Shown: positions 1 through 64,000, counted from the stretch's first letter. The stretch: 64,000 nucleotides of DNA from Bacteroidota bacterium (GCA_017303975.1 JAFLBG010000001.1:91988-155987); one strand, 5' to 3'. A program made the numbers and translations. The notes: a model not told the origin generated them from the letters alone.

Positions 1-1410
1 TATAGGTAGTTGCGGTAAAGCTTGCTACAGGCACAGCTGTTGGTGTATATGTAAGTTTAACATTGTCTACATAAATATTATTCCCTTTATTTCCTACACT
101 TACAATTCTTACTTTCACATTACTAGCACTAGAGTATGCGGCAAGGTTAATAGTTTCTTTACGCCACTGTGAGCTAGTAGGTTTGAAGGATGCATTAGTA
201 GCAGGAGCAGTTTTAAGAGAGCTTCCTCCTTTAGCATATACTTGCTGCCAAGTATTGCTACAATCTGTATTTATGAAAATAAGTAACGAATCTTTTTTGA
301 TTCCTCGTTGTGCATAAGCTACATCAAATGTTAGTGCCAGAGAGTTGTTGGCTCCTGAAACATTTACATATGGCGTTTCTAACGCATCCTGTTGTTTGTT
401 TACAGCATTGGTGCTGTGGTGTGTAATAACCGCGCAGCTGGTGCTTGTTCCAAACGCACCAACACCGGTAACACGTTTCCATTTGTTATTTGTTACGGGT
501 GGCGTGTATTTCCAGCCGGTAGGAATGAATGTGGTGGAAGAAAATCCTTCGTTAAATGGCAAGCTGGCTGTATTTGTGGGTTGAGTAACTTTTGTTAGAA
601 CTGTACCCATTGTTGAAGTGCAGCCTTTTGCATCCGTTACTTTCAAAACATATGTACCGGGATAAGCTGTATTAAGGTTTGGAGTTGTATTCCCATTGTT
701 CCATTCATATTGAAAAGGTGCTGTCCCTGATATAATAGTGCTTTTAATTTTTCCTTTTGGCATATTATTACAAGGATTTATAGGTGTGGTAGATAAACTA
801 AAGTCTAATACACATGCTAGAGATGTGGTTGAGCCTGCCAATACATGTGTATTGTGTGTTGTTTCCCAGCCAACATTTACAATATCCAAATATCCACCAC
901 CAGAAACAACATCTGCATGTATCTCAATCCACCCGTAATGAAAGGTGCCATCACCGGCAAGGAACTTTACAAATATATACGGCCTAACGTTAGATGGTGA
1001 TTGAAACCAGTTATACAGATAATTATTGGCGATTGAATAATAGTCGGAACCACTTCCCCAACCAGTTGACAGTTGACTACTCGAAAAGCTGCTCGAGTTT
1101 GTATTGGTTGGATATGCAGCTGCGGCTTTTTTTTGTGTAGTGCCATCATAATAGCTACCAACAAGCCCACTAGAAACAGAGTTGATGCTATTAATCGATT
1201 TTATTCCAACAAAATATTCGTAGGATCCCTGATATAAATCCGGAAAATAGGAGACCGTAAATTTATAGTCAGATGTGCCATCACTGTCAATGTCTACGCT
1301 AATAGACTCATTGGTGTTTAAGCGAATATTAAGGTTTTTTACTTGAACACTGCTGCTTAGTTTTAATGAAACTAAAAGCAGCAAAAATAATTGGGTTGTT
1401 TTTGCTTTCA
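1..1410 (-). CDS. Secreted multidomain surface protein, N-terminal part (partial: start codon at 1410, C-terminus lies beyond the window edge)
   Basis: Open minus-strand frame with no stop from 1410 to the window edge, which is probably why it is absent from the complete-ORF track. ATG at 1408-1410 encodes MKAKTTQLFLLLLVSLKLSS, a signal peptide. The body is Thr/Ser/Asn/Gly-rich beta-type sequence with WxxG/PKD-like motifs, similar to the other T9SS cargo proteins in the window. Only short ORFs occupy the other frames. Confidence 0.5.
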
Positions 1411-1626
1411 TGATATTATTTTTTAACTGGTTAAGTTGCCGCAAAACTATTCTCTTTATAACCACAATTCAAGAAAATGTGATGGGCGTTGTTCTTGGGT
1501 TTTTGCAATTAAGCATTTGGCAATGGTTGACTTTCAGGCAATTGTGAATTAGGGTTGTTCCGATTCTCTATTTTGATTTTCACTATTATATTTGACAGAT
1601 AGTAAGTAAATTTCCAGTAAAACCAA

Positions 1627-3141
1627 TTGCAACCAATGTCTGTGGTATCGCCTTTATTTAATCTTATACATAAACTATCTGTATATGAGCGCAATGAAAT
1701 AAAAAAATCAATAGAGCCTAAATCGCATCTGTTGTTGCTATTCAATTATTTAGTGAAAGCAAAAAATTATGATGAGAAATTATTGATGAAGGATAATCCC
1801 TTTGTTTTTAATAATGGGTATTTACGGAAATTAAAGTCTGCACTTAACAAACATATTTTAGATACTCTTGTAATTACAAATTCGTCTCAACAAGCAATAC
1901 ACGAGCTTACATTAGAGTACATGAGAGCCTCTGTGCTAGTTGAAAAGGGGCTTTTCGCAGACGCAAATAAAATATTAAATGAAGTAGTAGAGCAATGTAA
2001 AACTCACGGAGCATATCAACTTAACATAATGTGTTATGAGTTGCAGCTTATAACAGAACTGGCTAACAGCCCAACCATTGAGAGTTTAAAAGACAAAGCG
2101 AAAATAATGTCTTCAAGAATTGCCTATTGCTCTTCGCAAACGGGACTTCTATTCGATTTAAATTTTTTTAGAATACACAAATACAAGCAAATTGTAGATA
2201 TAAAAAATTACGAAGAGTGGATAGAAGAAATTCTTGCTAAACAGAAAGATGTAAAAGGAGAAAGAGAAAAACAGGCTTGTTATTTTCTATTAGGTACACT
2301 TTATTTTGATATCGGAAATATAAAGAAAGCACTGTCGGCTATTATGCATGCAAAAAAACTGGCATATCACCATGTACAAGTCACACACAGCTCTATAGAC
2401 TTGTATTATTATACCCTTATTATCTCGAAGCAATTGCGCTTATTAAGTAAATACAATTTATTTGGGAAGCAGTGGCAAAAATCGATGGAGGAGTTAAGTG
2501 TATTGAACAAAGATTTGATAACAAAAAAAATACATACGTTTTATGTTGAGCAAACGCAGGAAATCATTGATATAAACAATAGTCTATTTTATTATAAAAC
2601 AGGACGTCTTGACGAGCTTATTTATTTTATTGAAAAGAAATTTGTTAAACGTACCTACAACTTAACCGTTAGGAATTATTACGATCTTTTTAAATATGCC
2701 TGTATTGCGCATATGATAAAAGGTAACTATAACAAAGCCTACTATTGGGTAAATAAATTAACGGAATTGAACTCTCAACTTCATATGAATATGTCAATCA
2801 ATACCAATCTATTGCACTTGGCTATTCTTAATGAGTCAGCCATGTATAATTTAGAGTTGGAGGTTAAGAATGCGGATTATTTTATTAAAAAAAATAAAAT
2901 TTCCAATTGGCAATTGGTTGATTTTGTTGAGATACTTAAGGCATCAATAAAGCAAAAATCCGATGAGCAAATAAAAAAAATGTGGATTGATTTTGAATCG
3001 AGATTACTTAATAAAGGAGATAAAAAAAGTCAATCTTTTGTAAGCGATGATTGGTTGCCTTTTTATGTGAGAAGCAAAATTACAGAGCAGACTTTTTTAG
3101 AAATTTACACACAAGCAGCATCGTCTAACAGAATCAATTAA
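1627..3141 (+). CDS. Hypothetical alpha-helical protein (504 aa)
   Basis: Long ORF with Lys/Glu/Leu-rich helical composition and no recognisable catalytic motifs. The start may lie at a downstream Met. Confidence 0.45.
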   Translation: MQPMSVVSPLFNLIHKLSVYERNEIKKSIEPKSHLLLLFNYLVKAKNYDEKLLMKDNPFVFNNGYLRKLKSALNKHILDTLVITNSSQQAIHELTLEYMRASVLVEKGLFADANKILNEVVEQCKTHGAYQLNIMCYELQLITELANSPTIESLKDKAKIMSSRIAYCSSQTGLLFDLNFFRIHKYKQIVDIKNYEEWIEEILAKQKDVKGEREKQACYFLLGTLYFDIGNIKKALSAIMHAKKLAYHHVQVTHSSIDLYYYTLIISKQLRLLSKYNLFGKQWQKSMEELSVLNKDLITKKIHTFYVEQTQEIIDINNSLFYYKTGRLDELIYFIEKKFVKRTYNLTVRNYYDLFKYACIAHMIKGNYNKAYYWVNKLTELNSQLHMNMSINTNLLHLAILNESAMYNLELEVKNADYFIKKNKISNWQLVDFVEILKASIKQKSDEQIKKMWIDFESRLLNKGDKKSQSFVSDDWLPFYVRSKITEQTFLEIYTQAASSNRIN

Positions 3142-3149
3142 GTTGTATT

Positions 3150-3635
3150 GTGGAAAAACCATTAATAAATAAAAAATACACATTAGAAAAATTCCATGGC
3201 AAAGGAGGTTGGACCTTTGCGCGTATACCCGAAATTAAACAAGACAAAAAAGCACACTTTGGTTGGAGAAAGGTTAAAGGAACTATTGATGGTTATGAGA
3301 TAAAAAAATACCATTTGATGCCAATGGGTAATGGAATGCTCTTTTTACCTGTGAGAGCGGAGATTCGAAAAAAAATTGGGAAGAAAGAAGGAGATAGTGT
3401 TCATGTAATTTTGTATCCCGACAATGAACCCTTAGAAGTACCGGAGGAAATGTTGCTTTGTATGCAAGATGAACCGGAAGCGTTGCGCTTTTTCAATTCA
3501 ATATCTGAAAGCGAGCGTAAATACTATATACAATGGATTTATTCGGCTAAGAAAGAGGAAACAAAAATAAATAGGCTAGCAAAAACAATCAATAGACTAT
3601 TTAAAGGAATGAAAATGTATGATAAAGAAGAATAA
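3150..3635 (+). CDS. DUF1905 + YdeI/OmpD-associated (DUF1801-like) family protein
   Basis: 161 aa. N-terminal 'KGGWTFARIP...GYEIKKYHLMPMGNGMLFLPV' fits DUF1905. C-terminal 'EPEALRFFNSISESERKYYIQWIYSAKKEETKINRLAKTI' fits the YdeI/OmpD-associated bacteriocin-protection family. Confidence 0.7.
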   Translation: MEKPLINKKYTLEKFHGKGGWTFARIPEIKQDKKAHFGWRKVKGTIDGYEIKKYHLMPMGNGMLFLPVRAEIRKKIGKKEGDSVHVILYPDNEPLEVPEEMLLCMQDEPEALRFFNSISESERKYYIQWIYSAKKEETKINRLAKTINRLFKGMKMYDKEE

Positions 3636-3679
3636 AAATCTATTTAGAATACCGTATTAAAATTTACTCGCAAAAAAAT

Positions 3680-4156
3680 ATGCAACCAAGAATTGAAACG
3701 CTAAAAGAAAAAAAGCTCATTGGTAAAAATTTGAAAGTTTCCCTAACCAATAATAAAACTGTAGAACTGTGGCGTAGTTTTATGCCAAGGCGAAAAGAAA
3801 TAACGAATAATTTGACTACGGAACTGTTTTCCTTGCAAGTTTATGAGCCTTCCTATTTTGATAATTTTAATCCAAGTACAGAATTTGAAAAGTGGGCGTT
3901 AATTGAAGTTCCAGACTTTGAGAAAATTCCCGAAGGAATGCAAGCTTTCACCTTAGTAAGTGGACTGTATGCAGTTTTTTATTACAAAGGATTAAATACA
4001 GATACTAAAATATTTGAATACATTTTTGGAACTTGGCTGCCGAGTTCGGTCTACGTATTAGACCAAAGGCCTCATTTTGAAATAATGGGAGAAAAATATA
4101 AAAATGCCGATCCAAATTCGGAGGAAGAAATTTGGATACCTATAAAACCGAAGTAG
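3680..4156 (+). CDS. GyrI-like small-molecule-binding domain protein (AraC effector-binding fold)
   Basis: 158 aa, two-lobed GyrI-like pattern ('KLIGKNLKVSL...ELWRSFMPRRKEI' and 'YAVFYYKGLNTD...IFGTWLPSS...HFEIMGEKY'). Confidence 0.6.
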   Translation: MQPRIETLKEKKLIGKNLKVSLTNNKTVELWRSFMPRRKEITNNLTTELFSLQVYEPSYFDNFNPSTEFEKWALIEVPDFEKIPEGMQAFTLVSGLYAVFYYKGLNTDTKIFEYIFGTWLPSSVYVLDQRPHFEIMGEKYKNADPNSEEEIWIPIKPK

Positions 4157-4198
4157 TAACACGGTTTATTCTATTGCATTTGTATTAGTAATAAAAAG

Positions 4199-6280
4199 CT
4201 ATCGAAGCAACGACACGTGTCCCACATACGAATGGCGTCCATCAAATACGTCTAAAACAGCGGCCTTCCAAACATATACATCCTCTTGTGCAAGCGCAGA
4301 TCCATTATTTGCCTTTCCATTCCAAGGAATTGATTTTTCGGGAGATTCTGTTTGTCCTGTTGTATAAACGATGTTTCCCCATCTGTCAAAAATCCATAAT
4401 TGGTATTCTTTTATTCCCATTCCCACACCGTTAAATCCATCGTTATCTAAATCACCGTTAGGGGTAAAACAATTGGGCGCAAAGAAAGTAAAGGTTGGCT
4501 TTACTGTTATTTTTTTTACAGCAGAATCCTTGCAACCAAACTCATTTATTACATAAAGTGTGGTGGTGTATGTTTCTTGTTCGTTAGGATTCTCTAGATA
4601 TGGGAAAATGTGTTTAGGATTAGTTGTAGTAGAATCAACCATTCCATCGCCAAAGTGCCAATAAAATTTAGTTACCCCTGATGATTGGTCTGTATATAAA
4701 ACGGTTGGATCCAAATTGTCGGTTTCACTTGGGTTAATTGTGAAATCGGCATTTGGTATCGGGTATACTGTAATATAATTATTGATATTAAATGTTTGTG
4801 TACAACTCTTGTCTGATGTAACAGTTAACCCTATTCTGTAGCTGCCATCATTTGCAAAACAATGATTGGGATTGGGTTGAAAAGAAGTATTTCCATCTCC
4901 AAAATCCCAAACCCAATTATTTATCGAACCACTATTAATTACTGTCTGGTTTGAAAAGTCTGTGCAAAGCGGCATGCAGCCGGCTAATTTATTTGCAGAA
5001 AAATTTACAATCGCAGTGTCATACACATCTACAATTTTCAGTAAAGAATCTTTACAACCAAAATCACTTTCTACCACCAACTTAACAGTGTATGGGCCGG
5101 AGCCTGTATAGTTGTAATTTCCGTTTTGTGTAGTTAAACTATTGCCATCACCTAGCGACCAATTCCAGCCATTGATGGAGCCATTTGTAATGGAAGATTG
5201 ATCGGTTAAAACAGTTTGTTTTCCTAAGCAAACAGAGGGTGCTGTAAATGCAGCAACAGGAACATCATGTGCCGGAGGAAGCGTGTATGCATAGTTGTAG
5301 GAGCTCACACAAGAAATAAATGGAGTGCATACCAATTGAAAATTACCGGGAACGTTTGTGGTGATACATTGATTTGTTGTATTGATAGGGGTTCCGTTAG
5401 GATCTGTCCATGCATAGTTTTGCATGCCGGCCGGACCACAAATGGTGGTAACACTGTTTCCGCAAAACTCATCTGTTTGCAATACTTTGTTGGCCGGAGC
5501 ACATTCTGCATCTATATAGCAATAAGCCCAATCCACATTATAGACGCACCAGTCGTTAATTACTTCAATAGTTACAGTTTGGTTAACAAAAGGAGTTAAA
5601 TCAATATTTATATTTTGCCATGGAACATAACTTACGGTAAACATTTGTCCCATGGTATTTGGAGCTTGTATTGTTGATGTTGAAAAATTAGGAACACCAA
5701 CGGGCCCTGTTTGTGTAGAATAAAAGCAATCGTAATTAATACAAGAAATAACAGTTCCGGAAGCATCTTTAAATCTTATTTTTAAGCGTGCCGCCTCCGA
5801 TTGCGAGTGAGGATAATTTAAAATACACAAGGCAAATTTTAAAATGAACACAGGTGTTGCTGGGTTTACGATAAATGTTTGCGTTGCCATCGAATTTTGC
5901 ACAACATTAATATCACCCAACTTCAAAGAAAAATTTCCACCAGGACAAACAACGGGAAATCCGCAATAGGGGTCTGTTCCATTGCCTGATGTAATATTGC
6001 TGGGACCTGTAACTGTCCAACCATTTGTATTGCCATATTCAAAGTCCATGTTGGTACAAGAAGCCAATGGCGCTACATTACCGTTGTTTTTGTAGCTAGC
6101 CTGTTCTTGTTTGTTTTTATTGGCTGCGTTAATTTTTTGAATGTAACCCGGGATTAAAGAATCTGGTATTCCATGTTCTTTAAGATGTTTGGCACATCCA
6201 TCGTTGTCAAAATTTGTTGTTGTACTTAATAGTATACTAGAAGTAAACAACAGCAATAAGGCTGGTGTGGTTGCTTTCAT
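4199..6280 (-). CDS. T9SS type-B C-terminal sorting domain protein with three PKD-like domains (secreted adhesin-like)
   Basis: Signal peptide MKATTPALLLLFTSSILLS. Three W.FGDG PKD motifs. C-terminus 'FTPNGDLDNDGF...QLWIFDRWGNIVYTTG...WNGK...YVWK...GHVSLLR' is the classic TIGR04131 gliding-motility-associated CTD. Confidence 0.85.
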   Translation of the reverse strand: MKATTPALLLLFTSSILLSTTTNFDNDGCAKHLKEHGIPDSLIPGYIQKINAANKNKQEQASYKNNGNVAPLASCTNMDFEYGNTNGWTVTGPSNITSGNGTDPYCGFPVVCPGGNFSLKLGDINVVQNSMATQTFIVNPATPVFILKFALCILNYPHSQSEAARLKIRFKDASGTVISCINYDCFYSTQTGPVGVPNFSTSTIQAPNTMGQMFTVSYVPWQNINIDLTPFVNQTVTIEVINDWCVYNVDWAYCYIDAECAPANKVLQTDEFCGNSVTTICGPAGMQNYAWTDPNGTPINTTNQCITTNVPGNFQLVCTPFISCVSSYNYAYTLPPAHDVPVAAFTAPSVCLGKQTVLTDQSSITNGSINGWNWSLGDGNSLTTQNGNYNYTGSGPYTVKLVVESDFGCKDSLLKIVDVYDTAIVNFSANKLAGCMPLCTDFSNQTVINSGSINNWVWDFGDGNTSFQPNPNHCFANDGSYRIGLTVTSDKSCTQTFNINNYITVYPIPNADFTINPSETDNLDPTVLYTDQSSGVTKFYWHFGDGMVDSTTTNPKHIFPYLENPNEQETYTTTLYVINEFGCKDSAVKKITVKPTFTFFAPNCFTPNGDLDNDGFNGVGMGIKEYQLWIFDRWGNIVYTTGQTESPEKSIPWNGKANNGSALAQEDVYVWKAAVLDVFDGRHSYVGHVSLLR

Positions 6281-6520
6281 AAGAACTTATGGGTTAAGTT
6301 TGATATTTAATATACCAAACAAAATGTGTTAAGTCAAAACACAAAATCGATAATCGTTGGTTTCAAAAAGTAGTTTTTTCTACCACTTATAATTTATTTT
6401 ATTGAAAAACAGCGTGTTGCGAATAAAGTATTGTTGTAAATGATGGTTTTTACCAAATTGTCTATTTGATAAATTAAACCAAATGACTTAACTTAAGTCA
6501 AACAACAAAACAGATAGAAT

Positions 6521-7060
6521 ATGAAAAATACAGTAATGCAAGTTGCGGCAGCAATTATGTTTTTATTTTGTGCCAATGTAAGTATTGCACAGTCGGATGC
6601 AGCATCAGGAAATGCAGCTCAAAACAGAGCTGTTGCCTCAGGACAAATGAAACGCCCTCCAATAACCAAACCGAAAACAAAAGCCTTTTTAAGACGAACA
6701 GCTGTTGTTATACAAGCAGCAAAAGCTCAAGTGCAAAAAAATAAAAATTTCACAGGCGATTTATCAAAGGCAATTTCTCATCAGCGTTACGCAAAGCAAC
6801 TATATGCAAAAGGTATGTTGGTGCGTGCTGTACAACACTCTAAAATTGCAAGAATTTATACCAAAAAAGCAATAGCGGCTAATAAAGGAAATGAAACAGA
6901 AGAGTCTAGATTTACAGCCGAGGAAAACGAATTATTAGTTAACGCCCCCAAAGACGAGGAACTAACAGCTGATTTAACTAAACAAGGTTTAGCGCCTTCG
7001 AAAGATGAAGATGTGGTGTCTAAAGATGATTTGGATATTGATTTAAGTGATAAAGAATAA
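6521..7060 (+). CDS. Secreted Lys-rich hypothetical protein
   Basis: Signal peptide with AQ-S cleavage context, basic N-half, acidic C-tail. A terminator hairpin follows. Confidence 0.5.
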   Translation: MKNTVMQVAAAIMFLFCANVSIAQSDAASGNAAQNRAVASGQMKRPPITKPKTKAFLRRTAVVIQAAKAQVQKNKNFTGDLSKAISHQRYAKQLYAKGMLVRAVQHSKIARIYTKKAIAANKGNETEESRFTAEENELLVNAPKDEELTADLTKQGLAPSKDEDVVSKDDLDIDLSDKE

Positions 7061-7082
7061 GAGATAAAATACGTTAATGTGA

Positions 7083-7110
7083 GGGGGCTTTTTTCGAGCC
7101 CCCTTTTTTA
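7083..7110 (+). terminator. Rho-independent terminator between convergent genes
   Basis: GGGGGCT-tttttcg-AGCCCCC stem (7 bp) followed by TTTTTT on +. An A-tract precedes it, so it may serve the minus-strand gene as well, although the minus-strand downstream tract is not U-rich. Confidence 0.6.
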
Positions 7111-7128
7111 TTAAACGTTTTTCAAGAA

Positions 7129-9333
7129 CTACCTTAATAAGCTAACACAACCCATAACAGTTTTACTTTTATTTGTGAGTGCGTTGTTAAAATCTATTTT
7201 ATATATGTAAGTATCAATCTGACATAATCTGTTGTTGTAATACCCGTTCCAACCATCAGTGGTGTTGGTTGTTTCAAATACTTTATTTCCCCACCTATCA
7301 AAAATTCTGAATATATAGTTATTTACAACGCCAGAAATTTTCGGTGCAAATACTTCATTTTGCCCATTGTTATTAGGGGTAAAGGCGTTGGGTACGTATA
7401 ATACATAGTCTGAATCAACTTCTATTGTTACATCTGATGTGTCCGAGCAGATGGAGTCGGTCATTACAATTTGGCGAGCTCTATAAATACCGGCTTCTGT
7501 ATAACTGTGTTTTTCTGATAGAAAATCACACACATTGATAGATGTCCCATCCCCAAAATCTAAAAGACAATTTGTTCCATTTGAGCTTAGATCTGTAAAT
7601 GTTATATCTGGCTCTACCATGTTTGTAAATAATGGTGTGGCGGTAACACTTGCTGTTGGCATTTTAAAAACAGTTATTAAACTGTCCAATTTAAAATCAA
7701 ATACTTTGTTGCACCCAAAATTATTTGTGGCTAATATTTGTAAGCTAGCATTGTAAATCCCCGGAACATATGTATGTGCTACGGATGAAAGTTGAGAAGA
7801 GTCTCCATCTCCGAAATTCCAATGGTAGTTTAGTATGTTGCCGGAAGCATTTGTGGTGTCAACAAAATTGACGGTAAAAGGAGCGCACCCTTTTAATTTT
7901 TTCATTTTGAAATCCGCTGTTGCCATTGGATTTATTGTAACTGTTTTTGTCAGCACCTTTGTACAACCATTTTCCGATAAGGTAACTTTTACAATTTTGT
8001 TACCAGTTGAAGAATAGCTCACGCCACCAGGAGAATCAGCGGTAGAGCTTGCCGGTGTGGCAGATGTTCCAAAATTCCAACTATAATCTGTTGTGGGTGC
8101 ACCTTGCACAGGACCCGCAATTGAAAACCCAAAGCTATTTCCTGTTAAGCATTGTGGGGCGGGAGCGGTAAGTGTTGGGGAGAATAAAGGATATACTTTG
8201 AATGTTTTTTTTGTAGTTACCGAGCAAGAATCAAATTGGTCTCCGGTTAATGTAACGGTGTATGTACCTGGGTTGTTGTATGTATAGGATGGGTTTACGA
8301 AGTGAGATGTGTCGTTAGTTAAATTTACATCTCCAAAATCCCAGTGGTATTTAGTAATATTTGTACTCGTGCTAAAAAAATTAATTGTTAATCCCGAGCA
8401 AAATGTTTGTTGAGCCTGAATGCTAATAACTTTAGTAGGAGCACAGCTTACAACATTGAACTGAAAATCACGTTTGTTGATGCACAGTAAATTACCATTA
8501 CGGTATTCTTTTACGCAAACAGCAATAACATATTGCCCAGTATTATTTGGGGTACCAGCAATTAATCCTGTTTGGGGGTTAATTGAAAATGCAGATGATG
8601 CACCAAATGGTTTGATAGCAGAATATCCGCCTACATAGCTAACACTACTATAGGGTGGATTAAATGGGGGCTGTGGCATAGGGGTATAAGAATTGGCACC
8701 ATCAAACGGATTGCAGAGTTCATATGCCAGCGAATCTCCATCTGGATCGGTTGCTTCATGATCAAAAGAAAAAGGTTTTCCGGCACATAAATATATAGGC
8801 GGAAAGCTATTGTAATATGCACTACTATTTATTCCTAATGATGTATCTGGTATTGTAATTTGATATGTTGCACCAGTGCTGCCAGGACTAGAAAGATTAG
8901 AAATGGTGTTATTGCGACAACATCTTTGATACACAATGTTGTAACCGCCTGCAATTGGAGGAAGGTTAATTGTTGCTGTATAAATAGCCTCTTCTACGCA
9001 AACATTAGATGTTGACTTTACGCAAGGGTAGTTTAATACCGAAGGCACATTTATTGAATTGAATTGGTATGGTATAAGTATAGAATCAACCAGTGTGTTC
9101 GATGAATTAAATATTCCTATTGCAGCTAGTGTATCGTAGGGGGCTTGCCCATTTATACAATCCCTATACAACTTAAGTGTAATCAAGTAATTATTATTTC
9201 CTTGGGAGGTGTAATAAATCTCACCACCAACAATGTGTGTGGCTTTACTTTCAAACATAAGTAATAGAAAGAATACAAATGCAAGTATTGTTTTTAATGC
9301 TTTCATGGGTTTTGGGTGGTTAAGTTGTAGCAA
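7129..9333 (-). CDS. T9SS type-B C-terminal sorting domain protein with PKD-like domains
   Basis: Signal peptide MKALKTILAFVFFLLLMF. Several W.FGDG motifs. C-terminus 'FTPNNNGQNEVF...IFDRWGNKVFETT...WNG...YIYK...GCVSLLR' (TIGR04131-like). Confidence 0.85.
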   Translation of the reverse strand: MLQLNHPKPMKALKTILAFVFFLLLMFESKATHIVGGEIYYTSQGNNNYLITLKLYRDCINGQAPYDTLAAIGIFNSSNTLVDSILIPYQFNSINVPSVLNYPCVKSTSNVCVEEAIYTATINLPPIAGGYNIVYQRCCRNNTISNLSSPGSTGATYQITIPDTSLGINSSAYYNSFPPIYLCAGKPFSFDHEATDPDGDSLAYELCNPFDGANSYTPMPQPPFNPPYSSVSYVGGYSAIKPFGASSAFSINPQTGLIAGTPNNTGQYVIAVCVKEYRNGNLLCINKRDFQFNVVSCAPTKVISIQAQQTFCSGLTINFFSTSTNITKYHWDFGDVNLTNDTSHFVNPSYTYNNPGTYTVTLTGDQFDSCSVTTKKTFKVYPLFSPTLTAPAPQCLTGNSFGFSIAGPVQGAPTTDYSWNFGTSATPASSTADSPGGVSYSSTGNKIVKVTLSENGCTKVLTKTVTINPMATADFKMKKLKGCAPFTVNFVDTTNASGNILNYHWNFGDGDSSQLSSVAHTYVPGIYNASLQILATNNFGCNKVFDFKLDSLITVFKMPTASVTATPLFTNMVEPDITFTDLSSNGTNCLLDFGDGTSINVCDFLSEKHSYTEAGIYRARQIVMTDSICSDTSDVTIEVDSDYVLYVPNAFTPNNNGQNEVFAPKISGVVNNYIFRIFDRWGNKVFETTNTTDGWNGYYNNRLCQIDTYIYKIDFNNALTNKSKTVMGCVSLLR

Positions 9334-9755
9334 ATGTATGCTGGTGATACCTTTGGTGTCAAATCAAATTTTATCGCAGATTGGAGATTGAATCTCCAAC
9401 AAAAAATATAACAAGCTGATTGTGAGGAATAGATTGTTGAACTTGTGTAGGGCAGATTGGAGATTGATGGGTTTGAAATTGTTTTGAAAATATTTTCATT
9501 CTTACTTGCTAGAAAGAAACAAATTGGATTTCCTGTTAATATGCACTTTGCAGTTTTGGTTAGTCTGTTTTGTGTAGTGCCCACCCCTATTGAATGGATG
9601 GCTATTTTACTATGTTTTGATAAATAAAATAAAGTATGTTTTACATCAGTAATTATTGATGTAATTTTTGAATTAATGCTTGTTATAGAATTCGCATTAA
9701 TACTATATAATAACAATAAACAAACGCAAATACTTGCGTTTAATTTTGCTTTCAT
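9303..9755 (-). pseudogene. Doubtful ORF / possible remnant of a signal-peptide N-terminus
   Basis: Starts MKAKLNASICVCLLLLYS, signal-peptide-like and very similar to the N-termini of the neighbouring cargo genes. The remainder is low-complexity. It runs through the 16-nt direct repeat GCAGATTGGAGATTGA (x2) and overlaps the start of the 7129..9333 gene. Probably a relic or leader region rather than a functional gene. Confidence 0.2.
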
Positions 9756-10035
9756 GGGTTAGTTGAAGCTTAATTAAGTTGTGGCGAAATTATTTTAATA
9801 AACAATACCACGCAAAAAAAAATCACAATAATATTTCAATTTAAAAGCACATTATTTTATATAAATGGTTGTTATACAAATATTTACAATAAATAATATT
9901 TTGTATAAATGGTATAATACAAGCTAATTCATACCTGACAAATACGTTTTTTTTGCGATTTTTTTATTTTCGGTTTATTCGAATAGTCAATCTGGTAGGT
10001 GCAGTCGCTTAACAAATGGAATCTTAATAGGAAAA

Positions 10036-11448
10036 TTATTCTATTATTATTCTAGTCGAGTATTCGTTTATGGTAGCGTTGTATAGTCCTTGTGTCCAAT
10101 TTCGAGTATCAATTGTTTCTCTTTCTCCTGAAATTATTTTTTCCATAACAACCTTACCTAACATGTTCGTAATTTTTATAATGGTAGGACGGTTTTTGCT
10201 TTTAGTTTTTTGTTCTATTGTAATGAAATCTGCAGAAGGGTTTGGATAGATTGAAAAGTACTCTGTGAAATTTTTTAATAGGCTTGTGTTTGTTGAGTTG
10301 TACGTTAGAATCTTTATACCTGTCCAATTAGAAGAAAAGGGAATTCCTAGCGTGCATATGTAGGATAGAAATATTTTATTTTGATGAATACTTACCCCCC
10401 ATGTACCAATTGAGTTTAAACTACCCCCATAAAAGTTACAAGAATCGGGTTGTGATGGGTTGGTAACATCAATGATTAGTAAATCAGACTTGCCGGTTGA
10501 TAGATATGTTAAATTCAAAGTTGTATCAAGTGCAATTTCATTGGCATGTACAGGGCTAGTAAACCAGTTGTTGGTTGGGCAGTTATAGGGATTCCACCAG
10601 CCCACTAACTTCATCTGCGAAGTGTCTGCAATGCTTATAACCTCCATTCCACAATAATCTACAGCTAAATAAGCAAGTGTATCTTTTAATACAATATTGT
10701 TGTATGCTCTTGGCAAGTTAAGTGGGACATATAATGCCGGATTGCAAAATCGTCCGGTTTCTTTTGGGGAAAATTTGTTGACACAGTTAATTACCCTGAG
10801 TCCACCTGCATCATAACACAAATATACGATATCGTTTTTTACTTCCATTCCTCGGGCGTTATATAACCCAGGGTTGGGTGAAGAGACAGGATAATGGATT
10901 GTGGGTATAAATTGAGAAACAAAGGAAATGTTTGATGGGTTTGAAACATCTAAAATTAATAGTCCATTTGTCATTGCTCCCAAGTAAGCATAGTTACCTT
11001 CTACTTTAATAACTCCGGTTCCTCCTTTATTTGTATGCTTCCATGAATCGGTAACTATTGGAGTTGTAGGGTTTGTAACATCAATGATAGCCATTCCGGA
11101 ATATTGATTGTTGCTAAAATGATTGCCTGTAGCTAAGTATATATAATTACCTTTTTGTGTCAAGTGCATTACATCAAGTGTGTCAATTTGTTTTGTGAGA
11201 ACCGAAGCAATTAATGACGGAGTGGAAATGGTAGATATGTCGTAAATAGTTAGCCCACCTTCTTTATTTGCAACATACAAATAAGGTCTGTTTTGAACAT
11301 CATGAATCATGGTCATAACCATTGTTGAGCATACCGATGGTATATCCGCTTGGTGCTGTATCCCAAGTTGATTGCAGGTTTGCGAATAATTAAACAGGCT
11401 AATTGTTAAAAAAACAAATAAGATGATTTTATTGTCTTTTCGAATCAT
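10036..11448 (-). CDS. LVIVD-repeat beta-propeller protein with T9SS type-A C-terminal sorting domain
   Basis: Repeated '...YxYLAxG..GLxIxDVSNPxxP' LVIVD-like blades. C-terminus 'IYPNPSADFITIE...ITNMLGKVV...GLY' is TIGR04183-like. The ORF extends to 11487, but the signal peptide (MIRKDNKIILFVFLTISLF) begins at the Met at 11448. Confidence 0.7.
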   Translation of the reverse strand: MIRKDNKIILFVFLTISLFNYSQTCNQLGIQHQADIPSVCSTMVMTMIHDVQNRPYLYVANKEGGLTIYDISTISTPSLIASVLTKQIDTLDVMHLTQKGNYIYLATGNHFSNNQYSGMAIIDVTNPTTPIVTDSWKHTNKGGTGVIKVEGNYAYLGAMTNGLLILDVSNPSNISFVSQFIPTIHYPVSSPNPGLYNARGMEVKNDIVYLCYDAGGLRVINCVNKFSPKETGRFCNPALYVPLNLPRAYNNIVLKDTLAYLAVDYCGMEVISIADTSQMKLVGWWNPYNCPTNNWFTSPVHANEIALDTTLNLTYLSTGKSDLLIIDVTNPSQPDSCNFYGGSLNSIGTWGVSIHQNKIFLSYICTLGIPFSSNWTGIKILTYNSTNTSLLKNFTEYFSIYPNPSADFITIEQKTKSKNRPTIIKITNMLGKVVMEKIISGERETIDTRNWTQGLYNATINEYSTRIIIE

Positions 11449-11962
11449 GGTGTAATTGATTAAACTCATTTGATTTCCCTTTTGCAATCGAAAGTGTTTT
11501 CCAGTTTTCGTCAGTAATCATTTTTGCAAGAAAAGTAATTTGTCCTACGTGGTACGCGTAGTGAGCAATTTGACGGTTAATAGCTTCGTACACTTTATGT
11601 GGTTCGTTTCGAATAAAAATTATTTTTTCTAAATCATTTTCGTTTAGGCTTGTAAGCGTTGCAAATAGAACGCTCCAACCTTTTTGCCAAAACAATAGTA
11701 ATTCCTCTTTGTTGTGAGTATCAATTTCAAATTCTGTATCTCTGTTGCGCCATTCCTTTTCTCCATCCGTGGTTAAAAAATCGGTCCAACGCGATAGCAT
11801 ATTACCCGCCATGTGTTTCATGATAATGGCAATGCTATTGCTGTTTTTGTTTGGTAACCAAAATATTTTTTCGGTTTCAGAGATTTGTGCCAATGCTTTA
11901 TCAGCAAGTTGTTGGTAGGTTTTAAAAACTGAAATGCTATTTAATAAATATCCTTTTTCCAT
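11429..11962 (-). CDS. DinB_2/DUF1572 family protein
   Basis: 177 aa. 'HMAGNMLSRWTDFLTTDGEK...HYAYHVGQITFL' is typical of the DinB-like four-helix metal-binding family. Confidence 0.65.
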   Translation of the reverse strand: MEKGYLLNSISVFKTYQQLADKALAQISETEKIFWLPNKNSNSIAIIMKHMAGNMLSRWTDFLTTDGEKEWRNRDTEFEIDTHNKEELLLFWQKGWSVLFATLTSLNENDLEKIIFIRNEPHKVYEAINRQIAHYAYHVGQITFLAKMITDENWKTLSIAKGKSNEFNQLHHDSKRQ

Positions 11963-12030
11963 TTATTATAGAGTTTGTCATTCTGAACAATAGTGAAGAA
12001 TCTTTTTTTGTTTAGCATGTAGCAAAAATG

Positions 12031-13275
12031 CTACATCTCTTTTTCCCATTTCGCTACCACAACAGTTGCAAGGCAGTTGCCCAATACATTTACTGCAGTG
12101 CGTCCCATATCCATTAAACCGTCAATTCCTAGAATAATTAAAATTGGTTCTGGCGGTAAATGAAAGGAAGCAACTGTTGCAGATAGAATTACTAAAGATG
12201 CACGCGGAACACCGGCTACGCCTTTGCTGGTGAGCATCAGTGTAAGCACCATTATTATTTGTTGCGATAAGCTTAAATCAACTCCTGCTGCTTGTGCCAC
12301 AAATACCGAAGCAAGAGAAAGGTAAAGAGTTGTTCCATCTAAGTTAAAGCTATATCCGGTGGGCAATACAAAGGCAACAATTTTTCGAGGCACACCAAAT
12401 TTTTCTAAGTTTTCCATGGCAGATGGCAAAGCCGATTCGGAGCTTGCCGTAGCAAATGCAAGCATAATAGGTTCTTCTATGGCTTGTATAAATTTTTTGA
12501 TGGGAACTTTTACTAAGAGAGCAATGGGCAAGAGTATGAGTAAAACAAACGCAACTAATGCACCATAGAGAGTAAGTAGCAATTGTATCAAATTTTCAAA
12601 AACCCCCAATCCATACTTTCCTACCGTATAGGCAATAGCCCCAAAAACGGCTAAGGGAGCCAAGTACATAACCAAATGAGTAAATTTGAACATTACTTCC
12701 GAAATACTTTCTATCACGGTTAGTAATGGCTTTTTCTTTTCATCCTTTACCATTGCCATTCCAACACCAAATAATATACTAAATACTACTATTTGTAATA
12801 CCTGCCCTTCTGCGATAGATTTAGCAATGTTTTCGGGGAATATATGTAAAATTATATCGTGTGCAGATTGAGCTTTTCCAACTAAATTTTCAGGTAGTGT
12901 TGCATCGGGCGGAATAGGTGCACCAACTCCCGCTTTGGTAATATTAATAGCTGCAAGTCCAATGATAAGAGCAAATGTGGTTACTATTTCAAAATATATA
13001 ATTGATTTGATTCCAATTCTACCTACTTGTTTCAAATTAGAATGCCCCGCAATTCCCACAACCAGTGTACTAAAAAGAAGAGGAGCTATAATTGTTTTGA
13101 TTAGTTTTAGAAAAATGTCGCTAATTATTTTCAGCTCTTGCGCTATTGTTGGGAAATCGTACCCAAACAAAATTCCCATGATTAGAAATGCAAAAGTAAA
13201 TGTGGTGAGGTTTCTTTTTTTGTAAAGTAGAAATAGGATCCCTGCAAAAACAAATAAATGTATGAATACTAGCAT
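12031..13275 (-). CDS. Dicarboxylate/amino acid:cation (Na+/H+) symporter, DAACS family
   Basis: 414 aa polytopic protein. 'GVPRASLVILSATVASFHLP' and 'LDMGRTAVNVLGNCLATVVVAKWE' match GltP/DctA-type transporters. Confidence 0.85.
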   Translation of the reverse strand: MLVFIHLFVFAGILFLLYKKRNLTTFTFAFLIMGILFGYDFPTIAQELKIISDIFLKLIKTIIAPLLFSTLVVGIAGHSNLKQVGRIGIKSIIYFEIVTTFALIIGLAAINITKAGVGAPIPPDATLPENLVGKAQSAHDIILHIFPENIAKSIAEGQVLQIVVFSILFGVGMAMVKDEKKKPLLTVIESISEVMFKFTHLVMYLAPLAVFGAIAYTVGKYGLGVFENLIQLLLTLYGALVAFVLLILLPIALLVKVPIKKFIQAIEEPIMLAFATASSESALPSAMENLEKFGVPRKIVAFVLPTGYSFNLDGTTLYLSLASVFVAQAAGVDLSLSQQIIMVLTLMLTSKGVAGVPRASLVILSATVASFHLPPEPILIILGIDGLMDMGRTAVNVLGNCLATVVVAKWEKEM

Positions 13276-13635
13276 TCATAAAAATAGCGAAAGAAAATTA
13301 AACCGTAATTAGACAGTAGAAGCTTTTGAAAAAAGCGCACTATCTGTCTTAGTACGGGTAACCCCAACTTAGTATTAGTAAGGTTTCCTTACTTATTCAA
13401 ACCCCTAAAAGCCTTACTAATATTTAGTTGTAGGCAGTTGTATTTCCTAGCTGTCTATTTAGGGTTAAATCAGTTGTATTAAAGTAAGACGGCATGTTTG
13501 GTTAATTATTTCTAAGTAGTCAAAATCACGAAAATGCTTTAGAATACAGATTTATGCAACGGTTTTTATTCCCTAGTTTTAAATACCCAATAGTTTCTAA
13601 TATATTTAACAAATCAAACATTCATATACTTAGTA

Positions 13636-16600
13636 TTGGGCTCTAGAAATACATATTTGTTAATTCTTTTTTTGGCTTTGTTAAGTTTTGCCGGTGCTTT
13701 TATTGCCGAGCAAAAAAGGAGTGTTGGGTTTAAGGAATTAATAGAGAATTTTACAACCGTTTACCATCAAAAAGAGAAAGCGCAAGAGGTTGAGTTGACA
13801 AGATTTGGGGAACAAGCCAACGCCAATTATTCTTCCGAAAGTCCCGATTGGTTGGAGTCTTTGGAGCAAAACGGTATTTATCTGTTTCGTTTTAAGAACG
13901 ATTCTTGTGTGTATTGGAGCTCTAATAAAGTTCAATTGCCCACCGATGTTTTGCAAATACCAGATACTTTACAAGTTTTAAAACTTCAGACCGGCTATTA
14001 TCAGCTTAAAAAGAGAAGACAAAACAACTCGACTGTTATTATCTCTTTATTATTGCTAAAAAGGGAGTGGCCGCACCAAAACGAGTATTTGCAAAATGGT
14101 TTTGTCTTTGATTCGAATATTCCCTCCGGAACCATGCTGTTAATGCAGAAAGCTCCAAATTGTATTCCTGTTGTATCGTTATCAAAGAACACACTTTTTT
14201 ATTTACGATTTTACTCTAGTACCACAACCAATACTGCATTACAGTTTACGGCAATACTGCTCTACACACTTTCTTTCTTGCTTATATTACGCTTGGTAAT
14301 TGGTTGGCTGTCAGAAATAATCTCAAATCCGTTTTATTTTCTTGTTCTTTTGGGGTCCTTTTTAATAGGCATTGCTCTTCTCGTTAACACCTACCGAATT
14401 CCTAAGGTGTTGTTTGAATTAGATTTTTTTAACCCACAACTGTTTGCCGATGCTAATAGTTATTGGTTAAGCTCTATGGGAATGGTTTTTGTGAACACCC
14501 TGCTTTTGTTACTCTTTACCTATGTGGTAAACCAAAAACTTAAAAGAGCTACTCAACACACTCCGCTATTTTGGTTTCTTTTTTCTGTAGCATTGATTTG
14601 TCTATCTATTTTTGTTATCGACAATTATTTATACCTAATACAAAGCTTTGTCTTTAATTCCACAGCCGTATTTCAGCTCAACAATATTCTTTCATGGAAC
14701 ATTTACAGCTTATTAGGAATATTTAATTTATTGGTGTTTTTATTTTCTATTTATTTTTTTGTACGAGCTACAACAACCTCTATTAGGTACCATTCAAAAG
14801 CAGTGTATTCAATAGCGTCAATTGTTATAGGGTTTTGTCTTGTGCTTGTTTTTGCCGACTTGTATTTTGTAGAATTAAGCACAACCTTATTTTTAGTGGT
14901 GCTGCTGTACACTATTTTTTTATATCGAACAAGAAGTCAAATTACACCATTTGCTGTTGGGTTGATTTATATTATTATTTTTTCTGCCTATACCGTTTAT
15001 TTGTTTGAGAGGAAAAATTCTGAGAAAGAGTTTAACAATCTTTCTTCTTTTGCTGATAAGCTGGCGGAAGAGAAAGATGTAATTGCGGAGTATTTGTTTG
15101 AGGAGGTTAGCAATAAATTATCTACCGATACCGCTTTATTGGGTAGTTTGACGCCATCAACATTTTCTAGGTTTGAGAATGTTTTGTATGCTAACTATTT
15201 TGGAAACTATTGGACCAAGTATTCAATAAAGGCATTTGCATTCGATTCTGTTTGCTATCCGCTTCATAATAGTTTGCAGCCGGAGCTTACTAACAATACT
15301 TATTTCGATGAACTTATTTTTACAAACGGAGAGTCAACCTCGTGCGATAAATTTTTTTTTATTTCGAAGGATAAGGAGCAATACTATTTAGCAAAGATTC
15401 CCTTATACACCTCAACTAGTAATCACAAGCCAGCACACCTGTATGTAAAGTTTGAATCGCGTGCTACTACTGAGAATAGTGGGTTTCCGGAGCTACTGCT
15501 CGATAAAAAATTAATTTTAAAGTTTGATATAAGCCAATATTCCTATGCAGTATATAAGGAGAAAAAACTCGTTGCTAATTACGGAAAATACTATTACCCA
15601 TTTTTGTACAGCAGTTTATCCGACAAGGATTACCTTCATTTTACTTTTTCTCCAACACCCGAAACCAACGTAGTTATCAGTAAAGCAGCAGTAGGGTATA
15701 TCAGTAAATTGTCTGCTTTTTCTGTCTTTTTTTCATTGAGTGGACTAGTTGTGTTGTTGGTGTATTTCTTTTTTCTGCTGTATACAAACAAGGCTAAAGA
15801 AATATTCTCTACTTTAAAATGGAAAACCCAGACCATACTTGCATTACTGGTGTTTTTGGCGTGTACTGTATTTGCTATTTCTATTCTTGGGTTTATTAAA
15901 AGCCTAAACAAAAACGAAATGGAAAATAGCTTGAATCAGAAAATAAATTCTATACACAAAGAGCTACAACATAAGCTGGGCAACGAATTTACATTAGATA
16001 AGAATTACAGACCATATATAAATTCAATTCTAGCTAAATACGCCAACGTTTTTTCTACTGATATTATTTTATATGACATAAAGGGAGATTTAATAGCTTC
16101 CTCTAGTATGGCAATATTTGAAGAAGGTTTACTATCAGACAAAATGAACCCGTTAGCATTTGCGCAGTTAAACAAAAAATCGGCATCTAGGTATATACAT
16201 TCCGAACAAATAGGTAAGCTCACTTTTTTATCTGGATATATTCCGTTTAAGAATAAGAGTGGCGATGATATTGCCTACATCAATCTTCCGTATTTTGCGA
16301 AACAAAAATTATACGATAAGGAGATTGCGGTTTATTTATCTACCATCATTAACATATATAGTGTTTTGCTTGTACTTTCAGTACTAGTATCAATTAGTAT
16401 TGCCAATCAATTAACAAGTCCATTGCAGCTCATTCAGCAAAAACTGAGCACTCTTACGTTGGGTAAAAAGCACGAATTAATCGATTGGATAAAAGACGAT
16501 GAAATAGGCAAATTGGTTGCTGAATACAATAGAACTGTTTTAGAATTAGAACGCAGCGCCATTGCACTAGCTAAAAGCGAAAGGGAAAGCGCGTGGAAGG

Positions 16601-17244
16601 AAATGGCAAAGCAAGTGGCTCACGAAATAAAAAATCCGCTTACTCCTATGAAGCTCAATATACAGCACTTGCAGCGAATTCAAAAGGTGAGTAAAGACGA
16701 TTTTGAAAGCAAGTTCGAAAAGATTACAACATCGTTGCTCGAACAAATTGACGCGCTATCTCTTATTGCATCGGCCTTTTCTGATTTTGCGAAAATGCCT
16801 ACTTCTAATCTCGAGAAAATTAATCTAACCGAGCTGCTTATGGGAGCAACCGAGTTGTATAAAAATACTATCGCAATAAACACACATTTTGATAGTAATG
16901 TGGAAATTTTTATTTCAGCAGATAAAATTCAGTTGAGTAGAGCGCTATCTAATATTATAAAGAATGCAACACAAGCGGTTTCCGAGAAGAGAGAGCCCAA
17001 ACTTGATATATACCTAGAAAAGGAATCTGACCGTGTGGTGTTGCAGATAAGAGACAATGGAATTGGCATTTCCGATGAAATGAAACAAAAGATTTTTACC
17101 CCAAACTTTACAACCAAAACAACAGGAATGGGACTAGGGTTGTCTATGGTAAAAAATAGTATTGAAAGTTTTGGTGGTAACATTTGGTTTGAATCAGAGG
17201 TGGATAAGGGTACTACATTTTTTATTACTTTTCCAATGGTTTAA
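13636..17244 (+). CDS. Large polytopic sensor histidine kinase (N-terminal ~1000-aa multi-TM sensor region, C-terminal HisKA + HATPase_c)
   Basis: H-box 'VAHEIKNPLTPMKLNIQHL', N-box 'LSNIIKNATQAV', G-boxes 'IRDNGIGI' and 'GMGLGLSMV'. At least 10 hydrophobic segments precede the kinase core. Confidence 0.8.
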   Translation: MGSRNTYLLILFLALLSFAGAFIAEQKRSVGFKELIENFTTVYHQKEKAQEVELTRFGEQANANYSSESPDWLESLEQNGIYLFRFKNDSCVYWSSNKVQLPTDVLQIPDTLQVLKLQTGYYQLKKRRQNNSTVIISLLLLKREWPHQNEYLQNGFVFDSNIPSGTMLLMQKAPNCIPVVSLSKNTLFYLRFYSSTTTNTALQFTAILLYTLSFLLILRLVIGWLSEIISNPFYFLVLLGSFLIGIALLVNTYRIPKVLFELDFFNPQLFADANSYWLSSMGMVFVNTLLLLLFTYVVNQKLKRATQHTPLFWFLFSVALICLSIFVIDNYLYLIQSFVFNSTAVFQLNNILSWNIYSLLGIFNLLVFLFSIYFFVRATTTSIRYHSKAVYSIASIVIGFCLVLVFADLYFVELSTTLFLVVLLYTIFLYRTRSQITPFAVGLIYIIIFSAYTVYLFERKNSEKEFNNLSSFADKLAEEKDVIAEYLFEEVSNKLSTDTALLGSLTPSTFSRFENVLYANYFGNYWTKYSIKAFAFDSVCYPLHNSLQPELTNNTYFDELIFTNGESTSCDKFFFISKDKEQYYLAKIPLYTSTSNHKPAHLYVKFESRATTENSGFPELLLDKKLILKFDISQYSYAVYKEKKLVANYGKYYYPFLYSSLSDKDYLHFTFSPTPETNVVISKAAVGYISKLSAFSVFFSLSGLVVLLVYFFFLLYTNKAKEIFSTLKWKTQTILALLVFLACTVFAISILGFIKSLNKNEMENSLNQKINSIHKELQHKLGNEFTLDKNYRPYINSILAKYANVFSTDIILYDIKGDLIASSSMAIFEEGLLSDKMNPLAFAQLNKKSASRYIHSEQIGKLTFLSGYIPFKNKSGDDIAYINLPYFAKQKLYDKEIAVYLSTIINIYSVLLVLSVLVSISIANQLTSPLQLIQQKLSTLTLGKKHELIDWIKDDEIGKLVAEYNRTVLELERSAIALAKSERESAWKEMAKQVAHEIKNPLTPMKLNIQHLQRIQKVSKDDFESKFEKITTSLLEQIDALSLIASAFSDFAKMPTSNLEKINLTELLMGATELYKNTIAINTHFDSNVEIFISADKIQLSRALSNIIKNATQAVSEKREPKLDIYLEKESDRVVLQIRDNGIGISDEMKQKIFTPNFTTKTTGMGLGLSMVKNSIESFGGNIWFESEVDKGTTFFITFPMV

Positions 17245-17282
17245 TTATTTCTACATTATTTCGAAGTAATAGCCAAACAAAA

Positions 17283-19172
17283 ATGAAAAAAAAAGCAAGT
17301 GTATCCGTAGGCACACAAGCTCAATCGCTTGGAGCAAAGGCAAAGAACAAGTTTGCTTTAGTGGTTTTTGTTTTGTGCGTTGCATTATACGCCAACACCT
17401 TGAATCATGGCTATGCATTTGATGATGCAGTGGCTGTAACAGGAAATAAATTTACAAAGCAAGGAATTAGTGGAATACCTAGTTTGTTAACACAAGATTT
17501 TTTTGCCGGTATATACGATAAAGGATTGGAGCTTACAGGGGGTAGATATCGGCCACTTTCGTTAGTTACCTTTGCCATAGAATATCAGTTTTTCGGAGAA
17601 AGTCCATTTGTAAGCCATTTGGTAAATATTTTATTGTATGCTTTAACGTGTGCTCTTCTCTATTATACACTTGACAAGCTTATTCCCAATTCTTTTTTAC
17701 TTACAAGCACCGCAACCCTTTTATTTGCAGCGCACCCAATACACACCGAAGTAGTAGCCAATATTAAAAGTAGAGATGAAATTTTATGTTTTCTATTTTT
17801 GATTTTATCTATTCAACAGTATCTGGTTTATTTTAAGACCAATGCAACCAAGAGTCTTGGCGCTTCTTTGGTTTGTTATTTTCTGTCACTTTTATCAAAA
17901 GAGAACAGCATTACATTTTTGGCTATTTTACCTATCATGCTTTATTCCTTACTTAATAAAGGATTTAAGGAAAGTATAAGCAAGTCGGTCCCATTTTTTA
18001 TTACAGGATTTGTGTATGTGCTTATAAGGGCTTATTTGGTGGGTTTTATTGGTGCCGAGGTAAATCCCGATGTAATGGAAAACCCGTTTGTGGGTGTTGA
18101 TTTTATGACCAAGTTTGCCACCATTGCGGTTATCATGGGAAAATACGTAACCCTTCTTTTTTTTCCTCATCCACTTTCCAGCGATTATTCATTTAATCAA
18201 ATACCGTATGTTTCCATAAGTAATGGATATGCGCTTGTATCGATTGCTGTGTATGGATTTTTAGCTTTTTTTTCCAGCAAGAATATTCGTAAACTTCCTA
18301 TTATTTCATTCGGCATATTTTTTTATTTGCTAACTATTTCTTTGGTGTCAAACTTAGTATTCAATATTGGTGCGCCAATGGGCGAGCGTTTTTTATTCAT
18401 GCCATCATTAGGGTTTTGTTTGGTCTTGGCGGCATTGTTTACTATAGTTTTTAAACCTAAAGAAAACAACCAACTAAAGTTTTTACCCAAACTACATATT
18501 CCATTACTATTATTGCTATTGCTCTATTCGGCAAAAACTATTTCGCGAAACAAAGACTGGAAAAACAATCTCACACTTTTTGCGGCAGACGTTAAAACAG
18601 TTCCTAATAGCGCTAAAGCCCAATATTATTATGCAAATAACTTATTAAACGAATTAATTAATGATAAAACCAAAAATAATCCGAAAAGAAACGAATGGAT
18701 CGCGTTAGGTGTAAAGCACGCTACTCGAGCGGTTCAAATTAATCCAAAGTTTCATCATGCACACTATGCCCTAGGAATGTTGTACCAAGAGGCAAATAAA
18801 GGCGATTCTTCTCTTGCCTCGTTTAAGAGGGTTTTGGAGCTACAGCCTTCTCACATTCTTACGCAAGCTGCATTGGGCACTACGTATGGCAAATTACTTG
18901 GCGATTACGATAATGCTATAAAGTATTTACAAATAGCAGTAACCTATAATCCTAATGATGCCAGTGCTTTCGAAAACCTCGGGATTGCTTATGCCATGAA
19001 ACAGCAATTTAGCAATGCGTTGGGGGCGTTTGAAAAGGCAATGCAATTAAAACCTGCATCCGCTCAGTCGTATCTTAATTTGGCAATTACCTACCAAAAC
19101 ATGGGCGAGCAACAAAAGGCACAAGCGTTTTTTGATAAGGCATTTGCTATTGATCCTAGTTTAAGAAAGTAA
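17283..19172 (+). CDS. Polytopic membrane protein with C-terminal TPR repeats (PMT/TMTC-like N-terminal domain)
   Basis: About 450 aa of TM helices with a 'YAFDD' motif. This resembles the DUF1736/glycosyltransferase-39-like proteins that are fused to TPRs. The C-terminal 'AHYALGMLYQEANK...LELQPSH...' TPR units are clear. Confidence 0.55.
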   Translation: MKKKASVSVGTQAQSLGAKAKNKFALVVFVLCVALYANTLNHGYAFDDAVAVTGNKFTKQGISGIPSLLTQDFFAGIYDKGLELTGGRYRPLSLVTFAIEYQFFGESPFVSHLVNILLYALTCALLYYTLDKLIPNSFLLTSTATLLFAAHPIHTEVVANIKSRDEILCFLFLILSIQQYLVYFKTNATKSLGASLVCYFLSLLSKENSITFLAILPIMLYSLLNKGFKESISKSVPFFITGFVYVLIRAYLVGFIGAEVNPDVMENPFVGVDFMTKFATIAVIMGKYVTLLFFPHPLSSDYSFNQIPYVSISNGYALVSIAVYGFLAFFSSKNIRKLPIISFGIFFYLLTISLVSNLVFNIGAPMGERFLFMPSLGFCLVLAALFTIVFKPKENNQLKFLPKLHIPLLLLLLLYSAKTISRNKDWKNNLTLFAADVKTVPNSAKAQYYYANNLLNELINDKTKNNPKRNEWIALGVKHATRAVQINPKFHHAHYALGMLYQEANKGDSSLASFKRVLELQPSHILTQAALGTTYGKLLGDYDNAIKYLQIAVTYNPNDASAFENLGIAYAMKQQFSNALGAFEKAMQLKPASAQSYLNLAITYQNMGEQQKAQAFFDKAFAIDPSLRK

Positions 19173-19380
19173 AATCGCCTTTTGCTTATAGAATGACACA
19201 TTAGTCGGACGAAAAAGAGATTTAGCGCGCCTCAAAAGCACATTTTTTAATTCTAAGGCAAATGCAATTCATTGATTTTCAGTCGCAAAGAAAAATTGTT
19301 GGTTTTTTGTTCACAATTTTTGGTGTTTTAAAAAAAGGGTGTACATTTGCAACCATAATAACCTTAAAAACAATTAAAAA

Positions 19381-19581
19381 ATGAAAAAATTAGTATTTTT
19401 AGCTGCAGTTATCGTAGCTTCTCTTGCTTCTTGCAAAAAAGACAGAACTTGTACTTGTAAGTATGACTACATGGGTGTTACTTCTTCAACTAGCTACACA
19501 GCAAAATTGAAAAAGAAAGATGCTAAAACATGGTGTGAAGGTAATGGAACAAGCTCTTACTACACTTGTACATTAGACTAA
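19381..19581 (+). CDS. Small Cys-rich lipoprotein (66 aa)
   Basis: Lipobox LASC. The mature part has a C-x5-C-x-C ... C ... C pattern. A terminator follows. Paralogous in pattern to 20620..20868. Confidence 0.55.
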   Translation: MKKLVFLAAVIVASLASCKKDRTCTCKYDYMGVTSSTSYTAKLKKKDAKTWCEGNGTSSYYTCTLD

Positions 19582-19606
19582 TTCTATTTTACATTGAATA
19601 AAAAAA

Positions 19607-19631
19607 GCCTCGCATTTGCGAGGCTTTTTTT
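19607..19631 (+). terminator. Rho-independent terminator
   Basis: GCCTCGCA/TGCGAGGC stem followed by TTTTTTT. It sits inside the 5' extension of the 19594 ORF, which argues for the later start at 19645. Confidence 0.6.
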
Positions 19632-19644
19632 ATATCTTGACTTT

Positions 19645-20586
19645 ATGAAGTTTAGAAAAATTGCGTTAATTCTTATTAGCCTTTTAATAGGTGTAACCTT
19701 TATTTTTTCAGGGTATAGCAAACTATTTCCTATTGAGCCATTTGAATACACCTTTGTAGATATTGGTGTGGGCAACTGGTACACATCTCCATTTATTGCT
19801 AGATTACTTATTGCCATTGAGTTTTTTATCGGTGTTTTTTTCTTGCTAAATACCTATTTAAACAAGCGTATATTTTATTTTACGCAGGGGATGCTTGCTT
19901 TTTTTACCATTTATTTGGCTGTGCAAATTGCAATTAATGGTAATAATGGTAATTGCGGCTGCTTTGGTACTATGCTTGTTTTTACCCCACTGGAAGCCAT
20001 TCTTAAAAACATTGTTTTAGCTGTATTGGTATGGGTTTTAACTCGCTTTCATTCCGATGTTTTTTCGTTACAAAAATTTCGATTGTTTTTAATTTTGTTT
20101 TTGGCTCTTACTTCTATTCTAATCCCGTTCATTTTTAACCCTATTCAATTATCTTATTCAGAAGCCTATTTAAATGCTAATAGAGATAGTTCATTCAAGT
20201 TAGAGTTAGATTCACTGTATGTTAATGCGAAGCGAAATGTGCCACCCAAATCCTTGTCTCAAGGGAAACACGTACTTACATTCTTTAGTTTAACGTGTAA
20301 TCATTGCCGAGTAGCCGCCAAAAAGTTGCGTATAATGAAAGAGTTGAATCCTTCTTTACCGCTCTATTTTGTTTTAAACGGAAAAGAAGACAAACTCAAA
20401 TTCTTTTTTGAGGATACACGCAGCCAAAATATTCCACATTGCATGCTTCCGGCCAGACCCTTTATTTTTCTTGCCGGGACAGAGCTGCCATCTATTTATT
20501 TGGTAAACAATTCGGTTGTGGAATCATCGCTTAATTATTTTGAGCTAGACCAAAAAGAAATAGAGAATTGGTTGCAGAAGCCATAG
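19645..20586 (+). CDS. DoxX/MauE-like membrane protein fused to a C-terminal thioredoxin-like (CxxC) domain
   Basis: Four TM helices with a 'GNCGCFG' motif, as in MauE/DoxX. The C-terminal soluble domain has 'FFSLTCNHCRVAAKKL', a thioredoxin/TlpA-type CxxC. Start chosen at MKFRKIALIL, downstream of the terminator hairpin. Confidence 0.65.
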   Translation: MKFRKIALILISLLIGVTFIFSGYSKLFPIEPFEYTFVDIGVGNWYTSPFIARLLIAIEFFIGVFFLLNTYLNKRIFYFTQGMLAFFTIYLAVQIAINGNNGNCGCFGTMLVFTPLEAILKNIVLAVLVWVLTRFHSDVFSLQKFRLFLILFLALTSILIPFIFNPIQLSYSEAYLNANRDSSFKLELDSLYVNAKRNVPPKSLSQGKHVLTFFSLTCNHCRVAAKKLRIMKELNPSLPLYFVLNGKEDKLKFFFEDTRSQNIPHCMLPARPFIFLAGTELPSIYLVNNSVVESSLNYFELDQKEIENWLQKP

Positions 20587-20619
20587 CTATTAAACTACAC
20601 ATTTGCTAAAATTTTTTAA

Positions 20620-20868
20620 ATGAAAAAATTATTATCTCTGGTGCTTATAGCGGTTAGCGTTTTAACGTCATCGTGCTTTAGAAAAAAATACGATTGCGAT
20701 TGTACTTATGCAGACGCCTTTTCTGGTGCTGTTGTAAAAACTGAAACAGAAGAAATTCGTGCAAAAACTAAAGCGGGCGCACTTATAGAGTGTGATGATA
20801 TCGAAATGTCAAAAGAGGGTATTGCGGGTTTAAACAACAATGTAAGCTGTGTGTTAGAAAGAAACTAA
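20620..20868 (+). CDS. Small Cys-rich lipoprotein (82 aa)
   Basis: Lipobox LTSSC, then C-x6-C-x-C ... C ... C. Same cysteine architecture as 19381..19581. Confidence 0.55.
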   Translation: MKKLLSLVLIAVSVLTSSCFRKKYDCDCTYADAFSGAVVKTETEEIRAKTKAGALIECDDIEMSKEGIAGLNNNVSCVLERN

Positions 20869-22115
20869 CTCAATGCCTGCTCCATATCTGCAATAATATC
20901 ATTATAATTTTCAACCCCTACAGATAGTCGCACCATTTTATCGGTGATTGAAAAATATTTTTTTTCTGCTTGATCAACATCTGCATGTGTCATGGTATAT
21001 GGGTGTTCGGCCAAACTCTCTGTACTACCAAGGCTTACAGCTAGTTTTATTAGCTTTAATTTATTTAAAAAAGAAAATGCTGCCGGCTCTCCTCCTTTAA
21101 TATCAAAGGATAGCATAGCACCGGCACTCAAACACTGTTTTTTAAATACATGGTATTGTTCTGTTTGTTCTGCTGTTATATTTCCTAAATAATACACCTT
21201 TTCTACTTTAGGATGTTGGTTTAAAAATTCAGCCACTTTGGTAGCATTAAATGCTTGAATATCCATTCTCGCTTTTAATGTTTCTAGGCTGCGCAGCAGC
21301 AACCACCCTGTCCAAGGGCCGGCCATGTTGCCCAAAAATGTACGCAATGTTTTTACACGCTTAATCAACTCGTTGGAGCCTAGACACGCACCGGCAATTA
21401 CATCGCTATGTCCACCAATATATTTGGTGGCAGAATATAAAACCAAGTCGGCTCCATGTTTTAAGGGGTGTTGCCACAATGGCCCCATGTATGTATTATC
21501 TACTGCCAACAAAACCTCTTTTCCTATGGTAGAAAAATTGCGTGCTATTTCTTTGCTCGACTCAATGTCTATCAAGTCGTTTGTTGGATTGGCAGGCGTT
21601 TCGATATATACAAGGGCAAGGCTATTTGCATGCCCGCTTTTTTCAACCAACTCAATTATTTCTTTTTGGCTTTGCCCTACTTTAAAGCCAAGGGTGTGAA
21701 TACCAAATTTCGGAAGAATTTTTTTTATGAAATGGTCTGTTCCTCCATACAACGGGTTGCTGTACAGCAATAAATCTCCGGGTTTCAAAAACTCTAATAA
21801 TACTGTTGTAATAGCAGACATGCCACTTTCAAACACGGCACAATCCTCTGCCTCATCCCATAGGGTTAGTCGGTCTTCCAGAATCTCCAAATCGGGATTA
21901 TTAATTCTACTGTAAATTAACCCTTGTTCTTCCCCTTCCCTTGCAGCGCGCAATCCGTAAGCTACTTCAAAAAAAGCTTTTCCCTCTTCTGCGTTTTTAA
22001 ACACAAATGTAGATGTTTGAAAAATCGGACTTTTTATTGCACCCTCTGATAGTTCTGGCTTGTAGCCATAGGACATCATTAAGCTTTCCGGGCGCATTTT
22101 TTTCTTGATACTCAT
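20865..22115 (-). CDS. PLP-dependent trans-sulfuration enzyme (methionine gamma-lyase / cystathionine gamma-synthase/beta-lyase family)
   Basis: 'SATKYIGGHSDV' is the PLP-lysine motif of the Cys/Met-metabolism PLP family. Overall length ~400 aa. The start may be a downstream Met (MMSYGYK). Confidence 0.75.
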   Translation of the reverse strand: MSIKKKMRPESLMMSYGYKPELSEGAIKSPIFQTSTFVFKNAEEGKAFFEVAYGLRAAREGEEQGLIYSRINNPDLEILEDRLTLWDEAEDCAVFESGMSAITTVLLEFLKPGDLLLYSNPLYGGTDHFIKKILPKFGIHTLGFKVGQSQKEIIELVEKSGHANSLALVYIETPANPTNDLIDIESSKEIARNFSTIGKEVLLAVDNTYMGPLWQHPLKHGADLVLYSATKYIGGHSDVIAGACLGSNELIKRVKTLRTFLGNMAGPWTGWLLLRSLETLKARMDIQAFNATKVAEFLNQHPKVEKVYYLGNITAEQTEQYHVFKKQCLSAGAMLSFDIKGGEPAAFSFLNKLKLIKLAVSLGSTESLAEHPYTMTHADVDQAEKKYFSITDKMVRLSVGVENYNDIIADMEQALS

Positions 22116-22121
22116 ATTTTT

Positions 22122-23816
22122 TTACTCTTTATAAAACTTAATAGGTGTGGTGTAATCATTTAAATATAAAAAATACAAACCGCTACTAAGTGAAGATACA
22201 TCAATACGTGTAGCAGATACCACTTCGTTATTTAAAACTATTTTCCCTGTTACATCTGTTAGTGTATATTTTCTAATTGTTTGTTGTTCTACTTCCCAGT
22301 TTACTTGCAAAACAGTGCTGGCGGGGTTGGGATAAACAATAAATGGATGTTGTGATTTGTTTGTATTGTAAACACCTAGCGGATTCTCCGAAATTTTGTA
22401 AACATACACATCCGCAAATGCTTTGGCTGTAATTGCTACAGGGCTGCCGGAAGGGTTGAAATTAGCTGTTTGGAAAAAGTAGCCTGTACTATAAATTTTA
22501 CGGTCGTAGCTAACAGCAATAGCCAAGCCCATTTGGTCGCCAGAACCGGTAACGGGAGCTACCCAGGTGAAATTACCTGCCGAGTCGAGCTTTTGAACAT
22601 ACCCATCAAATGAAAAAGCTGTAGAGCTTAGTGTGTGTGATCCTGAGCCCGGGTCAAAATCATTTGTGTTTTCAAAATATCCCGTTGTAAAAACTCCTGC
22701 ATTATCATCAACCGCAATAGCCCAAGCAATACTGTTTCCGCCCCCAGCTACCTGTTTCGCCCAAATATAATTTCCAACATAACCCATTTTACATACAAAC
22801 GCATCGTTGCCCGATGAAACCAAATTAGCGCTACCCAACCCCGAATCAAAGTCGGCTGCGCCTCCGTTGAAATAGCCTGTTGAATATATATTCTCGTCTT
22901 TATCAATAGCAATACCGTTTATTCGTTCATCGCCACTACCCGAAATTGTTTTAACCCAAACAGTGCTTCCCGTTGGAGAAAGCTTGCAGACAAAGGCATC
23001 CGAACCCCCGCTTGCTGTTATATAGTTTGAGGATGTGCTAGGGTCAAAATCTACCGTGCCTTTAAAACCTCCTGCAACAATAACTTCGTTTACGCTAGTA
23101 GTAGCAATGGATGTGGCCTCTTCGTCATTACTTCCGGTTAAGCTAATTGCCCAACTAAAATTCCCCATGTTGTCTAGTTTACACACAAAAGCGTCTTTGT
23201 TTACAGCAGAAATATTTTTATTTGATGTGCTCGGATCAAAATCTACAGTACCTGTAAAATGCCCCGCTACCAATATATTCATCGATTTGTCGAGGGCAAT
23301 GGCAGTTCCATATTCAGAAGAAGTTCCTGCCAGATGTTTTACCCAGCCAAAGTTTCCTGCAGAATCGAGTTTCAACACAAAAATATCATTCGACCCCGAA
23401 ACGGACGAAAGGCTTGCTGTTCCGGCATTTGGATTAAAATCAACAGTGCCACTAAAGTAACCGGTAACATAGATATTTCCTAAGGTGTCAACCGCTAGTG
23501 CGCTCCCCATCTCATAATCAGAACCACCGATGCTTTTTATCCATTTAAAATTTCCTACAGAGTCTAATTTGCTGATAAAAATATCTGTACCGCCCTGCGA
23601 TGCTTTATTTGCTAAGGAGGAAAGATTTGGGTCAAAATCAACGGTGCCATAGAAAAGCCCTGTGGTGTAAATATTCCCCCACTTATCTGTTGCAATGGCT
23701 CTGGGTTCTTCATCCATTGTTCCACTAAAAGCTTTTGCCCAGTTTAATTGTTGTGCAGATATAACAGCGGAAAGACTTATAAGTAGAAAGAATAAGGAAC
23801 TTCTGGCTTTTATCAT
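22122..23816 (-). CDS. SBBP-repeat beta-propeller protein with T9SS type-A C-terminal sorting domain
   Basis: Signal peptide. Roughly 9 repeats of 'G..D.G.AIA.D..GN.Y.TG.F.GT.DFDP' (SBBP, PF06739). C-terminus 'IVYPNPAST.LQV...LTDVTGKIV...SSGLYFL' is TIGR04183-like. Confidence 0.75.
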   Translation of the reverse strand: MIKARSSLFFLLISLSAVISAQQLNWAKAFSGTMDEEPRAIATDKWGNIYTTGLFYGTVDFDPNLSSLANKASQGGTDIFISKLDSVGNFKWIKSIGGSDYEMGSALAVDTLGNIYVTGYFSGTVDFNPNAGTASLSSVSGSNDIFVLKLDSAGNFGWVKHLAGTSSEYGTAIALDKSMNILVAGHFTGTVDFDPSTSNKNISAVNKDAFVCKLDNMGNFSWAISLTGSNDEEATSIATTSVNEVIVAGGFKGTVDFDPSTSSNYITASGGSDAFVCKLSPTGSTVWVKTISGSGDERINGIAIDKDENIYSTGYFNGGAADFDSGLGSANLVSSGNDAFVCKMGYVGNYIWAKQVAGGGNSIAWAIAVDDNAGVFTTGYFENTNDFDPGSGSHTLSSTAFSFDGYVQKLDSAGNFTWVAPVTGSGDQMGLAIAVSYDRKIYSTGYFFQTANFNPSGSPVAITAKAFADVYVYKISENPLGVYNTNKSQHPFIVYPNPASTVLQVNWEVEQQTIRKYTLTDVTGKIVLNNEVVSATRIDVSSLSSGLYFLYLNDYTTPIKFYKE

Positions 23817-23898
23817 ATTCTCCTTAAGTTACTCATTTTGCGGATTTTTTGTGCAATACAAAACAATACAATCTGCTAAGTTGTTAATAACCTAGATT

Positions 23899-23931
23899 TT
23901 TTGGTGGAATACCTATTTTTAGGTATTTTTG
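23899..23931 (+). promoter_or_regulatory. Candidate Bacteroidetes-type promoter of the suf operon (TTG at -33, TAnnTTTG at -7) with a palindrome in the spacer
   Basis: TTG at 23901-23903. TATTTTTG at 23924-23931, which matches the Bacteroidetes sigma-A -7 consensus TAnnTTTG. 20-nt spacer. The palindrome AATACCT-attttt-AGGTATT (23908-23927) lies between the two elements, about 30 nt upstream of the sufA start. Confidence 0.4.
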
Positions 23932-23960
23932 TATTTAGAATTAATCTAAATAGGGATTTT

Positions 23961-24287
23961 ATGATAACAGTATCAGATAATGCCAAGCAACAGGCACTTC
24001 ATTTAATGAAGCAAGACAATAAGCCCGAAGGTGCTTTTATTCGTGTTGGTGTAGAGGGTGGAGGCTGCTCCGGATTGAGTTATAAGCTTGAATTTGACAC
24101 CGAACTAAAAGAGGGGGATCAACAGTTTGAAGATAAGGGAATAAAAATAGTGGTGGACAAAAAAAGCTTTTTATACTTGGTTGGAACAGAGCTTGATTTT
24201 TCGGGTGGACTAAACGGAAAAGGATTTGTATTTAATAATCCTAATGCATCGAGAACTTGTGGGTGTGGGGAATCGTTTGCAGTATAA
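23961..24287 (+). CDS. sufA: Fe-S cluster insertion protein, HesB/IscA/SufA family
   Basis: 'FIRVGVEGGGCSGLSY...' with the C-terminal 'CGCGESF' motif. The internal Met at 23961 was chosen as start because the upstream extension covers the promoter palindrome. Confidence 0.85.
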   Translation: MITVSDNAKQQALHLMKQDNKPEGAFIRVGVEGGGCSGLSYKLEFDTELKEGDQQFEDKGIKIVVDKKSFLYLVGTELDFSGGLNGKGFVFNNPNASRTCGCGESFAV

Positions 24288-24296
24288 AATAGTTTT

Positions 24297-24776
24297 TTAG
24301 TTCGTTAGTTCACCAGTTTTTAGTAAAAAATGGCAACAATAGATAGGTTTGAAGATTTAATAGCTTGGCAAAAAGCTAAAAAATTGGCACTGGGTGTATA
24401 TACTCTTACAAATGTTGGGATTTTTTCTAAAGACTTTGGATTGCGAGATCAAGTGAGGCGATCTTCTATTTCTGTTGTATCTAATATTGCAGAGGGTTTT
24501 GAACGCAAAGGGAACAGAGAGTTTTTACAATTCTTATATATTTCGTTGGGGTCTTTAGGCGAGTTAAAAACTCAAATTGAAATTGCTTTTGAACTCAACT
24601 ATTTTTCAGAAAACGAATACAAAAATATTTTACCCCAAATAACAGAAGTGAGAAAAATTATAAATGGTTTAATTTCTAGTTTAAAGGATAGTGATTTTAA
24701 GGGAATAAAATTTAAGTATTCATAGTACTCGTAAACTGAAATACTAACAAACTGGCAAACTTGAATACTAGTAAAC
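24297..24776 (+). mobile_element. IR-bounded four-helix-bundle cassette 1 (imperfect ~20-bp inverted repeats)
   Basis: Left arm TTAGTTCGTTAGTTCACCAGTTTTTAGTA (24297-24325). Right arm TACTAACAAACTGGCAAACTTGAATACTAG (24747-24776). The reverse complement of the left arm aligns with the right arm at about 17 of 20 positions (tactaa-aaactgg-..aact). Confidence 0.35.
24330..24725 (+). CDS. Four helix bundle protein (TIGR02436 / PF05635 23S rRNA-intervening-sequence protein family), copy 1
   Basis: 'FEDLIAWQKAKKL...VYTLT...FGLRDQVRRSSISVVSNIAEGFERKGNREFLQFLYISLGSLGELKTQIEIAFEL' matches the family consensus. Confidence 0.85.
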   Translation: MATIDRFEDLIAWQKAKKLALGVYTLTNVGIFSKDFGLRDQVRRSSISVVSNIAEGFERKGNREFLQFLYISLGSLGELKTQIEIAFELNYFSENEYKNILPQITEVRKIINGLISSLKDSDFKGIKFKYS

Positions 24777-24786
24777 AAAAAAACTG

Positions 24787-26238
24787 ATGAACACAACTAT
24801 AGAAGAACACATCTCCTCCGATTATAAATACGGCTGGAGCACAGATATAGAAATGGACAATGCCCCAAAAGGCTTGAGTGAGGATATTGTGCGATTTATT
24901 TCCAAGAAAAAAAACGAACCGGAGTGGTTATTGGAATATAGGTTAAAAGCCTACAAACATTGGCTTACATTAGAAGAGCCACGGTATTGGCCACATTTGA
25001 ATTATCCTAAAATAGATTTTCAAAACATTATATATTACGCGGCACCTAAGCCACAAAAAAAATTAAACAGTCTAGACGAAGTTGATCCGGAACTTTTAAA
25101 AACCTTCGAAAAGCTTGGTATATCGCTCGAAGAACAAAAACGTATTTCTGGTGTAGAATCTAAAATTGCTGTAGATGCAGTAATTGATAGTGTTTCGGTA
25201 AAAACTACATTTAAAGAAACGTTAGCAGAGAAAGGAATTATTTTCTGCTCCTTCAGTGAGGCTGTGCACGAGCACCCGGAATTGATTAAACAATACATGG
25301 GCACTGTAGTGCCTTATACAGATAATTATTATGCAGCATTAAACTCTGCTGTTTTTAGCGATGGCTCGTTTTGTTATATACCAAAAGGAGTTCGTTGCCC
25401 AATGGAACTATCAACTTACTTTAGAATTAACTCAGCCGGTACCGGCCAATTTGAAAGGACGTTGTTAGTTGCCGATGAAGGTGCTTACGTTAGCTACTTG
25501 GAAGGCTGCACTGCTCCTATGCGCGATGAAAATCAGTTGCACGCTGCGGTGGTAGAAATTGTAGCTCATAAAAATGGAGAAGTAAAATACAGCACCGTTC
25601 AAAACTGGTACCCGGGCGACAAAGAGGGCAAGGGTGGTATTTACAATTTTGTAACCAAGCGTGGAATTTGTTTAGGAGATAATTCTAAAATTTCTTGGAC
25701 ACAAGTTGAAACCGGCTCTGCCATTACTTGGAAATACCCAAGTGTAATTTTAAAAGGAAATAATTCGGTTGGTGAGTTTTATTCGGTGGCTGTTACAAAC
25801 AACTACCAGCAAGCAGATACAGGCACCAAGATGATTCACTTAGGAAAAAACACTCGCAGCACCATTATATCAAAAGGAATTTCCGCAGGCTTTAGTAATA
25901 ATAGTTATAGAGGATTAGTGCGTGTAGCAAAAGGTGCCACCAATGCACGAAATTTTTCTCAATGTGATTCCTTGCTAATGGGCGACAAATGCGGAGCACA
26001 CACATTTCCGTACATTGAAATAAAAGATAAATCAGGCATAGTAGAGCACGAAGCTACTACTTCAAAAATTGGAGAAGATCAATTGTTTTATTGCAAACAA
26101 CGTGGAATTGACACAGAGAAAGCCATAGGACTTATTGTAAACGGCTATTGCAAAGAAGTTTTTAATCAGTTGCCTATGGAATTTGCGGTGGAAGCACAGA
26201 AATTATTAGCGGTTTCACTAGAAGGGTCTGTGGGATAA
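24787..26238 (+). CDS. sufB: Fe-S cluster assembly protein SufB
   Basis: 483 aa with SufB-characteristic blocks throughout. Confidence 0.95.
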
Positions 26239-26246
26239 AAAGTTAT

Positions 26247-26728
26247 AAAGTTTAAAGTTGGAAAGTTTGAAATCAAATAATATTAATGGCAACAATAGAA
26301 CGATTTGAGGATTTAAAAGTTTGGCAAAAAGCACGACAGCTGAACAAAGAAATATATAAAGTATCTAATACGGGTGCTTTTTCAAAAGATTTTGGATTAC
26401 GCGATCAAATAAGACGTTCAAGTATTTCTATCGTATCTAATATTGCTGAGGGTTATGAAAGAAATGGTACTAAAGAATTCAACCAGTTTTTATCAATAGC
26501 AAAGGCTTCTGCGGCAGAATTAAGAGCGCAGCTTTATGTTTCCTTTGATTTAGAATATATTTCTGAACAAGAATTTAATACCCTAATCTCTATTGTTCTT
26601 GAGGTTAGCAAAATGCTTTCCGGATTAATGAGTTATTTACAAACAACCGAAATAAAAGGGAATAAATTTAAAGAAAGTGCTGAATTGTATGGTACGAATC
26701 AACTTTAAACTTTCCAACTTTAAACTTT
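26247..26728 (+). mobile_element. IR-bounded four-helix-bundle cassette 2 (perfect 22-bp inverted repeats)
   Basis: AAAGTTTAAAGTTGGAAAGTTT at 26247-26268 is the exact reverse complement of AAACTTTCCAACTTTAAACTTT at 26707-26728. The arms enclose the whole 4HB gene. The right arm starts within the stop codon and abuts the sufC start. Confidence 0.5.
26286..26708 (+). CDS. Four helix bundle protein (TIGR02436 / PF05635 family), copy 2
   Basis: 'FEDLKVWQKARQL...IYKVS...FGLRDQIRRSSISIVSNIAEGYERNGTKEFNQFLSIAKASAAELRAQLYVSFDL'. Confidence 0.85.
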   Translation: MATIERFEDLKVWQKARQLNKEIYKVSNTGAFSKDFGLRDQIRRSSISIVSNIAEGYERNGTKEFNQFLSIAKASAAELRAQLYVSFDLEYISEQEFNTLISIVLEVSKMLSGLMSYLQTTEIKGNKFKESAELYGTNQL

Positions 26729-26733
26729 AAACT

Positions 26734-27480
26734 ATGTTGACTATAAAAAACCTACACGCAGGAATCGAAGACAAAGAAATTCTAAAAGGATTTTCATTAA
26801 ATGTTAAACCTGGAGAAGTTCATGCAATCATGGGTCCTAATGGATCGGGAAAAAGTACATTGGCTAGTGTGCTTGCAGGACGCGAAGATTATACCGTTAC
26901 CGATGGAGAAGTAACTTTTAAAAACAAGAACTTATTGGAGTTATCTCCTGAAGATAGAGCAAGAGAAGGCGTGTTTCTTGCATTTCAATATCCAATAGAG
27001 ATTCCTGGTGTAAGCAATATCAATTTTTTAAAGACGGCCATTAACGAAATTCGTGCGTACAAAGGCATGGAAGCAATGGAAGCAAAAGACTTTTTAAAAT
27101 TGGTAAAGGAAAAGCAAGCCATGGTGGAGTTACAAGGCACGCTGGCAAACCGCAGTGTTAACGAAGGTTTTAGCGGGGGAGAGAAAAAACGAAACGAAAT
27201 TTTTCAAATGGCCATGCTGGAGCCAAGCTTAGCTATACTTGATGAAACTGACTCCGGACTTGACATTGACGCTTTGCGTATTGTAGCCAGCGGTGTAAAT
27301 AAATTACGCAACAAAGACAGATCGTTTATTGTTATTACGCACTACCAACGTTTACTAGATTATATAGTTCCTGACTTTGTGCATGTAATGTATCAAGGAA
27401 AAATTGTAAAATCAGGTGGAAAAGAATTAGCGCTAGAGCTGGAGAAAAACGGATACGATTGGGTGAAGGAGTTAGTTTAA
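26734..27480 (+). CDS. sufC: Fe-S cluster assembly ATPase SufC
   Basis: Walker A 'GPNGSGKST', ABC signature 'FSGGEKKR', Walker B 'LAILDETDSGLD'. Confidence 0.95.
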   Translation: MLTIKNLHAGIEDKEILKGFSLNVKPGEVHAIMGPNGSGKSTLASVLAGREDYTVTDGEVTFKNKNLLELSPEDRAREGVFLAFQYPIEIPGVSNINFLKTAINEIRAYKGMEAMEAKDFLKLVKEKQAMVELQGTLANRSVNEGFSGGEKKRNEIFQMAMLEPSLAILDETDSGLDIDALRIVASGVNKLRNKDRSFIVITHYQRLLDYIVPDFVHVMYQGKIVKSGGKELALELEKNGYDWVKELV

Positions 27481-27663
27481 AGTTAGAAAGTCAAATTCTC
27501 CCCTTGAGAGCTTGTCCGCCTCTGGCGGAGGAGATATAGAGGGGTGTGTAGGGGAAATTGTGCGGTTTTAAATGTTTAATAGATTAACAACTTAATATCA
27601 CAAATTGTGACATGAAGTTGAATTACTAACAACAAAGAACTTTGAACAAAGAATTAATTTATA
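27481..27663 (+). repeat. 183-bp sufC-sufD spacer: degenerate IR-bounded element containing a GC-rich REP-like hairpin core
   Basis: Left AAAGTTAGAAAGT (27482-27494) and right AAGAACTTTGAACAAAG (27638-27654) are in inverted orientation and belong to the same AAAGTT heptamer family. The core at 27488-27545 (..CCGCCTCTGGCGG.. GAGGGGTGTGTAGGGGAA) is an inverted, diverged copy of the 70-bp GC-rich repeat at 28984 and 29875. It also holds the palindrome TCACAAATTGTGA (27613-27625). Confidence 0.4.
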
Positions 27664-28983
27664 ATGAACACAACCATAAAAACAAACATACCAACAGCAC
27701 TTTTAAGCTATCTTGAAAGTACCGCTGCAACACACGCCAATCAATCATTTCGAACCCAAGCGCTTGATAGCTTGTTAAACCAAGGGTTGCCTAACAAAAA
27801 AAGTGAAGAATATAAATATTCTCCGGTAGAAAAATTCTTCAAAGAGTTAAACTTTAGTTCAAAAGGAAATTCGCCTAATGCAGACATATTCAAAACCCTT
27901 AATTATCCTAAGCTACGAGGAGTCGAAGTTTTTGCAATTAATGGAATTATTGTGGCGTCTAGTCACACTGAGCCTGTCGAAGTGTCTGGGAGTACTATTA
28001 AAATCCAATCCCTAAAACAAGCGATGTTAGAAAACAATAAAATCGCAGATACATATCTCGGTCAACTTTCTTCCAAAAACCAAGACCCTTTCATTGCCTT
28101 AAACAATGCAGCTTTTGAAGATGGTATATTTATTCATCTGGAAAAGAACGCAATAGTAGAAGAGCCAATTCACATTATCAATTACGTTACCTCCCAAGAA
28201 AACTGTTTAATTCAACCGCATCATTTATTTGTATTTGAAGAAAACTCTCAAACCACAATTATTGAAACTACTATAATTAAAGGTAGTAGCGTTGGCTTTG
28301 TTTATAATAGTTTGGTGGAAATGCAAGCAGCAGAAAATTCTAAAATAAATTATTATCGCTTGCAGCTGGGATCTAAGTCGGATGATACTAAAAAAGCTGC
28401 AGTATTTAACACACAAATAAATCAAGAGAAAAATTCTACCGTAGATACTAATACAATTACCATCAATACTTCTTGGTTACGCAATAATCATAACATTGTT
28501 TTAAATGGTACCAATTGTGAAGCACATTTAAACGGTTTGTTTTTAATAAACAACCATCAGCACGTTGATAATCACACCTTGGTTGACCACCAGCAACCGC
28601 ATTGCCAAAGCAATCAGTTGTACAAAGGAATTTTAAGTGATAAGTCGACCGGAATATTCAATGGAAAAATATTTGTTCGCAAGGATGCACAAAAAACAAA
28701 TGCATATCAATCAAGCAAAAATATTTTGTTGAGTGACGATGCTACAATCAATGCAAAACCACAATTAGAAATTTATGCCGATGATGTAAAGTGTTCGCAC
28801 GGTTCATCAACAGGCAAGATTGACACGGATGCCCTGTTTTACTTACGTGCACGGGGAGTTGGCGAAGAATCCGCCAGAAGGCTCTTATTACATGCTTTTG
28901 CAAATGATGTGATTGAAACTATAAAAAACGAAGAGTTGCAAATGACTATTAAAGAAATTATAGAAAAGCAACTTTATGTATAA
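27664..28983 (+). CDS. sufD: Fe-S cluster assembly protein SufD
   Basis: 439 aa with SufB/SufD-family C-terminal beta-helix motifs ('ILLSDDATINAKPQLEIYADDVKCSHGSSTGKID'). Confidence 0.9.
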   Translation: MNTTIKTNIPTALLSYLESTAATHANQSFRTQALDSLLNQGLPNKKSEEYKYSPVEKFFKELNFSSKGNSPNADIFKTLNYPKLRGVEVFAINGIIVASSHTEPVEVSGSTIKIQSLKQAMLENNKIADTYLGQLSSKNQDPFIALNNAAFEDGIFIHLEKNAIVEEPIHIINYVTSQENCLIQPHHLFVFEENSQTTIIETTIIKGSSVGFVYNSLVEMQAAENSKINYYRLQLGSKSDDTKKAAVFNTQINQEKNSTVDTNTITINTSWLRNNHNIVLNGTNCEAHLNGLFLINNHQHVDNHTLVDHQQPHCQSNQLYKGILSDKSTGIFNGKIFVRKDAQKTNAYQSSKNILLSDDATINAKPQLEIYADDVKCSHGSSTGKIDTDALFYLRARGVGEESARRLLLHAFANDVIETIKNEELQMTIKEIIEKQLYV

Positions 28984-29056
28984 ACACACCCCTAGCCCCT
29001 CTCAAGAGGGGAACCTACGCACACTTCCCTACTTGAGGAGGAATTATGGAGGTGTA
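28984..29056 (+). repeat. GC-rich ~72-bp REP-like repeat, copy A (two GC hairpins)
   Basis: ACACACCCCTAGCCCCTCTCAAGAGGGGAACCTACGCACACTTCCCTACTTGAGGAGG...GGAGGTGTA. It contains hairpins CCCCTCT-ca-AGAGGGG and a TCCCT.C-ttga-GGAGG stem. About 90% identical to copy B at 29875..29946. A 3' half-copy lies at 29476..29506. Confidence 0.7.
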
Positions 29057-29093
29057 CCACAAGAGTGCAATTATATAAACAACAAATTGGATA

Positions 29094-29507
29094 ATGTTTG
29101 ACATCTGGCACATAGCTATTCCTGTAACTAATATAGAAGAATCCATTTCTTTCTATTGCGATTTTCTTGGCTTCATTTTTATTGGAACCGATGAGAATCA
29201 CAACAAAAAGCAAGCTTTTATTAAAACTCCTGGTGGTAATATGTCTATCGAATTATTTATTGAAAGCAACAGCATTAACAAAAAAATGCCCGATCATATT
29301 GCTTTTGAGTGCGATGATATTGAAACCTACATTAATAAATTAAAAAGCAAAAACGCAACTATTCCTACGCACCTTAATTCTTATGATAATGGTGTTCGCT
29401 TTTTTTCCTTGATAGATCCACAGGGTATTCCTTTGCATTTTTTTAAAGGAAGAAAACTTTATGAAGATTCATTAATTCCCTCCTTGAGGAGGGCCAGGGA
29501 GGTGTAA
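29094..29507 (+). CDS. VOC family protein (glyoxalase/bleomycin-resistance/dioxygenase fold)
   Basis: 'WHIAIPVTNIEESISFYCDFLGF' at the N-terminus and 'DHIAFECDDIETYINKL' fit VOC. The C-terminal 'SLRRAREV*' is encoded by the half-repeat. Confidence 0.65.
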   Translation: MFDIWHIAIPVTNIEESISFYCDFLGFIFIGTDENHNKKQAFIKTPGGNMSIELFIESNSINKKMPDHIAFECDDIETYINKLKSKNATIPTHLNSYDNGVRFFSLIDPQGIPLHFFKGRKLYEDSLIPSLRRAREV

Positions 29508-29512
29508 ATAAT

Positions 29513-29947
29513 ATGAAACATAAATTTATTACATATAACCCAAAACTAAAAGAACTCGCTCGTAGGTTGCGCAACAATAGCACAAAGTCTGAGATTAAGC
29601 TATGGAACTATTTAAAAGGCGATAAATTACTAGGGTATGACTTTCACCGACAAAAGCCTATTGGTAATTATATTTGTGATTTCTTTTGTAAAGAATTAAT
29701 GTTGGCTATTGAGGTGGATGGCTATTCACATACACTAGAAGATGTACAAAAAAAAGATATTGAAAAGCAGAAGTATCTTGAAAGTCTAAACATTACTATT
29801 CTTAGATTTACGGATACAGAAATTTTTGAACAGATTGATAACGTTATTAGAAAAATAGAGCATTGGGTGAGAGAACACACCCCTAGCCCCTCTCAAGAGG
29901 TGAACCTACGCACTTCCCTCCTTGAGGAGGGACTAAGGGAGGTGTAA
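29513..29947 (+). CDS. DUF559 endonuclease-domain protein (Vsr-like PD-(D/E)xK family)
   Basis: 'ARRLRNNSTKSEIKLWNYLKGDKLLGYDFHRQKPIGNYICDFFCKELMLAIEVDGYSH' is the DUF559 signature. The C-terminal 24 aa are translated from repeat copy B. Confidence 0.85.
   Translation: MKHKFITYNPKLKELARRLRNNSTKSEIKLWNYLKGDKLLGYDFHRQKPIGNYICDFFCKELMLAIEVDGYSHTLEDVQKKDIEKQKYLESLNITILRFTDTEIFEQIDNVIRKIEHWVREHTPSPSQEVNLRTSLLEEGLREV
29875..29946 (+). repeat. GC-rich ~72-bp REP-like repeat, copy B
   Basis: Direct repeat of 28984..29056 at about 90% identity. With copy A it brackets the VOC + DUF559 pair. Confidence 0.7.
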
Positions 29948-29968
29948 AATTAAATTAATACTAAAGAG

Positions 29969-31186
29969 TTGTACAACATAACTAACATAAGCGACCAATT
30001 CCCAATACTTTCAGAGAAGGTAAATGGCAAACCATTGGTTTATTTGGACAATGCCGCCACTGTTCAAAAACCAAAACAAGTTATTGATGCTATTGTAAAT
30101 TACTATACACACACCAACGCAAATATTCACAGAGGTGTTCATACGTTGAGTCAAAAAGCTACAGATGCTTATGAGCAAGCACGAAAAAAAGTAGCTGACT
30201 TTATTGGTGCCTCAACTAACGAAATAGTATTTACGCGTGGTACCACAGAATCAATAAATTTAGTTGCGGAAACCTTCGGAAAAAAATTTATTTCAGCAGG
30301 AGATGAAATTGTAATTACAGAAATGGAGCATCACAGTAATATTTTGCCTTGGCAAAAATTATGTGAAGAAAAAGGGGCAAAATTAATTGTTGCACCAATC
30401 AACAACTCTGGAGAATTGATGCTCAATGAATTTGAAAAATTACTCTCCCTAAAAGCCAAGTTGATTGCAATTACCCATGTATCAAACACATTGGGGACAA
30501 TTAATCCAATAAAAAAAATAATAGAATTAGCTCATTCCAAAAATATATTTGTTCTTATAGATGGTGCACAGGCTGTGCCACACCTAAAAGTAAATGTAAA
30601 AGAGCTTGATGCCGATTTCTATTGCTTTAGTGGACACAAGATGTACGCACCTACGGGAATTGGTGCATTGTATATAAAAGAAAAGTGGTTGGCTCAATTG
30701 CCCACTTATCAGATTGGTGGTGGTGTTATAAAAACGGTTTCGTTTACCAAAACAGAATATATAGATGGACCTTTAAAATACGAAGCTGGTACTCCCAATA
30801 TTGCCGGTGCCATAGGACTTAGTGCAGCTATAGATTTTATGAATGAAATTGGTATTGAAACCATTCAGCATCATGAAGAAAAGTTGCTGCGTTATGCAAC
30901 AGAACAAATAACGCAACTGGAAAAAATAAAAATTATTGGGACAGCGACTGAAAAAGCTGGTGTGCTATCCTTCATTGTGGAAGGAGCACATCCATTCGAT
31001 GTTGGAACACTGTTAGATAAAATGGGTATTGCTGTTCGTACGGGACACCACTGCACACAACCCTTGATGGAAAAATATAAAATTCAAGGTACCGTGCGCG
31101 CTTCCTTTGCTTGTTATAATACCATTGAGGAAATAGATGTATTTTTGGAGGGATTAAAAAAGACGATTAGGATGTTAGTTGGGTAA
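29969..31186 (+). CDS. sufS: Cysteine desulfurase SufS (class V aminotransferase)
   Basis: 'FSGHKMYAPTGIGALY' PLP-lysine region and 'RTGHHCTQPLM' active-site Cys loop. Confidence 0.95.
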   Translation: MYNITNISDQFPILSEKVNGKPLVYLDNAATVQKPKQVIDAIVNYYTHTNANIHRGVHTLSQKATDAYEQARKKVADFIGASTNEIVFTRGTTESINLVAETFGKKFISAGDEIVITEMEHHSNILPWQKLCEEKGAKLIVAPINNSGELMLNEFEKLLSLKAKLIAITHVSNTLGTINPIKKIIELAHSKNIFVLIDGAQAVPHLKVNVKELDADFYCFSGHKMYAPTGIGALYIKEKWLAQLPTYQIGGGVIKTVSFTKTEYIDGPLKYEAGTPNIAGAIGLSAAIDFMNEIGIETIQHHEEKLLRYATEQITQLEKIKIIGTATEKAGVLSFIVEGAHPFDVGTLLDKMGIAVRTGHHCTQPLMEKYKIQGTVRASFACYNTIEEIDVFLEGLKKTIRMLVG

Positions 31187-31198
31187 TAAAAGGTGGGT

Positions 31199-31652
31199 GA
31201 TTGACTAGTCCGATAGTCTGTTAGTCAATTAGTCAGAAAGCTTACAGTAAATGAATTATGGCAACGATACAAAAATTTGAAGATATTGTAGCTTGGCAAA
31301 AGGCGAGGGAATTAAATAAGCGGATTTATTTGCTTACAACCAACTCTGCGATTGCAAAGGATTATGGATTACGCGACCAAATGAGAAGATGTTCAATTTC
31401 TGTGATGTCGAATATTGCAGAAGGATTTGAAAGAACCGGAGATAAAGAGTTTGCAAGATTTTTGAGCATTGCGATGGGATCGTGTGCCGAATTAAAGTCA
31501 CAACTTTATGCAGCACTGGATGTTGGATTTATAACTGAAATGGAATTTAATTCAGTTGTTATTCTCGTTGATGAAACTGGAAAGTTAATACAATCATTCA
31601 GAAAATATTTACGACTAACAGACTAGCGGACTTTTTAACTAACAGACTATAA
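31199..31652 (+). mobile_element. IR-bounded four-helix-bundle cassette 3 (19/20-bp inverted repeats, duplicated arm motif)
   Basis: AGTCCGATAGTCTGTTAGTC (31207-31226) pairs with GACTAACAGACTAGCGGACT (31613-31632), matching at 19 of 20 positions. A second unit, TAACTAACAGACTAT (about 31637-31651), pairs with ATAGTCTGTTAGTCA. The arms bracket the 4HB gene between the sufS stop and the sufE start. Confidence 0.5.
31258..31626 (+). CDS. Four helix bundle protein (TIGR02436 / PF05635 family), copy 3
   Basis: 'FEDIVAWQKARELNKRIYLLT...YGLRDQMRRCSISVMSNIAEGFERTGDKEFARFLSIAMGSCAELKSQLYAALDV'. Confidence 0.85.
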   Translation: MATIQKFEDIVAWQKARELNKRIYLLTTNSAIAKDYGLRDQMRRCSISVMSNIAEGFERTGDKEFARFLSIAMGSCAELKSQLYAALDVGFITEMEFNSVVILVDETGKLIQSFRKYLRLTD

Positions 31653-32084
31653 ATGACAATAAGCGCCATAGAAAAAGAAATTATAGACGAGTTTTCCTTA
31701 TTTGATAATGACTGGGAAAGTAAGTACGAGCACCTTATCGATTTAGGGAAGTCTCTTCCGTTAATTAACGAAAAGTACAAAACAGAAGATAGGCTTATAA
31801 AAGGCTGTCAAAGTCGTGTTTGGCTTCATTCAGAATTGAAAAATGATACTATTGTGTTCACCGCAGACAGTGACGCTATCATAACTAAGGGTATTGTAGC
31901 ACTTTTGATTCGTGTGTTGTCAAACCAAACTTCTGAAAATATTATAAATGCAAAGTTAGACTTTATAGATAAAATTGGATTGAAAGAGCACCTCTCACCT
32001 ACACGAGCCAATGGTTTGGTTAGTATGATAAAACAAATGAAACTGGATGCAATAATCCTAAAACAAAATGAAAATGAAGAATAA
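31653..32084 (+). CDS. sufE: SufE family cysteine desulfuration (sulfur acceptor) protein
   Basis: 'LIKGCQSRVWLHSEL...IFTADSDAIITKGIVALL' carries the conserved Cys of SufE. Confidence 0.85.
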   Translation: MTISAIEKEIIDEFSLFDNDWESKYEHLIDLGKSLPLINEKYKTEDRLIKGCQSRVWLHSELKNDTIVFTADSDAIITKGIVALLIRVLSNQTSENIINAKLDFIDKIGLKEHLSPTRANGLVSMIKQMKLDAIILKQNENEE

Positions 32085-33741
32085 TTATGATTTTGTAAGT
32101 GATTTCTATGAAGATATAGCGCTTGTTTTAAAAAACAATAAACTAGGAATTATAGATAAAGAAGGCGAACTAATTTTACCACCTACTAAATATACCTATG
32201 TAGGTAGTGTAAGCAAGCTGAATGAAGAGTTTATTAACGGCATGAAGAGAGATGGACTTATTGTTATTTCCATTGATGGTAAATTTGGATTTATTGATAA
32301 AACCGGAAAGGAAATAATTCCCATAATATATGATCAGATTAATTATTTCTATGGGGATTTATACATAGTTAAAAAGGATGAAAAGTTTGGATTAATTGAC
32401 AAAGGAGTGAAGCAAATTGTTCCTATGATTTATGACTCCATTAACTCAATACCCAATAATGGTAAATACGATTACGCAACAAACACTATTTCATACCCTG
32501 TTGATGGGTATTACCAGGTTACAAAAGGTGACAAGTTTGGTTTTATCAATTATAAAGGAGTTGAAACGGTGCCTGTTGAATATGATTATGATGATTATAC
32601 AATTCAAATTGATGAGGATGTGATAAGTGTTAGTAAAAACGGGAAGTGGGGAATAATAAATATGCACAACGAGGTGGTAGTTCCATTTGTTTATGACTCG
32701 ATAAAGGAATCAAGAGGGCTTGGTGTATTTCCTGCAATGAAAAATGACGCATGGGGTATTATTGATAAAACCGGAAAGGAAATAGCTCCATTAATATATG
32801 ATGACGCATATAATAATTTTAGTGATTTTTCTGTGGTTCAGAAGGATGAAAAATTTGGTGGTATAGATCCTTCGGGGAAACTTATTATAGAATTAATTTA
32901 TGATGAATTTCAAGTAGATCCTTATGATGGGGAACCTGTGCTAATCTCAGAAGGAATATTTTCCGTTAAAAAAGATGGCAAATGGGGGCATTTAGCGGTT
33001 TCAGGAAAAGAAATAACACCAACTATTTATGATAGTGCTGGTTCCTTCAGAAATGGAACCGCATTAGTTAGGGTCAAAGATAAGATCGGCAGGGTTAATG
33101 CGAATGGAGACGAAGTAATTCCATGTAAATATGGGAAACTACAAGCTTTTGAAGATGATAAATTTTTTATTGCCTCTACGAAAAAAGGCTTCGTAAACAA
33201 CAAGACCAATGGTGTTATAAATAACAAAGGAGAAATCGTTGTTCCATTGGAATACGAATTCATTAGCCCGTTATCTATTACTAATTTGGTGGGAGTAATG
33301 AAAGATGATAAAGTAGGATGCATAGATCTCTTTACTAAAAAAGATATTATCCCTATTATTTATGATCGCATAGGCACATTGGATAATGAGCACGAACGAA
33401 AAACTTTCGCAACTGAAACGGGTGAAACGCTGGAAGAGAAAACACATCCGTTTTTACTACGGGTTTTAAAAGACGAAAAGGTCGGGGTTTTTGATAAAAC
33501 CGGAAAAACAATAATTCCGATAGAATACGATGCGGTAAACCCAATAACAGAAGGGGATTTGTGGTTATTTGAACTAGTTAAAGAAGGGAAACTAGGTATT
33601 ATGAACGAGTCGGGAAAATTAATTTTGCCACTTGAGTTTGATGATAAAGCGGTACTTCTGAAGAGAGGAATCTTAACTCTTGAAAAAAATGGAACAACCT
33701 TTTCGTTTAATCAAGAGGGAACGAAAATAGAAAATGTATAG
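32068..33741 (+). CDS. WG-containing (KWG) repeat protein
   Basis: At least 12 tandem ~35-aa repeats of the form 'KFGFIDKTGKEIIPIIYD' (PF14903). Confidence 0.8.
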   Translation: MKMKNNYDFVSDFYEDIALVLKNNKLGIIDKEGELILPPTKYTYVGSVSKLNEEFINGMKRDGLIVISIDGKFGFIDKTGKEIIPIIYDQINYFYGDLYIVKKDEKFGLIDKGVKQIVPMIYDSINSIPNNGKYDYATNTISYPVDGYYQVTKGDKFGFINYKGVETVPVEYDYDDYTIQIDEDVISVSKNGKWGIINMHNEVVVPFVYDSIKESRGLGVFPAMKNDAWGIIDKTGKEIAPLIYDDAYNNFSDFSVVQKDEKFGGIDPSGKLIIELIYDEFQVDPYDGEPVLISEGIFSVKKDGKWGHLAVSGKEITPTIYDSAGSFRNGTALVRVKDKIGRVNANGDEVIPCKYGKLQAFEDDKFFIASTKKGFVNNKTNGVINNKGEIVVPLEYEFISPLSITNLVGVMKDDKVGCIDLFTKKDIIPIIYDRIGTLDNEHERKTFATETGETLEEKTHPFLLRVLKDEKVGVFDKTGKTIIPIEYDAVNPITEGDLWLFELVKEGKLGIMNESGKLILPLEFDDKAVLLKRGILTLEKNGTTFSFNQEGTKIENV

Positions 33742-33773
33742 CCATAGGCTCTAAAAATAAATAGATAAGAATT

Positions 33774-34103
33774 ATGCCTGCAATAATAGTAACAAACAAT
33801 ACAGAGCTTACTCAAAAGGTAATTGATGTAATTAAAAGCTGTTATGATCCTGAAATACCAGTAGATATATGGGAATTAGGACTCATCTATGAAATAAATT
33901 TGAACGATGATGCAGAACTTAGTGTACAAATGACACTAACATCTCCGTCTTGCCCAGTTGCAGAAACTTTGCCCCCTGAGGTAGAGCAAAAATTAAGAGA
34001 TATTCCAGGAATAAAATCGGCTAAAATTAATTTGACTTTTGAGCCACCATGGGAAAAAAGTATGATGAGTGATGTAGCTCAGTTGGAGCTGGGGTTTATG
34101 TAG
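33774..34103 (+). CDS. DUF59 / MIP18-family Fe-S assembly protein (SufT-like)
   Basis: 'CYDPEIPVDIWELGLIY...LTSPSCPV' is the DUF59 signature. Confidence 0.8.
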   Translation: MPAIIVTNNTELTQKVIDVIKSCYDPEIPVDIWELGLIYEINLNDDAELSVQMTLTSPSCPVAETLPPEVEQKLRDIPGIKSAKINLTFEPPWEKSMMSDVAQLELGFM

Positions 34104-34153
34104 TTTGTGGGTACAGTAGCTAGAACAAAGTAATTAGTAGTAAGAAAAACAAG

Positions 34154-34660
34154 ATGGATGAAATAATCAATAAAGTAGCACAAAGCGGATTGGTGGAGTT
34201 GAATTTGGAAGAATATTTTCCAAAAGGAGAGCGCATTTTACTCGATATTAAAGACAATTTATTTCAAGGTTTGATTTTGAAGGAAAAAGATTTTCGTGTG
34301 TTTATTGAACAAGAAAATTGGAGCAAATACCAAGATAAATATGTTGCTGTGTATTGTTCTGTTGATGCGGTTATCCCAACATGGGCGTATATGCTATTAA
34401 CAGTAGCGCTTGAGCCGTATGCAAAAAAAATTGTCTTTGGTACAGAAGAAGTGTTAAATTCCATTTTACTAAATGAATCGCTTCAAAAAATCAATGTTGA
34501 TGACTATGTTGATAAACGCATAATCATAAAAGGTTGCAGCAATTTACCCGTTCCAACAAATGCCTTTGTGGAAATTACGCGCATACTTAAACCTGTTGCC
34601 AAAAGTATCATGTATGGCGAAGCATGTTCTACGGTTCCTTTGTATAAAAAGAAAGCTTAG
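34154..34660 (+). CDS. Conserved Bacteroidetes hypothetical protein (DUF2480-like) at the end of the suf cluster
   Basis: 168 aa with no motifs I can tie to a function. Its position downstream of the suf genes is typical for DUF2480 in Flavobacteriia, but that is recalled rather than checked. Confidence 0.45.
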   Translation: MDEIINKVAQSGLVELNLEEYFPKGERILLDIKDNLFQGLILKEKDFRVFIEQENWSKYQDKYVAVYCSVDAVIPTWAYMLLTVALEPYAKKIVFGTEEVLNSILLNESLQKINVDDYVDKRIIIKGCSNLPVPTNAFVEITRILKPVAKSIMYGEACSTVPLYKKKA

Positions 34661-34869
34661 TTTACAAATAAGTATAAGAATCGTGTCTTACGCGTTCTTC
34701 TGAAGATCACATATCTCCTTTTAATATTCTCTTTCATGAGTGCTTGTATTAGTTATTATAATGTCTTTTTATACATTATAACGCAAAAAGCATGCCTAAG
34801 GTTTACCTAATTTGATAAAAGGTGTAAAATGGCCTATAAATGGCTGTTATATACCAGTGAGTAAAAATC

Positions 34870-36144
34870 TTACATTAAGTCCTTACCAATATCTTTTCTA
34901 TAATAGATTCCATCGTAGCAAATAGATGATATGGTTTTATAGCTTCTATCAACAGCTTCTTTTATTGAATCTCCATATGATGTAACCGCTAGCACCCTTC
35001 CTCCTGCAGTTTTAGTCTTTCCTTTCTCTTGTTGAGTACCTGCATGAAATAATATACTTTCGGTCGGTTTTTCCAATCCCAATAATTCAATTCCTTTTTT
35101 ATATTCACCCGGGTAACCTCCGGAAACAAGCATTACCGTGGTTGCAAATCGTGAATCAATATCAATTTTTGTTTTATCAAGAGTTTGATTTGCTACAGCC
35201 TCGAACAACTCAACTAAATCGTTTTTAATTCTTGGTAACACAACCTCTGTCTCTGGATCGCCCATGCGGCAATTGTATTCAATTACATAAGGATCTCCTC
35301 CGCAGTTCATTAATCCAATAAAAATAAAACCCTTATAATCTATAGTATCATTTCTTAGCCCTGCTATGGTTGGCTTAACAATTCTTTCTTCTACTTTTTT
35401 TATAAATGTCTCATCCGCAAAAGGTACGGGCGATACAGCGCCCATTCCACCTGTATTCAGTCCGGTATCTCCATCTCCAATACGTTTGTAATCTTTTGCT
35501 GCCGGCAATAGTAAATATGATTTCCCATCTGTAAGCACAAACACAGACAATTCAATGCCGTGTAAAAACTCTTCAATAACAACTGTTTGAGAAGCTGCTC
35601 CAAATTTTGAATTAGCTAACATTTCTGTTAACTCCATCTCCGCTTCTCTTAATGTAGTCGGAATAACAACACCTTTTCCTGCTGCCAATCCATCTGCCTT
35701 TAATACATACGGAGGTTTTAGTGTTTTCAAAAAATCTATTCCATCAGAAAGTGTATCCTTTGTAAAGCTTTTGTATTGAGCTGTTGGAATATTATTTTTT
35801 ATTAGAAATTTTTTTGAAAACTCTTTGCTTCCCTCCAGTTGCGCACCCTGCTGGCTAGGACCTATAACAGGAATATTCTTTAATTCTAAATCATCTTTAA
35901 AAAAATCATAAATGCCTTTAACCAAAGGGTCTTCAGGACCCACAACAACCATATTTATTTTATTGGCAAGAACGAAAGATTTTACTTGTACGAAGTCTGT
36001 TGGGGAAATAGCAACATTCTCTCCACAACTGGAAGTTCCTGCATTTCCGGGTGCGATAAATAATTTAGCCAACTTTTTACTTTGCTTGAGCTTCCATGCG
36101 AACGCGTGTTCTCTACCACCCGATCCTAATAATAGAATATTCAT
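34870..36144 (-). CDS. purD: Phosphoribosylamine--glycine ligase
   Basis: 'MNILLLGSGGREHAFAWKL', an ATP-grasp core, 424 aa. Confidence 0.95.
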   Translation of the reverse strand: MNILLLGSGGREHAFAWKLKQSKKLAKLFIAPGNAGTSSCGENVAISPTDFVQVKSFVLANKINMVVVGPEDPLVKGIYDFFKDDLELKNIPVIGPSQQGAQLEGSKEFSKKFLIKNNIPTAQYKSFTKDTLSDGIDFLKTLKPPYVLKADGLAAGKGVVIPTTLREAEMELTEMLANSKFGAASQTVVIEEFLHGIELSVFVLTDGKSYLLLPAAKDYKRIGDGDTGLNTGGMGAVSPVPFADETFIKKVEERIVKPTIAGLRNDTIDYKGFIFIGLMNCGGDPYVIEYNCRMGDPETEVVLPRIKNDLVELFEAVANQTLDKTKIDIDSRFATTVMLVSGGYPGEYKKGIELLGLEKPTESILFHAGTQQEKGKTKTAGGRVLAVTSYGDSIKEAVDRSYKTISSICYDGIYYRKDIGKDLM

Positions 36145-36231
36145 TTATAGTGTATTATTTCTCTGAAATTACTACTTTTTATATAAGTTAAACAAATGAT
36201 TATTGTGTTGTAATCATAAAGTCATAAACTC

Positions 36232-36453
36232 ATGAATCTAAATAATAATAAAGACCCTCTACACGGAATTACTCTTGAAATGATACTAAACTATTTGCTA
36301 GAATACTATGGCTGGGTGCAACTTGGAGAATTAATTAAAATAAATTGTTTTATTGAGAATCCGAGTATTAAATCGAGCCTGACATTTTTAAGAAAAACAC
36401 CCTGGGCTCGTAAGAAAGTGGAGCGGCTTTATATAGATACAATTGTAAAATAA
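36232..36453 (+). CDS. VF530/DUF2132 family small DNA-binding protein
   Basis: 'DPLHGITLEMILNYLLEYYGWVQLGELIKINCF...SSLTFLRKTPWARKKVERLY'. Confidence 0.7.
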   Translation: MNLNNNKDPLHGITLEMILNYLLEYYGWVQLGELIKINCFIENPSIKSSLTFLRKTPWARKKVERLYIDTIVK

Positions 36454-36468
36454 AACCTTCTTAAAAAA

Positions 36469-36948
36469 GTGAAATCAGCAAGCCTAAACGACTTAAAAAA
36501 GGAATTGCAAGTATTGCAGCCTAAAGAATTAATTGATTTGTGTATAAGCCTTGCCAAATACAAACGGGAGAGCAAAGAGTATTTGGACTACTTGCTTTTC
36601 GAATCAACCAACAAAGAACTTTTTGTTAGCACTGTTAAAACAGAAATAGACGAGCATTTCGAAAATTTAAAACAACAAGAAAATTTGTATTATGTAAAAA
36701 AGGGTTTGCGTAAAGTGTTGCGAATACTTAGCAAATACAGCAAGTTTTTAAATGATAAGTCTCATTCGGCCGACATCCATATTTACTTTTGCAAAAGCTT
36801 GAAGGATTCAGGTATTCCATACCACAAAAGCGCTTTGATTGTAAATTTATACGCACAGCAACTAAAAAAAATAAACTCGTTGGTTGATGCACTTCACGAA
36901 GACCTACAACAGGATTATATAGCCGATTTAGAAAAATTGAAAGAATAG
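36469..36948 (+). CDS. Hypothetical helical protein
   Basis: 159-aa ORF, co-oriented and 15 bp after the previous gene, with protein-like composition. Confidence 0.45.
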   Translation: MKSASLNDLKKELQVLQPKELIDLCISLAKYKRESKEYLDYLLFESTNKELFVSTVKTEIDEHFENLKQQENLYYVKKGLRKVLRILSKYSKFLNDKSHSADIHIYFCKSLKDSGIPYHKSALIVNLYAQQLKKINSLVDALHEDLQQDYIADLEKLKE

Positions 36949-36950
36949 AT

Positions 36951-38849
36951 TTAGTTTTCCATTCCCTTCACAATATCTTCAACCACTGATGGATCAAGTA
37001 GTGTAGAGGTATCTCCCAAACTAGAAATTTCTCCTTCTGCAATTTTTCGTAAAATTCTGCGCATTATTTTTCCGGAGCGGGTTTTCGGCAACCCCTTTAC
37101 AACTTGTATTTTATCAGGCTTTGCGATTGCTCCCATGTAGTTTGATACGGTTGCAATAATTTCCTTTTTCAACACATCAATATCCTTCCTGCCATTTTCG
37201 TCAATTACAAAGGCATAAATTCCCCATCCTTTGATATCGTGTGGAAATCCTACTACTGCGCTTTCTACAATATCAGCATGTTGATTGATTGCATTTTCAA
37301 CCTCTGCCGTTCCAAGCAAATGTCCTGAAACCTTTATGACATCATCTACACGACCGGTTATTCGGTAGTATCCATCTGCATCACGCTTGCATCCATCGCC
37401 TGTAAAATAATAATTTTTGTAGTGTGAAAAATAGGCATCTCTGCAACGCTCGTGGTTTCCGTATGTAGTGCGGATGATAGATGGCCAAGGAAACTTTATA
37501 CACAATCGTCCTTCTACATTGTTTCCAACTAGTTCTTTCCCATTTTCATCTACCAAAACTTGTTGAATTCCGGGCAAAGGAAGTGTAGCGTATGCCGGTT
37601 TTGTTTTCGTAATTCCTGCTAAAGGCGAAATCATAATTCCTCCGGTTTCGGTTTGCCACCACGTATCAACAATAGGACAATTTCCCTTTCCAATATTGTC
37701 ATGGTACCATTGCCAAGCTTCTTCATTAATGGGTTCTCCAACACTTCCCAAAACACGTAAGCTATCTAGTTTGTATGGTCTAACAAAATCTAATCCCAAT
37801 GCTTCTAAGGAACGGATGGCTGTTGGAGCCGTGTAAAATATATTCACTTGGTGCTTATCTATAATTTCCCAAAACCTGCCTGCATCCGGAAATGTAGGAA
37901 TGCCTTCAAACATTAATGTTGTTGCACCCGCTAGCAGTGGCCCATAAATTAAATACGAGTGTCCTGTAATCCAACCCACATCGGCAGTACACCAATACAC
38001 CTCTCTGGAATTGTATTGAAATACATTCCTAAATGTATAGTCGGTATAAACCATGTATCCGGCTGTTGTGTGAACAACACCTTTTGGTTTGCCAGTAGAA
38101 CCGGAAGTGTAAAGTATAAAAAGTTTATCTTCCGAATCCATTGTTTCTGCTTCGCAAATACTCGTTACTTTCTTTATTTCATCATGCCACCAAGCATCTC
38201 TATCGACATTCATTTCAATAGATTCATTTATTCTTTTGCACACAATTACTTTTTGTACAGAAGGACAATGTTGCAATGCCTCATCAATAATAGGTTTTAG
38301 GCTAATCGTTTTATTTCCTCTAAACCCACCATCGGCTGTAATTACTAAAGAACACGAAGCGTCATTTATTCTATCGGCTACGGAGTTATACGAGAACCCT
38401 GCGAATACAACTGAATGTATTGCTCCGATTCTAGCGCAAGCCAGCACTGCAATTGCAAGCTCCGGTATCATGGGCATGTAAATACAAATTCTGTCTCCCT
38501 TTTTTGCTCCATTGTTTTTTAAAACATTTGCGAATTGAGAAACCTGTTGATGCAGCTCGTTATAGGTTATGTGAAGTGCTTGCTCTTTAGGGTTGTTCGG
38601 CTCCCAAATAATAGCTGTTTGGTTGCCTTTTTCTTTTAAGTGCCGGTCTAAACAGTTTTCTGTAATGTTTAATTTACCACCTTCAAACCATTTTACGTTG
38701 GGCTCTTCAAAATTCCAATTTAGAATATGATCCCATTTTTTTCTCCATGTAAAATGCGATGCTTTTTCTGCCCAAAATTCTTTAGGATTAGCAATGCTTT
38801 TAGCATACTCTGCATGGTATTGCTCTAAACTGGTAATTCGATTCGACAT
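36951..38849 (-). CDS. acs: Acetyl-CoA synthetase (acetate--CoA ligase)
   Basis: 632 aa. AMP-binding motif 'YTSGSTGKPKG', an Acs-specific N-terminal domain and the C-terminal 'SGKIMRRILRKIA'. Confidence 0.95.
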   Translation of the reverse strand: MSNRITSLEQYHAEYAKSIANPKEFWAEKASHFTWRKKWDHILNWNFEEPNVKWFEGGKLNITENCLDRHLKEKGNQTAIIWEPNNPKEQALHITYNELHQQVSQFANVLKNNGAKKGDRICIYMPMIPELAIAVLACARIGAIHSVVFAGFSYNSVADRINDASCSLVITADGGFRGNKTISLKPIIDEALQHCPSVQKVIVCKRINESIEMNVDRDAWWHDEIKKVTSICEAETMDSEDKLFILYTSGSTGKPKGVVHTTAGYMVYTDYTFRNVFQYNSREVYWCTADVGWITGHSYLIYGPLLAGATTLMFEGIPTFPDAGRFWEIIDKHQVNIFYTAPTAIRSLEALGLDFVRPYKLDSLRVLGSVGEPINEEAWQWYHDNIGKGNCPIVDTWWQTETGGIMISPLAGITKTKPAYATLPLPGIQQVLVDENGKELVGNNVEGRLCIKFPWPSIIRTTYGNHERCRDAYFSHYKNYYFTGDGCKRDADGYYRITGRVDDVIKVSGHLLGTAEVENAINQHADIVESAVVGFPHDIKGWGIYAFVIDENGRKDIDVLKKEIIATVSNYMGAIAKPDKIQVVKGLPKTRSGKIMRRILRKIAEGEISSLGDTSTLLDPSVVEDIVKGMEN

Positions 38850-38946
38850 GGTTTCTTGGTTTGATTAACTATATTTAACTAGTGCGTTATACTAAATTTA
38901 AGTATGTTTATCACGCTTAAAACATAGACATAAATATAGATAATCA

Positions 38947-39882
38947 ATGGAAACAATTGAAAAGCCTTTTTCTAAAATGCCCGTTTCGACACGATTTTGG
39001 TTGTTGTGGTTGTTATTATTTATTGCTACTGCTTTTGCATCCCTCATTTCTTCGCTGGTAATAATGAATATGACTGGCATTAAAAGTTTAGAGGGGCTTT
39101 CGATATTATCTGATTTAAGTAATCCCGATGTTGTTTTTGTTTTGAAAATGACTCAATTGATTAGCGCTGTTGGTGCGTTTATTATACCGGCTCATATTTT
39201 TGCAACCCTGAGCAGTACTAATTATCGAGGATATTTAAACCTTACTGCTGCTAATAGAAACAATCAGTATGTGCTGGCAATCGTATGTATGATATCAGCA
39301 TTGCCACTTGTAAACTGGTTGGCAACAATTAATTCATCCCTTCATTTACCCGATGCTTTGCAGTCGGTAGAAGCATGGATGCGAAAAAGTGAAAAGGAAG
39401 CTGAGCAAGTTACAGAGGCTTTTTTGAGAATGTCAGGATTTAAGGATTTGGGATTGAATATATTTATAATCGGTTTCATTGCAGCATTTGCCGAAGAGTT
39501 ATTTTTTAGAGGGGCATTGCAAAAAGTGCTTAAAGAGTGGACTAAGAGCGAGCATGCTGCGGTTTGGATTTCTTCTGCCCTTTTTAGTGCATTGCACATG
39601 CAGTTTTTAGGCTTTGTGCCTAGATTATTGCTGGGTGTAATGCTGGGTTACATGAAAGAATGGTCAGGCTCGCTCTGGGTGCCAATTCTAGCACATTTTG
39701 TAAATAATGCAGGAGCGGTATTGCTTAGTTTTTTGATACAAAAAGCCATTATCTCTGATACTACAGAAGATTTAGGAGCTTCCGGTAACGATTGGATATT
39801 TGTAGTGTTGAGCGGAATACTACTTTCCGCACTTTTATTTTATTTTTTTAAAAACAGATTAAAACCACAAACTACGCTTTAA
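38947..39882 (+). CDS. CPBP family intramembrane glutamic endopeptidase (CAAX protease-like)
   Basis: 'AEELFFRG' and 'FSALH...H' motifs in a polytopic protein. Confidence 0.75.
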   Translation: METIEKPFSKMPVSTRFWLLWLLLFIATAFASLISSLVIMNMTGIKSLEGLSILSDLSNPDVVFVLKMTQLISAVGAFIIPAHIFATLSSTNYRGYLNLTAANRNNQYVLAIVCMISALPLVNWLATINSSLHLPDALQSVEAWMRKSEKEAEQVTEAFLRMSGFKDLGLNIFIIGFIAAFAEELFFRGALQKVLKEWTKSEHAAVWISSALFSALHMQFLGFVPRLLLGVMLGYMKEWSGSLWVPILAHFVNNAGAVLLSFLIQKAIISDTTEDLGASGNDWIFVVLSGILLSALLFYFFKNRLKPQTTL

Positions 39883-39919
39883 GAATAGTTTTTTTATCTT
39901 ACTTTAGCGGAAATATTTA

Positions 39920-40007
39920 GGAGAGGTGTCCGAGTGGTTGAAGGAGCACGCCTGGAAAGTGTGTATACTCCAAAAGGGTATCGCGGGTTCGAATCCCGCC
40001 CTCTCCG
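39920..40007 (+). tRNA. tRNA-Ser (anticodon GGA)
   Basis: GGAGAGG acceptor stem paired with CCTCTCC. Anticodon loop CTGGAAA. Long variable arm. T-arm GGTTCGAATCC. Confidence 0.9.
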
Positions 40008-40056
40008 CATCTATTATTAAGTCAGTTTTTAAAGGTTCAACTTTCTATTATCGGCA

Positions 40057-42285
40057 GTGGTATTTAGCGTCAGAAACATTCTTTCCTTTTTTCTTTTTTT
40101 CTGTTCATTTGCCCTTACGGCATCAAGCCCTACCGATTCTATTTATTTATCTATAAAAACCTCAAACATAGATAATGATATTGATTCACTTTATAGTATT
40201 GGTTCTACTATTTACCGAGGTAACCCTGAATTGGCAAGGGATTTGGCTAACAAGATGATAATTTTAAATAGGAATTCGAAAAATAAAACAACAAATTTTT
40301 CTAATGCGAATCATCTACTAGGTATTTCTTATTTAGCACAAAACGATATTACAAATGCCCTAATCTATTGCAGAAAAGCATACTCTCTGCGCAAGAAAGC
40401 AAATGATTTGAAGGGTGCCGTAATGAGCCTATCAAATATTGGAATATGCTATGAAATACAAAGCCAGTACGATAGTGCGATGGTGTACTATACCAAATGT
40501 TTATCTATAGACCACCAATTAAAAGATAGTGTTGGGTTAGGGTACGATTATATAAATATTGGCAATGTTTACTGGAGCGAGTACAAATTGGATTCTACTA
40601 TTTACTATTATAAAAAAGCATTTAATCTAAGACTTGAACTAAGAGATACGGTAGGGATTGCTACTTGTTTGTCTAATCTAGCGGGTGTTTGCATTGAATT
40701 TAAAAAATATAAGGACGCTATTTCTTATTGTAGGGAAGCGGAGAAAATAGTGCAGAAGATCGATGATAAATACTCATTGGGAGTTATTTACAGTCAAATT
40801 GGAGCATCCTACCAAAATCTTCTCCGGGAAGATTCTGCAACCACTTATTTTGAGCGGGCGCTGACAATCTATACGCAAATAAATCATAAAAGAGGAATTG
40901 CAAAATCACAATCTCGTTTAGCAAAATTATATTATACTCAGAAAAAGCAGAAAGAAGCTCTTGACCTACTAACTAATAGTATAGCAATATACAGAGCCGG
41001 TTCTTTTATTAATGAATTAATTCCGGATTTAAAATTAGCGGCACAAATTAGCTTCGAGAATAACGATTACGACAATGCAATTGTGTTGTGCAAAGAGTCT
41101 TATACATTGGCCGGCAATAAAAACCAGTCGGATTATCAAGCAGAATGTGCAGAACTGCTTGGGTTGTGTTACCAGAAAAAAGGAAATTACCAATTAAGAT
41201 CCCTGTATTTAGATTCGGCTCTTTTGTTTCTAAAGAAAATACGCAATATGGAGAAGTCCTCTGCCATTGACTTTGCGGCCTATAAAACTGATATAGAAAC
41301 TAAAAGCAAAAAAATAGAAATTGATAAATTAAATCTTGAAAAAGAAAAGCAAAAATTGGCAATTAAAAACAGGAATAATACCATTGCTTTTACTATAGTG
41401 GCATTGGTGTTGTTCTTCGTGTTATCTGTAATTGCCTATCGAAAGTTTTATAAAGAAAAAAAGTTGAAGGCAGAGCTAGAGCGTAAGAATGCAGCTATAG
41501 AAAGACAGAAAAAAATAATAGAAGATAAGAACAATGATATCTTTAAGAGTATAAGTTATGCTGAAAAAATACAACAAGCCTTTTTGCCTAATCCTATTAA
41601 CTTGAATATCTACTTTGCAGATAGTTTTATTTTGTATTTGCCAAAAGATGTGGTAAGTGGCGATTTTTACTGGATTGAAAAAAGAGAGGAATCTATTTAT
41701 TTTGCTGCTGTAGATTGCACTGGACATGGTGTTCCGGGGGCAATCATGTCTTCGTTGGGGTATTCTATTTTGAACCAAGCTCTCTTCGAACGTAAGCTAG
41801 ATAAGCCTAGCGAAATTTTATTTTTCTTAAGTAAGACATTAAACGCACTACTGAAGCAAGATGATAAATCCGTAAAAGATGGAATGGACATTGTGCTGTG
41901 TAAGTTTAATAAGACAACAAAAATACTTACACTTTCCGGAGCAATGAATCCGGCTTATTTTATATCAGACAATATTTTTAAGGAATATAAAACATCAAAA
42001 ACACAAATAGGATATCACAAACAAAAAGATGCTTCAGAGTACCAAGATGTTGAAATACCTGTAAAAAGAGGAGATTGTTTGTATCTATTATCCGATGGAT
42101 TCGCTGACCAATTTGGGGGACCCAAAAATAAAAAATACAAATATGCCCCTTTAAAAGAGTTGTTGCTTTCTATTCATTCACAAAAAATGAATGCACAAAA
42201 ACAGTTGCTCCACAATACTTTTCTTTCTTGGAAGAAAGAAGAAGAGCAGACGGACGATGTGTTATTAATGGGAATTAGATTTTAG
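40057..42285 (+). CDS. TPR-repeat / transmembrane / PP2C-type (SpoIIE-like) serine phosphatase
   Basis: Signal peptide, then about 8 TPR units, a coiled coil, one TM helix (IAFTIVALVLFFVLSVIAY), and a C-terminal 'DCTGHGVPGA...DGMD...SDGFADQ' PP2C/SpoIIE domain. Confidence 0.75.
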   Translation: MVFSVRNILSFFLFFCSFALTASSPTDSIYLSIKTSNIDNDIDSLYSIGSTIYRGNPELARDLANKMIILNRNSKNKTTNFSNANHLLGISYLAQNDITNALIYCRKAYSLRKKANDLKGAVMSLSNIGICYEIQSQYDSAMVYYTKCLSIDHQLKDSVGLGYDYINIGNVYWSEYKLDSTIYYYKKAFNLRLELRDTVGIATCLSNLAGVCIEFKKYKDAISYCREAEKIVQKIDDKYSLGVIYSQIGASYQNLLREDSATTYFERALTIYTQINHKRGIAKSQSRLAKLYYTQKKQKEALDLLTNSIAIYRAGSFINELIPDLKLAAQISFENNDYDNAIVLCKESYTLAGNKNQSDYQAECAELLGLCYQKKGNYQLRSLYLDSALLFLKKIRNMEKSSAIDFAAYKTDIETKSKKIEIDKLNLEKEKQKLAIKNRNNTIAFTIVALVLFFVLSVIAYRKFYKEKKLKAELERKNAAIERQKKIIEDKNNDIFKSISYAEKIQQAFLPNPINLNIYFADSFILYLPKDVVSGDFYWIEKREESIYFAAVDCTGHGVPGAIMSSLGYSILNQALFERKLDKPSEILFFLSKTLNALLKQDDKSVKDGMDIVLCKFNKTTKILTLSGAMNPAYFISDNIFKEYKTSKTQIGYHKQKDASEYQDVEIPVKRGDCLYLLSDGFADQFGGPKNKKYKYAPLKELLLSIHSQKMNAQKQLLHNTFLSWKKEEEQTDDVLLMGIRF

Positions 42286-42287
42286 AT

Positions 42288-43244
42288 TTATTTTGTAGAA
42301 GCCCTAAATAGTCTGTCGTTTATGGCTTTTCCGATTCCATCATTTGGAACTTTTTCGGCATAAACAATATCTACATCAAGTTCATCAATTTTTCGCAAAA
42401 AATTGAAAAGGTTTTTTCCCGCTTCTTGTAGGTTGTTACCGGGTGTTAAAATCAATTGATTCTTCTTTTCAATTTTATCGGAATAGCTCTTATAGACAAT
42501 CGCACCCACTTTTTTTGTAACATCTATTTGCGCATCCTGTAAGGAATCTACTAAAACTAATTTCTTTTTTGGTGCATAGTGAGATGCTATTTGCCCTGGT
42601 GCTACAGGGTTTGATGAATTGTTAAGTTGCACCTTGCACGAGCCAATTACGTGTTCAATCTCCTCTATTGTTAATCCTCCTAGACGATAAATTACCGGAT
42701 GATTATTTTCAAAACCAACAATAGTAGATTCTATACCTACTTTACATTCTCCACCATCTAAAATGTATTTTATTTTTTGGCCTAATTGGGCATTTACATG
42801 TTGTGCTTGCGTTGGACTTACATACCCAAAAGGATTTGCACTGGGTGCTGCTAAAGGGAAATCTAGTGAATTTAGAAGTTGTTGGGTAAGCGTGTGATTG
42901 GGAATCCGCATTCCTACAGTATCTAGACCGGATGTTACAATGTCCGGAATGATAGATTTTTTGGGTAATACAACAGTTATTGGGCCTGGAGAAAATCTTT
43001 CAAAGAGAAGTTTTGCTTGATTGGGAAATACAGAAACATACTTTTCAATTTCAGCTATATCCTTTACATGAACAATAAGTGGGTCAAACGTAGGTCGCTC
43101 TTTTATTTCAAAAATTTTTAAGCAAGCATTTGCATCTAAAGCATTAGCAGCAAGCCCGTAAACGGTTTCGGTTGGAATACCAACACAATCGCCATTTTTA
43201 AGATGTTGTGCCGCTGCTATTAAATCTATTCCAATACTTGCCAT
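42288..43244 (-). CDS. L-threonylcarbamoyladenylate synthase (Sua5/YrdC/TsaC family, with Sua5 C-terminal domain)
   Basis: 'IGIPTETVYGLAANA' YrdC motif. Length 318 aa. Confidence 0.85.
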   Translation of the reverse strand: MASIGIDLIAAAQHLKNGDCVGIPTETVYGLAANALDANACLKIFEIKERPTFDPLIVHVKDIAEIEKYVSVFPNQAKLLFERFSPGPITVVLPKKSIIPDIVTSGLDTVGMRIPNHTLTQQLLNSLDFPLAAPSANPFGYVSPTQAQHVNAQLGQKIKYILDGGECKVGIESTIVGFENNHPVIYRLGGLTIEEIEHVIGSCKVQLNNSSNPVAPGQIASHYAPKKKLVLVDSLQDAQIDVTKKVGAIVYKSYSDKIEKKNQLILTPGNNLQEAGKNLFNFLRKIDELDVDIVYAEKVPNDGIGKAINDRLFRASTK

Positions 43245-43396
43245 TTACCAAAAGTAGAAAAAATAAATTTGTCATTCGCGCAGTGTGCGCACCTTTACCA
43301 AAAATTTAAACCTAGGTAAAGGAAATCGTTCGACTTGCTTTTGCCCTATTCAAGTGAAATATGCGTACCTTGCGCAACTATAAACAAAATATATTT

Positions 43397-44653
43397 ATGC
43401 AATTTCAGTCACTGCAAATAATTGAACCAATTTTAAAAGCGTTGCAAGAAGAAGGTTATACCACACCAACACCTATTCAAGCACAATCTATTCCCATTGT
43501 TTTGCAAGGCACTGATTTGTTGGGTTGTGCTCAAACAGGAACAGGGAAAACTGCAGCATTTGCAATCCCTATTTTGCAATTATTAAGTGCAAATAAAACC
43601 TTCGATAGAAAAAAAAGAGTAAGAAGTTTAATCGTTACGCCTACCAGAGAGCTCGCAATACAAATAGGAGAAAGCTTTAGAGCGTATGGCAGATACACCG
43701 GATTAACGTGTACTGTAATTTTGGGCGGTGTAAATCAAAATCCTCAAGCAACTGCTCTACGAAATGGGGTGGATATTGTAATTGCAACTCCAGGAAGGCT
43801 TCTGGATTTGATGAATCAAGGGTATTTAAGTTTGCGCGATGTTGAGATATTTGTTTTAGACGAAGCCGATAGGATGCTTGATATGGGATTTATTCATGAT
43901 GTTAAGAGATTACTTGTTGCACTTCCTAAGCAAAGACAATCGCTTTTTTTCTCGGCAACCATGCCTCCTGAAATCGTAAAGCTTGCAGGTAGCATTTTAC
44001 AAAATCCCTCTAAAGTAACCGTTACACCTGTCTCATCAACGGTGGATATTATACAACAGTGTATTTATTTTGTAGATAAAGGAAACAAAAACGCCTTGCT
44101 GATAGAAATTTTGAAAGACCCAAATATAAAAACGGCTTTGGTCTTTACTCGGACGAAGCATGGCGCTGACAAGGTTGTGAAGGTTTTATTGAAACACAAT
44201 ATAAAAGCCGAAGCCATACATGGCAATAAAGCACAAAATGCAAGACAGCGTGCGTTGACAAATTTTAAAGCACAAACAACACGTGTACTAGTGGCCACAG
44301 ATATTGCTGCACGTGGAATTGATGTGGATGATTTAGAATATGTAATAAATTACGAAATGTCCAACATTGCTGAAACCTACGTACACCGCATTGGAAGAAC
44401 CGGAAGGGCAGGGGCAAAGGGAACGGCTATTTCTTTTTGTGATGCGGAAGAAAAGGAATATTTGCGCGATGTAGAAAAACTTATTAATAAAAGAATACCT
44501 GTTATAGATAATCATCCATTCCCTTTAATGGATCACAATCCTGTAAAAGCGCCAAAACAGCAGCAAGGACGAAGAAATGGAGGGCACTCAAGACCAAAGG
44601 GCGATGGAAATAGACCTCAAAGTAGATTTGCGAAATCAAGATCGAGGTGGTAG
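43397..44653 (+). CDS. DEAD-box ATP-dependent RNA helicase
   Basis: Q-motif, 'AQTGTGKT', 'PTRELA', 'DEAD', 'SAT' and 'HRIGRTGRAG' motifs, plus an Arg/Gly-rich C-tail. Start taken at MQFQSL. Confidence 0.9.
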   Translation: MQFQSLQIIEPILKALQEEGYTTPTPIQAQSIPIVLQGTDLLGCAQTGTGKTAAFAIPILQLLSANKTFDRKKRVRSLIVTPTRELAIQIGESFRAYGRYTGLTCTVILGGVNQNPQATALRNGVDIVIATPGRLLDLMNQGYLSLRDVEIFVLDEADRMLDMGFIHDVKRLLVALPKQRQSLFFSATMPPEIVKLAGSILQNPSKVTVTPVSSTVDIIQQCIYFVDKGNKNALLIEILKDPNIKTALVFTRTKHGADKVVKVLLKHNIKAEAIHGNKAQNARQRALTNFKAQTTRVLVATDIAARGIDVDDLEYVINYEMSNIAETYVHRIGRTGRAGAKGTAISFCDAEEKEYLRDVEKLINKRIPVIDNHPFPLMDHNPVKAPKQQQGRRNGGHSRPKGDGNRPQSRFAKSRSRW

Positions 44654-44666
44654 CTACTTATTAGCT

Positions 44667-46739
44667 TTATCTTATTGTTGAACCGTTTTGTATATCGCTT
44701 TTCTCGGGCGATACAAAACACAGAGATCCATCACTATTCTCCGCCATTAAAATCATGCCTTGCGATTCTATTCCTTTTATTTTGCGAGGTGCAAGGTTTA
44801 TTAGGATGCTTACCTTTTTTCCAATAATTTCCTCTGGTTTGTAGTGCTCTGCAATACCCGATACTACTATACGTTGATCGATACCGGTATCAATTTTTAA
44901 TTTCAACAATTTATCTGCTTTTGGAACTTTTTCTGCCTCTAGAATAGTTCCTACACGAATATCCATTTTGCTAAACTCATCGAAAGTAACTTCCGGCTTT
45001 GCAGCCTCAATCAACTTGGTAGTTGCAGCATTCATTTTTTTTGATTCTTCTAATTTATTTATTTGTGCCTCTACTAATGGGTCTTCTACCTTTTCAAATA
45101 GTAATGCTGCGGGTTGAATAACATGCCCTTCTTTTAGCAAGTCAATAGCTCCAGTGCCACTCCATAAAACACCAGACATATTAAGCATTTTCGATAATTT
45201 ACTCGCTGTAAAAGGCAAGAATGGCTCCATTAACACAGAGAGATTAGCACATGTTTGCAGTGAAATGTGCAATATTGCTTTTACTTTTTCCGGCTCTGTT
45301 GCTTGCAGTTTCCAGGGTTCGGTATCTGCCAAAAATTTATTTCCAATACGCGCCAAATTCATAAGTTCTGTAAGTGCTTCCCGAAATTTAAAGTTCTCTA
45401 TTGCAGTAGCAATTTTTACGGGAACATCTTTTATCTGATCGATAATAGATTTATATTCACTTTCATAACCAGCCATCGAAGGTACTTTCCCGTCATAGTA
45501 TTTATGGGTAAGGACAATAGTTCTGTTTACGAAATTTCCAAGTATAGCAACTAATTCACTGTTGTTTTTTAATTGAAAATCTTTCCATGTAAAATCATTA
45601 TCCTTTGTTTCCGGCATGTTGGAGCATAGGGTGTAACGCAGTACATCTTGCTTGTCTTTAAAATCAAGCAAATATTCATGTAACCAAACAGCCCAATTGC
45701 GAGAGGTGGAGATTTTATCGCCTTCTAAATTCAAAAATTCATTAGCCGGCACATTATCTGCTAACACATACTCTCCATGCGCCATGAGCATAGCAGGAAA
45801 AATAATACAGTGAAAAACAATATTGTCTTTCCCAATAAAATGAACCAATTTAGTTTCCTTATCCTTCCAGTACAGCTCCCAATTGGAAAGTTTATTAGAA
45901 CTTTGAACTTTAAACTTTGAACTTTCAAAGTACTCCTTAGTAGCGGAAATATATCCAATAGGTGCGTCAAACCAAACATACAGCACTTTTCCTTCTGCAT
46001 CTTTTACAGGCACTTTTACACCCCAATCCAAATCACGCGTCATAGCGCGAGGCTGTAACCCTTGATTTAACCACGATTTACACTGCCCATACACATTGGT
46101 TTTCCAGTCTTTGTGAGAATCAATATAGCTTTCAATGTCTGGTTGCATTTTATCTAATGGCAAAAACCAATTTTTTGTTTTTTTCAAAACCGGCTTTTCT
46201 CCACTTAATGTAGAACGCGGGTTTATTAAATCAGTTGGGTTTAAAGAACTGCCGCACTTTTCACACTGATCGCCATAGGCGTTCTCATTACTACATTTGG
46301 GGCAAGTGCCAACAATGTATCTATCTGCCAAAAACTGATTGGCTTTTTCATCAAAGTATTGTTCTGTTACTTCTTCTGTAAATATTTTTTTATCATACAA
46401 ATTTTTAAAAAACTCGGAAGCGGTCTCGTGATGAATCTTTGCAGATGTACGCGAATAGGTGTCGAAAGAAATTCCAAACTCAGCAAAAGCATCCCCCATT
46501 ATCTTGTGGTACTTGTCCACCACTTGCTGCGGAGTTATATCCTCTTTCTTTGCCTTAATGGTAATAGGTACACCATGTTCGTCTGAACCGCAAATAAAAA
46601 GCACGTCTTTACCAATAGCTCGTAAATAACGCACATAAATATCGGCCGGTAAATAGCATCCCGCCAAATGACCAATATGAACCGGTCCATTTGCATAAGG
46701 CAACGCTGCTGTAATTAAATATCGTTTAGGGTTTTGCAT
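44667..46739 (-). CDS. metG: Methionine--tRNA ligase
   Basis: 'HIGH' (PVHIGHLAG), 'KMSKS', Zn-knuckle cysteines and a C-terminal tRNA-binding domain. It also contains an unusual heptamer-repeat insertion (see findings). Confidence 0.95.
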
Positions 46740-46809
46740 AATAGCCACAAATTACGAAATATGTTACAGGCACTGAAGAACTTTGTTCGAAAAAATTTAA
46801 CTTGCGTAT

Positions 46810-49800
46810 ATGTATAAGCACATATTATTTATTTTGTTTTTTGTCGTTGGCAGTTTAGCTAATGGGCAGAATGTGGTGGCTTCATTCCAAGTTCCCACTA
46901 ACGATTCTATTTGTGTAAATAATCAAATCACCCTTTTGTTAACGGGGAGTACAGGTGATTCTATTCAAATTAAGTGGGGAGAGGGGTTGTCGGAAACTGT
47001 TACCGCTCCCTACAATAAGGTGGCTCATGTTTATTCTACAACAGGCGTTTTTACCCTAACTATCACTGCATACGACCAACCAAACCCTGTTGCAGTTGGT
47101 ACATTAACTATCACTGTGCTTGCAGCTCCGATGGTTGATTTTTCATATTCTTTTTCTGATCCATGCGCCAAGCCGAATATAAATGTGCAATTTACAAATC
47201 AGTCTGTGGCGGGCCTATTTAATTTTTCTTGGAATTTTGGTGATGGTACTATTGCCGGCACATCTACCCTAGAGAACCCGACATATTCGTATGCTCAACC
47301 AGGTGGCTATGTTGTGTCCTTAACAGCTCAAAATACGGTTTGTTCGAATACCAAATCAAAACCTATCTTATTTCCTAATGATAGCACTCTAGTATCTGCC
47401 ATTAACTATACTGTAGGCTGCCCTTGCAACAGCATCAACTTTTCTGCTCCCGGCACTGCTACTAATTGGACATGGTATTTTGGAGATGGTGCTACTGCTT
47501 CAGGACAGAATGTAGCGCATGCATTTCCGGAACCGGGCGAGTATTTAGTGAGTGTTGTAGGCTCAAACACCGGTACCGGTTGTGAATACAAGAAAGCAAC
47601 ACTACTTACCGTTTGTTCTGGAGATATAAATATTGGTAGTTCTAAATCGAACAACAATTGGTTTTTCTTTAACAACAACGGACTTGATTTCTCGGGAGCT
47701 AATCCTGTATTTGTTGGTGGAGGACAAATGAATCCTAGTACCGGAGAGGGTGGTGCAACTATAAGCGATCCTAAAACAGGCGCATTGTTATTTTACACCA
47801 ATGGACAAACCATATACAATGCTAATCATGCTGTGATGACCAATGGTAATGGTATTTTGAGCGGGGTGTCAGCCACTGAAAGTGCATTGATTATACCCAA
47901 CCCTGGTAATATAAAACAATACTATGTGTTTACAAGTAGTGGCGCATCTAGCGGAAGTCAAGGGTATCGCTATTCTATTGTGGACATGTCTTTGAGTGGA
48001 GGATTAGGAAGCGTAACAACCAAGAATGCGGCCCTGTTTTTAAAATCAGGTTTTCAGTCAGAAGTATTAAAAGGGGCTGTTAAAAAGGTAGCAGAAAATT
48101 GTAATCTAGCAGAATACTGGGTAATTGTGCCTACCAGCCAAGATACATTTAGAACGTATTTGGTTTCTTCGTCCGGAATTGCCGCACCCGTTATAAGTAG
48201 TTTGGCAAATCCTGCTGTTGCTAAAAAAATGAATAGAGCGGTTATGGGAAGCGCTATATCTCCCAACAGAAGAATGTACGCTGTTATAGAAGGTACTGTT
48301 TCCTCTACTCAGTACAACAGAATCAGATTAGTCGATTTTGATCTAAATACCGGCATTTTATCTAATCAACAAATTATTGAGCCTGGAATTGAACAGCTAT
48401 ATGGTATTGCATTTTCCCCCGATAATACTAAGTTGTATGCTGGTGGAAAAAACTATATTATTCAAATCGATTTAACAAATAATAATTTTCCTACATACAT
48501 ACCGGTGTCGGGTTTAGTTGCTAGTATGCAATTAGCACCAAATAATAAAGTATATTTTGTAAGACCTGATAGCACTTGGCTTAGTGAAATACAAAATCCC
48601 AACAATCCCGGTCTTTCATGTAACCTCATTGTAAATAGCATTTACATGAATGGAAATAAACTACGGTATGGATTGCAAAATGCCGCCCCCATTCACTTTT
48701 CTATACCAGATACAGCTCAATCCAACCTTAGTGTAAATTTAACACCAAGCCAGTGCTCGTTAACTTTACCAATTGTGAATCTTTCTGATACACTTTCAAA
48801 ACCTCCATGTACATTCTATACCAACGATACGCTTCGTTACCAGTGGAGTTTTGGAGATGGCGGCACCTCTAACGTGTATAATCCTGGAATACATACATAC
48901 AGTGTTGCAGGTACTTATTCGGTGCAATTGGTAGTAAGCAGACCAAGAACTTGCACTGCAGATACATTTATAACTACAGCAAATGCTGTTGTTCCTCCTG
49001 CGGTTGCTTCCGTTACTCTTTCTTCTTTTTGCGACAGTACTTTTTTTAAAAATAATTGGTATTTAAATTCATCCACAGTTCTAGATACGCTTATTGCAGC
49101 GTCCTATAGCGGTTGTGATAGTGTTGTACAATATAATTTGGTAATACATAAAAGCAACAATATAGCCTCTATTAGTACTATTGTTTGCGGTGGTTATACA
49201 AGTCCCGCTGGTAAAATCTATACCCAATCCGGCATATACAAAGATACCATTGCAACCTACTTGGGTTGTGATAGTATAATTACAATTAATTTGTCTGTTA
49301 CTGCAAACGCTATTTTAAATAACAGTCTTACGGCATCTTGTGATAGTGTTTTATTTAAAAGTAAATGGTACTATACTAATCAAGTAGTTTCTGATACTGC
49401 TATTGGTGTGGCTCCGGGTGGGTGTGATAGTATTGTAAATACAACTATTCAAATAAATAATTCGATCGCAACAAATGGCAATGTCAATATATGTAATGGG
49501 CAATCTGTTTTTATACACGGGATTTCACGCTCTACTAGTGGTGTTTATTCTGGTAATTTTTTAAGAAGCAATGGCTGTGACAGTATTTCAAATATAAACT
49601 TGTCCGTTTTGGCTCCTATACAATCTACTGTTTCTGTATCTGCTTGCGATAGCGCGTTTGTAAAGGGAGCATGGCAATACACCTCTCAGCTAGTAAAAGA
49701 CACGCTGTTTGGAGCTAGCGCCACAGGCTGCGATAGTATTGTTGTTACAGATATTACAATTCTTACAGCTCCCATTGCACTTGTATCTCCTGTTACAGCT

Positions 49801-50265
49801 TCTGTTTATCCGGGAAATAGTTTAGTGTTGCAATCTTCTCTTGCAGCAGCTTATTTGTGGGATGGTGGTGAAACAACAGCTTCAATTACGATAACTCCAA
49901 CGCAAAACGATGACTACTGCGTTAAAGCATTTAATGGATCGTGTTTTGATACCGCCTGTGCTTTTGTGTATGTTTTAGATTGTGATGCCGGGAAACTGTT
50001 TATTCCCAACGCTTTCTCGCCTAACGGTGATAAAGAAAACGATGTTTTATGCATTTATGGTACGGAGTGTTTCGGTTCTTTCGAGTTTTCTGTTTATGAC
50101 AGATGGGGGGCATTGGTGTTTAAAACAACAGATTTAATGCAGTGTTGGGATGGAACTGATGGCGGTAAAAAATTGAACACAGCCGCATTTAGTTTTTCAT
50201 TTATTGGGATAACAAAGAAACAGGAAAATGTGCAGATAAACGGAACTATAAATTTAGTTCGATAA
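46810..50265 (+). CDS. T9SS type-B C-terminal sorting domain protein (1151 aa) with PKD domains and tandem Cys-containing ~40-aa repeats
   Basis: Signal peptide. W.FGDG motifs. Five tandem repeats ending 'GCDS[IV]'. C-terminus 'FSPNGDKENDVL...VYDRWGALVFKTT...WDG' is TIGR04131-like. Confidence 0.85.
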   Translation: MYKHILFILFFVVGSLANGQNVVASFQVPTNDSICVNNQITLLLTGSTGDSIQIKWGEGLSETVTAPYNKVAHVYSTTGVFTLTITAYDQPNPVAVGTLTITVLAAPMVDFSYSFSDPCAKPNINVQFTNQSVAGLFNFSWNFGDGTIAGTSTLENPTYSYAQPGGYVVSLTAQNTVCSNTKSKPILFPNDSTLVSAINYTVGCPCNSINFSAPGTATNWTWYFGDGATASGQNVAHAFPEPGEYLVSVVGSNTGTGCEYKKATLLTVCSGDINIGSSKSNNNWFFFNNNGLDFSGANPVFVGGGQMNPSTGEGGATISDPKTGALLFYTNGQTIYNANHAVMTNGNGILSGVSATESALIIPNPGNIKQYYVFTSSGASSGSQGYRYSIVDMSLSGGLGSVTTKNAALFLKSGFQSEVLKGAVKKVAENCNLAEYWVIVPTSQDTFRTYLVSSSGIAAPVISSLANPAVAKKMNRAVMGSAISPNRRMYAVIEGTVSSTQYNRIRLVDFDLNTGILSNQQIIEPGIEQLYGIAFSPDNTKLYAGGKNYIIQIDLTNNNFPTYIPVSGLVASMQLAPNNKVYFVRPDSTWLSEIQNPNNPGLSCNLIVNSIYMNGNKLRYGLQNAAPIHFSIPDTAQSNLSVNLTPSQCSLTLPIVNLSDTLSKPPCTFYTNDTLRYQWSFGDGGTSNVYNPGIHTYSVAGTYSVQLVVSRPRTCTADTFITTANAVVPPAVASVTLSSFCDSTFFKNNWYLNSSTVLDTLIAASYSGCDSVVQYNLVIHKSNNIASISTIVCGGYTSPAGKIYTQSGIYKDTIATYLGCDSIITINLSVTANAILNNSLTASCDSVLFKSKWYYTNQVVSDTAIGVAPGGCDSIVNTTIQINNSIATNGNVNICNGQSVFIHGISRSTSGVYSGNFLRSNGCDSISNINLSVLAPIQSTVSVSACDSAFVKGAWQYTSQLVKDTLFGASATGCDSIVVTDITILTAPIALVSPVTASVYPGNSLVLQSSLAAAYLWDGGETTASITITPTQNDDYCVKAFNGSCFDTACAFVYVLDCDAGKLFIPNAFSPNGDKENDVLCIYGTECFGSFEFSVYDRWGALVFKTTDLMQCWDGTDGGKKLNTAAFSFSFIGITKKQENVQINGTINLVR

Positions 50266-50880
50266 CCCTTTTGTAGCTGTTTCAAGTGCTGCTAAAAACT
50301 CCTGTTGAATACGTACACCCTTATCTTTTGCGTACCAGGCGTGCACTGCTGCATACATTTGTTCTTTAGGGGTAGTAGGATTTTTCTTATACTCCAATAC
50401 TATATTCTGTGCGTCTTTCGGTCGAGGCCCCCAATGACCTAGAACACTAAGAGTTTCCGAGTCTAATACTACGATTATTGGAATTGCTTTAGCACCGTTG
50501 GTTAGAAACAAATCTATTATTTTGGGGTTCTTGTCGCGCAGAATATACTTTGCGGTTATATTACTATTTAACAAGCATAGTTTGTTAATGACAGGAAGTA
50601 TTTGTGAAGCATCTCCACACCAACCTTCGGTAATTATCAAAAGTGTAATCTTTTTATTGATAGCAGCTATTTTGTTTTTTACATCATCGGCTACAACAGC
50701 TATTTTATCCCACTTATTCATCCGTTGCACATTCATCTTTGTGTAATCAACCATTGATTCTGAATGGTCCGTACCTGTTGTTTGATGTTGTTCTAATAAA
50801 TTATCAATTAATGAGCGGTATTGAGAGTAGCTTATAGCGTTATTGAGTAATTCCTGTGTAATTAGAGTGTTCATATGCAT
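50254..50880 (-). CDS. Thioredoxin family protein (Thioredoxin_9-like)
   Basis: 'ITEGWCGDASQILPVINKL'. Confidence 0.65.
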   Translation of the reverse strand: MHMNTLITQELLNNAISYSQYRSLIDNLLEQHQTTGTDHSESMVDYTKMNVQRMNKWDKIAVVADDVKNKIAAINKKITLLIITEGWCGDASQILPVINKLCLLNSNITAKYILRDKNPKIIDLFLTNGAKAIPIIVVLDSETLSVLGHWGPRPKDAQNIVLEYKKNPTTPKEQMYAAVHAWYAKDKGVRIQQEFLAALETATKGLSN

Positions 50881-50931
50881 AAAGGTATTTAAAACTTTTC
50901 GTAAACTTGTTTACTGTCAATAACAATATAA

Positions 50932-51837
50932 ATGAGTTTTATCATTCCTCCATTCCTAAAAAAAAACGACACTATAGTCATTGTTGCTCCTGCGCGCAAA
51001 GTAACTAAAGCAGAATTGTCTCCTGCCATAAAAACCATACAGAGCTGGGGATTAAAGGTGGTGTTGAGTAAAAATTTGTTTGAAGAAAAGAATCAATTCT
51101 CTGGAACGGATGAACAGCGCACAAAAGACTTGCAAGATGCCTTAGACAATAAAAACATAAAAGCCATCTTTTGTGCACGAGGTGGATACGGCACGTTAAG
51201 ACTTATTGATAAATTGAATTTTACAAAATTTAAAAAGAATCCTAAGTGGATTATTGGCTTTAGCGATATTACAGTATTGCATGCACACATCAACCAAAAT
51301 TTGAATATCGCAACCATGCATGCTCCAATGCCATTGACCTTCAACAAAAACAAGGAGGCTGTTGAAACGCTTAGTAAATCATTGTTTGGAGAAGTTAACA
51401 AGTACACATTTTCATCAGAAATAATAAATGCGCCAAAAGCCAATAAGATAGAAGGCGCTGTGGTAGGTGGAAATTTATCCTTGCTGTATGCTATGCAAGG
51501 AAGCTCATCACAAGTAAACACAAAAAACAGAATAGTATTTATAGAAGATCTGGATGAATACCTTTACCACATAGACCGCATGGTGCTTAGCTTAAAACGG
51601 TCCGGTTTTTTTAAAGGCTGTAAGGCCTTGCTAGTAGGCGGAATGAGCGACATGAAAGACAACACCATTCCGTTTGGGAAAAATGCAAAGGAAATAATTG
51701 TGGATAATTTAAAAGAGTTGAAACTCCCTATTCTATTTAACTTTCCGGCTGGTCATATTGATGAAAACAACACCATTGTTTTCGGTAAAAAGGCTCTGAT
51801 TACATTAACTACTAAGAAAGCTGAATTTTCAAATTAA
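50932..51837 (+). CDS. LD-carboxypeptidase (peptidase S66, LdcA-like)
   Basis: 'IVIVAPARKV', 'GFSDITVLH' (nucleophile Ser), 'VGGNLSLL', 'FIEDLDEYLYHIDR'. Confidence 0.8.
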   Translation: MSFIIPPFLKKNDTIVIVAPARKVTKAELSPAIKTIQSWGLKVVLSKNLFEEKNQFSGTDEQRTKDLQDALDNKNIKAIFCARGGYGTLRLIDKLNFTKFKKNPKWIIGFSDITVLHAHINQNLNIATMHAPMPLTFNKNKEAVETLSKSLFGEVNKYTFSSEIINAPKANKIEGAVVGGNLSLLYAMQGSSSQVNTKNRIVFIEDLDEYLYHIDRMVLSLKRSGFFKGCKALLVGGMSDMKDNTIPFGKNAKEIIVDNLKELKLPILFNFPAGHIDENNTIVFGKKALITLTTKKAEFSN

Positions 51838-51851
51838 CTATTCTATTAAAA

Positions 51852-52520
51852 TTAGTCAATACTTTTTTTATACCCAGTTGGGATTTGAAATTTACCGTCA
51901 TCTAGTACTTTCTTTTGAATTTTAGTAACCTCCAAACGACCTATTTCTGTACCCGACAAGCTACTTTCAATAGCTAAAAAAGGAAACATTCCATCTGTGC
52001 CTGTTAGTCGCAAATAATACTGAGAAATCTTTTCTTTTCTATTCAACACTTTCATAAAACTAGAAAAGAACCCAAACCCTCCGGGTGCCATCCAGTAAGC
52101 AACTTGTGTGTTTTCTGCTTTGTTTTTAACAATGTACTCTGTGCATTTATAATTGTGAAGCACTTTTGTGTTTTTAGTTTTTATTATTTCAAAATTAGTT
52201 GCGGTGCCTGCATACTTTTTTACCGGCTGATCAAAATACGATTTGCGCTGATGACTAACCGCAGTAATTTTTTCTGCCTTCGTATCAATTAAAAAAGAGC
52301 CTTCGGTATTTTCATATTTAGCACCAACCTCATCCACACGAATCATGCTACCTTTTACATAATACATGTAATTACTTGTATCCACCTCTGTTTGCTTTTT
52401 GAATTCTATGGTGCCCTCAAACCCTTGAGCAGAGATAGATGTGGAAATAAGCAAGCAAAACAGAAAGTTATAAATTGATTTCATAGTTCTAAATTTTTTA
52501 ATTGCATTTTTTATATTCAT
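51852..52520 (-). CDS. Secreted hypothetical protein
   Basis: Signal peptide with an AQG cleavage context. 222 aa, beta-rich. Confidence 0.5.
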   Translation of the reverse strand: MNIKNAIKKFRTMKSIYNFLFCLLISTSISAQGFEGTIEFKKQTEVDTSNYMYYVKGSMIRVDEVGAKYENTEGSFLIDTKAEKITAVSHQRKSYFDQPVKKYAGTATNFEIIKTKNTKVLHNYKCTEYIVKNKAENTQVAYWMAPGGFGFFSSFMKVLNRKEKISQYYLRLTGTDGMFPFLAIESSLSGTEIGRLEVTKIQKKVLDDGKFQIPTGYKKSID

Positions 52521-52704
52521 CCGTGTTTGACTGATTTAGTTATATGGATGTTTGGTTATATAATTTAACTGTAATTAGTTCTTATACTAAAGTAACTGAA
52601 GTTTTGGCAAATAAACAATTGAAGTTTATAAAGAAGTATTCGTGCACGATTCAGCCAGTAGTATAAAAAAACGTCTTCTTATAGGACTAACATATAAACT
52701 ACGA

Positions 52705-55700
52705 CTAGCGAATTAAACTTACATGACCCGAATACGAATGCTGTTTACCAAACACATCTTTTAGGCTTACCTTCCAAACATATACACCTTCTTGCGCTAA
52801 ATCTGTTCCTCCTGCAACTTTTCCATCCCATGGTGTGGCAGTATCTGGCGAAGTTGTTTTTCCGGTAGTGTAAATAATGTTTCCCCAACGATCAAATATC
52901 CAAAGCTGATAACTCGTTATCCCTATTCCTTTTCCATTAAAATAATCATTTAGCCCATCGCTATTAGGTGTAATTGAATTGGGTGCATAAAACGAAAAAC
53001 TTGGTTTTATACGTATGCATTTCTTTGTAGAGTCTATACACCCCATATTTGTTGTCGCAATTAGGTTGATACAATAATTGCCCGTGTCAGAATAGGCGTG
53101 TGAGGCATTAAAACTAGTAGCACTATTTGTTGTCGAATTTTTTTCTCCAAAGTCCCATTGGTACCATGTTGCCCCATTGGTTTGGTTAGTAAAATAAATT
53201 ATCGGGTCTATCAGTTCTGTTTGAGTAGTACTTGGCATAAAATCTACACTAGGTAGTGGGCTTACAGCTATTGCGTTATTCTTTTTTACTGTAGCTGTGC
53301 AACCCTTTGAATCTGTTGCTGTCAGCGCCAAATCATAAATTCCTGTTGTATTATAACAATGCAAAACAGAATCTAATAATGAATTGACACCATCTCCAAA
53401 TGCCCAATTTAATTGATAATTTATATTTGATATTGGCTTAAATAAAATACAATTTCCCAAACAAACAGAAGAATCAGTGTACATAAAATCGATTACAGGT
53501 TTAGGAAAAATTGCTAACGTGTCATAATAATTAACGCTGCACCCCTTACTATCAGTTATATTCAGTGTGTAATTCACCGGAGTACTAATGCTTGTTTGAA
53601 GTGTGCCTGAGTTTATTGCAAAGGGTAACCATGTGTAGGTGTAGCCGCCATTCCCGCCCATCGCATTTGCAACAAGGTACGTACTATCGTTACCACAAGC
53701 AAAACTATTTCCAATTGTAGATGCTAGTAGTGGTGCAGGCTCGGTAAGAGATAATGTATCTGTCAATATACAGTTATTGCTATCGGTTATTTGAACATAA
53801 TACAGTCCGGCTATTAAATTTTTTACTGTGTCATTGTTTGAAATTGTTACACCTACGGTATTAGTCCATTGTATAGTGAAAGGAGAGACTCCCGAAATAA
53901 TAGATACATATCCCGTGCCATTGGAATCGGCATTGCAGCTTGGTGAGGTAAACGCTAAAGAAGTTGAAATAGCCGGTGCCACTCCTATAGCAACATACGC
54001 TGTATCAACTTTTACAATACAAGAATTGTCCTTTACCTGAACAAAATGATTACCTACAGATAAAGCTCCTGAGTTTGCATTGGTTGATCCGTTACTCCAT
54101 TGAAAACTATAGGCTGGAAGTCCGCCTGCAACAGATAGCACTTGAGCAGACCCATTCGAGTTGCCACATGCTGCAAATGCTTTGGTGGTAATAAGGAGTG
54201 TGTCTTCGGAGCAAGAAACGCCAGATGATATTTTATATACCGAAGAAGGATTTGAACTGTAGTCGCCATAGCCGCATGCATATAAGTTTCCATTCACGGC
54301 CCTTATACAAGAAGCTCCAAGTGGAGCTGCCAGTTGATTTACAAGATTTAGTGCGGTATCAAAAACTAAAATTTTTGGAGCAAATATAGCGGTATCACCG
54401 TAAGCAAAAATATTTCCACATTTATCTATAGTAATAGCAACTTGATTGCCAATGCCCATTGATAATGGAACAGAGGCATTGATTGCTCCGTTAGACTTAT
54501 TACACCTATACAAATAATAGTTTTTGTAAAATGGTTCGGGTACAATGAAAAAAACATATTTATCAAAATTGCTAATGTTGTTGCCCCCATTAGAAATAGT
54601 TGGGATTTGTATATTCCAGAGAATATTCAAATTTTTATCCACACGCATAAATCGTTGACTTGCAGCATCAACTCCCAATCCAAAAATATCTCCATTTGTT
54701 TCATCAATAGTAATTGATCCCATGTCATACCCACCAATACCGGACCCCGATACTTTGTTAGAAATAGTTTTAGTTGTACTGTCAAATACCGCAAAACAGG
54801 CGTTTCCGGATTGAGTAGATCCAACACCTGCTGCAATCCCATTTGTTTTGCAATTGAAATCAATATCCCATACCTCAAATAGATCCAGTGTATTTACAGT
54901 TGCAATCCAGTTTACTTGCCCATGGGTAGAAACACTGGCAATAGCACTAGATGGACCACCCGAATTAGACATTGCAGCAACATAACTCGTTCCCCCATGC
55001 GTAGTTTTAACATCAGCAACCGTTGCCCCGGTAATATACAATCTCCATTGTAATGCACCATTCATGTCTAATTTATTTAACCAAACCGTTGTCGTTTGAT
55101 TAATTGCTTCTAATACGTAGGTGTTTTCTAACGAGTCCACATCTAATGTAAAATAAGAATCGAAGGTTCCGGTGTTGCTATAAATCCATGGGTCTATCAC
55201 AAGTGTGTCGCTGTTGTTGTATTCTTGAACTTGAAAACGTACAATGTTTTTATTAAGCATAAAATTAGATGGGTGAAAAACCTGTTGTTGTTTTTGTGTT
55301 AAAAATGACTTTGGGGCACTCTCTGTTATTTTTCCGTTTTTAGTGCGAATTTGCAAGTTGCCTGTGTTTGTTATTTGTACATTAGTTGTACCGTTGTATT
55401 CAAGTGCAATTTGCTCACTTTTCGCACCGGGTAAAAGAATGATATTGTATTTAATTTTCCCGCTACTATCCACTAAATACTCTACGTTAATATTCGGATA
55501 AATATTTTCTAGAACAATTTTTCTAACACCCCTACAAGTTATTTGAGGTCTGCCATTGGCTCCATTATCCAACACATACATGTAGTTTAAGGGCAGTGTG
55601 TCAATACCTTTAATAGAAAAGTTTTTATTTGCTCCTATCCACCTTATTTTAACATACTCCGTAATTAGCTCTTGCTTTTCTTTTTCCTCTTTTTTAAACT

Positions 55701-55977
55701 TCATAAAATAATTTCGGAGGCGATTTTCTTTTTTTATAGTTGTTAGTTTGTAAATTATTTCTGCAGAGTCGGTTATAAAAACCGACAAATTTGAATGGTC
55801 GGTTCCGGCAACAATCTTTCCTGAGGCGAAAGGATTGTAATTAAACTGCCCGTTGTTTTGAATAAATGAAAAACTGCCGGCTCCGTTATATGCCCAGTAT
55901 TGAGGGTTTCCTGAGTAGGCTTTTGTGGCAAAAATCAAAAGCGCAATAGTAACCAGCAATTTGGATAAAAAATTCAT
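52705..55977 (-). CDS. T9SS type-B C-terminal sorting domain protein (>1000 aa) with PKD domains
   Basis: The ORF runs to 56034, but the signal peptide MNFLSKLLVTIALLIFATKAYS starts at 55977. C-terminus 'ITPNSDGLNDYF...QLWIFDRWGNIIYTTG...WDGK...YVWK...GHVSLIR' is nearly identical to the CTD of the 4199..6280 protein. Confidence 0.8.
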   Translation of the reverse strand: MNFLSKLLVTIALLIFATKAYSGNPQYWAYNGAGSFSFIQNNGQFNYNPFASGKIVAGTDHSNLSVFITDSAEIIYKLTTIKKENRLRNYFMKFKKEEKEKQELITEYVKIRWIGANKNFSIKGIDTLPLNYMYVLDNGANGRPQITCRGVRKIVLENIYPNINVEYLVDSSGKIKYNIILLPGAKSEQIALEYNGTTNVQITNTGNLQIRTKNGKITESAPKSFLTQKQQQVFHPSNFMLNKNIVRFQVQEYNNSDTLVIDPWIYSNTGTFDSYFTLDVDSLENTYVLEAINQTTTVWLNKLDMNGALQWRLYITGATVADVKTTHGGTSYVAAMSNSGGPSSAIASVSTHGQVNWIATVNTLDLFEVWDIDFNCKTNGIAAGVGSTQSGNACFAVFDSTTKTISNKVSGSGIGGYDMGSITIDETNGDIFGLGVDAASQRFMRVDKNLNILWNIQIPTISNGGNNISNFDKYVFFIVPEPFYKNYYLYRCNKSNGAINASVPLSMGIGNQVAITIDKCGNIFAYGDTAIFAPKILVFDTALNLVNQLAAPLGASCIRAVNGNLYACGYGDYSSNPSSVYKISSGVSCSEDTLLITTKAFAACGNSNGSAQVLSVAGGLPAYSFQWSNGSTNANSGALSVGNHFVQVKDNSCIVKVDTAYVAIGVAPAISTSLAFTSPSCNADSNGTGYVSIISGVSPFTIQWTNTVGVTISNNDTVKNLIAGLYYVQITDSNNCILTDTLSLTEPAPLLASTIGNSFACGNDSTYLVANAMGGNGGYTYTWLPFAINSGTLQTSISTPVNYTLNITDSKGCSVNYYDTLAIFPKPVIDFMYTDSSVCLGNCILFKPISNINYQLNWAFGDGVNSLLDSVLHCYNTTGIYDLALTATDSKGCTATVKKNNAIAVSPLPSVDFMPSTTQTELIDPIIYFTNQTNGATWYQWDFGEKNSTTNSATSFNASHAYSDTGNYCINLIATTNMGCIDSTKKCIRIKPSFSFYAPNSITPNSDGLNDYFNGKGIGITSYQLWIFDRWGNIIYTTGKTTSPDTATPWDGKVAGGTDLAQEGVYVWKVSLKDVFGKQHSYSGHVSLIR

Positions 55978-56749
55978 TTTTATGTGTTTTACATCGAAAT
56001 TAAAATCAAGAAAAATTAAAGTAGAAATTCTCAATTATTTGTTTATCCAATCAATAAATAAGCAAAACGAAAACACTAACAATGTGGCAAGCATCATCTC
56101 TTTTAGAAGAGGAATGGTGTTGTACCTTCTAGCATCTAATTGATATAATCGTTTCTCATTAATGAAGTTAAGATTTGTTTTCATTTGCATGTGTCTTTAA
56201 GTTGTTGATTATCAATAGTATTGGCGTGTTGTCATTATCGTTTATAGTAAGCTAGTGACAGATAGCAATTTCATAGCATTTTACTTGTTACTTCTTTTTC
56301 TACCAATATATATTCTAACTGATTAATCGACCACACTATTTTGTAAGAATCTAATACTCCTAAAATAAATAAAATGATGAAAATGCACATGGGTAGGTGA
56401 TTGAAAAATGCTCCCCCTTCAATTTAGCTATAGTTAGGCTTGCGTTTTCAATAGTAAAAAATTGTATAAATCTTTACACAATTAGGATACTTATTCTGTT
56501 GCTGATTTAGAAATATTAGCAGAATCTATAGGAGCAAATAGCGAATCCATTTTTTGTTTAGCAGCATCTTTCTTTTGACGCTCTGTTTGCTCGTTTGGAA
56601 GACAGCCACAAAACAATACCAACAAAAAAGCAGCACAACTTATTCTATAATTCTTGTTTAACATATTTTAATATACAAATATTCCTGTTTTGTTATAATT
56701 TAGCCCTACAATTTAATTCTTAATTACTAATTTTTAATTTATACAAATC

Positions 56750-57355
56750 ATGGCCTTTGAATTACCTAAACTACCTTATGCATATAATGCATTAGAAACA
56801 CATATTGATGCAAAAACAATGGAAATACACCATAGCAAGCACCATCAAGCATATGTAACTAATTTAAACAATGCAATTAAGGACACAGATGCTGACAAAC
56901 TAAGTATCGAAGAAATTTGCAAAAACATCTCCAAATATCCAATGCCGGTAAGAAACAACGGGGGCGGACATTTCAACCACTCGTTATTTTGGACTATTCT
57001 AAAACCTCAAGGTGGAGGAGAACCAACAGGTGCTCTTGCTGAAGCTATTAATAAAGCATTTGGAACATTTGCTGATTTTAAAACACAATTTGCAGCTGCT
57101 GCAACAACCCGATTTGGTTCTGGTTGGGCATGGTTGTCAGTTAGTGGAGGCAAACTTGTAGTTAGCTCTACACCTAATCAAGATAACCCTTTAATGGATG
57201 TTGCTGAAGTAAAAGGCACTCCAATTTTAGGACTAGATGTTTGGGAGCATGCGTATTATTTGCATTACCAAAACCGCAGACCAGACTACATTGCAGCCTT
57301 TTGGAATGTAGTAAATTGGGATGAAGTGGCACGCAGATTTGCTGAAGCGAAATAA
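56750..57355 (+). CDS. sodA: Fe/Mn superoxide dismutase
   Basis: 'HHSKHH', 'FGSGWAWL', 'DVWEHAYY'. Confidence 0.95.
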
Positions 57356-57372
57356 CATTACTTAATTCTTCG

Positions 57373-57422
57373 AAGAAATGCCGAATTCATTCTTATAAAG
57401 AGCGTTTCGGCATTTCTTATTT
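57373..57422 (+). terminator. Probable Rho-independent terminator after sod
   Basis: AAGAAATGCCGAA ... TTCGGCATTTCTT (13-bp arms, long loop) followed by ATTTTATT. Confidence 0.45.
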
Positions 57423-57462
57423 TATTACAGTCGTTTTCTTACTTTAGTACTTACTAATTTAA

Positions 57463-58764
<1,302 letters not shown>

Positions 58765-59010
58765 ATTCAAAGTTTTCTACCCATTCATGATTTTTCTTTA
58801 GTTCCATTTCAGCGAGGGAACAACTCAACACAACACAATTTAATAATTAAGACTTACCTCTTCAACTCTATATTTAAAGGGTTGAAGGGGTAAATGTGTG
58901 CCGTAAAAATTTATTTACGCCCACCCGACAGAGCAATCTCTAAATTTATTATATTTAGTAACGAACAAGCATCTTGTACACTTGTTGTAATTAATTAATT
59001 ATTCACGTAT

Positions 59011-60339
59011 ATGGATACCCTTAAAGAAAAATTTGTAGCAAAAGCTACACCAATGGCAGCTGAGGTTAAAGCCTTAATTAAAGAACATGGTGATGTTAAA
59101 CTTGGAGAATATACTGTAGCTCAAGTTTATCAAGGGATGAAGGGGATGATAGGACTAGTAACCGAAACGTCTAAGTTAGATGCAGAAGAAGGTATTCGCT
59201 TTAGAGGATACACCATTCCTGAGTTGCGCGAGAAGCTGCCAAAAGCTCCCGGAGGTACAGAACCATTGCCGGAAGGGATTTTTCATTTAATGTTATTGGG
59301 TGAACTACCAACAGAAGAAGATGTTCACAATGTGAGTAATAACTGGGCTCGCAGAGCGATTGTTCCAAAACACGTGTTTGACGTATTAGATAAATTACCC
59401 GCAAACATGCATCCTATGACTATGTTTAGCATTGCAGTAACTGCCATGCAAACAGAATCATTATTTGCAGCAGCATACAGAAAAGGCGTAAATAAAAAAG
59501 AATATTGGGACCACACCTACGAAGATTCTATGAATTTAATTGCACGCCTACCAAGGGTTGCGGCTTATATTTATAGAAAAAAATACAAAGATGATGTGCA
59601 TATTGAACCAGATCCTAAATTAGATTGGGCTGCAAACCTTGCTCACATGATGGGTTACGAAGAGTTTAATGTAAAACGTTTGATGCGCATGTACATGACT
59701 ATCCATGCGGATCACGAGGGTGGAAACGTTTCTGCGCACACTACACACTTAGTTGGCTCTGCATTGAGCGACCCATATTTATCTTTTGCATCCGGAATGA
59801 ATGGATTGGCGGGACCTTTGCATGGTTTGGCAAATCAAGAGGTAATAAAATGGATTTTGGATATGCGCAAAGAGCTAGGTGTTGATCTACCAACCGAAAA
59901 GCAAATTGCAGATTATATACACAAAACATTAGTCGAAGGAAAAGTTGTACCAGGCTACGGACATGCGGTATTGCGAAAAACAGATCCTCGTTTTTCTGCA
60001 CAACAAGATTTTTATAATAGATACATTAAAGAAGGTGGAAAAGGAGATGATTTGTGTGAAATAGTACAAATGATTTACAAAGTTGCTCCTCCTATTTTAG
60101 AATCTACCGGAAAAATTAAAAACCCATGGCCTAATGTAGATGCGCATTCCGGAGCATTATTAATGCACTACGGAATTGTAGAATTTGATTTCTACACCGT
60201 ATTGTTTGGTGTTTCAAGAGCATTAGGAGTATTAGCGTCTTTAATTTGGGACAGAGCATTGGGTCATCCAATTGAACGTCCAGGATCGGTTACTACCGAA
60301 GGAATTAAGAAGAAGATTGCAGCTGCTGTAAAACAATAA
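59011..60339 (+). CDS. gltA: Citrate synthase
   Basis: 'GYGHAVLRKTDPR' signature with His/Asp catalytic blocks. 442 aa. Confidence 0.93.
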   Translation: MDTLKEKFVAKATPMAAEVKALIKEHGDVKLGEYTVAQVYQGMKGMIGLVTETSKLDAEEGIRFRGYTIPELREKLPKAPGGTEPLPEGIFHLMLLGELPTEEDVHNVSNNWARRAIVPKHVFDVLDKLPANMHPMTMFSIAVTAMQTESLFAAAYRKGVNKKEYWDHTYEDSMNLIARLPRVAAYIYRKKYKDDVHIEPDPKLDWAANLAHMMGYEEFNVKRLMRMYMTIHADHEGGNVSAHTTHLVGSALSDPYLSFASGMNGLAGPLHGLANQEVIKWILDMRKELGVDLPTEKQIADYIHKTLVEGKVVPGYGHAVLRKTDPRFSAQQDFYNRYIKEGGKGDDLCEIVQMIYKVAPPILESTGKIKNPWPNVDAHSGALLMHYGIVEFDFYTVLFGVSRALGVLASLIWDRALGHPIERPGSVTTEGIKKKIAAAVKQ

Positions 60340-60348
60340 CAATAGTTT

Positions 60349-60425
60349 GAAGGTTATAAAGTTGAAAAGTTTGAAAGTTGTTCTTTACTTTAAACTTTCT
60401 AAACTTTCCGATTTTAAACTAACGT
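60349..60425 (+). repeat. Solo palindromic element of the AAAGTTT-heptamer family (IR arms adjacent, no cargo)
   Basis: Left GGTTATAAAGTTGAAAAGTTTGAAAGTTG. 7-nt loop. Right CTTTAAACTTTCTAAACTTTCC. Arm complementarity is about 17 of 20. The left arm is about 80% identical to the left IR arm of 4HB cassette 2 (26241-26273). It fills the whole gltA-to-UbiD-like spacer. Confidence 0.6.
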
Positions 60426-62321
60426 ATGTATAAATCCTTACAACACTTTGTAGATGCGCTTGAAAAAGCAGGCGAATTAATTCGCATCAAAGAATATGTA
60501 AATCCGCATTTAGAAATTACAGAGATTGTAGATCGTATTTCCAAATCGGAAAACAATAAAGCGCTGCTATTCGAAAACACAGGCACCTCATTTCCGTTGC
60601 TTATCAATTCCATGGGTTCATACAAGCGCATGTGTATTGCACTTGGGGTAAACGAACTAGATGACATAGCAAAAGAAATCGAGGGATTATTCAAATCGTT
60701 GGCATCACCGAAAGAAGGAATTCTAGATAAACTGAAGATGCTTCCAATGCTTGGTGAAATATCGTCTTGGATGCCCAAAACTATTTCAGGAAAAGGAGCA
60801 TGTCAAGAAGTGGTGATGGAAAAACCTGATTTGACAAAACTACCCGTAATGAAATGCTGGCCGGAAGATGGCGGTCCATTTATTACATTACCCGTTATCA
60901 ATACCATTGAGCCCAATACCGGAATACGAAATGTAGGAATGTATCGTATGCAAATTTTTGGTCCTGCATTAACCGGAATGCATTGGCATAAACACAAAGT
61001 ATCCGCAGGACATTTCAATGAATATAAAAAACTGGGCAAGAAAATGCCTGTAGCTGTTGCTCTTGGGGGCGACCCTGTTTATACGTATGCCGCTACAGCT
61101 CCACTTCCTCCTAATGTGGACGAATACATGCTTGCGGGCTTCTTACGAAAAAGGAAAGTAGAATTGGTAAAGTGTTTAACACAAGATATACATGTTCCGG
61201 CTGATGCCGATTTTATTATTGAAGGCTATGTAGATCCTGCAGATGAATTAATTTGGGAGGGGCCATTCGGAGACCACACCGGCTATTATTCCCTGGCGGA
61301 TTACTATCCAAAATTTCATGTTACATGTATTACACATAAAAAGAATGCTATTTATCCATCTACCATTGTTGGTATTCCTCCGCAAGAAGATGCTTGGATA
61401 GGTAAAGCAACAGAACGTATTTTTTTGGCTCCTATAAAAATGACATTGGTGCCTGAAATACTAGATATGGAGCTGCCTATAGAAGGAGTGTTTCACAACC
61501 TCACGATTGTTAAAATAAAAAAAGAATTTCCAGGTCACGCACAAAAAGTGATGAATGCCATGTGGGGTGCAGGACAGATGATGTTCAATAAAATTTTGGT
61601 AATTGTAGATGAGCATGTAACGATTCAAAATTATTTGGATGTAGCGCAAGCAATAAGTAAAAATGTAAATCCATCTTCTGATATCTATTTGGGCCAAGGA
61701 CCAATGGATGTGCTTGATCACTCTTGTTCTAAATTTGCATTTGGCGGGAAAATGGGAATAGATGCTACAACGAAATTTCCAGAAGAAATTTCTAAGTCCG
61801 AAATCCTAATTTCTAAATCCGAAATAAATACTAAAGAAATTAAAAATAAATATTCAGAAATAATAGATATTAATGTAACGCTTGCCAATATTGGAGTTTT
61901 AGCTGTTTTAATTTCTGTAAAAAAGAATAAGAAAAAGCATATTAAATGGCTGAATGAAGAATTGTTTAAGTTGGAAGAGTTTAAGCAATTTAAGTTTGCG
62001 ATTTATGTAGAGGAAACTGTAGATGCTTTTGATATAAAAGATGTTATTTGGCGCTGGGCAAATAATATAGACGCGCGTAGAGACACCTACATTATTGAAA
62101 CAGAAACAACATCACATGTAGGTTTTGATGGAACTCGTAAAACAAAAGAGCTAGATAATTTTGATCGTGATTGGCCTAATATTATATGTTCTGACGAAGC
62201 TACTATAAAAGCAATTGACGAAAAATGGAATACATTGGGACTAGGAACCTTTGTTTTCTCTCCCTCCATAAAATACCAAAAGCAGATGTACAAAGGTGGA
62301 GCGGTGGTAACAGAAAACTAA
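60426..62321 (+). CDS. UbiD-family (menaquinone-biosynthesis-type) decarboxylase with a long C-terminal extension
   Basis: 'GPFITLP...GMYRMQ...GGDPV' UbiD core of about 490 aa, then a further ~140 aa. Contains a 21-nt tandem duplication (ISKSEIL/ISKSEIN). Confidence 0.8.
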   Translation: MYKSLQHFVDALEKAGELIRIKEYVNPHLEITEIVDRISKSENNKALLFENTGTSFPLLINSMGSYKRMCIALGVNELDDIAKEIEGLFKSLASPKEGILDKLKMLPMLGEISSWMPKTISGKGACQEVVMEKPDLTKLPVMKCWPEDGGPFITLPVINTIEPNTGIRNVGMYRMQIFGPALTGMHWHKHKVSAGHFNEYKKLGKKMPVAVALGGDPVYTYAATAPLPPNVDEYMLAGFLRKRKVELVKCLTQDIHVPADADFIIEGYVDPADELIWEGPFGDHTGYYSLADYYPKFHVTCITHKKNAIYPSTIVGIPPQEDAWIGKATERIFLAPIKMTLVPEILDMELPIEGVFHNLTIVKIKKEFPGHAQKVMNAMWGAGQMMFNKILVIVDEHVTIQNYLDVAQAISKNVNPSSDIYLGQGPMDVLDHSCSKFAFGGKMGIDATTKFPEEISKSEILISKSEINTKEIKNKYSEIIDINVTLANIGVLAVLISVKKNKKKHIKWLNEELFKLEEFKQFKFAIYVEETVDAFDIKDVIWRWANNIDARRDTYIIETETTSHVGFDGTRKTKELDNFDRDWPNIICSDEATIKAIDEKWNTLGLGTFVFSPSIKYQKQMYKGGAVVTEN

Positions 62322-62331
62322 AATTATTCAT

Positions 62332-62821
62332 TTGAACACACAAGTACTTGAAATAAAAAAACAGGCAGATGCAATAATTGATGAAAATGAGCGAATAAGA
62401 TATTTATGTTTTCAGGCATACTCTTTTTTAGGTGGAGCCGAGAATATTGGAATATCTATTTTGGATTATGCTAAGCAAGTAGCAAAAAAAATGGTCTTGA
62501 AGAATTACCCATTATTGTTAATAATGCCAAATGCAGGCTTTATTAAGAAATGAGCAACTACAAGGTCGCCTCTATTTTATCAACTATTCTTTACAGAAGA
62601 TAGAGGCTTACCCTACTATAGAAGATTCCTTAAAAATTGGAACCAATACTTCAGCAGCAAATTATTTCTCTAAGATTTACAATTATTCTAAAGGATTTGT
62701 GTTAGAAAGCGATCAGTTGATAACGCAAATACAAACAACACCTTCCCTTGCTCCCGGCTTATATACCATTTCCGCGTCTAGCAACAATAACTTTTACAAT
62801 AGAAAAATTGTTGTGAGGTAA
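62332..62821 (+). pseudogene. Two overlapping small ORFs (73 and 96 aa), possibly one frameshifted gene
   Basis: The ORFs 62332..62553 and 62531..62821 overlap by 23 nt in different frames. No recognisable motifs. Confidence 0.25.
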
Positions 62822-62833
62822 CACCATTTTTTT

Positions 62834-62909
62834 GGTGGAGAATATCGGATTCGAACCGATCACCTCTTCACTGCCAGCGAAGCGCTCTAGCCAAATGAGC
62901 TAATTCCCC
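62834..62909 (-). tRNA. tRNA-Ala (anticodon GGC)
   Basis: On the minus strand: GGGGAAT acceptor with a G3:U70 pair, anticodon loop CTGGCAG, T-arm GGTTCGAATCC, 3' ACCA. Confidence 0.85.
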
Positions 62910-62979
62910 AATTAGTGCAAATATAAAAAACTTCTTGCCACAAATAGCTTTTATAAATGGCAAAACGAAAATTGGGCAA

Positions 62980-63435
62980 TTATTTCTTAAACGATTTTTT
63001 GCTTGCCTTATCCATTCTTCTAGTTTCTTTTCCGCCAATGCCAAGTAGTTTAAATCCTTTTCTCTTTTTCTTTTTGTAGAAAGATTCTCCTCGTTTGCCG
63101 GTAGGTTTAAATTTCTTTTTTCGTTTGTAAGAAAAAGCATCGGCTGTCATATTGTATCCGCCACGCACACCCCTCGACCGCATACGTGCACTGTAGTCAC
63201 TTTGGTGCGAATTTTGCCTTGAGCCTAAAGAAAATTTTTTTCGCTTCGATTTAGACATTTTTCTTCTTTGCTTAGAAGAAATTCCTCTTGAGTGCTTTAC
63301 GCTGTGCGAGCGCTTTCTGGAACTAAACGGGTCAGAGTCAGGACCACCTGCATACGCAGAAACAGAATATCCATCGAATGTACTCGATAAAAAAAATAAG
63401 ATTAAAATAAATACTCCAATGAGTTGTTTGGACAT
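62980..63435 (-). CDS. Secreted, extremely basic low-complexity protein
   Basis: Signal peptide MSKQLIGVFILILFFLSSTF. The mature part is about 35% Lys/Arg with Ser/Gly (KRKKKFKPTGKRG...). Confidence 0.45.
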   Translation of the reverse strand: MSKQLIGVFILILFFLSSTFDGYSVSAYAGGPDSDPFSSRKRSHSVKHSRGISSKQRRKMSKSKRKKFSLGSRQNSHQSDYSARMRSRGVRGGYNMTADAFSYKRKKKFKPTGKRGESFYKKKKRKGFKLLGIGGKETRRMDKASKKSFKK

Positions 63436-63448
63436 AAAATTAATTCAA

Positions 63449-64000
63449 CTAAAAGATACTATTTTTTCTTCTTCTTGTCGTGCTTCTTGGCGTTTTCCCA
63501 AATAACATGCCAAACAAGCCTCTTACCAAGGATTTGCCAATTTCTTTAGTTACCGGGCTCCCCAATACTTGTTCCATGGTCGATTTTTCGGGCTTTGTTT
63601 TTTCTTTTTTCTGCTCGGTAGTTTTTTCGGATGTAGCATTATTTTGTGCAGCAATCCGCTCTGTTAAAATATCGTGTGCGCTTCTGCTATCTAGCTGTTC
63701 CTGATATTTTTTGTACAAGTCAGAATTCGCAATATGTGTAGTAAACTCATCTTCTGTAAGCATTCCCATCATAGATCTTGGCGGAAATAAATGAGTTACG
63801 GCCGGAGTGGTTGGTATTCCTTTTTCATTCAACACCGTTACCAATGCCTGGCCAATTCCCATAGATGTCAATACTTTTTCAATAGCATAGAACTCGGTGG
63901 TGGGGTATGTTTTAGCGGTCTTTTTTAAATTGTCGGCATCGTTTGGTGTAAAAGCTCTTAACGCGTGTTGTATTCTGTTCCCGAGTTGCCCCAATACACT
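63449..64000 (-). CDS. C-terminal part of a HerA-like / DUF853-family NTPase (partial, continues beyond window)
   Basis: The frame is open to the window edge. The C-terminal tail 'LVRGLFGMLFGK...RRRKNS' and the preceding helical region resemble YjgR/DUF853 C-termini. Confidence 0.4.
   Translation of the reverse strand, partial: SVLGQLGNRIQHALRAFTPNDADNLKKTAKTYPTTEFYAIEKVLTSMGIGQALVTVLNEKGIPTTPAVTHLFPPRSMMGMLTEDEFTTHIANSDLYKKYQEQLDSRSAHDILTERIAAQNNATSEKTTEQKKEKTKPEKSTMEQVLGSPVTKEIGKSLVRGLFGMLFGKTPRSTTRRRKNSIF

Follow-up and report, generated by a model that had tools for sequence, protein, structure and literature searches.

A gene-less palindrome of AAAGTT-type units between gltA and ubiD shares its repeat unit with the flanks of a four-helix-bundle cassette in a Bacteroidota suf operon

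The genes for citrate synthase (gltA) and a UbiD-family menaquinone-biosynthesis decarboxylase (ubiD) are neighbours in the stretch of Bacteroidota DNA analysed here (64,000 nucleotides; hereafter the window), which belongs to a genome with a G+C content of about 36%. The ORF list and family scans place the stop codon of gltA at 60337-60339 and the ATG of ubiD at 60426. An earlier note on this DNA had described the 86-bp spacer between them as a palindrome built from AAAGTT-type units, which is borne out by the coordinates (Table 1), the predicted fold, and the enrichment of the repeat motif in the window. The UbiD protein encoded downstream (60426-62321) comprises 631 amino acids, compared to the 433 positions of the TIGR03701 model; its C-terminal extension of about 190 residues is conserved and lies 3' of a variable linker that carries heptamer arrays in relatives.

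Table 1. Features of the window and of the gltA|ubiD junction in related loci.
Feature	Position	Strand	Remarks
gltA (citrate synthase)	59011..60339	+	Upstream neighbour; TIGR01793 / PF00285
UbiD-family menaquinone-biosynthesis decarboxylase	60426..62321	+	Downstream neighbour; TIGR03701 / PF01977
Whole gltA-ubiD intercistronic spacer	60340..60425	+	86 nt; ORF list, family scans, sequence
Hairpin 5' arm	60352..60379	+	Four AAAGTTn-type units; inverted-repeat search, TRF, RNA fold
Hairpin loop	60380..60392	+	13 nt, TTCTTTACTTTAA in the minimum-free-energy fold; no ORF trace; RNA fold
Hairpin 3' arm	60393..60420	+	nAACTTT-type units; ends 5 nt before the ubiD ATG; RNA fold
4HB1	24330-24725		sufA|sufB; TTAGTTn units; inverted repeat of 29 nt, 72%
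4HB2 left AAAGTTn array	26239..26273	+	26-30-nt inverted repeat, 96% complementary
4HB2 gene (PF05635 / TIGR02436)	26286..26708	+	sufB|sufC; stop codon inside the first right-arm unit
4HB2 right nAACTTT array	26700..26733	+	Abuts the sufC ATG
4HB3	31258-31626		sufS|sufE; TTAGTCn units; inverted repeat of 20 nt, 95%
sufC|sufD spacer family member, degenerate	27470..27647	+	AAAGTT-type array (27470-27492) paired to AGAACTTTGAAC (27636-27647)
metG in-frame family member	45885..45931	-	47 nt: four AAAGTTn units, loop, one AACTTT unit; metG at 44667-46748
Junction in L084, L086			Stop/start overlap TAATG
Junction in L088	2976-3003		Exact 14-nt tandem duplication, AAAGTAATGCCCTT twice, across gltA stop and ubiD start
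Junction in L082, L021, L081			GC-rich hairpin + T-run terminators
Junction in L087, L119			Unrelated spacers
Junction in L168 (best UbiD among the matches listed, 79%)	1481-1983		128-aa DUF559 gene; perfect 26-nt inverted repeat ACCCCTAAATCCCCTAAAGGGGACTT

The left side of the hairpin consists of the units AAGGTTAT (60350-60357), AAAGTTGA (60358-60365), AAAGTTTG (60366-60373), and AAAGTTGT (60374-60381); the right side is made up of the inverse units CTTTAAACTTTCTAAACTTTCC at 60388-60409, followed by GATTTTAAACTAACGT. At the DNA level, the best inverted repeats are 21 nt long with a gap of 8 nt (76% complementary) or 27 nt long with a gap of 13 nt (70%). The sense RNA is predicted to form 26 pairs (18 A-U, 5 G-C, and 3 G-U) between 60352-60379 and 60393-60420, which results in an A/U-rich stem with two bulges and a loop of 13 nt. 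The fold of the sense strand (-19.7 kcal/mol, z = -3.5) was equalled in only 1 of 200 shuffles and is 6 kcal/mol better than that of the antisense strand (-13.4 kcal/mol, z = -2.3) because of the G-U pairs. The hairpin of the earlier note is therefore real, but its dimensions (arms of 22 nt and a loop of 7 nt) were only approximate, both arms and loop being somewhat longer. The same applies to the term "heptamer": the repeat array exists, but TRF detects periods of 8 and 9 nt, so the units are 7-9 nt long rather than strictly 7 nt.

The motif AAAGTTKRAAAGTT (with at most one mismatch) occurs five times in the 64 kb of the window, compared to an expectation of 0.74, and five occurrences were reached in none of 100 shuffles; four of the five are located in the gltA-ubiD hairpin or in the flanks of the 4HB2 gene described below. 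The hairpin sequence is identical in an independent Logan assembly (L001), and among the matches listed, the exact GltA sequence occurs in only one other contig, which is itself identical. The two arms are adjacent, as the earlier note had observed: there is no ORF between them in the ORF list, and tblastn detected no remnant of a four-helix-bundle (4HB) gene in the 13-nt loop. An intrinsic terminator was considered and rejected, since the hairpin is not called by the terminator scan, has only 5 G-C among its 26 pairs, and is followed by the tail CGAUUUUAAAC, which has no U-tract. A search of Rfam returned nothing at gathering score, only sub-threshold matches to generic hairpins. The hairpin was also not called by a sigma-70 promoter scan, and inspection by eye for promoter motifs of the Bacteroidetes type found none that is convincing.

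The same type of repeat unit flanks a protein-coding gene elsewhere in the window. Searches with tblastn and HMM scans identified three genes of the PF05635 / TIGR02436 four-helix-bundle family, all of them in the suf operon of the window. The proteins encoded by 4HB1 and 4HB3 are about 54% identical to that of 4HB2, and each gene is enclosed by inverted arrays of its own unit type. Terminal stems of 25-30 bp are predicted for the cassettes; the arms of 4HB2 form a 30-bp stem around the entire ORF in both the minimum-free-energy and the centroid RNA fold (z = -3.5), and those of 4HB3 fold likewise (z = -2.4). A strong stem is not universal among cassettes, since the long-range stem predicted for 4HB1 is weak (z = -0.5). 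The suf operon (23901-32084) hosts one DUF559 gene in addition to the three 4HB genes.

In its best register, the left arm of the gltA-ubiD hairpin is identical to the left flank of 4HB2 at 22 of 24 positions; for the right arm, the value is 29 of 36, including an exact run of 13 nt (ACTTTAAACTTTC). As both are arrays of one unit, they can be aligned in several registers. What stands of the likeness to the cassette flank reported in the earlier note is therefore a shared unit type, but not collinear homology. A degenerate member of the family occupies the sufC|sufD spacer (27470-27663; 184 nt), where outer AAAGTT/AACTTT pairing surrounds an inner, GC-rich hairpin of the CCCCT/AGGGG type (z = -2.6); it looks like a set of nested or decayed elements. 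Including a copy in metG, the window thus contains four loci with AAAGTT-type units (gltA|ubiD, the 4HB2 arms, sufC|sufD, and metG). A second solo palindrome, with TTAGTA-type units and a 21-bp stem (z = -3.8), is present at 13365-13430 within a 360-nt region upstream of a long ORF (13636-17244); its unit resembles that of the 4HB1 and 4HB3 arms. A further hairpin, CCCCTCTCAAGAGGGG, is located just 3' of sufD (28996-29011) and is of the CCCCT/AGGGG type that also occurs at the flanks of DUF559 cassettes in relatives.

Gene-less copies of the palindrome are not restricted to the gltA-ubiD spacer. The array in metG is in frame and encodes the peptide SSKFKVQSS in a surface loop of MetRS, exactly where solved MetRS structures have a gap of 7 or 13 residues. 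This loop is hypervariable: across 120 homologues with identities of 82-87%, it varies by 0-30 residues and comprises many sequence types. A complete in-frame hairpin of the AAGTTC type is present in the same loop of L173, likely the closest relative among the matches listed; the JGI sample from which it derives also yielded L168, whose UbiD is the most similar among these matches. In-frame heptamer arrays also occur in two variable linkers of ubiD in relatives; those of L084 (4372-4423) and L082 are of the AAAGTT type and encode the same SSKFKVQSS peptide as the metG array of the window. At such in-frame sites a cassette is never tolerable, which implies that hairpins arise or insert without a cassette precursor. 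The array in metG resembles the colonization of an essential gene by Rickettsia palindromic elements (RPE).

Other loci preserve cassettes in apparent stages of decay. In L069 (6100-6330), the 4HB gene is internally deleted, with about 45 N-terminal codons retained between AAAGTT-type arms. Directly after a full cassette at sufA|sufB, L164 carries a second 4HB copy in tandem (2924-3072), which is truncated at the 5' end and has a right arm of its own; at the same junction, L162 has only a short solo AAAGTT/AACTTT remnant. The number and register of the units vary strongly among hairpin copies, and the AAAGTT type is not the only core. In about 1.2 Mb of related loci, a generic detector identified inverted arrays with the cores TAATTGT, GTGAA, GATAAT, GTTGA, TAAGGT, TAACTGA, and GAGTT, some of which fold very stably (z = -7 to -9). 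AAAGTT-like cores are the commonest among the solo hairpins of relatives (about 4 of 14), so a shared unit by itself argues only modestly for a specific tie to 4HB genes. In L135 (4278-4622) and L144 (3200-3532), inverted GAGTT and AACTC arrays enclose a conserved part of the ubiD coding sequence, about 300 nt long. This arrangement cannot be produced by simple insertion and keeps an in-place origin by slippage or template switching alive.

The arms of the cassettes travel with the protein clade. The genomic contexts of five 4HB2 homologues from other Bacteroidota (62-84% identical to 4HB2) comprise three different junctions, namely sufB|sufC (L162 and L165), sufA|sufB (L164), and sufS|sufE (L177 and L184). 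All five have AAAGTY-type arms, and in most of them the stop codon lies within the first right-arm unit. AAAGTT-type units are present in all seven cassettes or relics of the 4HB2 clade (the window, L069, and the five homologues), whereas the 4HB3 gene of the window, although located at sufS|sufE like the cassettes of L177 and L184, carries TTAGTC arms. The type of arm tracks the protein clade and not the insertion site. Both the embedded stop codon and the constancy of the arms across junctions imply that ORF and arms are inherited together as one unit, which has resided at different junctions.

The 4HB2 gene is an old resident of the sufB|sufC junction under purifying selection. The identity of 4HB2 to its orthologues (84, 70, and 73%) tracks that of SufB (87-89%) and SufC (82-85%), and the comparison with L162 yields a pN/pS of 0.15, so relocation must be rare. 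This qualifies the impression of mobility conveyed by the earlier note: the cassette has changed junctions and the gltA-ubiD hairpin is lineage-specific, but 4HB2 diverged together with its host genes. All 4HB2-clade cassettes, both in the window and in the five homologue contexts retrieved, are located in suf operons, a pattern that may stem from a role tied to Fe-S assembly or from these operons being a favoured safe harbour. Heptamer arms are lacking in two distant 4HB homologues from viruses, which were inspected for signs of phage carriage.

The gltA|ubiD junction itself was compared among 10 relatives with the same gene order (among the matches listed). None of them has an AAAGTT hairpin at this position, and no 4HB gene is present at the junction in relatives among the matches listed. 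In a tree based on GltA and the first 440 residues of UbiD, the window is nested in a clade that includes L082, L168, and L084/L086/L088. The absence of the hairpin from all syntenic relatives indicates that it is specific to the lineage of the window and that the junction is not a conserved target. The presence/absence comparison proposed in the earlier note thus reveals a difference in 10 of 10 cases, albeit not at the strain level, as the syntenic relatives are only 72-86% identical over the GltA and UbiD residues used for the tree. The polarity of the change at the junction is inferred, since the nearest genome among the matches listed has amino acid identities of only 87% (GltA) and 79% (UbiD). 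When aligned, the gltA-ubiD spacers of the window and L082 share no more than an AAACTTT run that resembles a right arm and precedes the ATG, which does not establish homology.

The gltA|ubiD junction is a hot spot for small cassettes, and its structure differs considerably among relatives (Table 1). The tandem duplication in L088 could be the footprint of an excision or insertion, or the result of simple slippage. Genes of the DUF559 family (Vsr-like endonucleases) behave as a second type of cargo: besides the copy at the junction in L168, there is one between CCCCTCC..GGAGGGG palindromes in L024 (8014-8467) and one in the window (29513-29947), which lies within the suf operon and has a glyoxalase gene and sufS as its neighbours. 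Long inverted repeats were also observed in L029 (3813-4395; 63 nt, at least 88%), where one arm lies in gltA and the structure may be an artefact of MAG assembly, and in L111 (3543-3815; 50 nt, 88% or better).

On balance, we lean towards reading the hairpin as a copy of the AAAGTT palindrome without a gene, which arrived in the lineage of the window and is neutralized after transcription. The heptamer-array palindrome would be a short, dispersed, and insertion-prone module that also provides the terminal stem of the 4HB2-clade (S23p / PF05635) cassettes. Its arrival at gltA|ubiD would date to the lineage of the window, and it would represent neither an ancestral feature nor a landing pad. 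The hairpin is probably transcribed as part of a putative gltA-ubiD co-transcript, whose sense strand is predicted to fold into the A/U-rich stem of 26 bp. The match to the architecture of the 23S rRNA intervening sequences (IVS) and the data on RNase III and Correia elements suggest that this stem may act as a processing site or as a stabilizer of the 3' end. By analogy with the S23p-bearing IVS and the Correia elements, the most likely consequence would be processing by the double-strand-specific RNase III, which would part the two cistrons and leave the stem at the 3' end of gltA; alternatively, the stem may serve as a 3'-end stabilizing structure on the co-transcript. Either selfish or near-neutral, the element would be tolerated by being neutralized at the RNA level.

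The reading as a cargo-less, MITE-like derivative, which had been raised in the earlier note, gains qualified support from the decay intermediates and the gene-less copies. No transposase or recombinase was found, and the 4HB proteins lack domains of the nuclease, transposase, or reverse-transcriptase type; inspection of the solo hairpin and seven cassettes by eye revealed no consistent direct repeat, with the relatives being too distant for a base-level comparison. Because gene-less copies arise or insert on their own, an independent insertion without a gene ranks above the loss of a 4HB gene in situ as the route of arrival and appears about twice as likely.

Loss in situ would mean that a complete 4HB cassette once resided between gltA and ubiD and that deletion of the gene left its arms back to back. 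Decay intermediates such as the internal deletion in L069 and the truncated copy in L164 are consistent with such a process, as is the solo remnant of L162 at a junction where both L164 and the window have cassettes. The junction is also a hot spot for small-gene cassettes, as illustrated by the DUF559 cassette of L168, and AATCAA is present at both inner arm edges of 4HB2, so that a deletion between the two would give a hairpin of this kind. However, the 13-nt loop contains no 4HB remnant detectable by tblastn, no relative among the matches listed has a 4HB gene at gltA|ubiD, and every 4HB2-clade cassette found sits in a suf operon, whereas the gene-less copies in metG and ubiD are hairpins without a cassette precursor; we therefore regard a relic in situ as possible but unlikely. 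A regulatory RNA that evolved in the host genome, formed in place by slippage or template switching and serving as an mRNA stabilizer, attenuator, or processing site with only a convergent likeness to the cassette arms, is more doubtful still. It would agree with the better fold of the sense strand, the presence of terminators at the same place in L021, L081, and L082, the local 14-nt tandem duplication at gltA|ubiD in L088, and the many unrelated array cores in relatives, including the arms around 300 nt of conserved ubiD in L135 and L144. Nevertheless, the hairpin would be a non-canonical terminator (5 of 26 pairs G-C, no U-tract, missed by the terminator scan) in a genome that has canonical GC-rich ones (e.g., at 19598-19633). 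It has no match in Rfam and is absent from all syntenic relatives, and the 64 kb of the window contain four unrelated loci with the AAAGTT unit.

According to the other reading offered in the earlier note, the spacer would be an empty target site, and the 4HB gene would insert into the loop of pre-existing palindromes, much as IS200/IS605 elements or introns that target hairpins do. Topologically, each cassette indeed consists of arms with a gene in the "loop", and the sufC|sufD spacer resembles an AAAGTT hairpin with a GC-rich hairpin nested inside. Yet the empty junctions of relatives have no palindrome (in L084 and L086, gltA and ubiD even overlap in TAATG), the arm type tracks the protein clade over three junctions, the 4HB stop codon is embedded in the arm, and the 4HB proteins are devoid of nuclease, transposase, or reverse-transcriptase domains. 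With the palindrome missing at the junction of 10 relatives and the arms following the protein clade, this reading is disfavoured as very improbable. Chance can be dismissed almost entirely: low G+C content (about 36%) and a complementarity of the arms of only 70-76% as DNA would be expected of A/T-rich, low-complexity sequence without biological identity, but not the excess of the motif (5 versus 0.74 expected, with 5 reached in 0 of 100 shuffles), the stability of the fold (z = -3.5), or the recurrence of AAAGTT-type units at cassettes and in relatives.

A broader reading is speculative, and we consider it rather unlikely. Inverted heptamer-array hairpins would then be the spreading module of an undescribed, transposase-free class of Bacteroidota elements. 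Their sites of insertion would be stop/start junctions and the surface loops of proteins, where they might escape selection via removal by RNase III or via in-frame translation. The genes that they carry (Avd-like 4HB proteins and DUF559 Vsr-like endonucleases) would be helpers that recognize their own arms; such recognition would account for the correspondence of arm type to protein clade, and the 23S rRNA IVS would be the subset that resides in rRNA.

Several known systems share individual features with the gene-less copy at gltA|ubiD. Like the Correia and ERIC MITEs, it is a small palindrome (<300 bp) with terminal inverted repeats that is intercistronic, foldable, lineage-specific in its presence, and dispersed (here at four loci in 64 kb), and presumably co-transcribed with its neighbours. 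Correia elements form palindromes in intercistronic mRNA; RNase III cleaves or binds them, and they affect how stable the flanking mRNA is (PMC2649163, PMC10969869). Unlike those MITEs, the element in the window has neither a conserved core nor a transposase-bearing parent, the only cargo with AAAGTT ends being the 4HB protein, and its arms are arrays of 7-9-nt units of variable copy number instead of fixed terminal inverted repeats. The copies in metG and in the ubiD of relatives resemble RPE (PMC10969869), which are likewise located in frame in housekeeping genes and translated as surface-loop insertions; RPE are, however, about 150 nt long and belong to another phylum, whereas the copies here measure 40-80 nt, are based on repeat arrays, and are linked to 4HB cargo. 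As regards genome annotation, such hairpins may fill intercistronic gaps, mimic terminators, or give rise to length-variable peptide loops in essential enzymes (MetRS and UbiD). Tandem heptamers in the intergenic regions of operons also characterize the STRR heptanucleotide repeats of cyanobacteria, reportedly described by Mazel and colleagues in 1990. To our knowledge, these repeats show neither an inverted arrangement nor a link to 4HB genes.

The closest resemblance in architecture is to the IVS of 23S rRNA. The IVS of Coxiella carries an S23p ORF together with tandem heptamers that vary in number among strains; RNase III excises it by cutting within its terminal stem of 28 bp (PMC4990558). 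The elements described here have in common with the IVS the terminal inverted repeats with a stem of 25-30 bp (26 bp in the solo hairpin), the tandem heptameric repeats of variable number in the 5' part (TRF periods of 7-9 in the present case), and the existence of forms with a PF05635 ORF as cargo (Coxiella, Leptospira) next to a short, ORF-less form (Salmonella type). They differ in that the gltA-ubiD hairpin has no PF05635 ORF, although the three suf cassettes have one. Whereas IVS reside in helix 9, 25, or 45, the elements of the window, which contains no rRNA, lie between the genes of mRNA operons. The units also differ (GACAGAT in Coxiella, AAAGTTn here), and the ORF of the Coxiella IVS is decaying, whereas the 4HB ORFs are under purifying selection. 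Cleavage within the stem is documented for the Coxiella IVS (PMC4990558) and predicted by analogy for the window. In the literature searched (for PF05635, TIGR02436, STRR, HEPN, and inverted repeats), there is no description of 4HB heptamer cassettes outside rRNA, nor of the wider phenomenon to which the hairpin may be an entry point. If the interpretation holds, an element type known only as 23S rRNA IVS also colonizes ordinary operons, with and without a gene. This would offer a concrete handle on the origin of IVS, which is considered still unclear (PMC4990558), and a route to the role of the PF05635 / Avd-like four-helix-bundle proteins, which are under purifying selection here and encoded in suf operons in every case retrieved.
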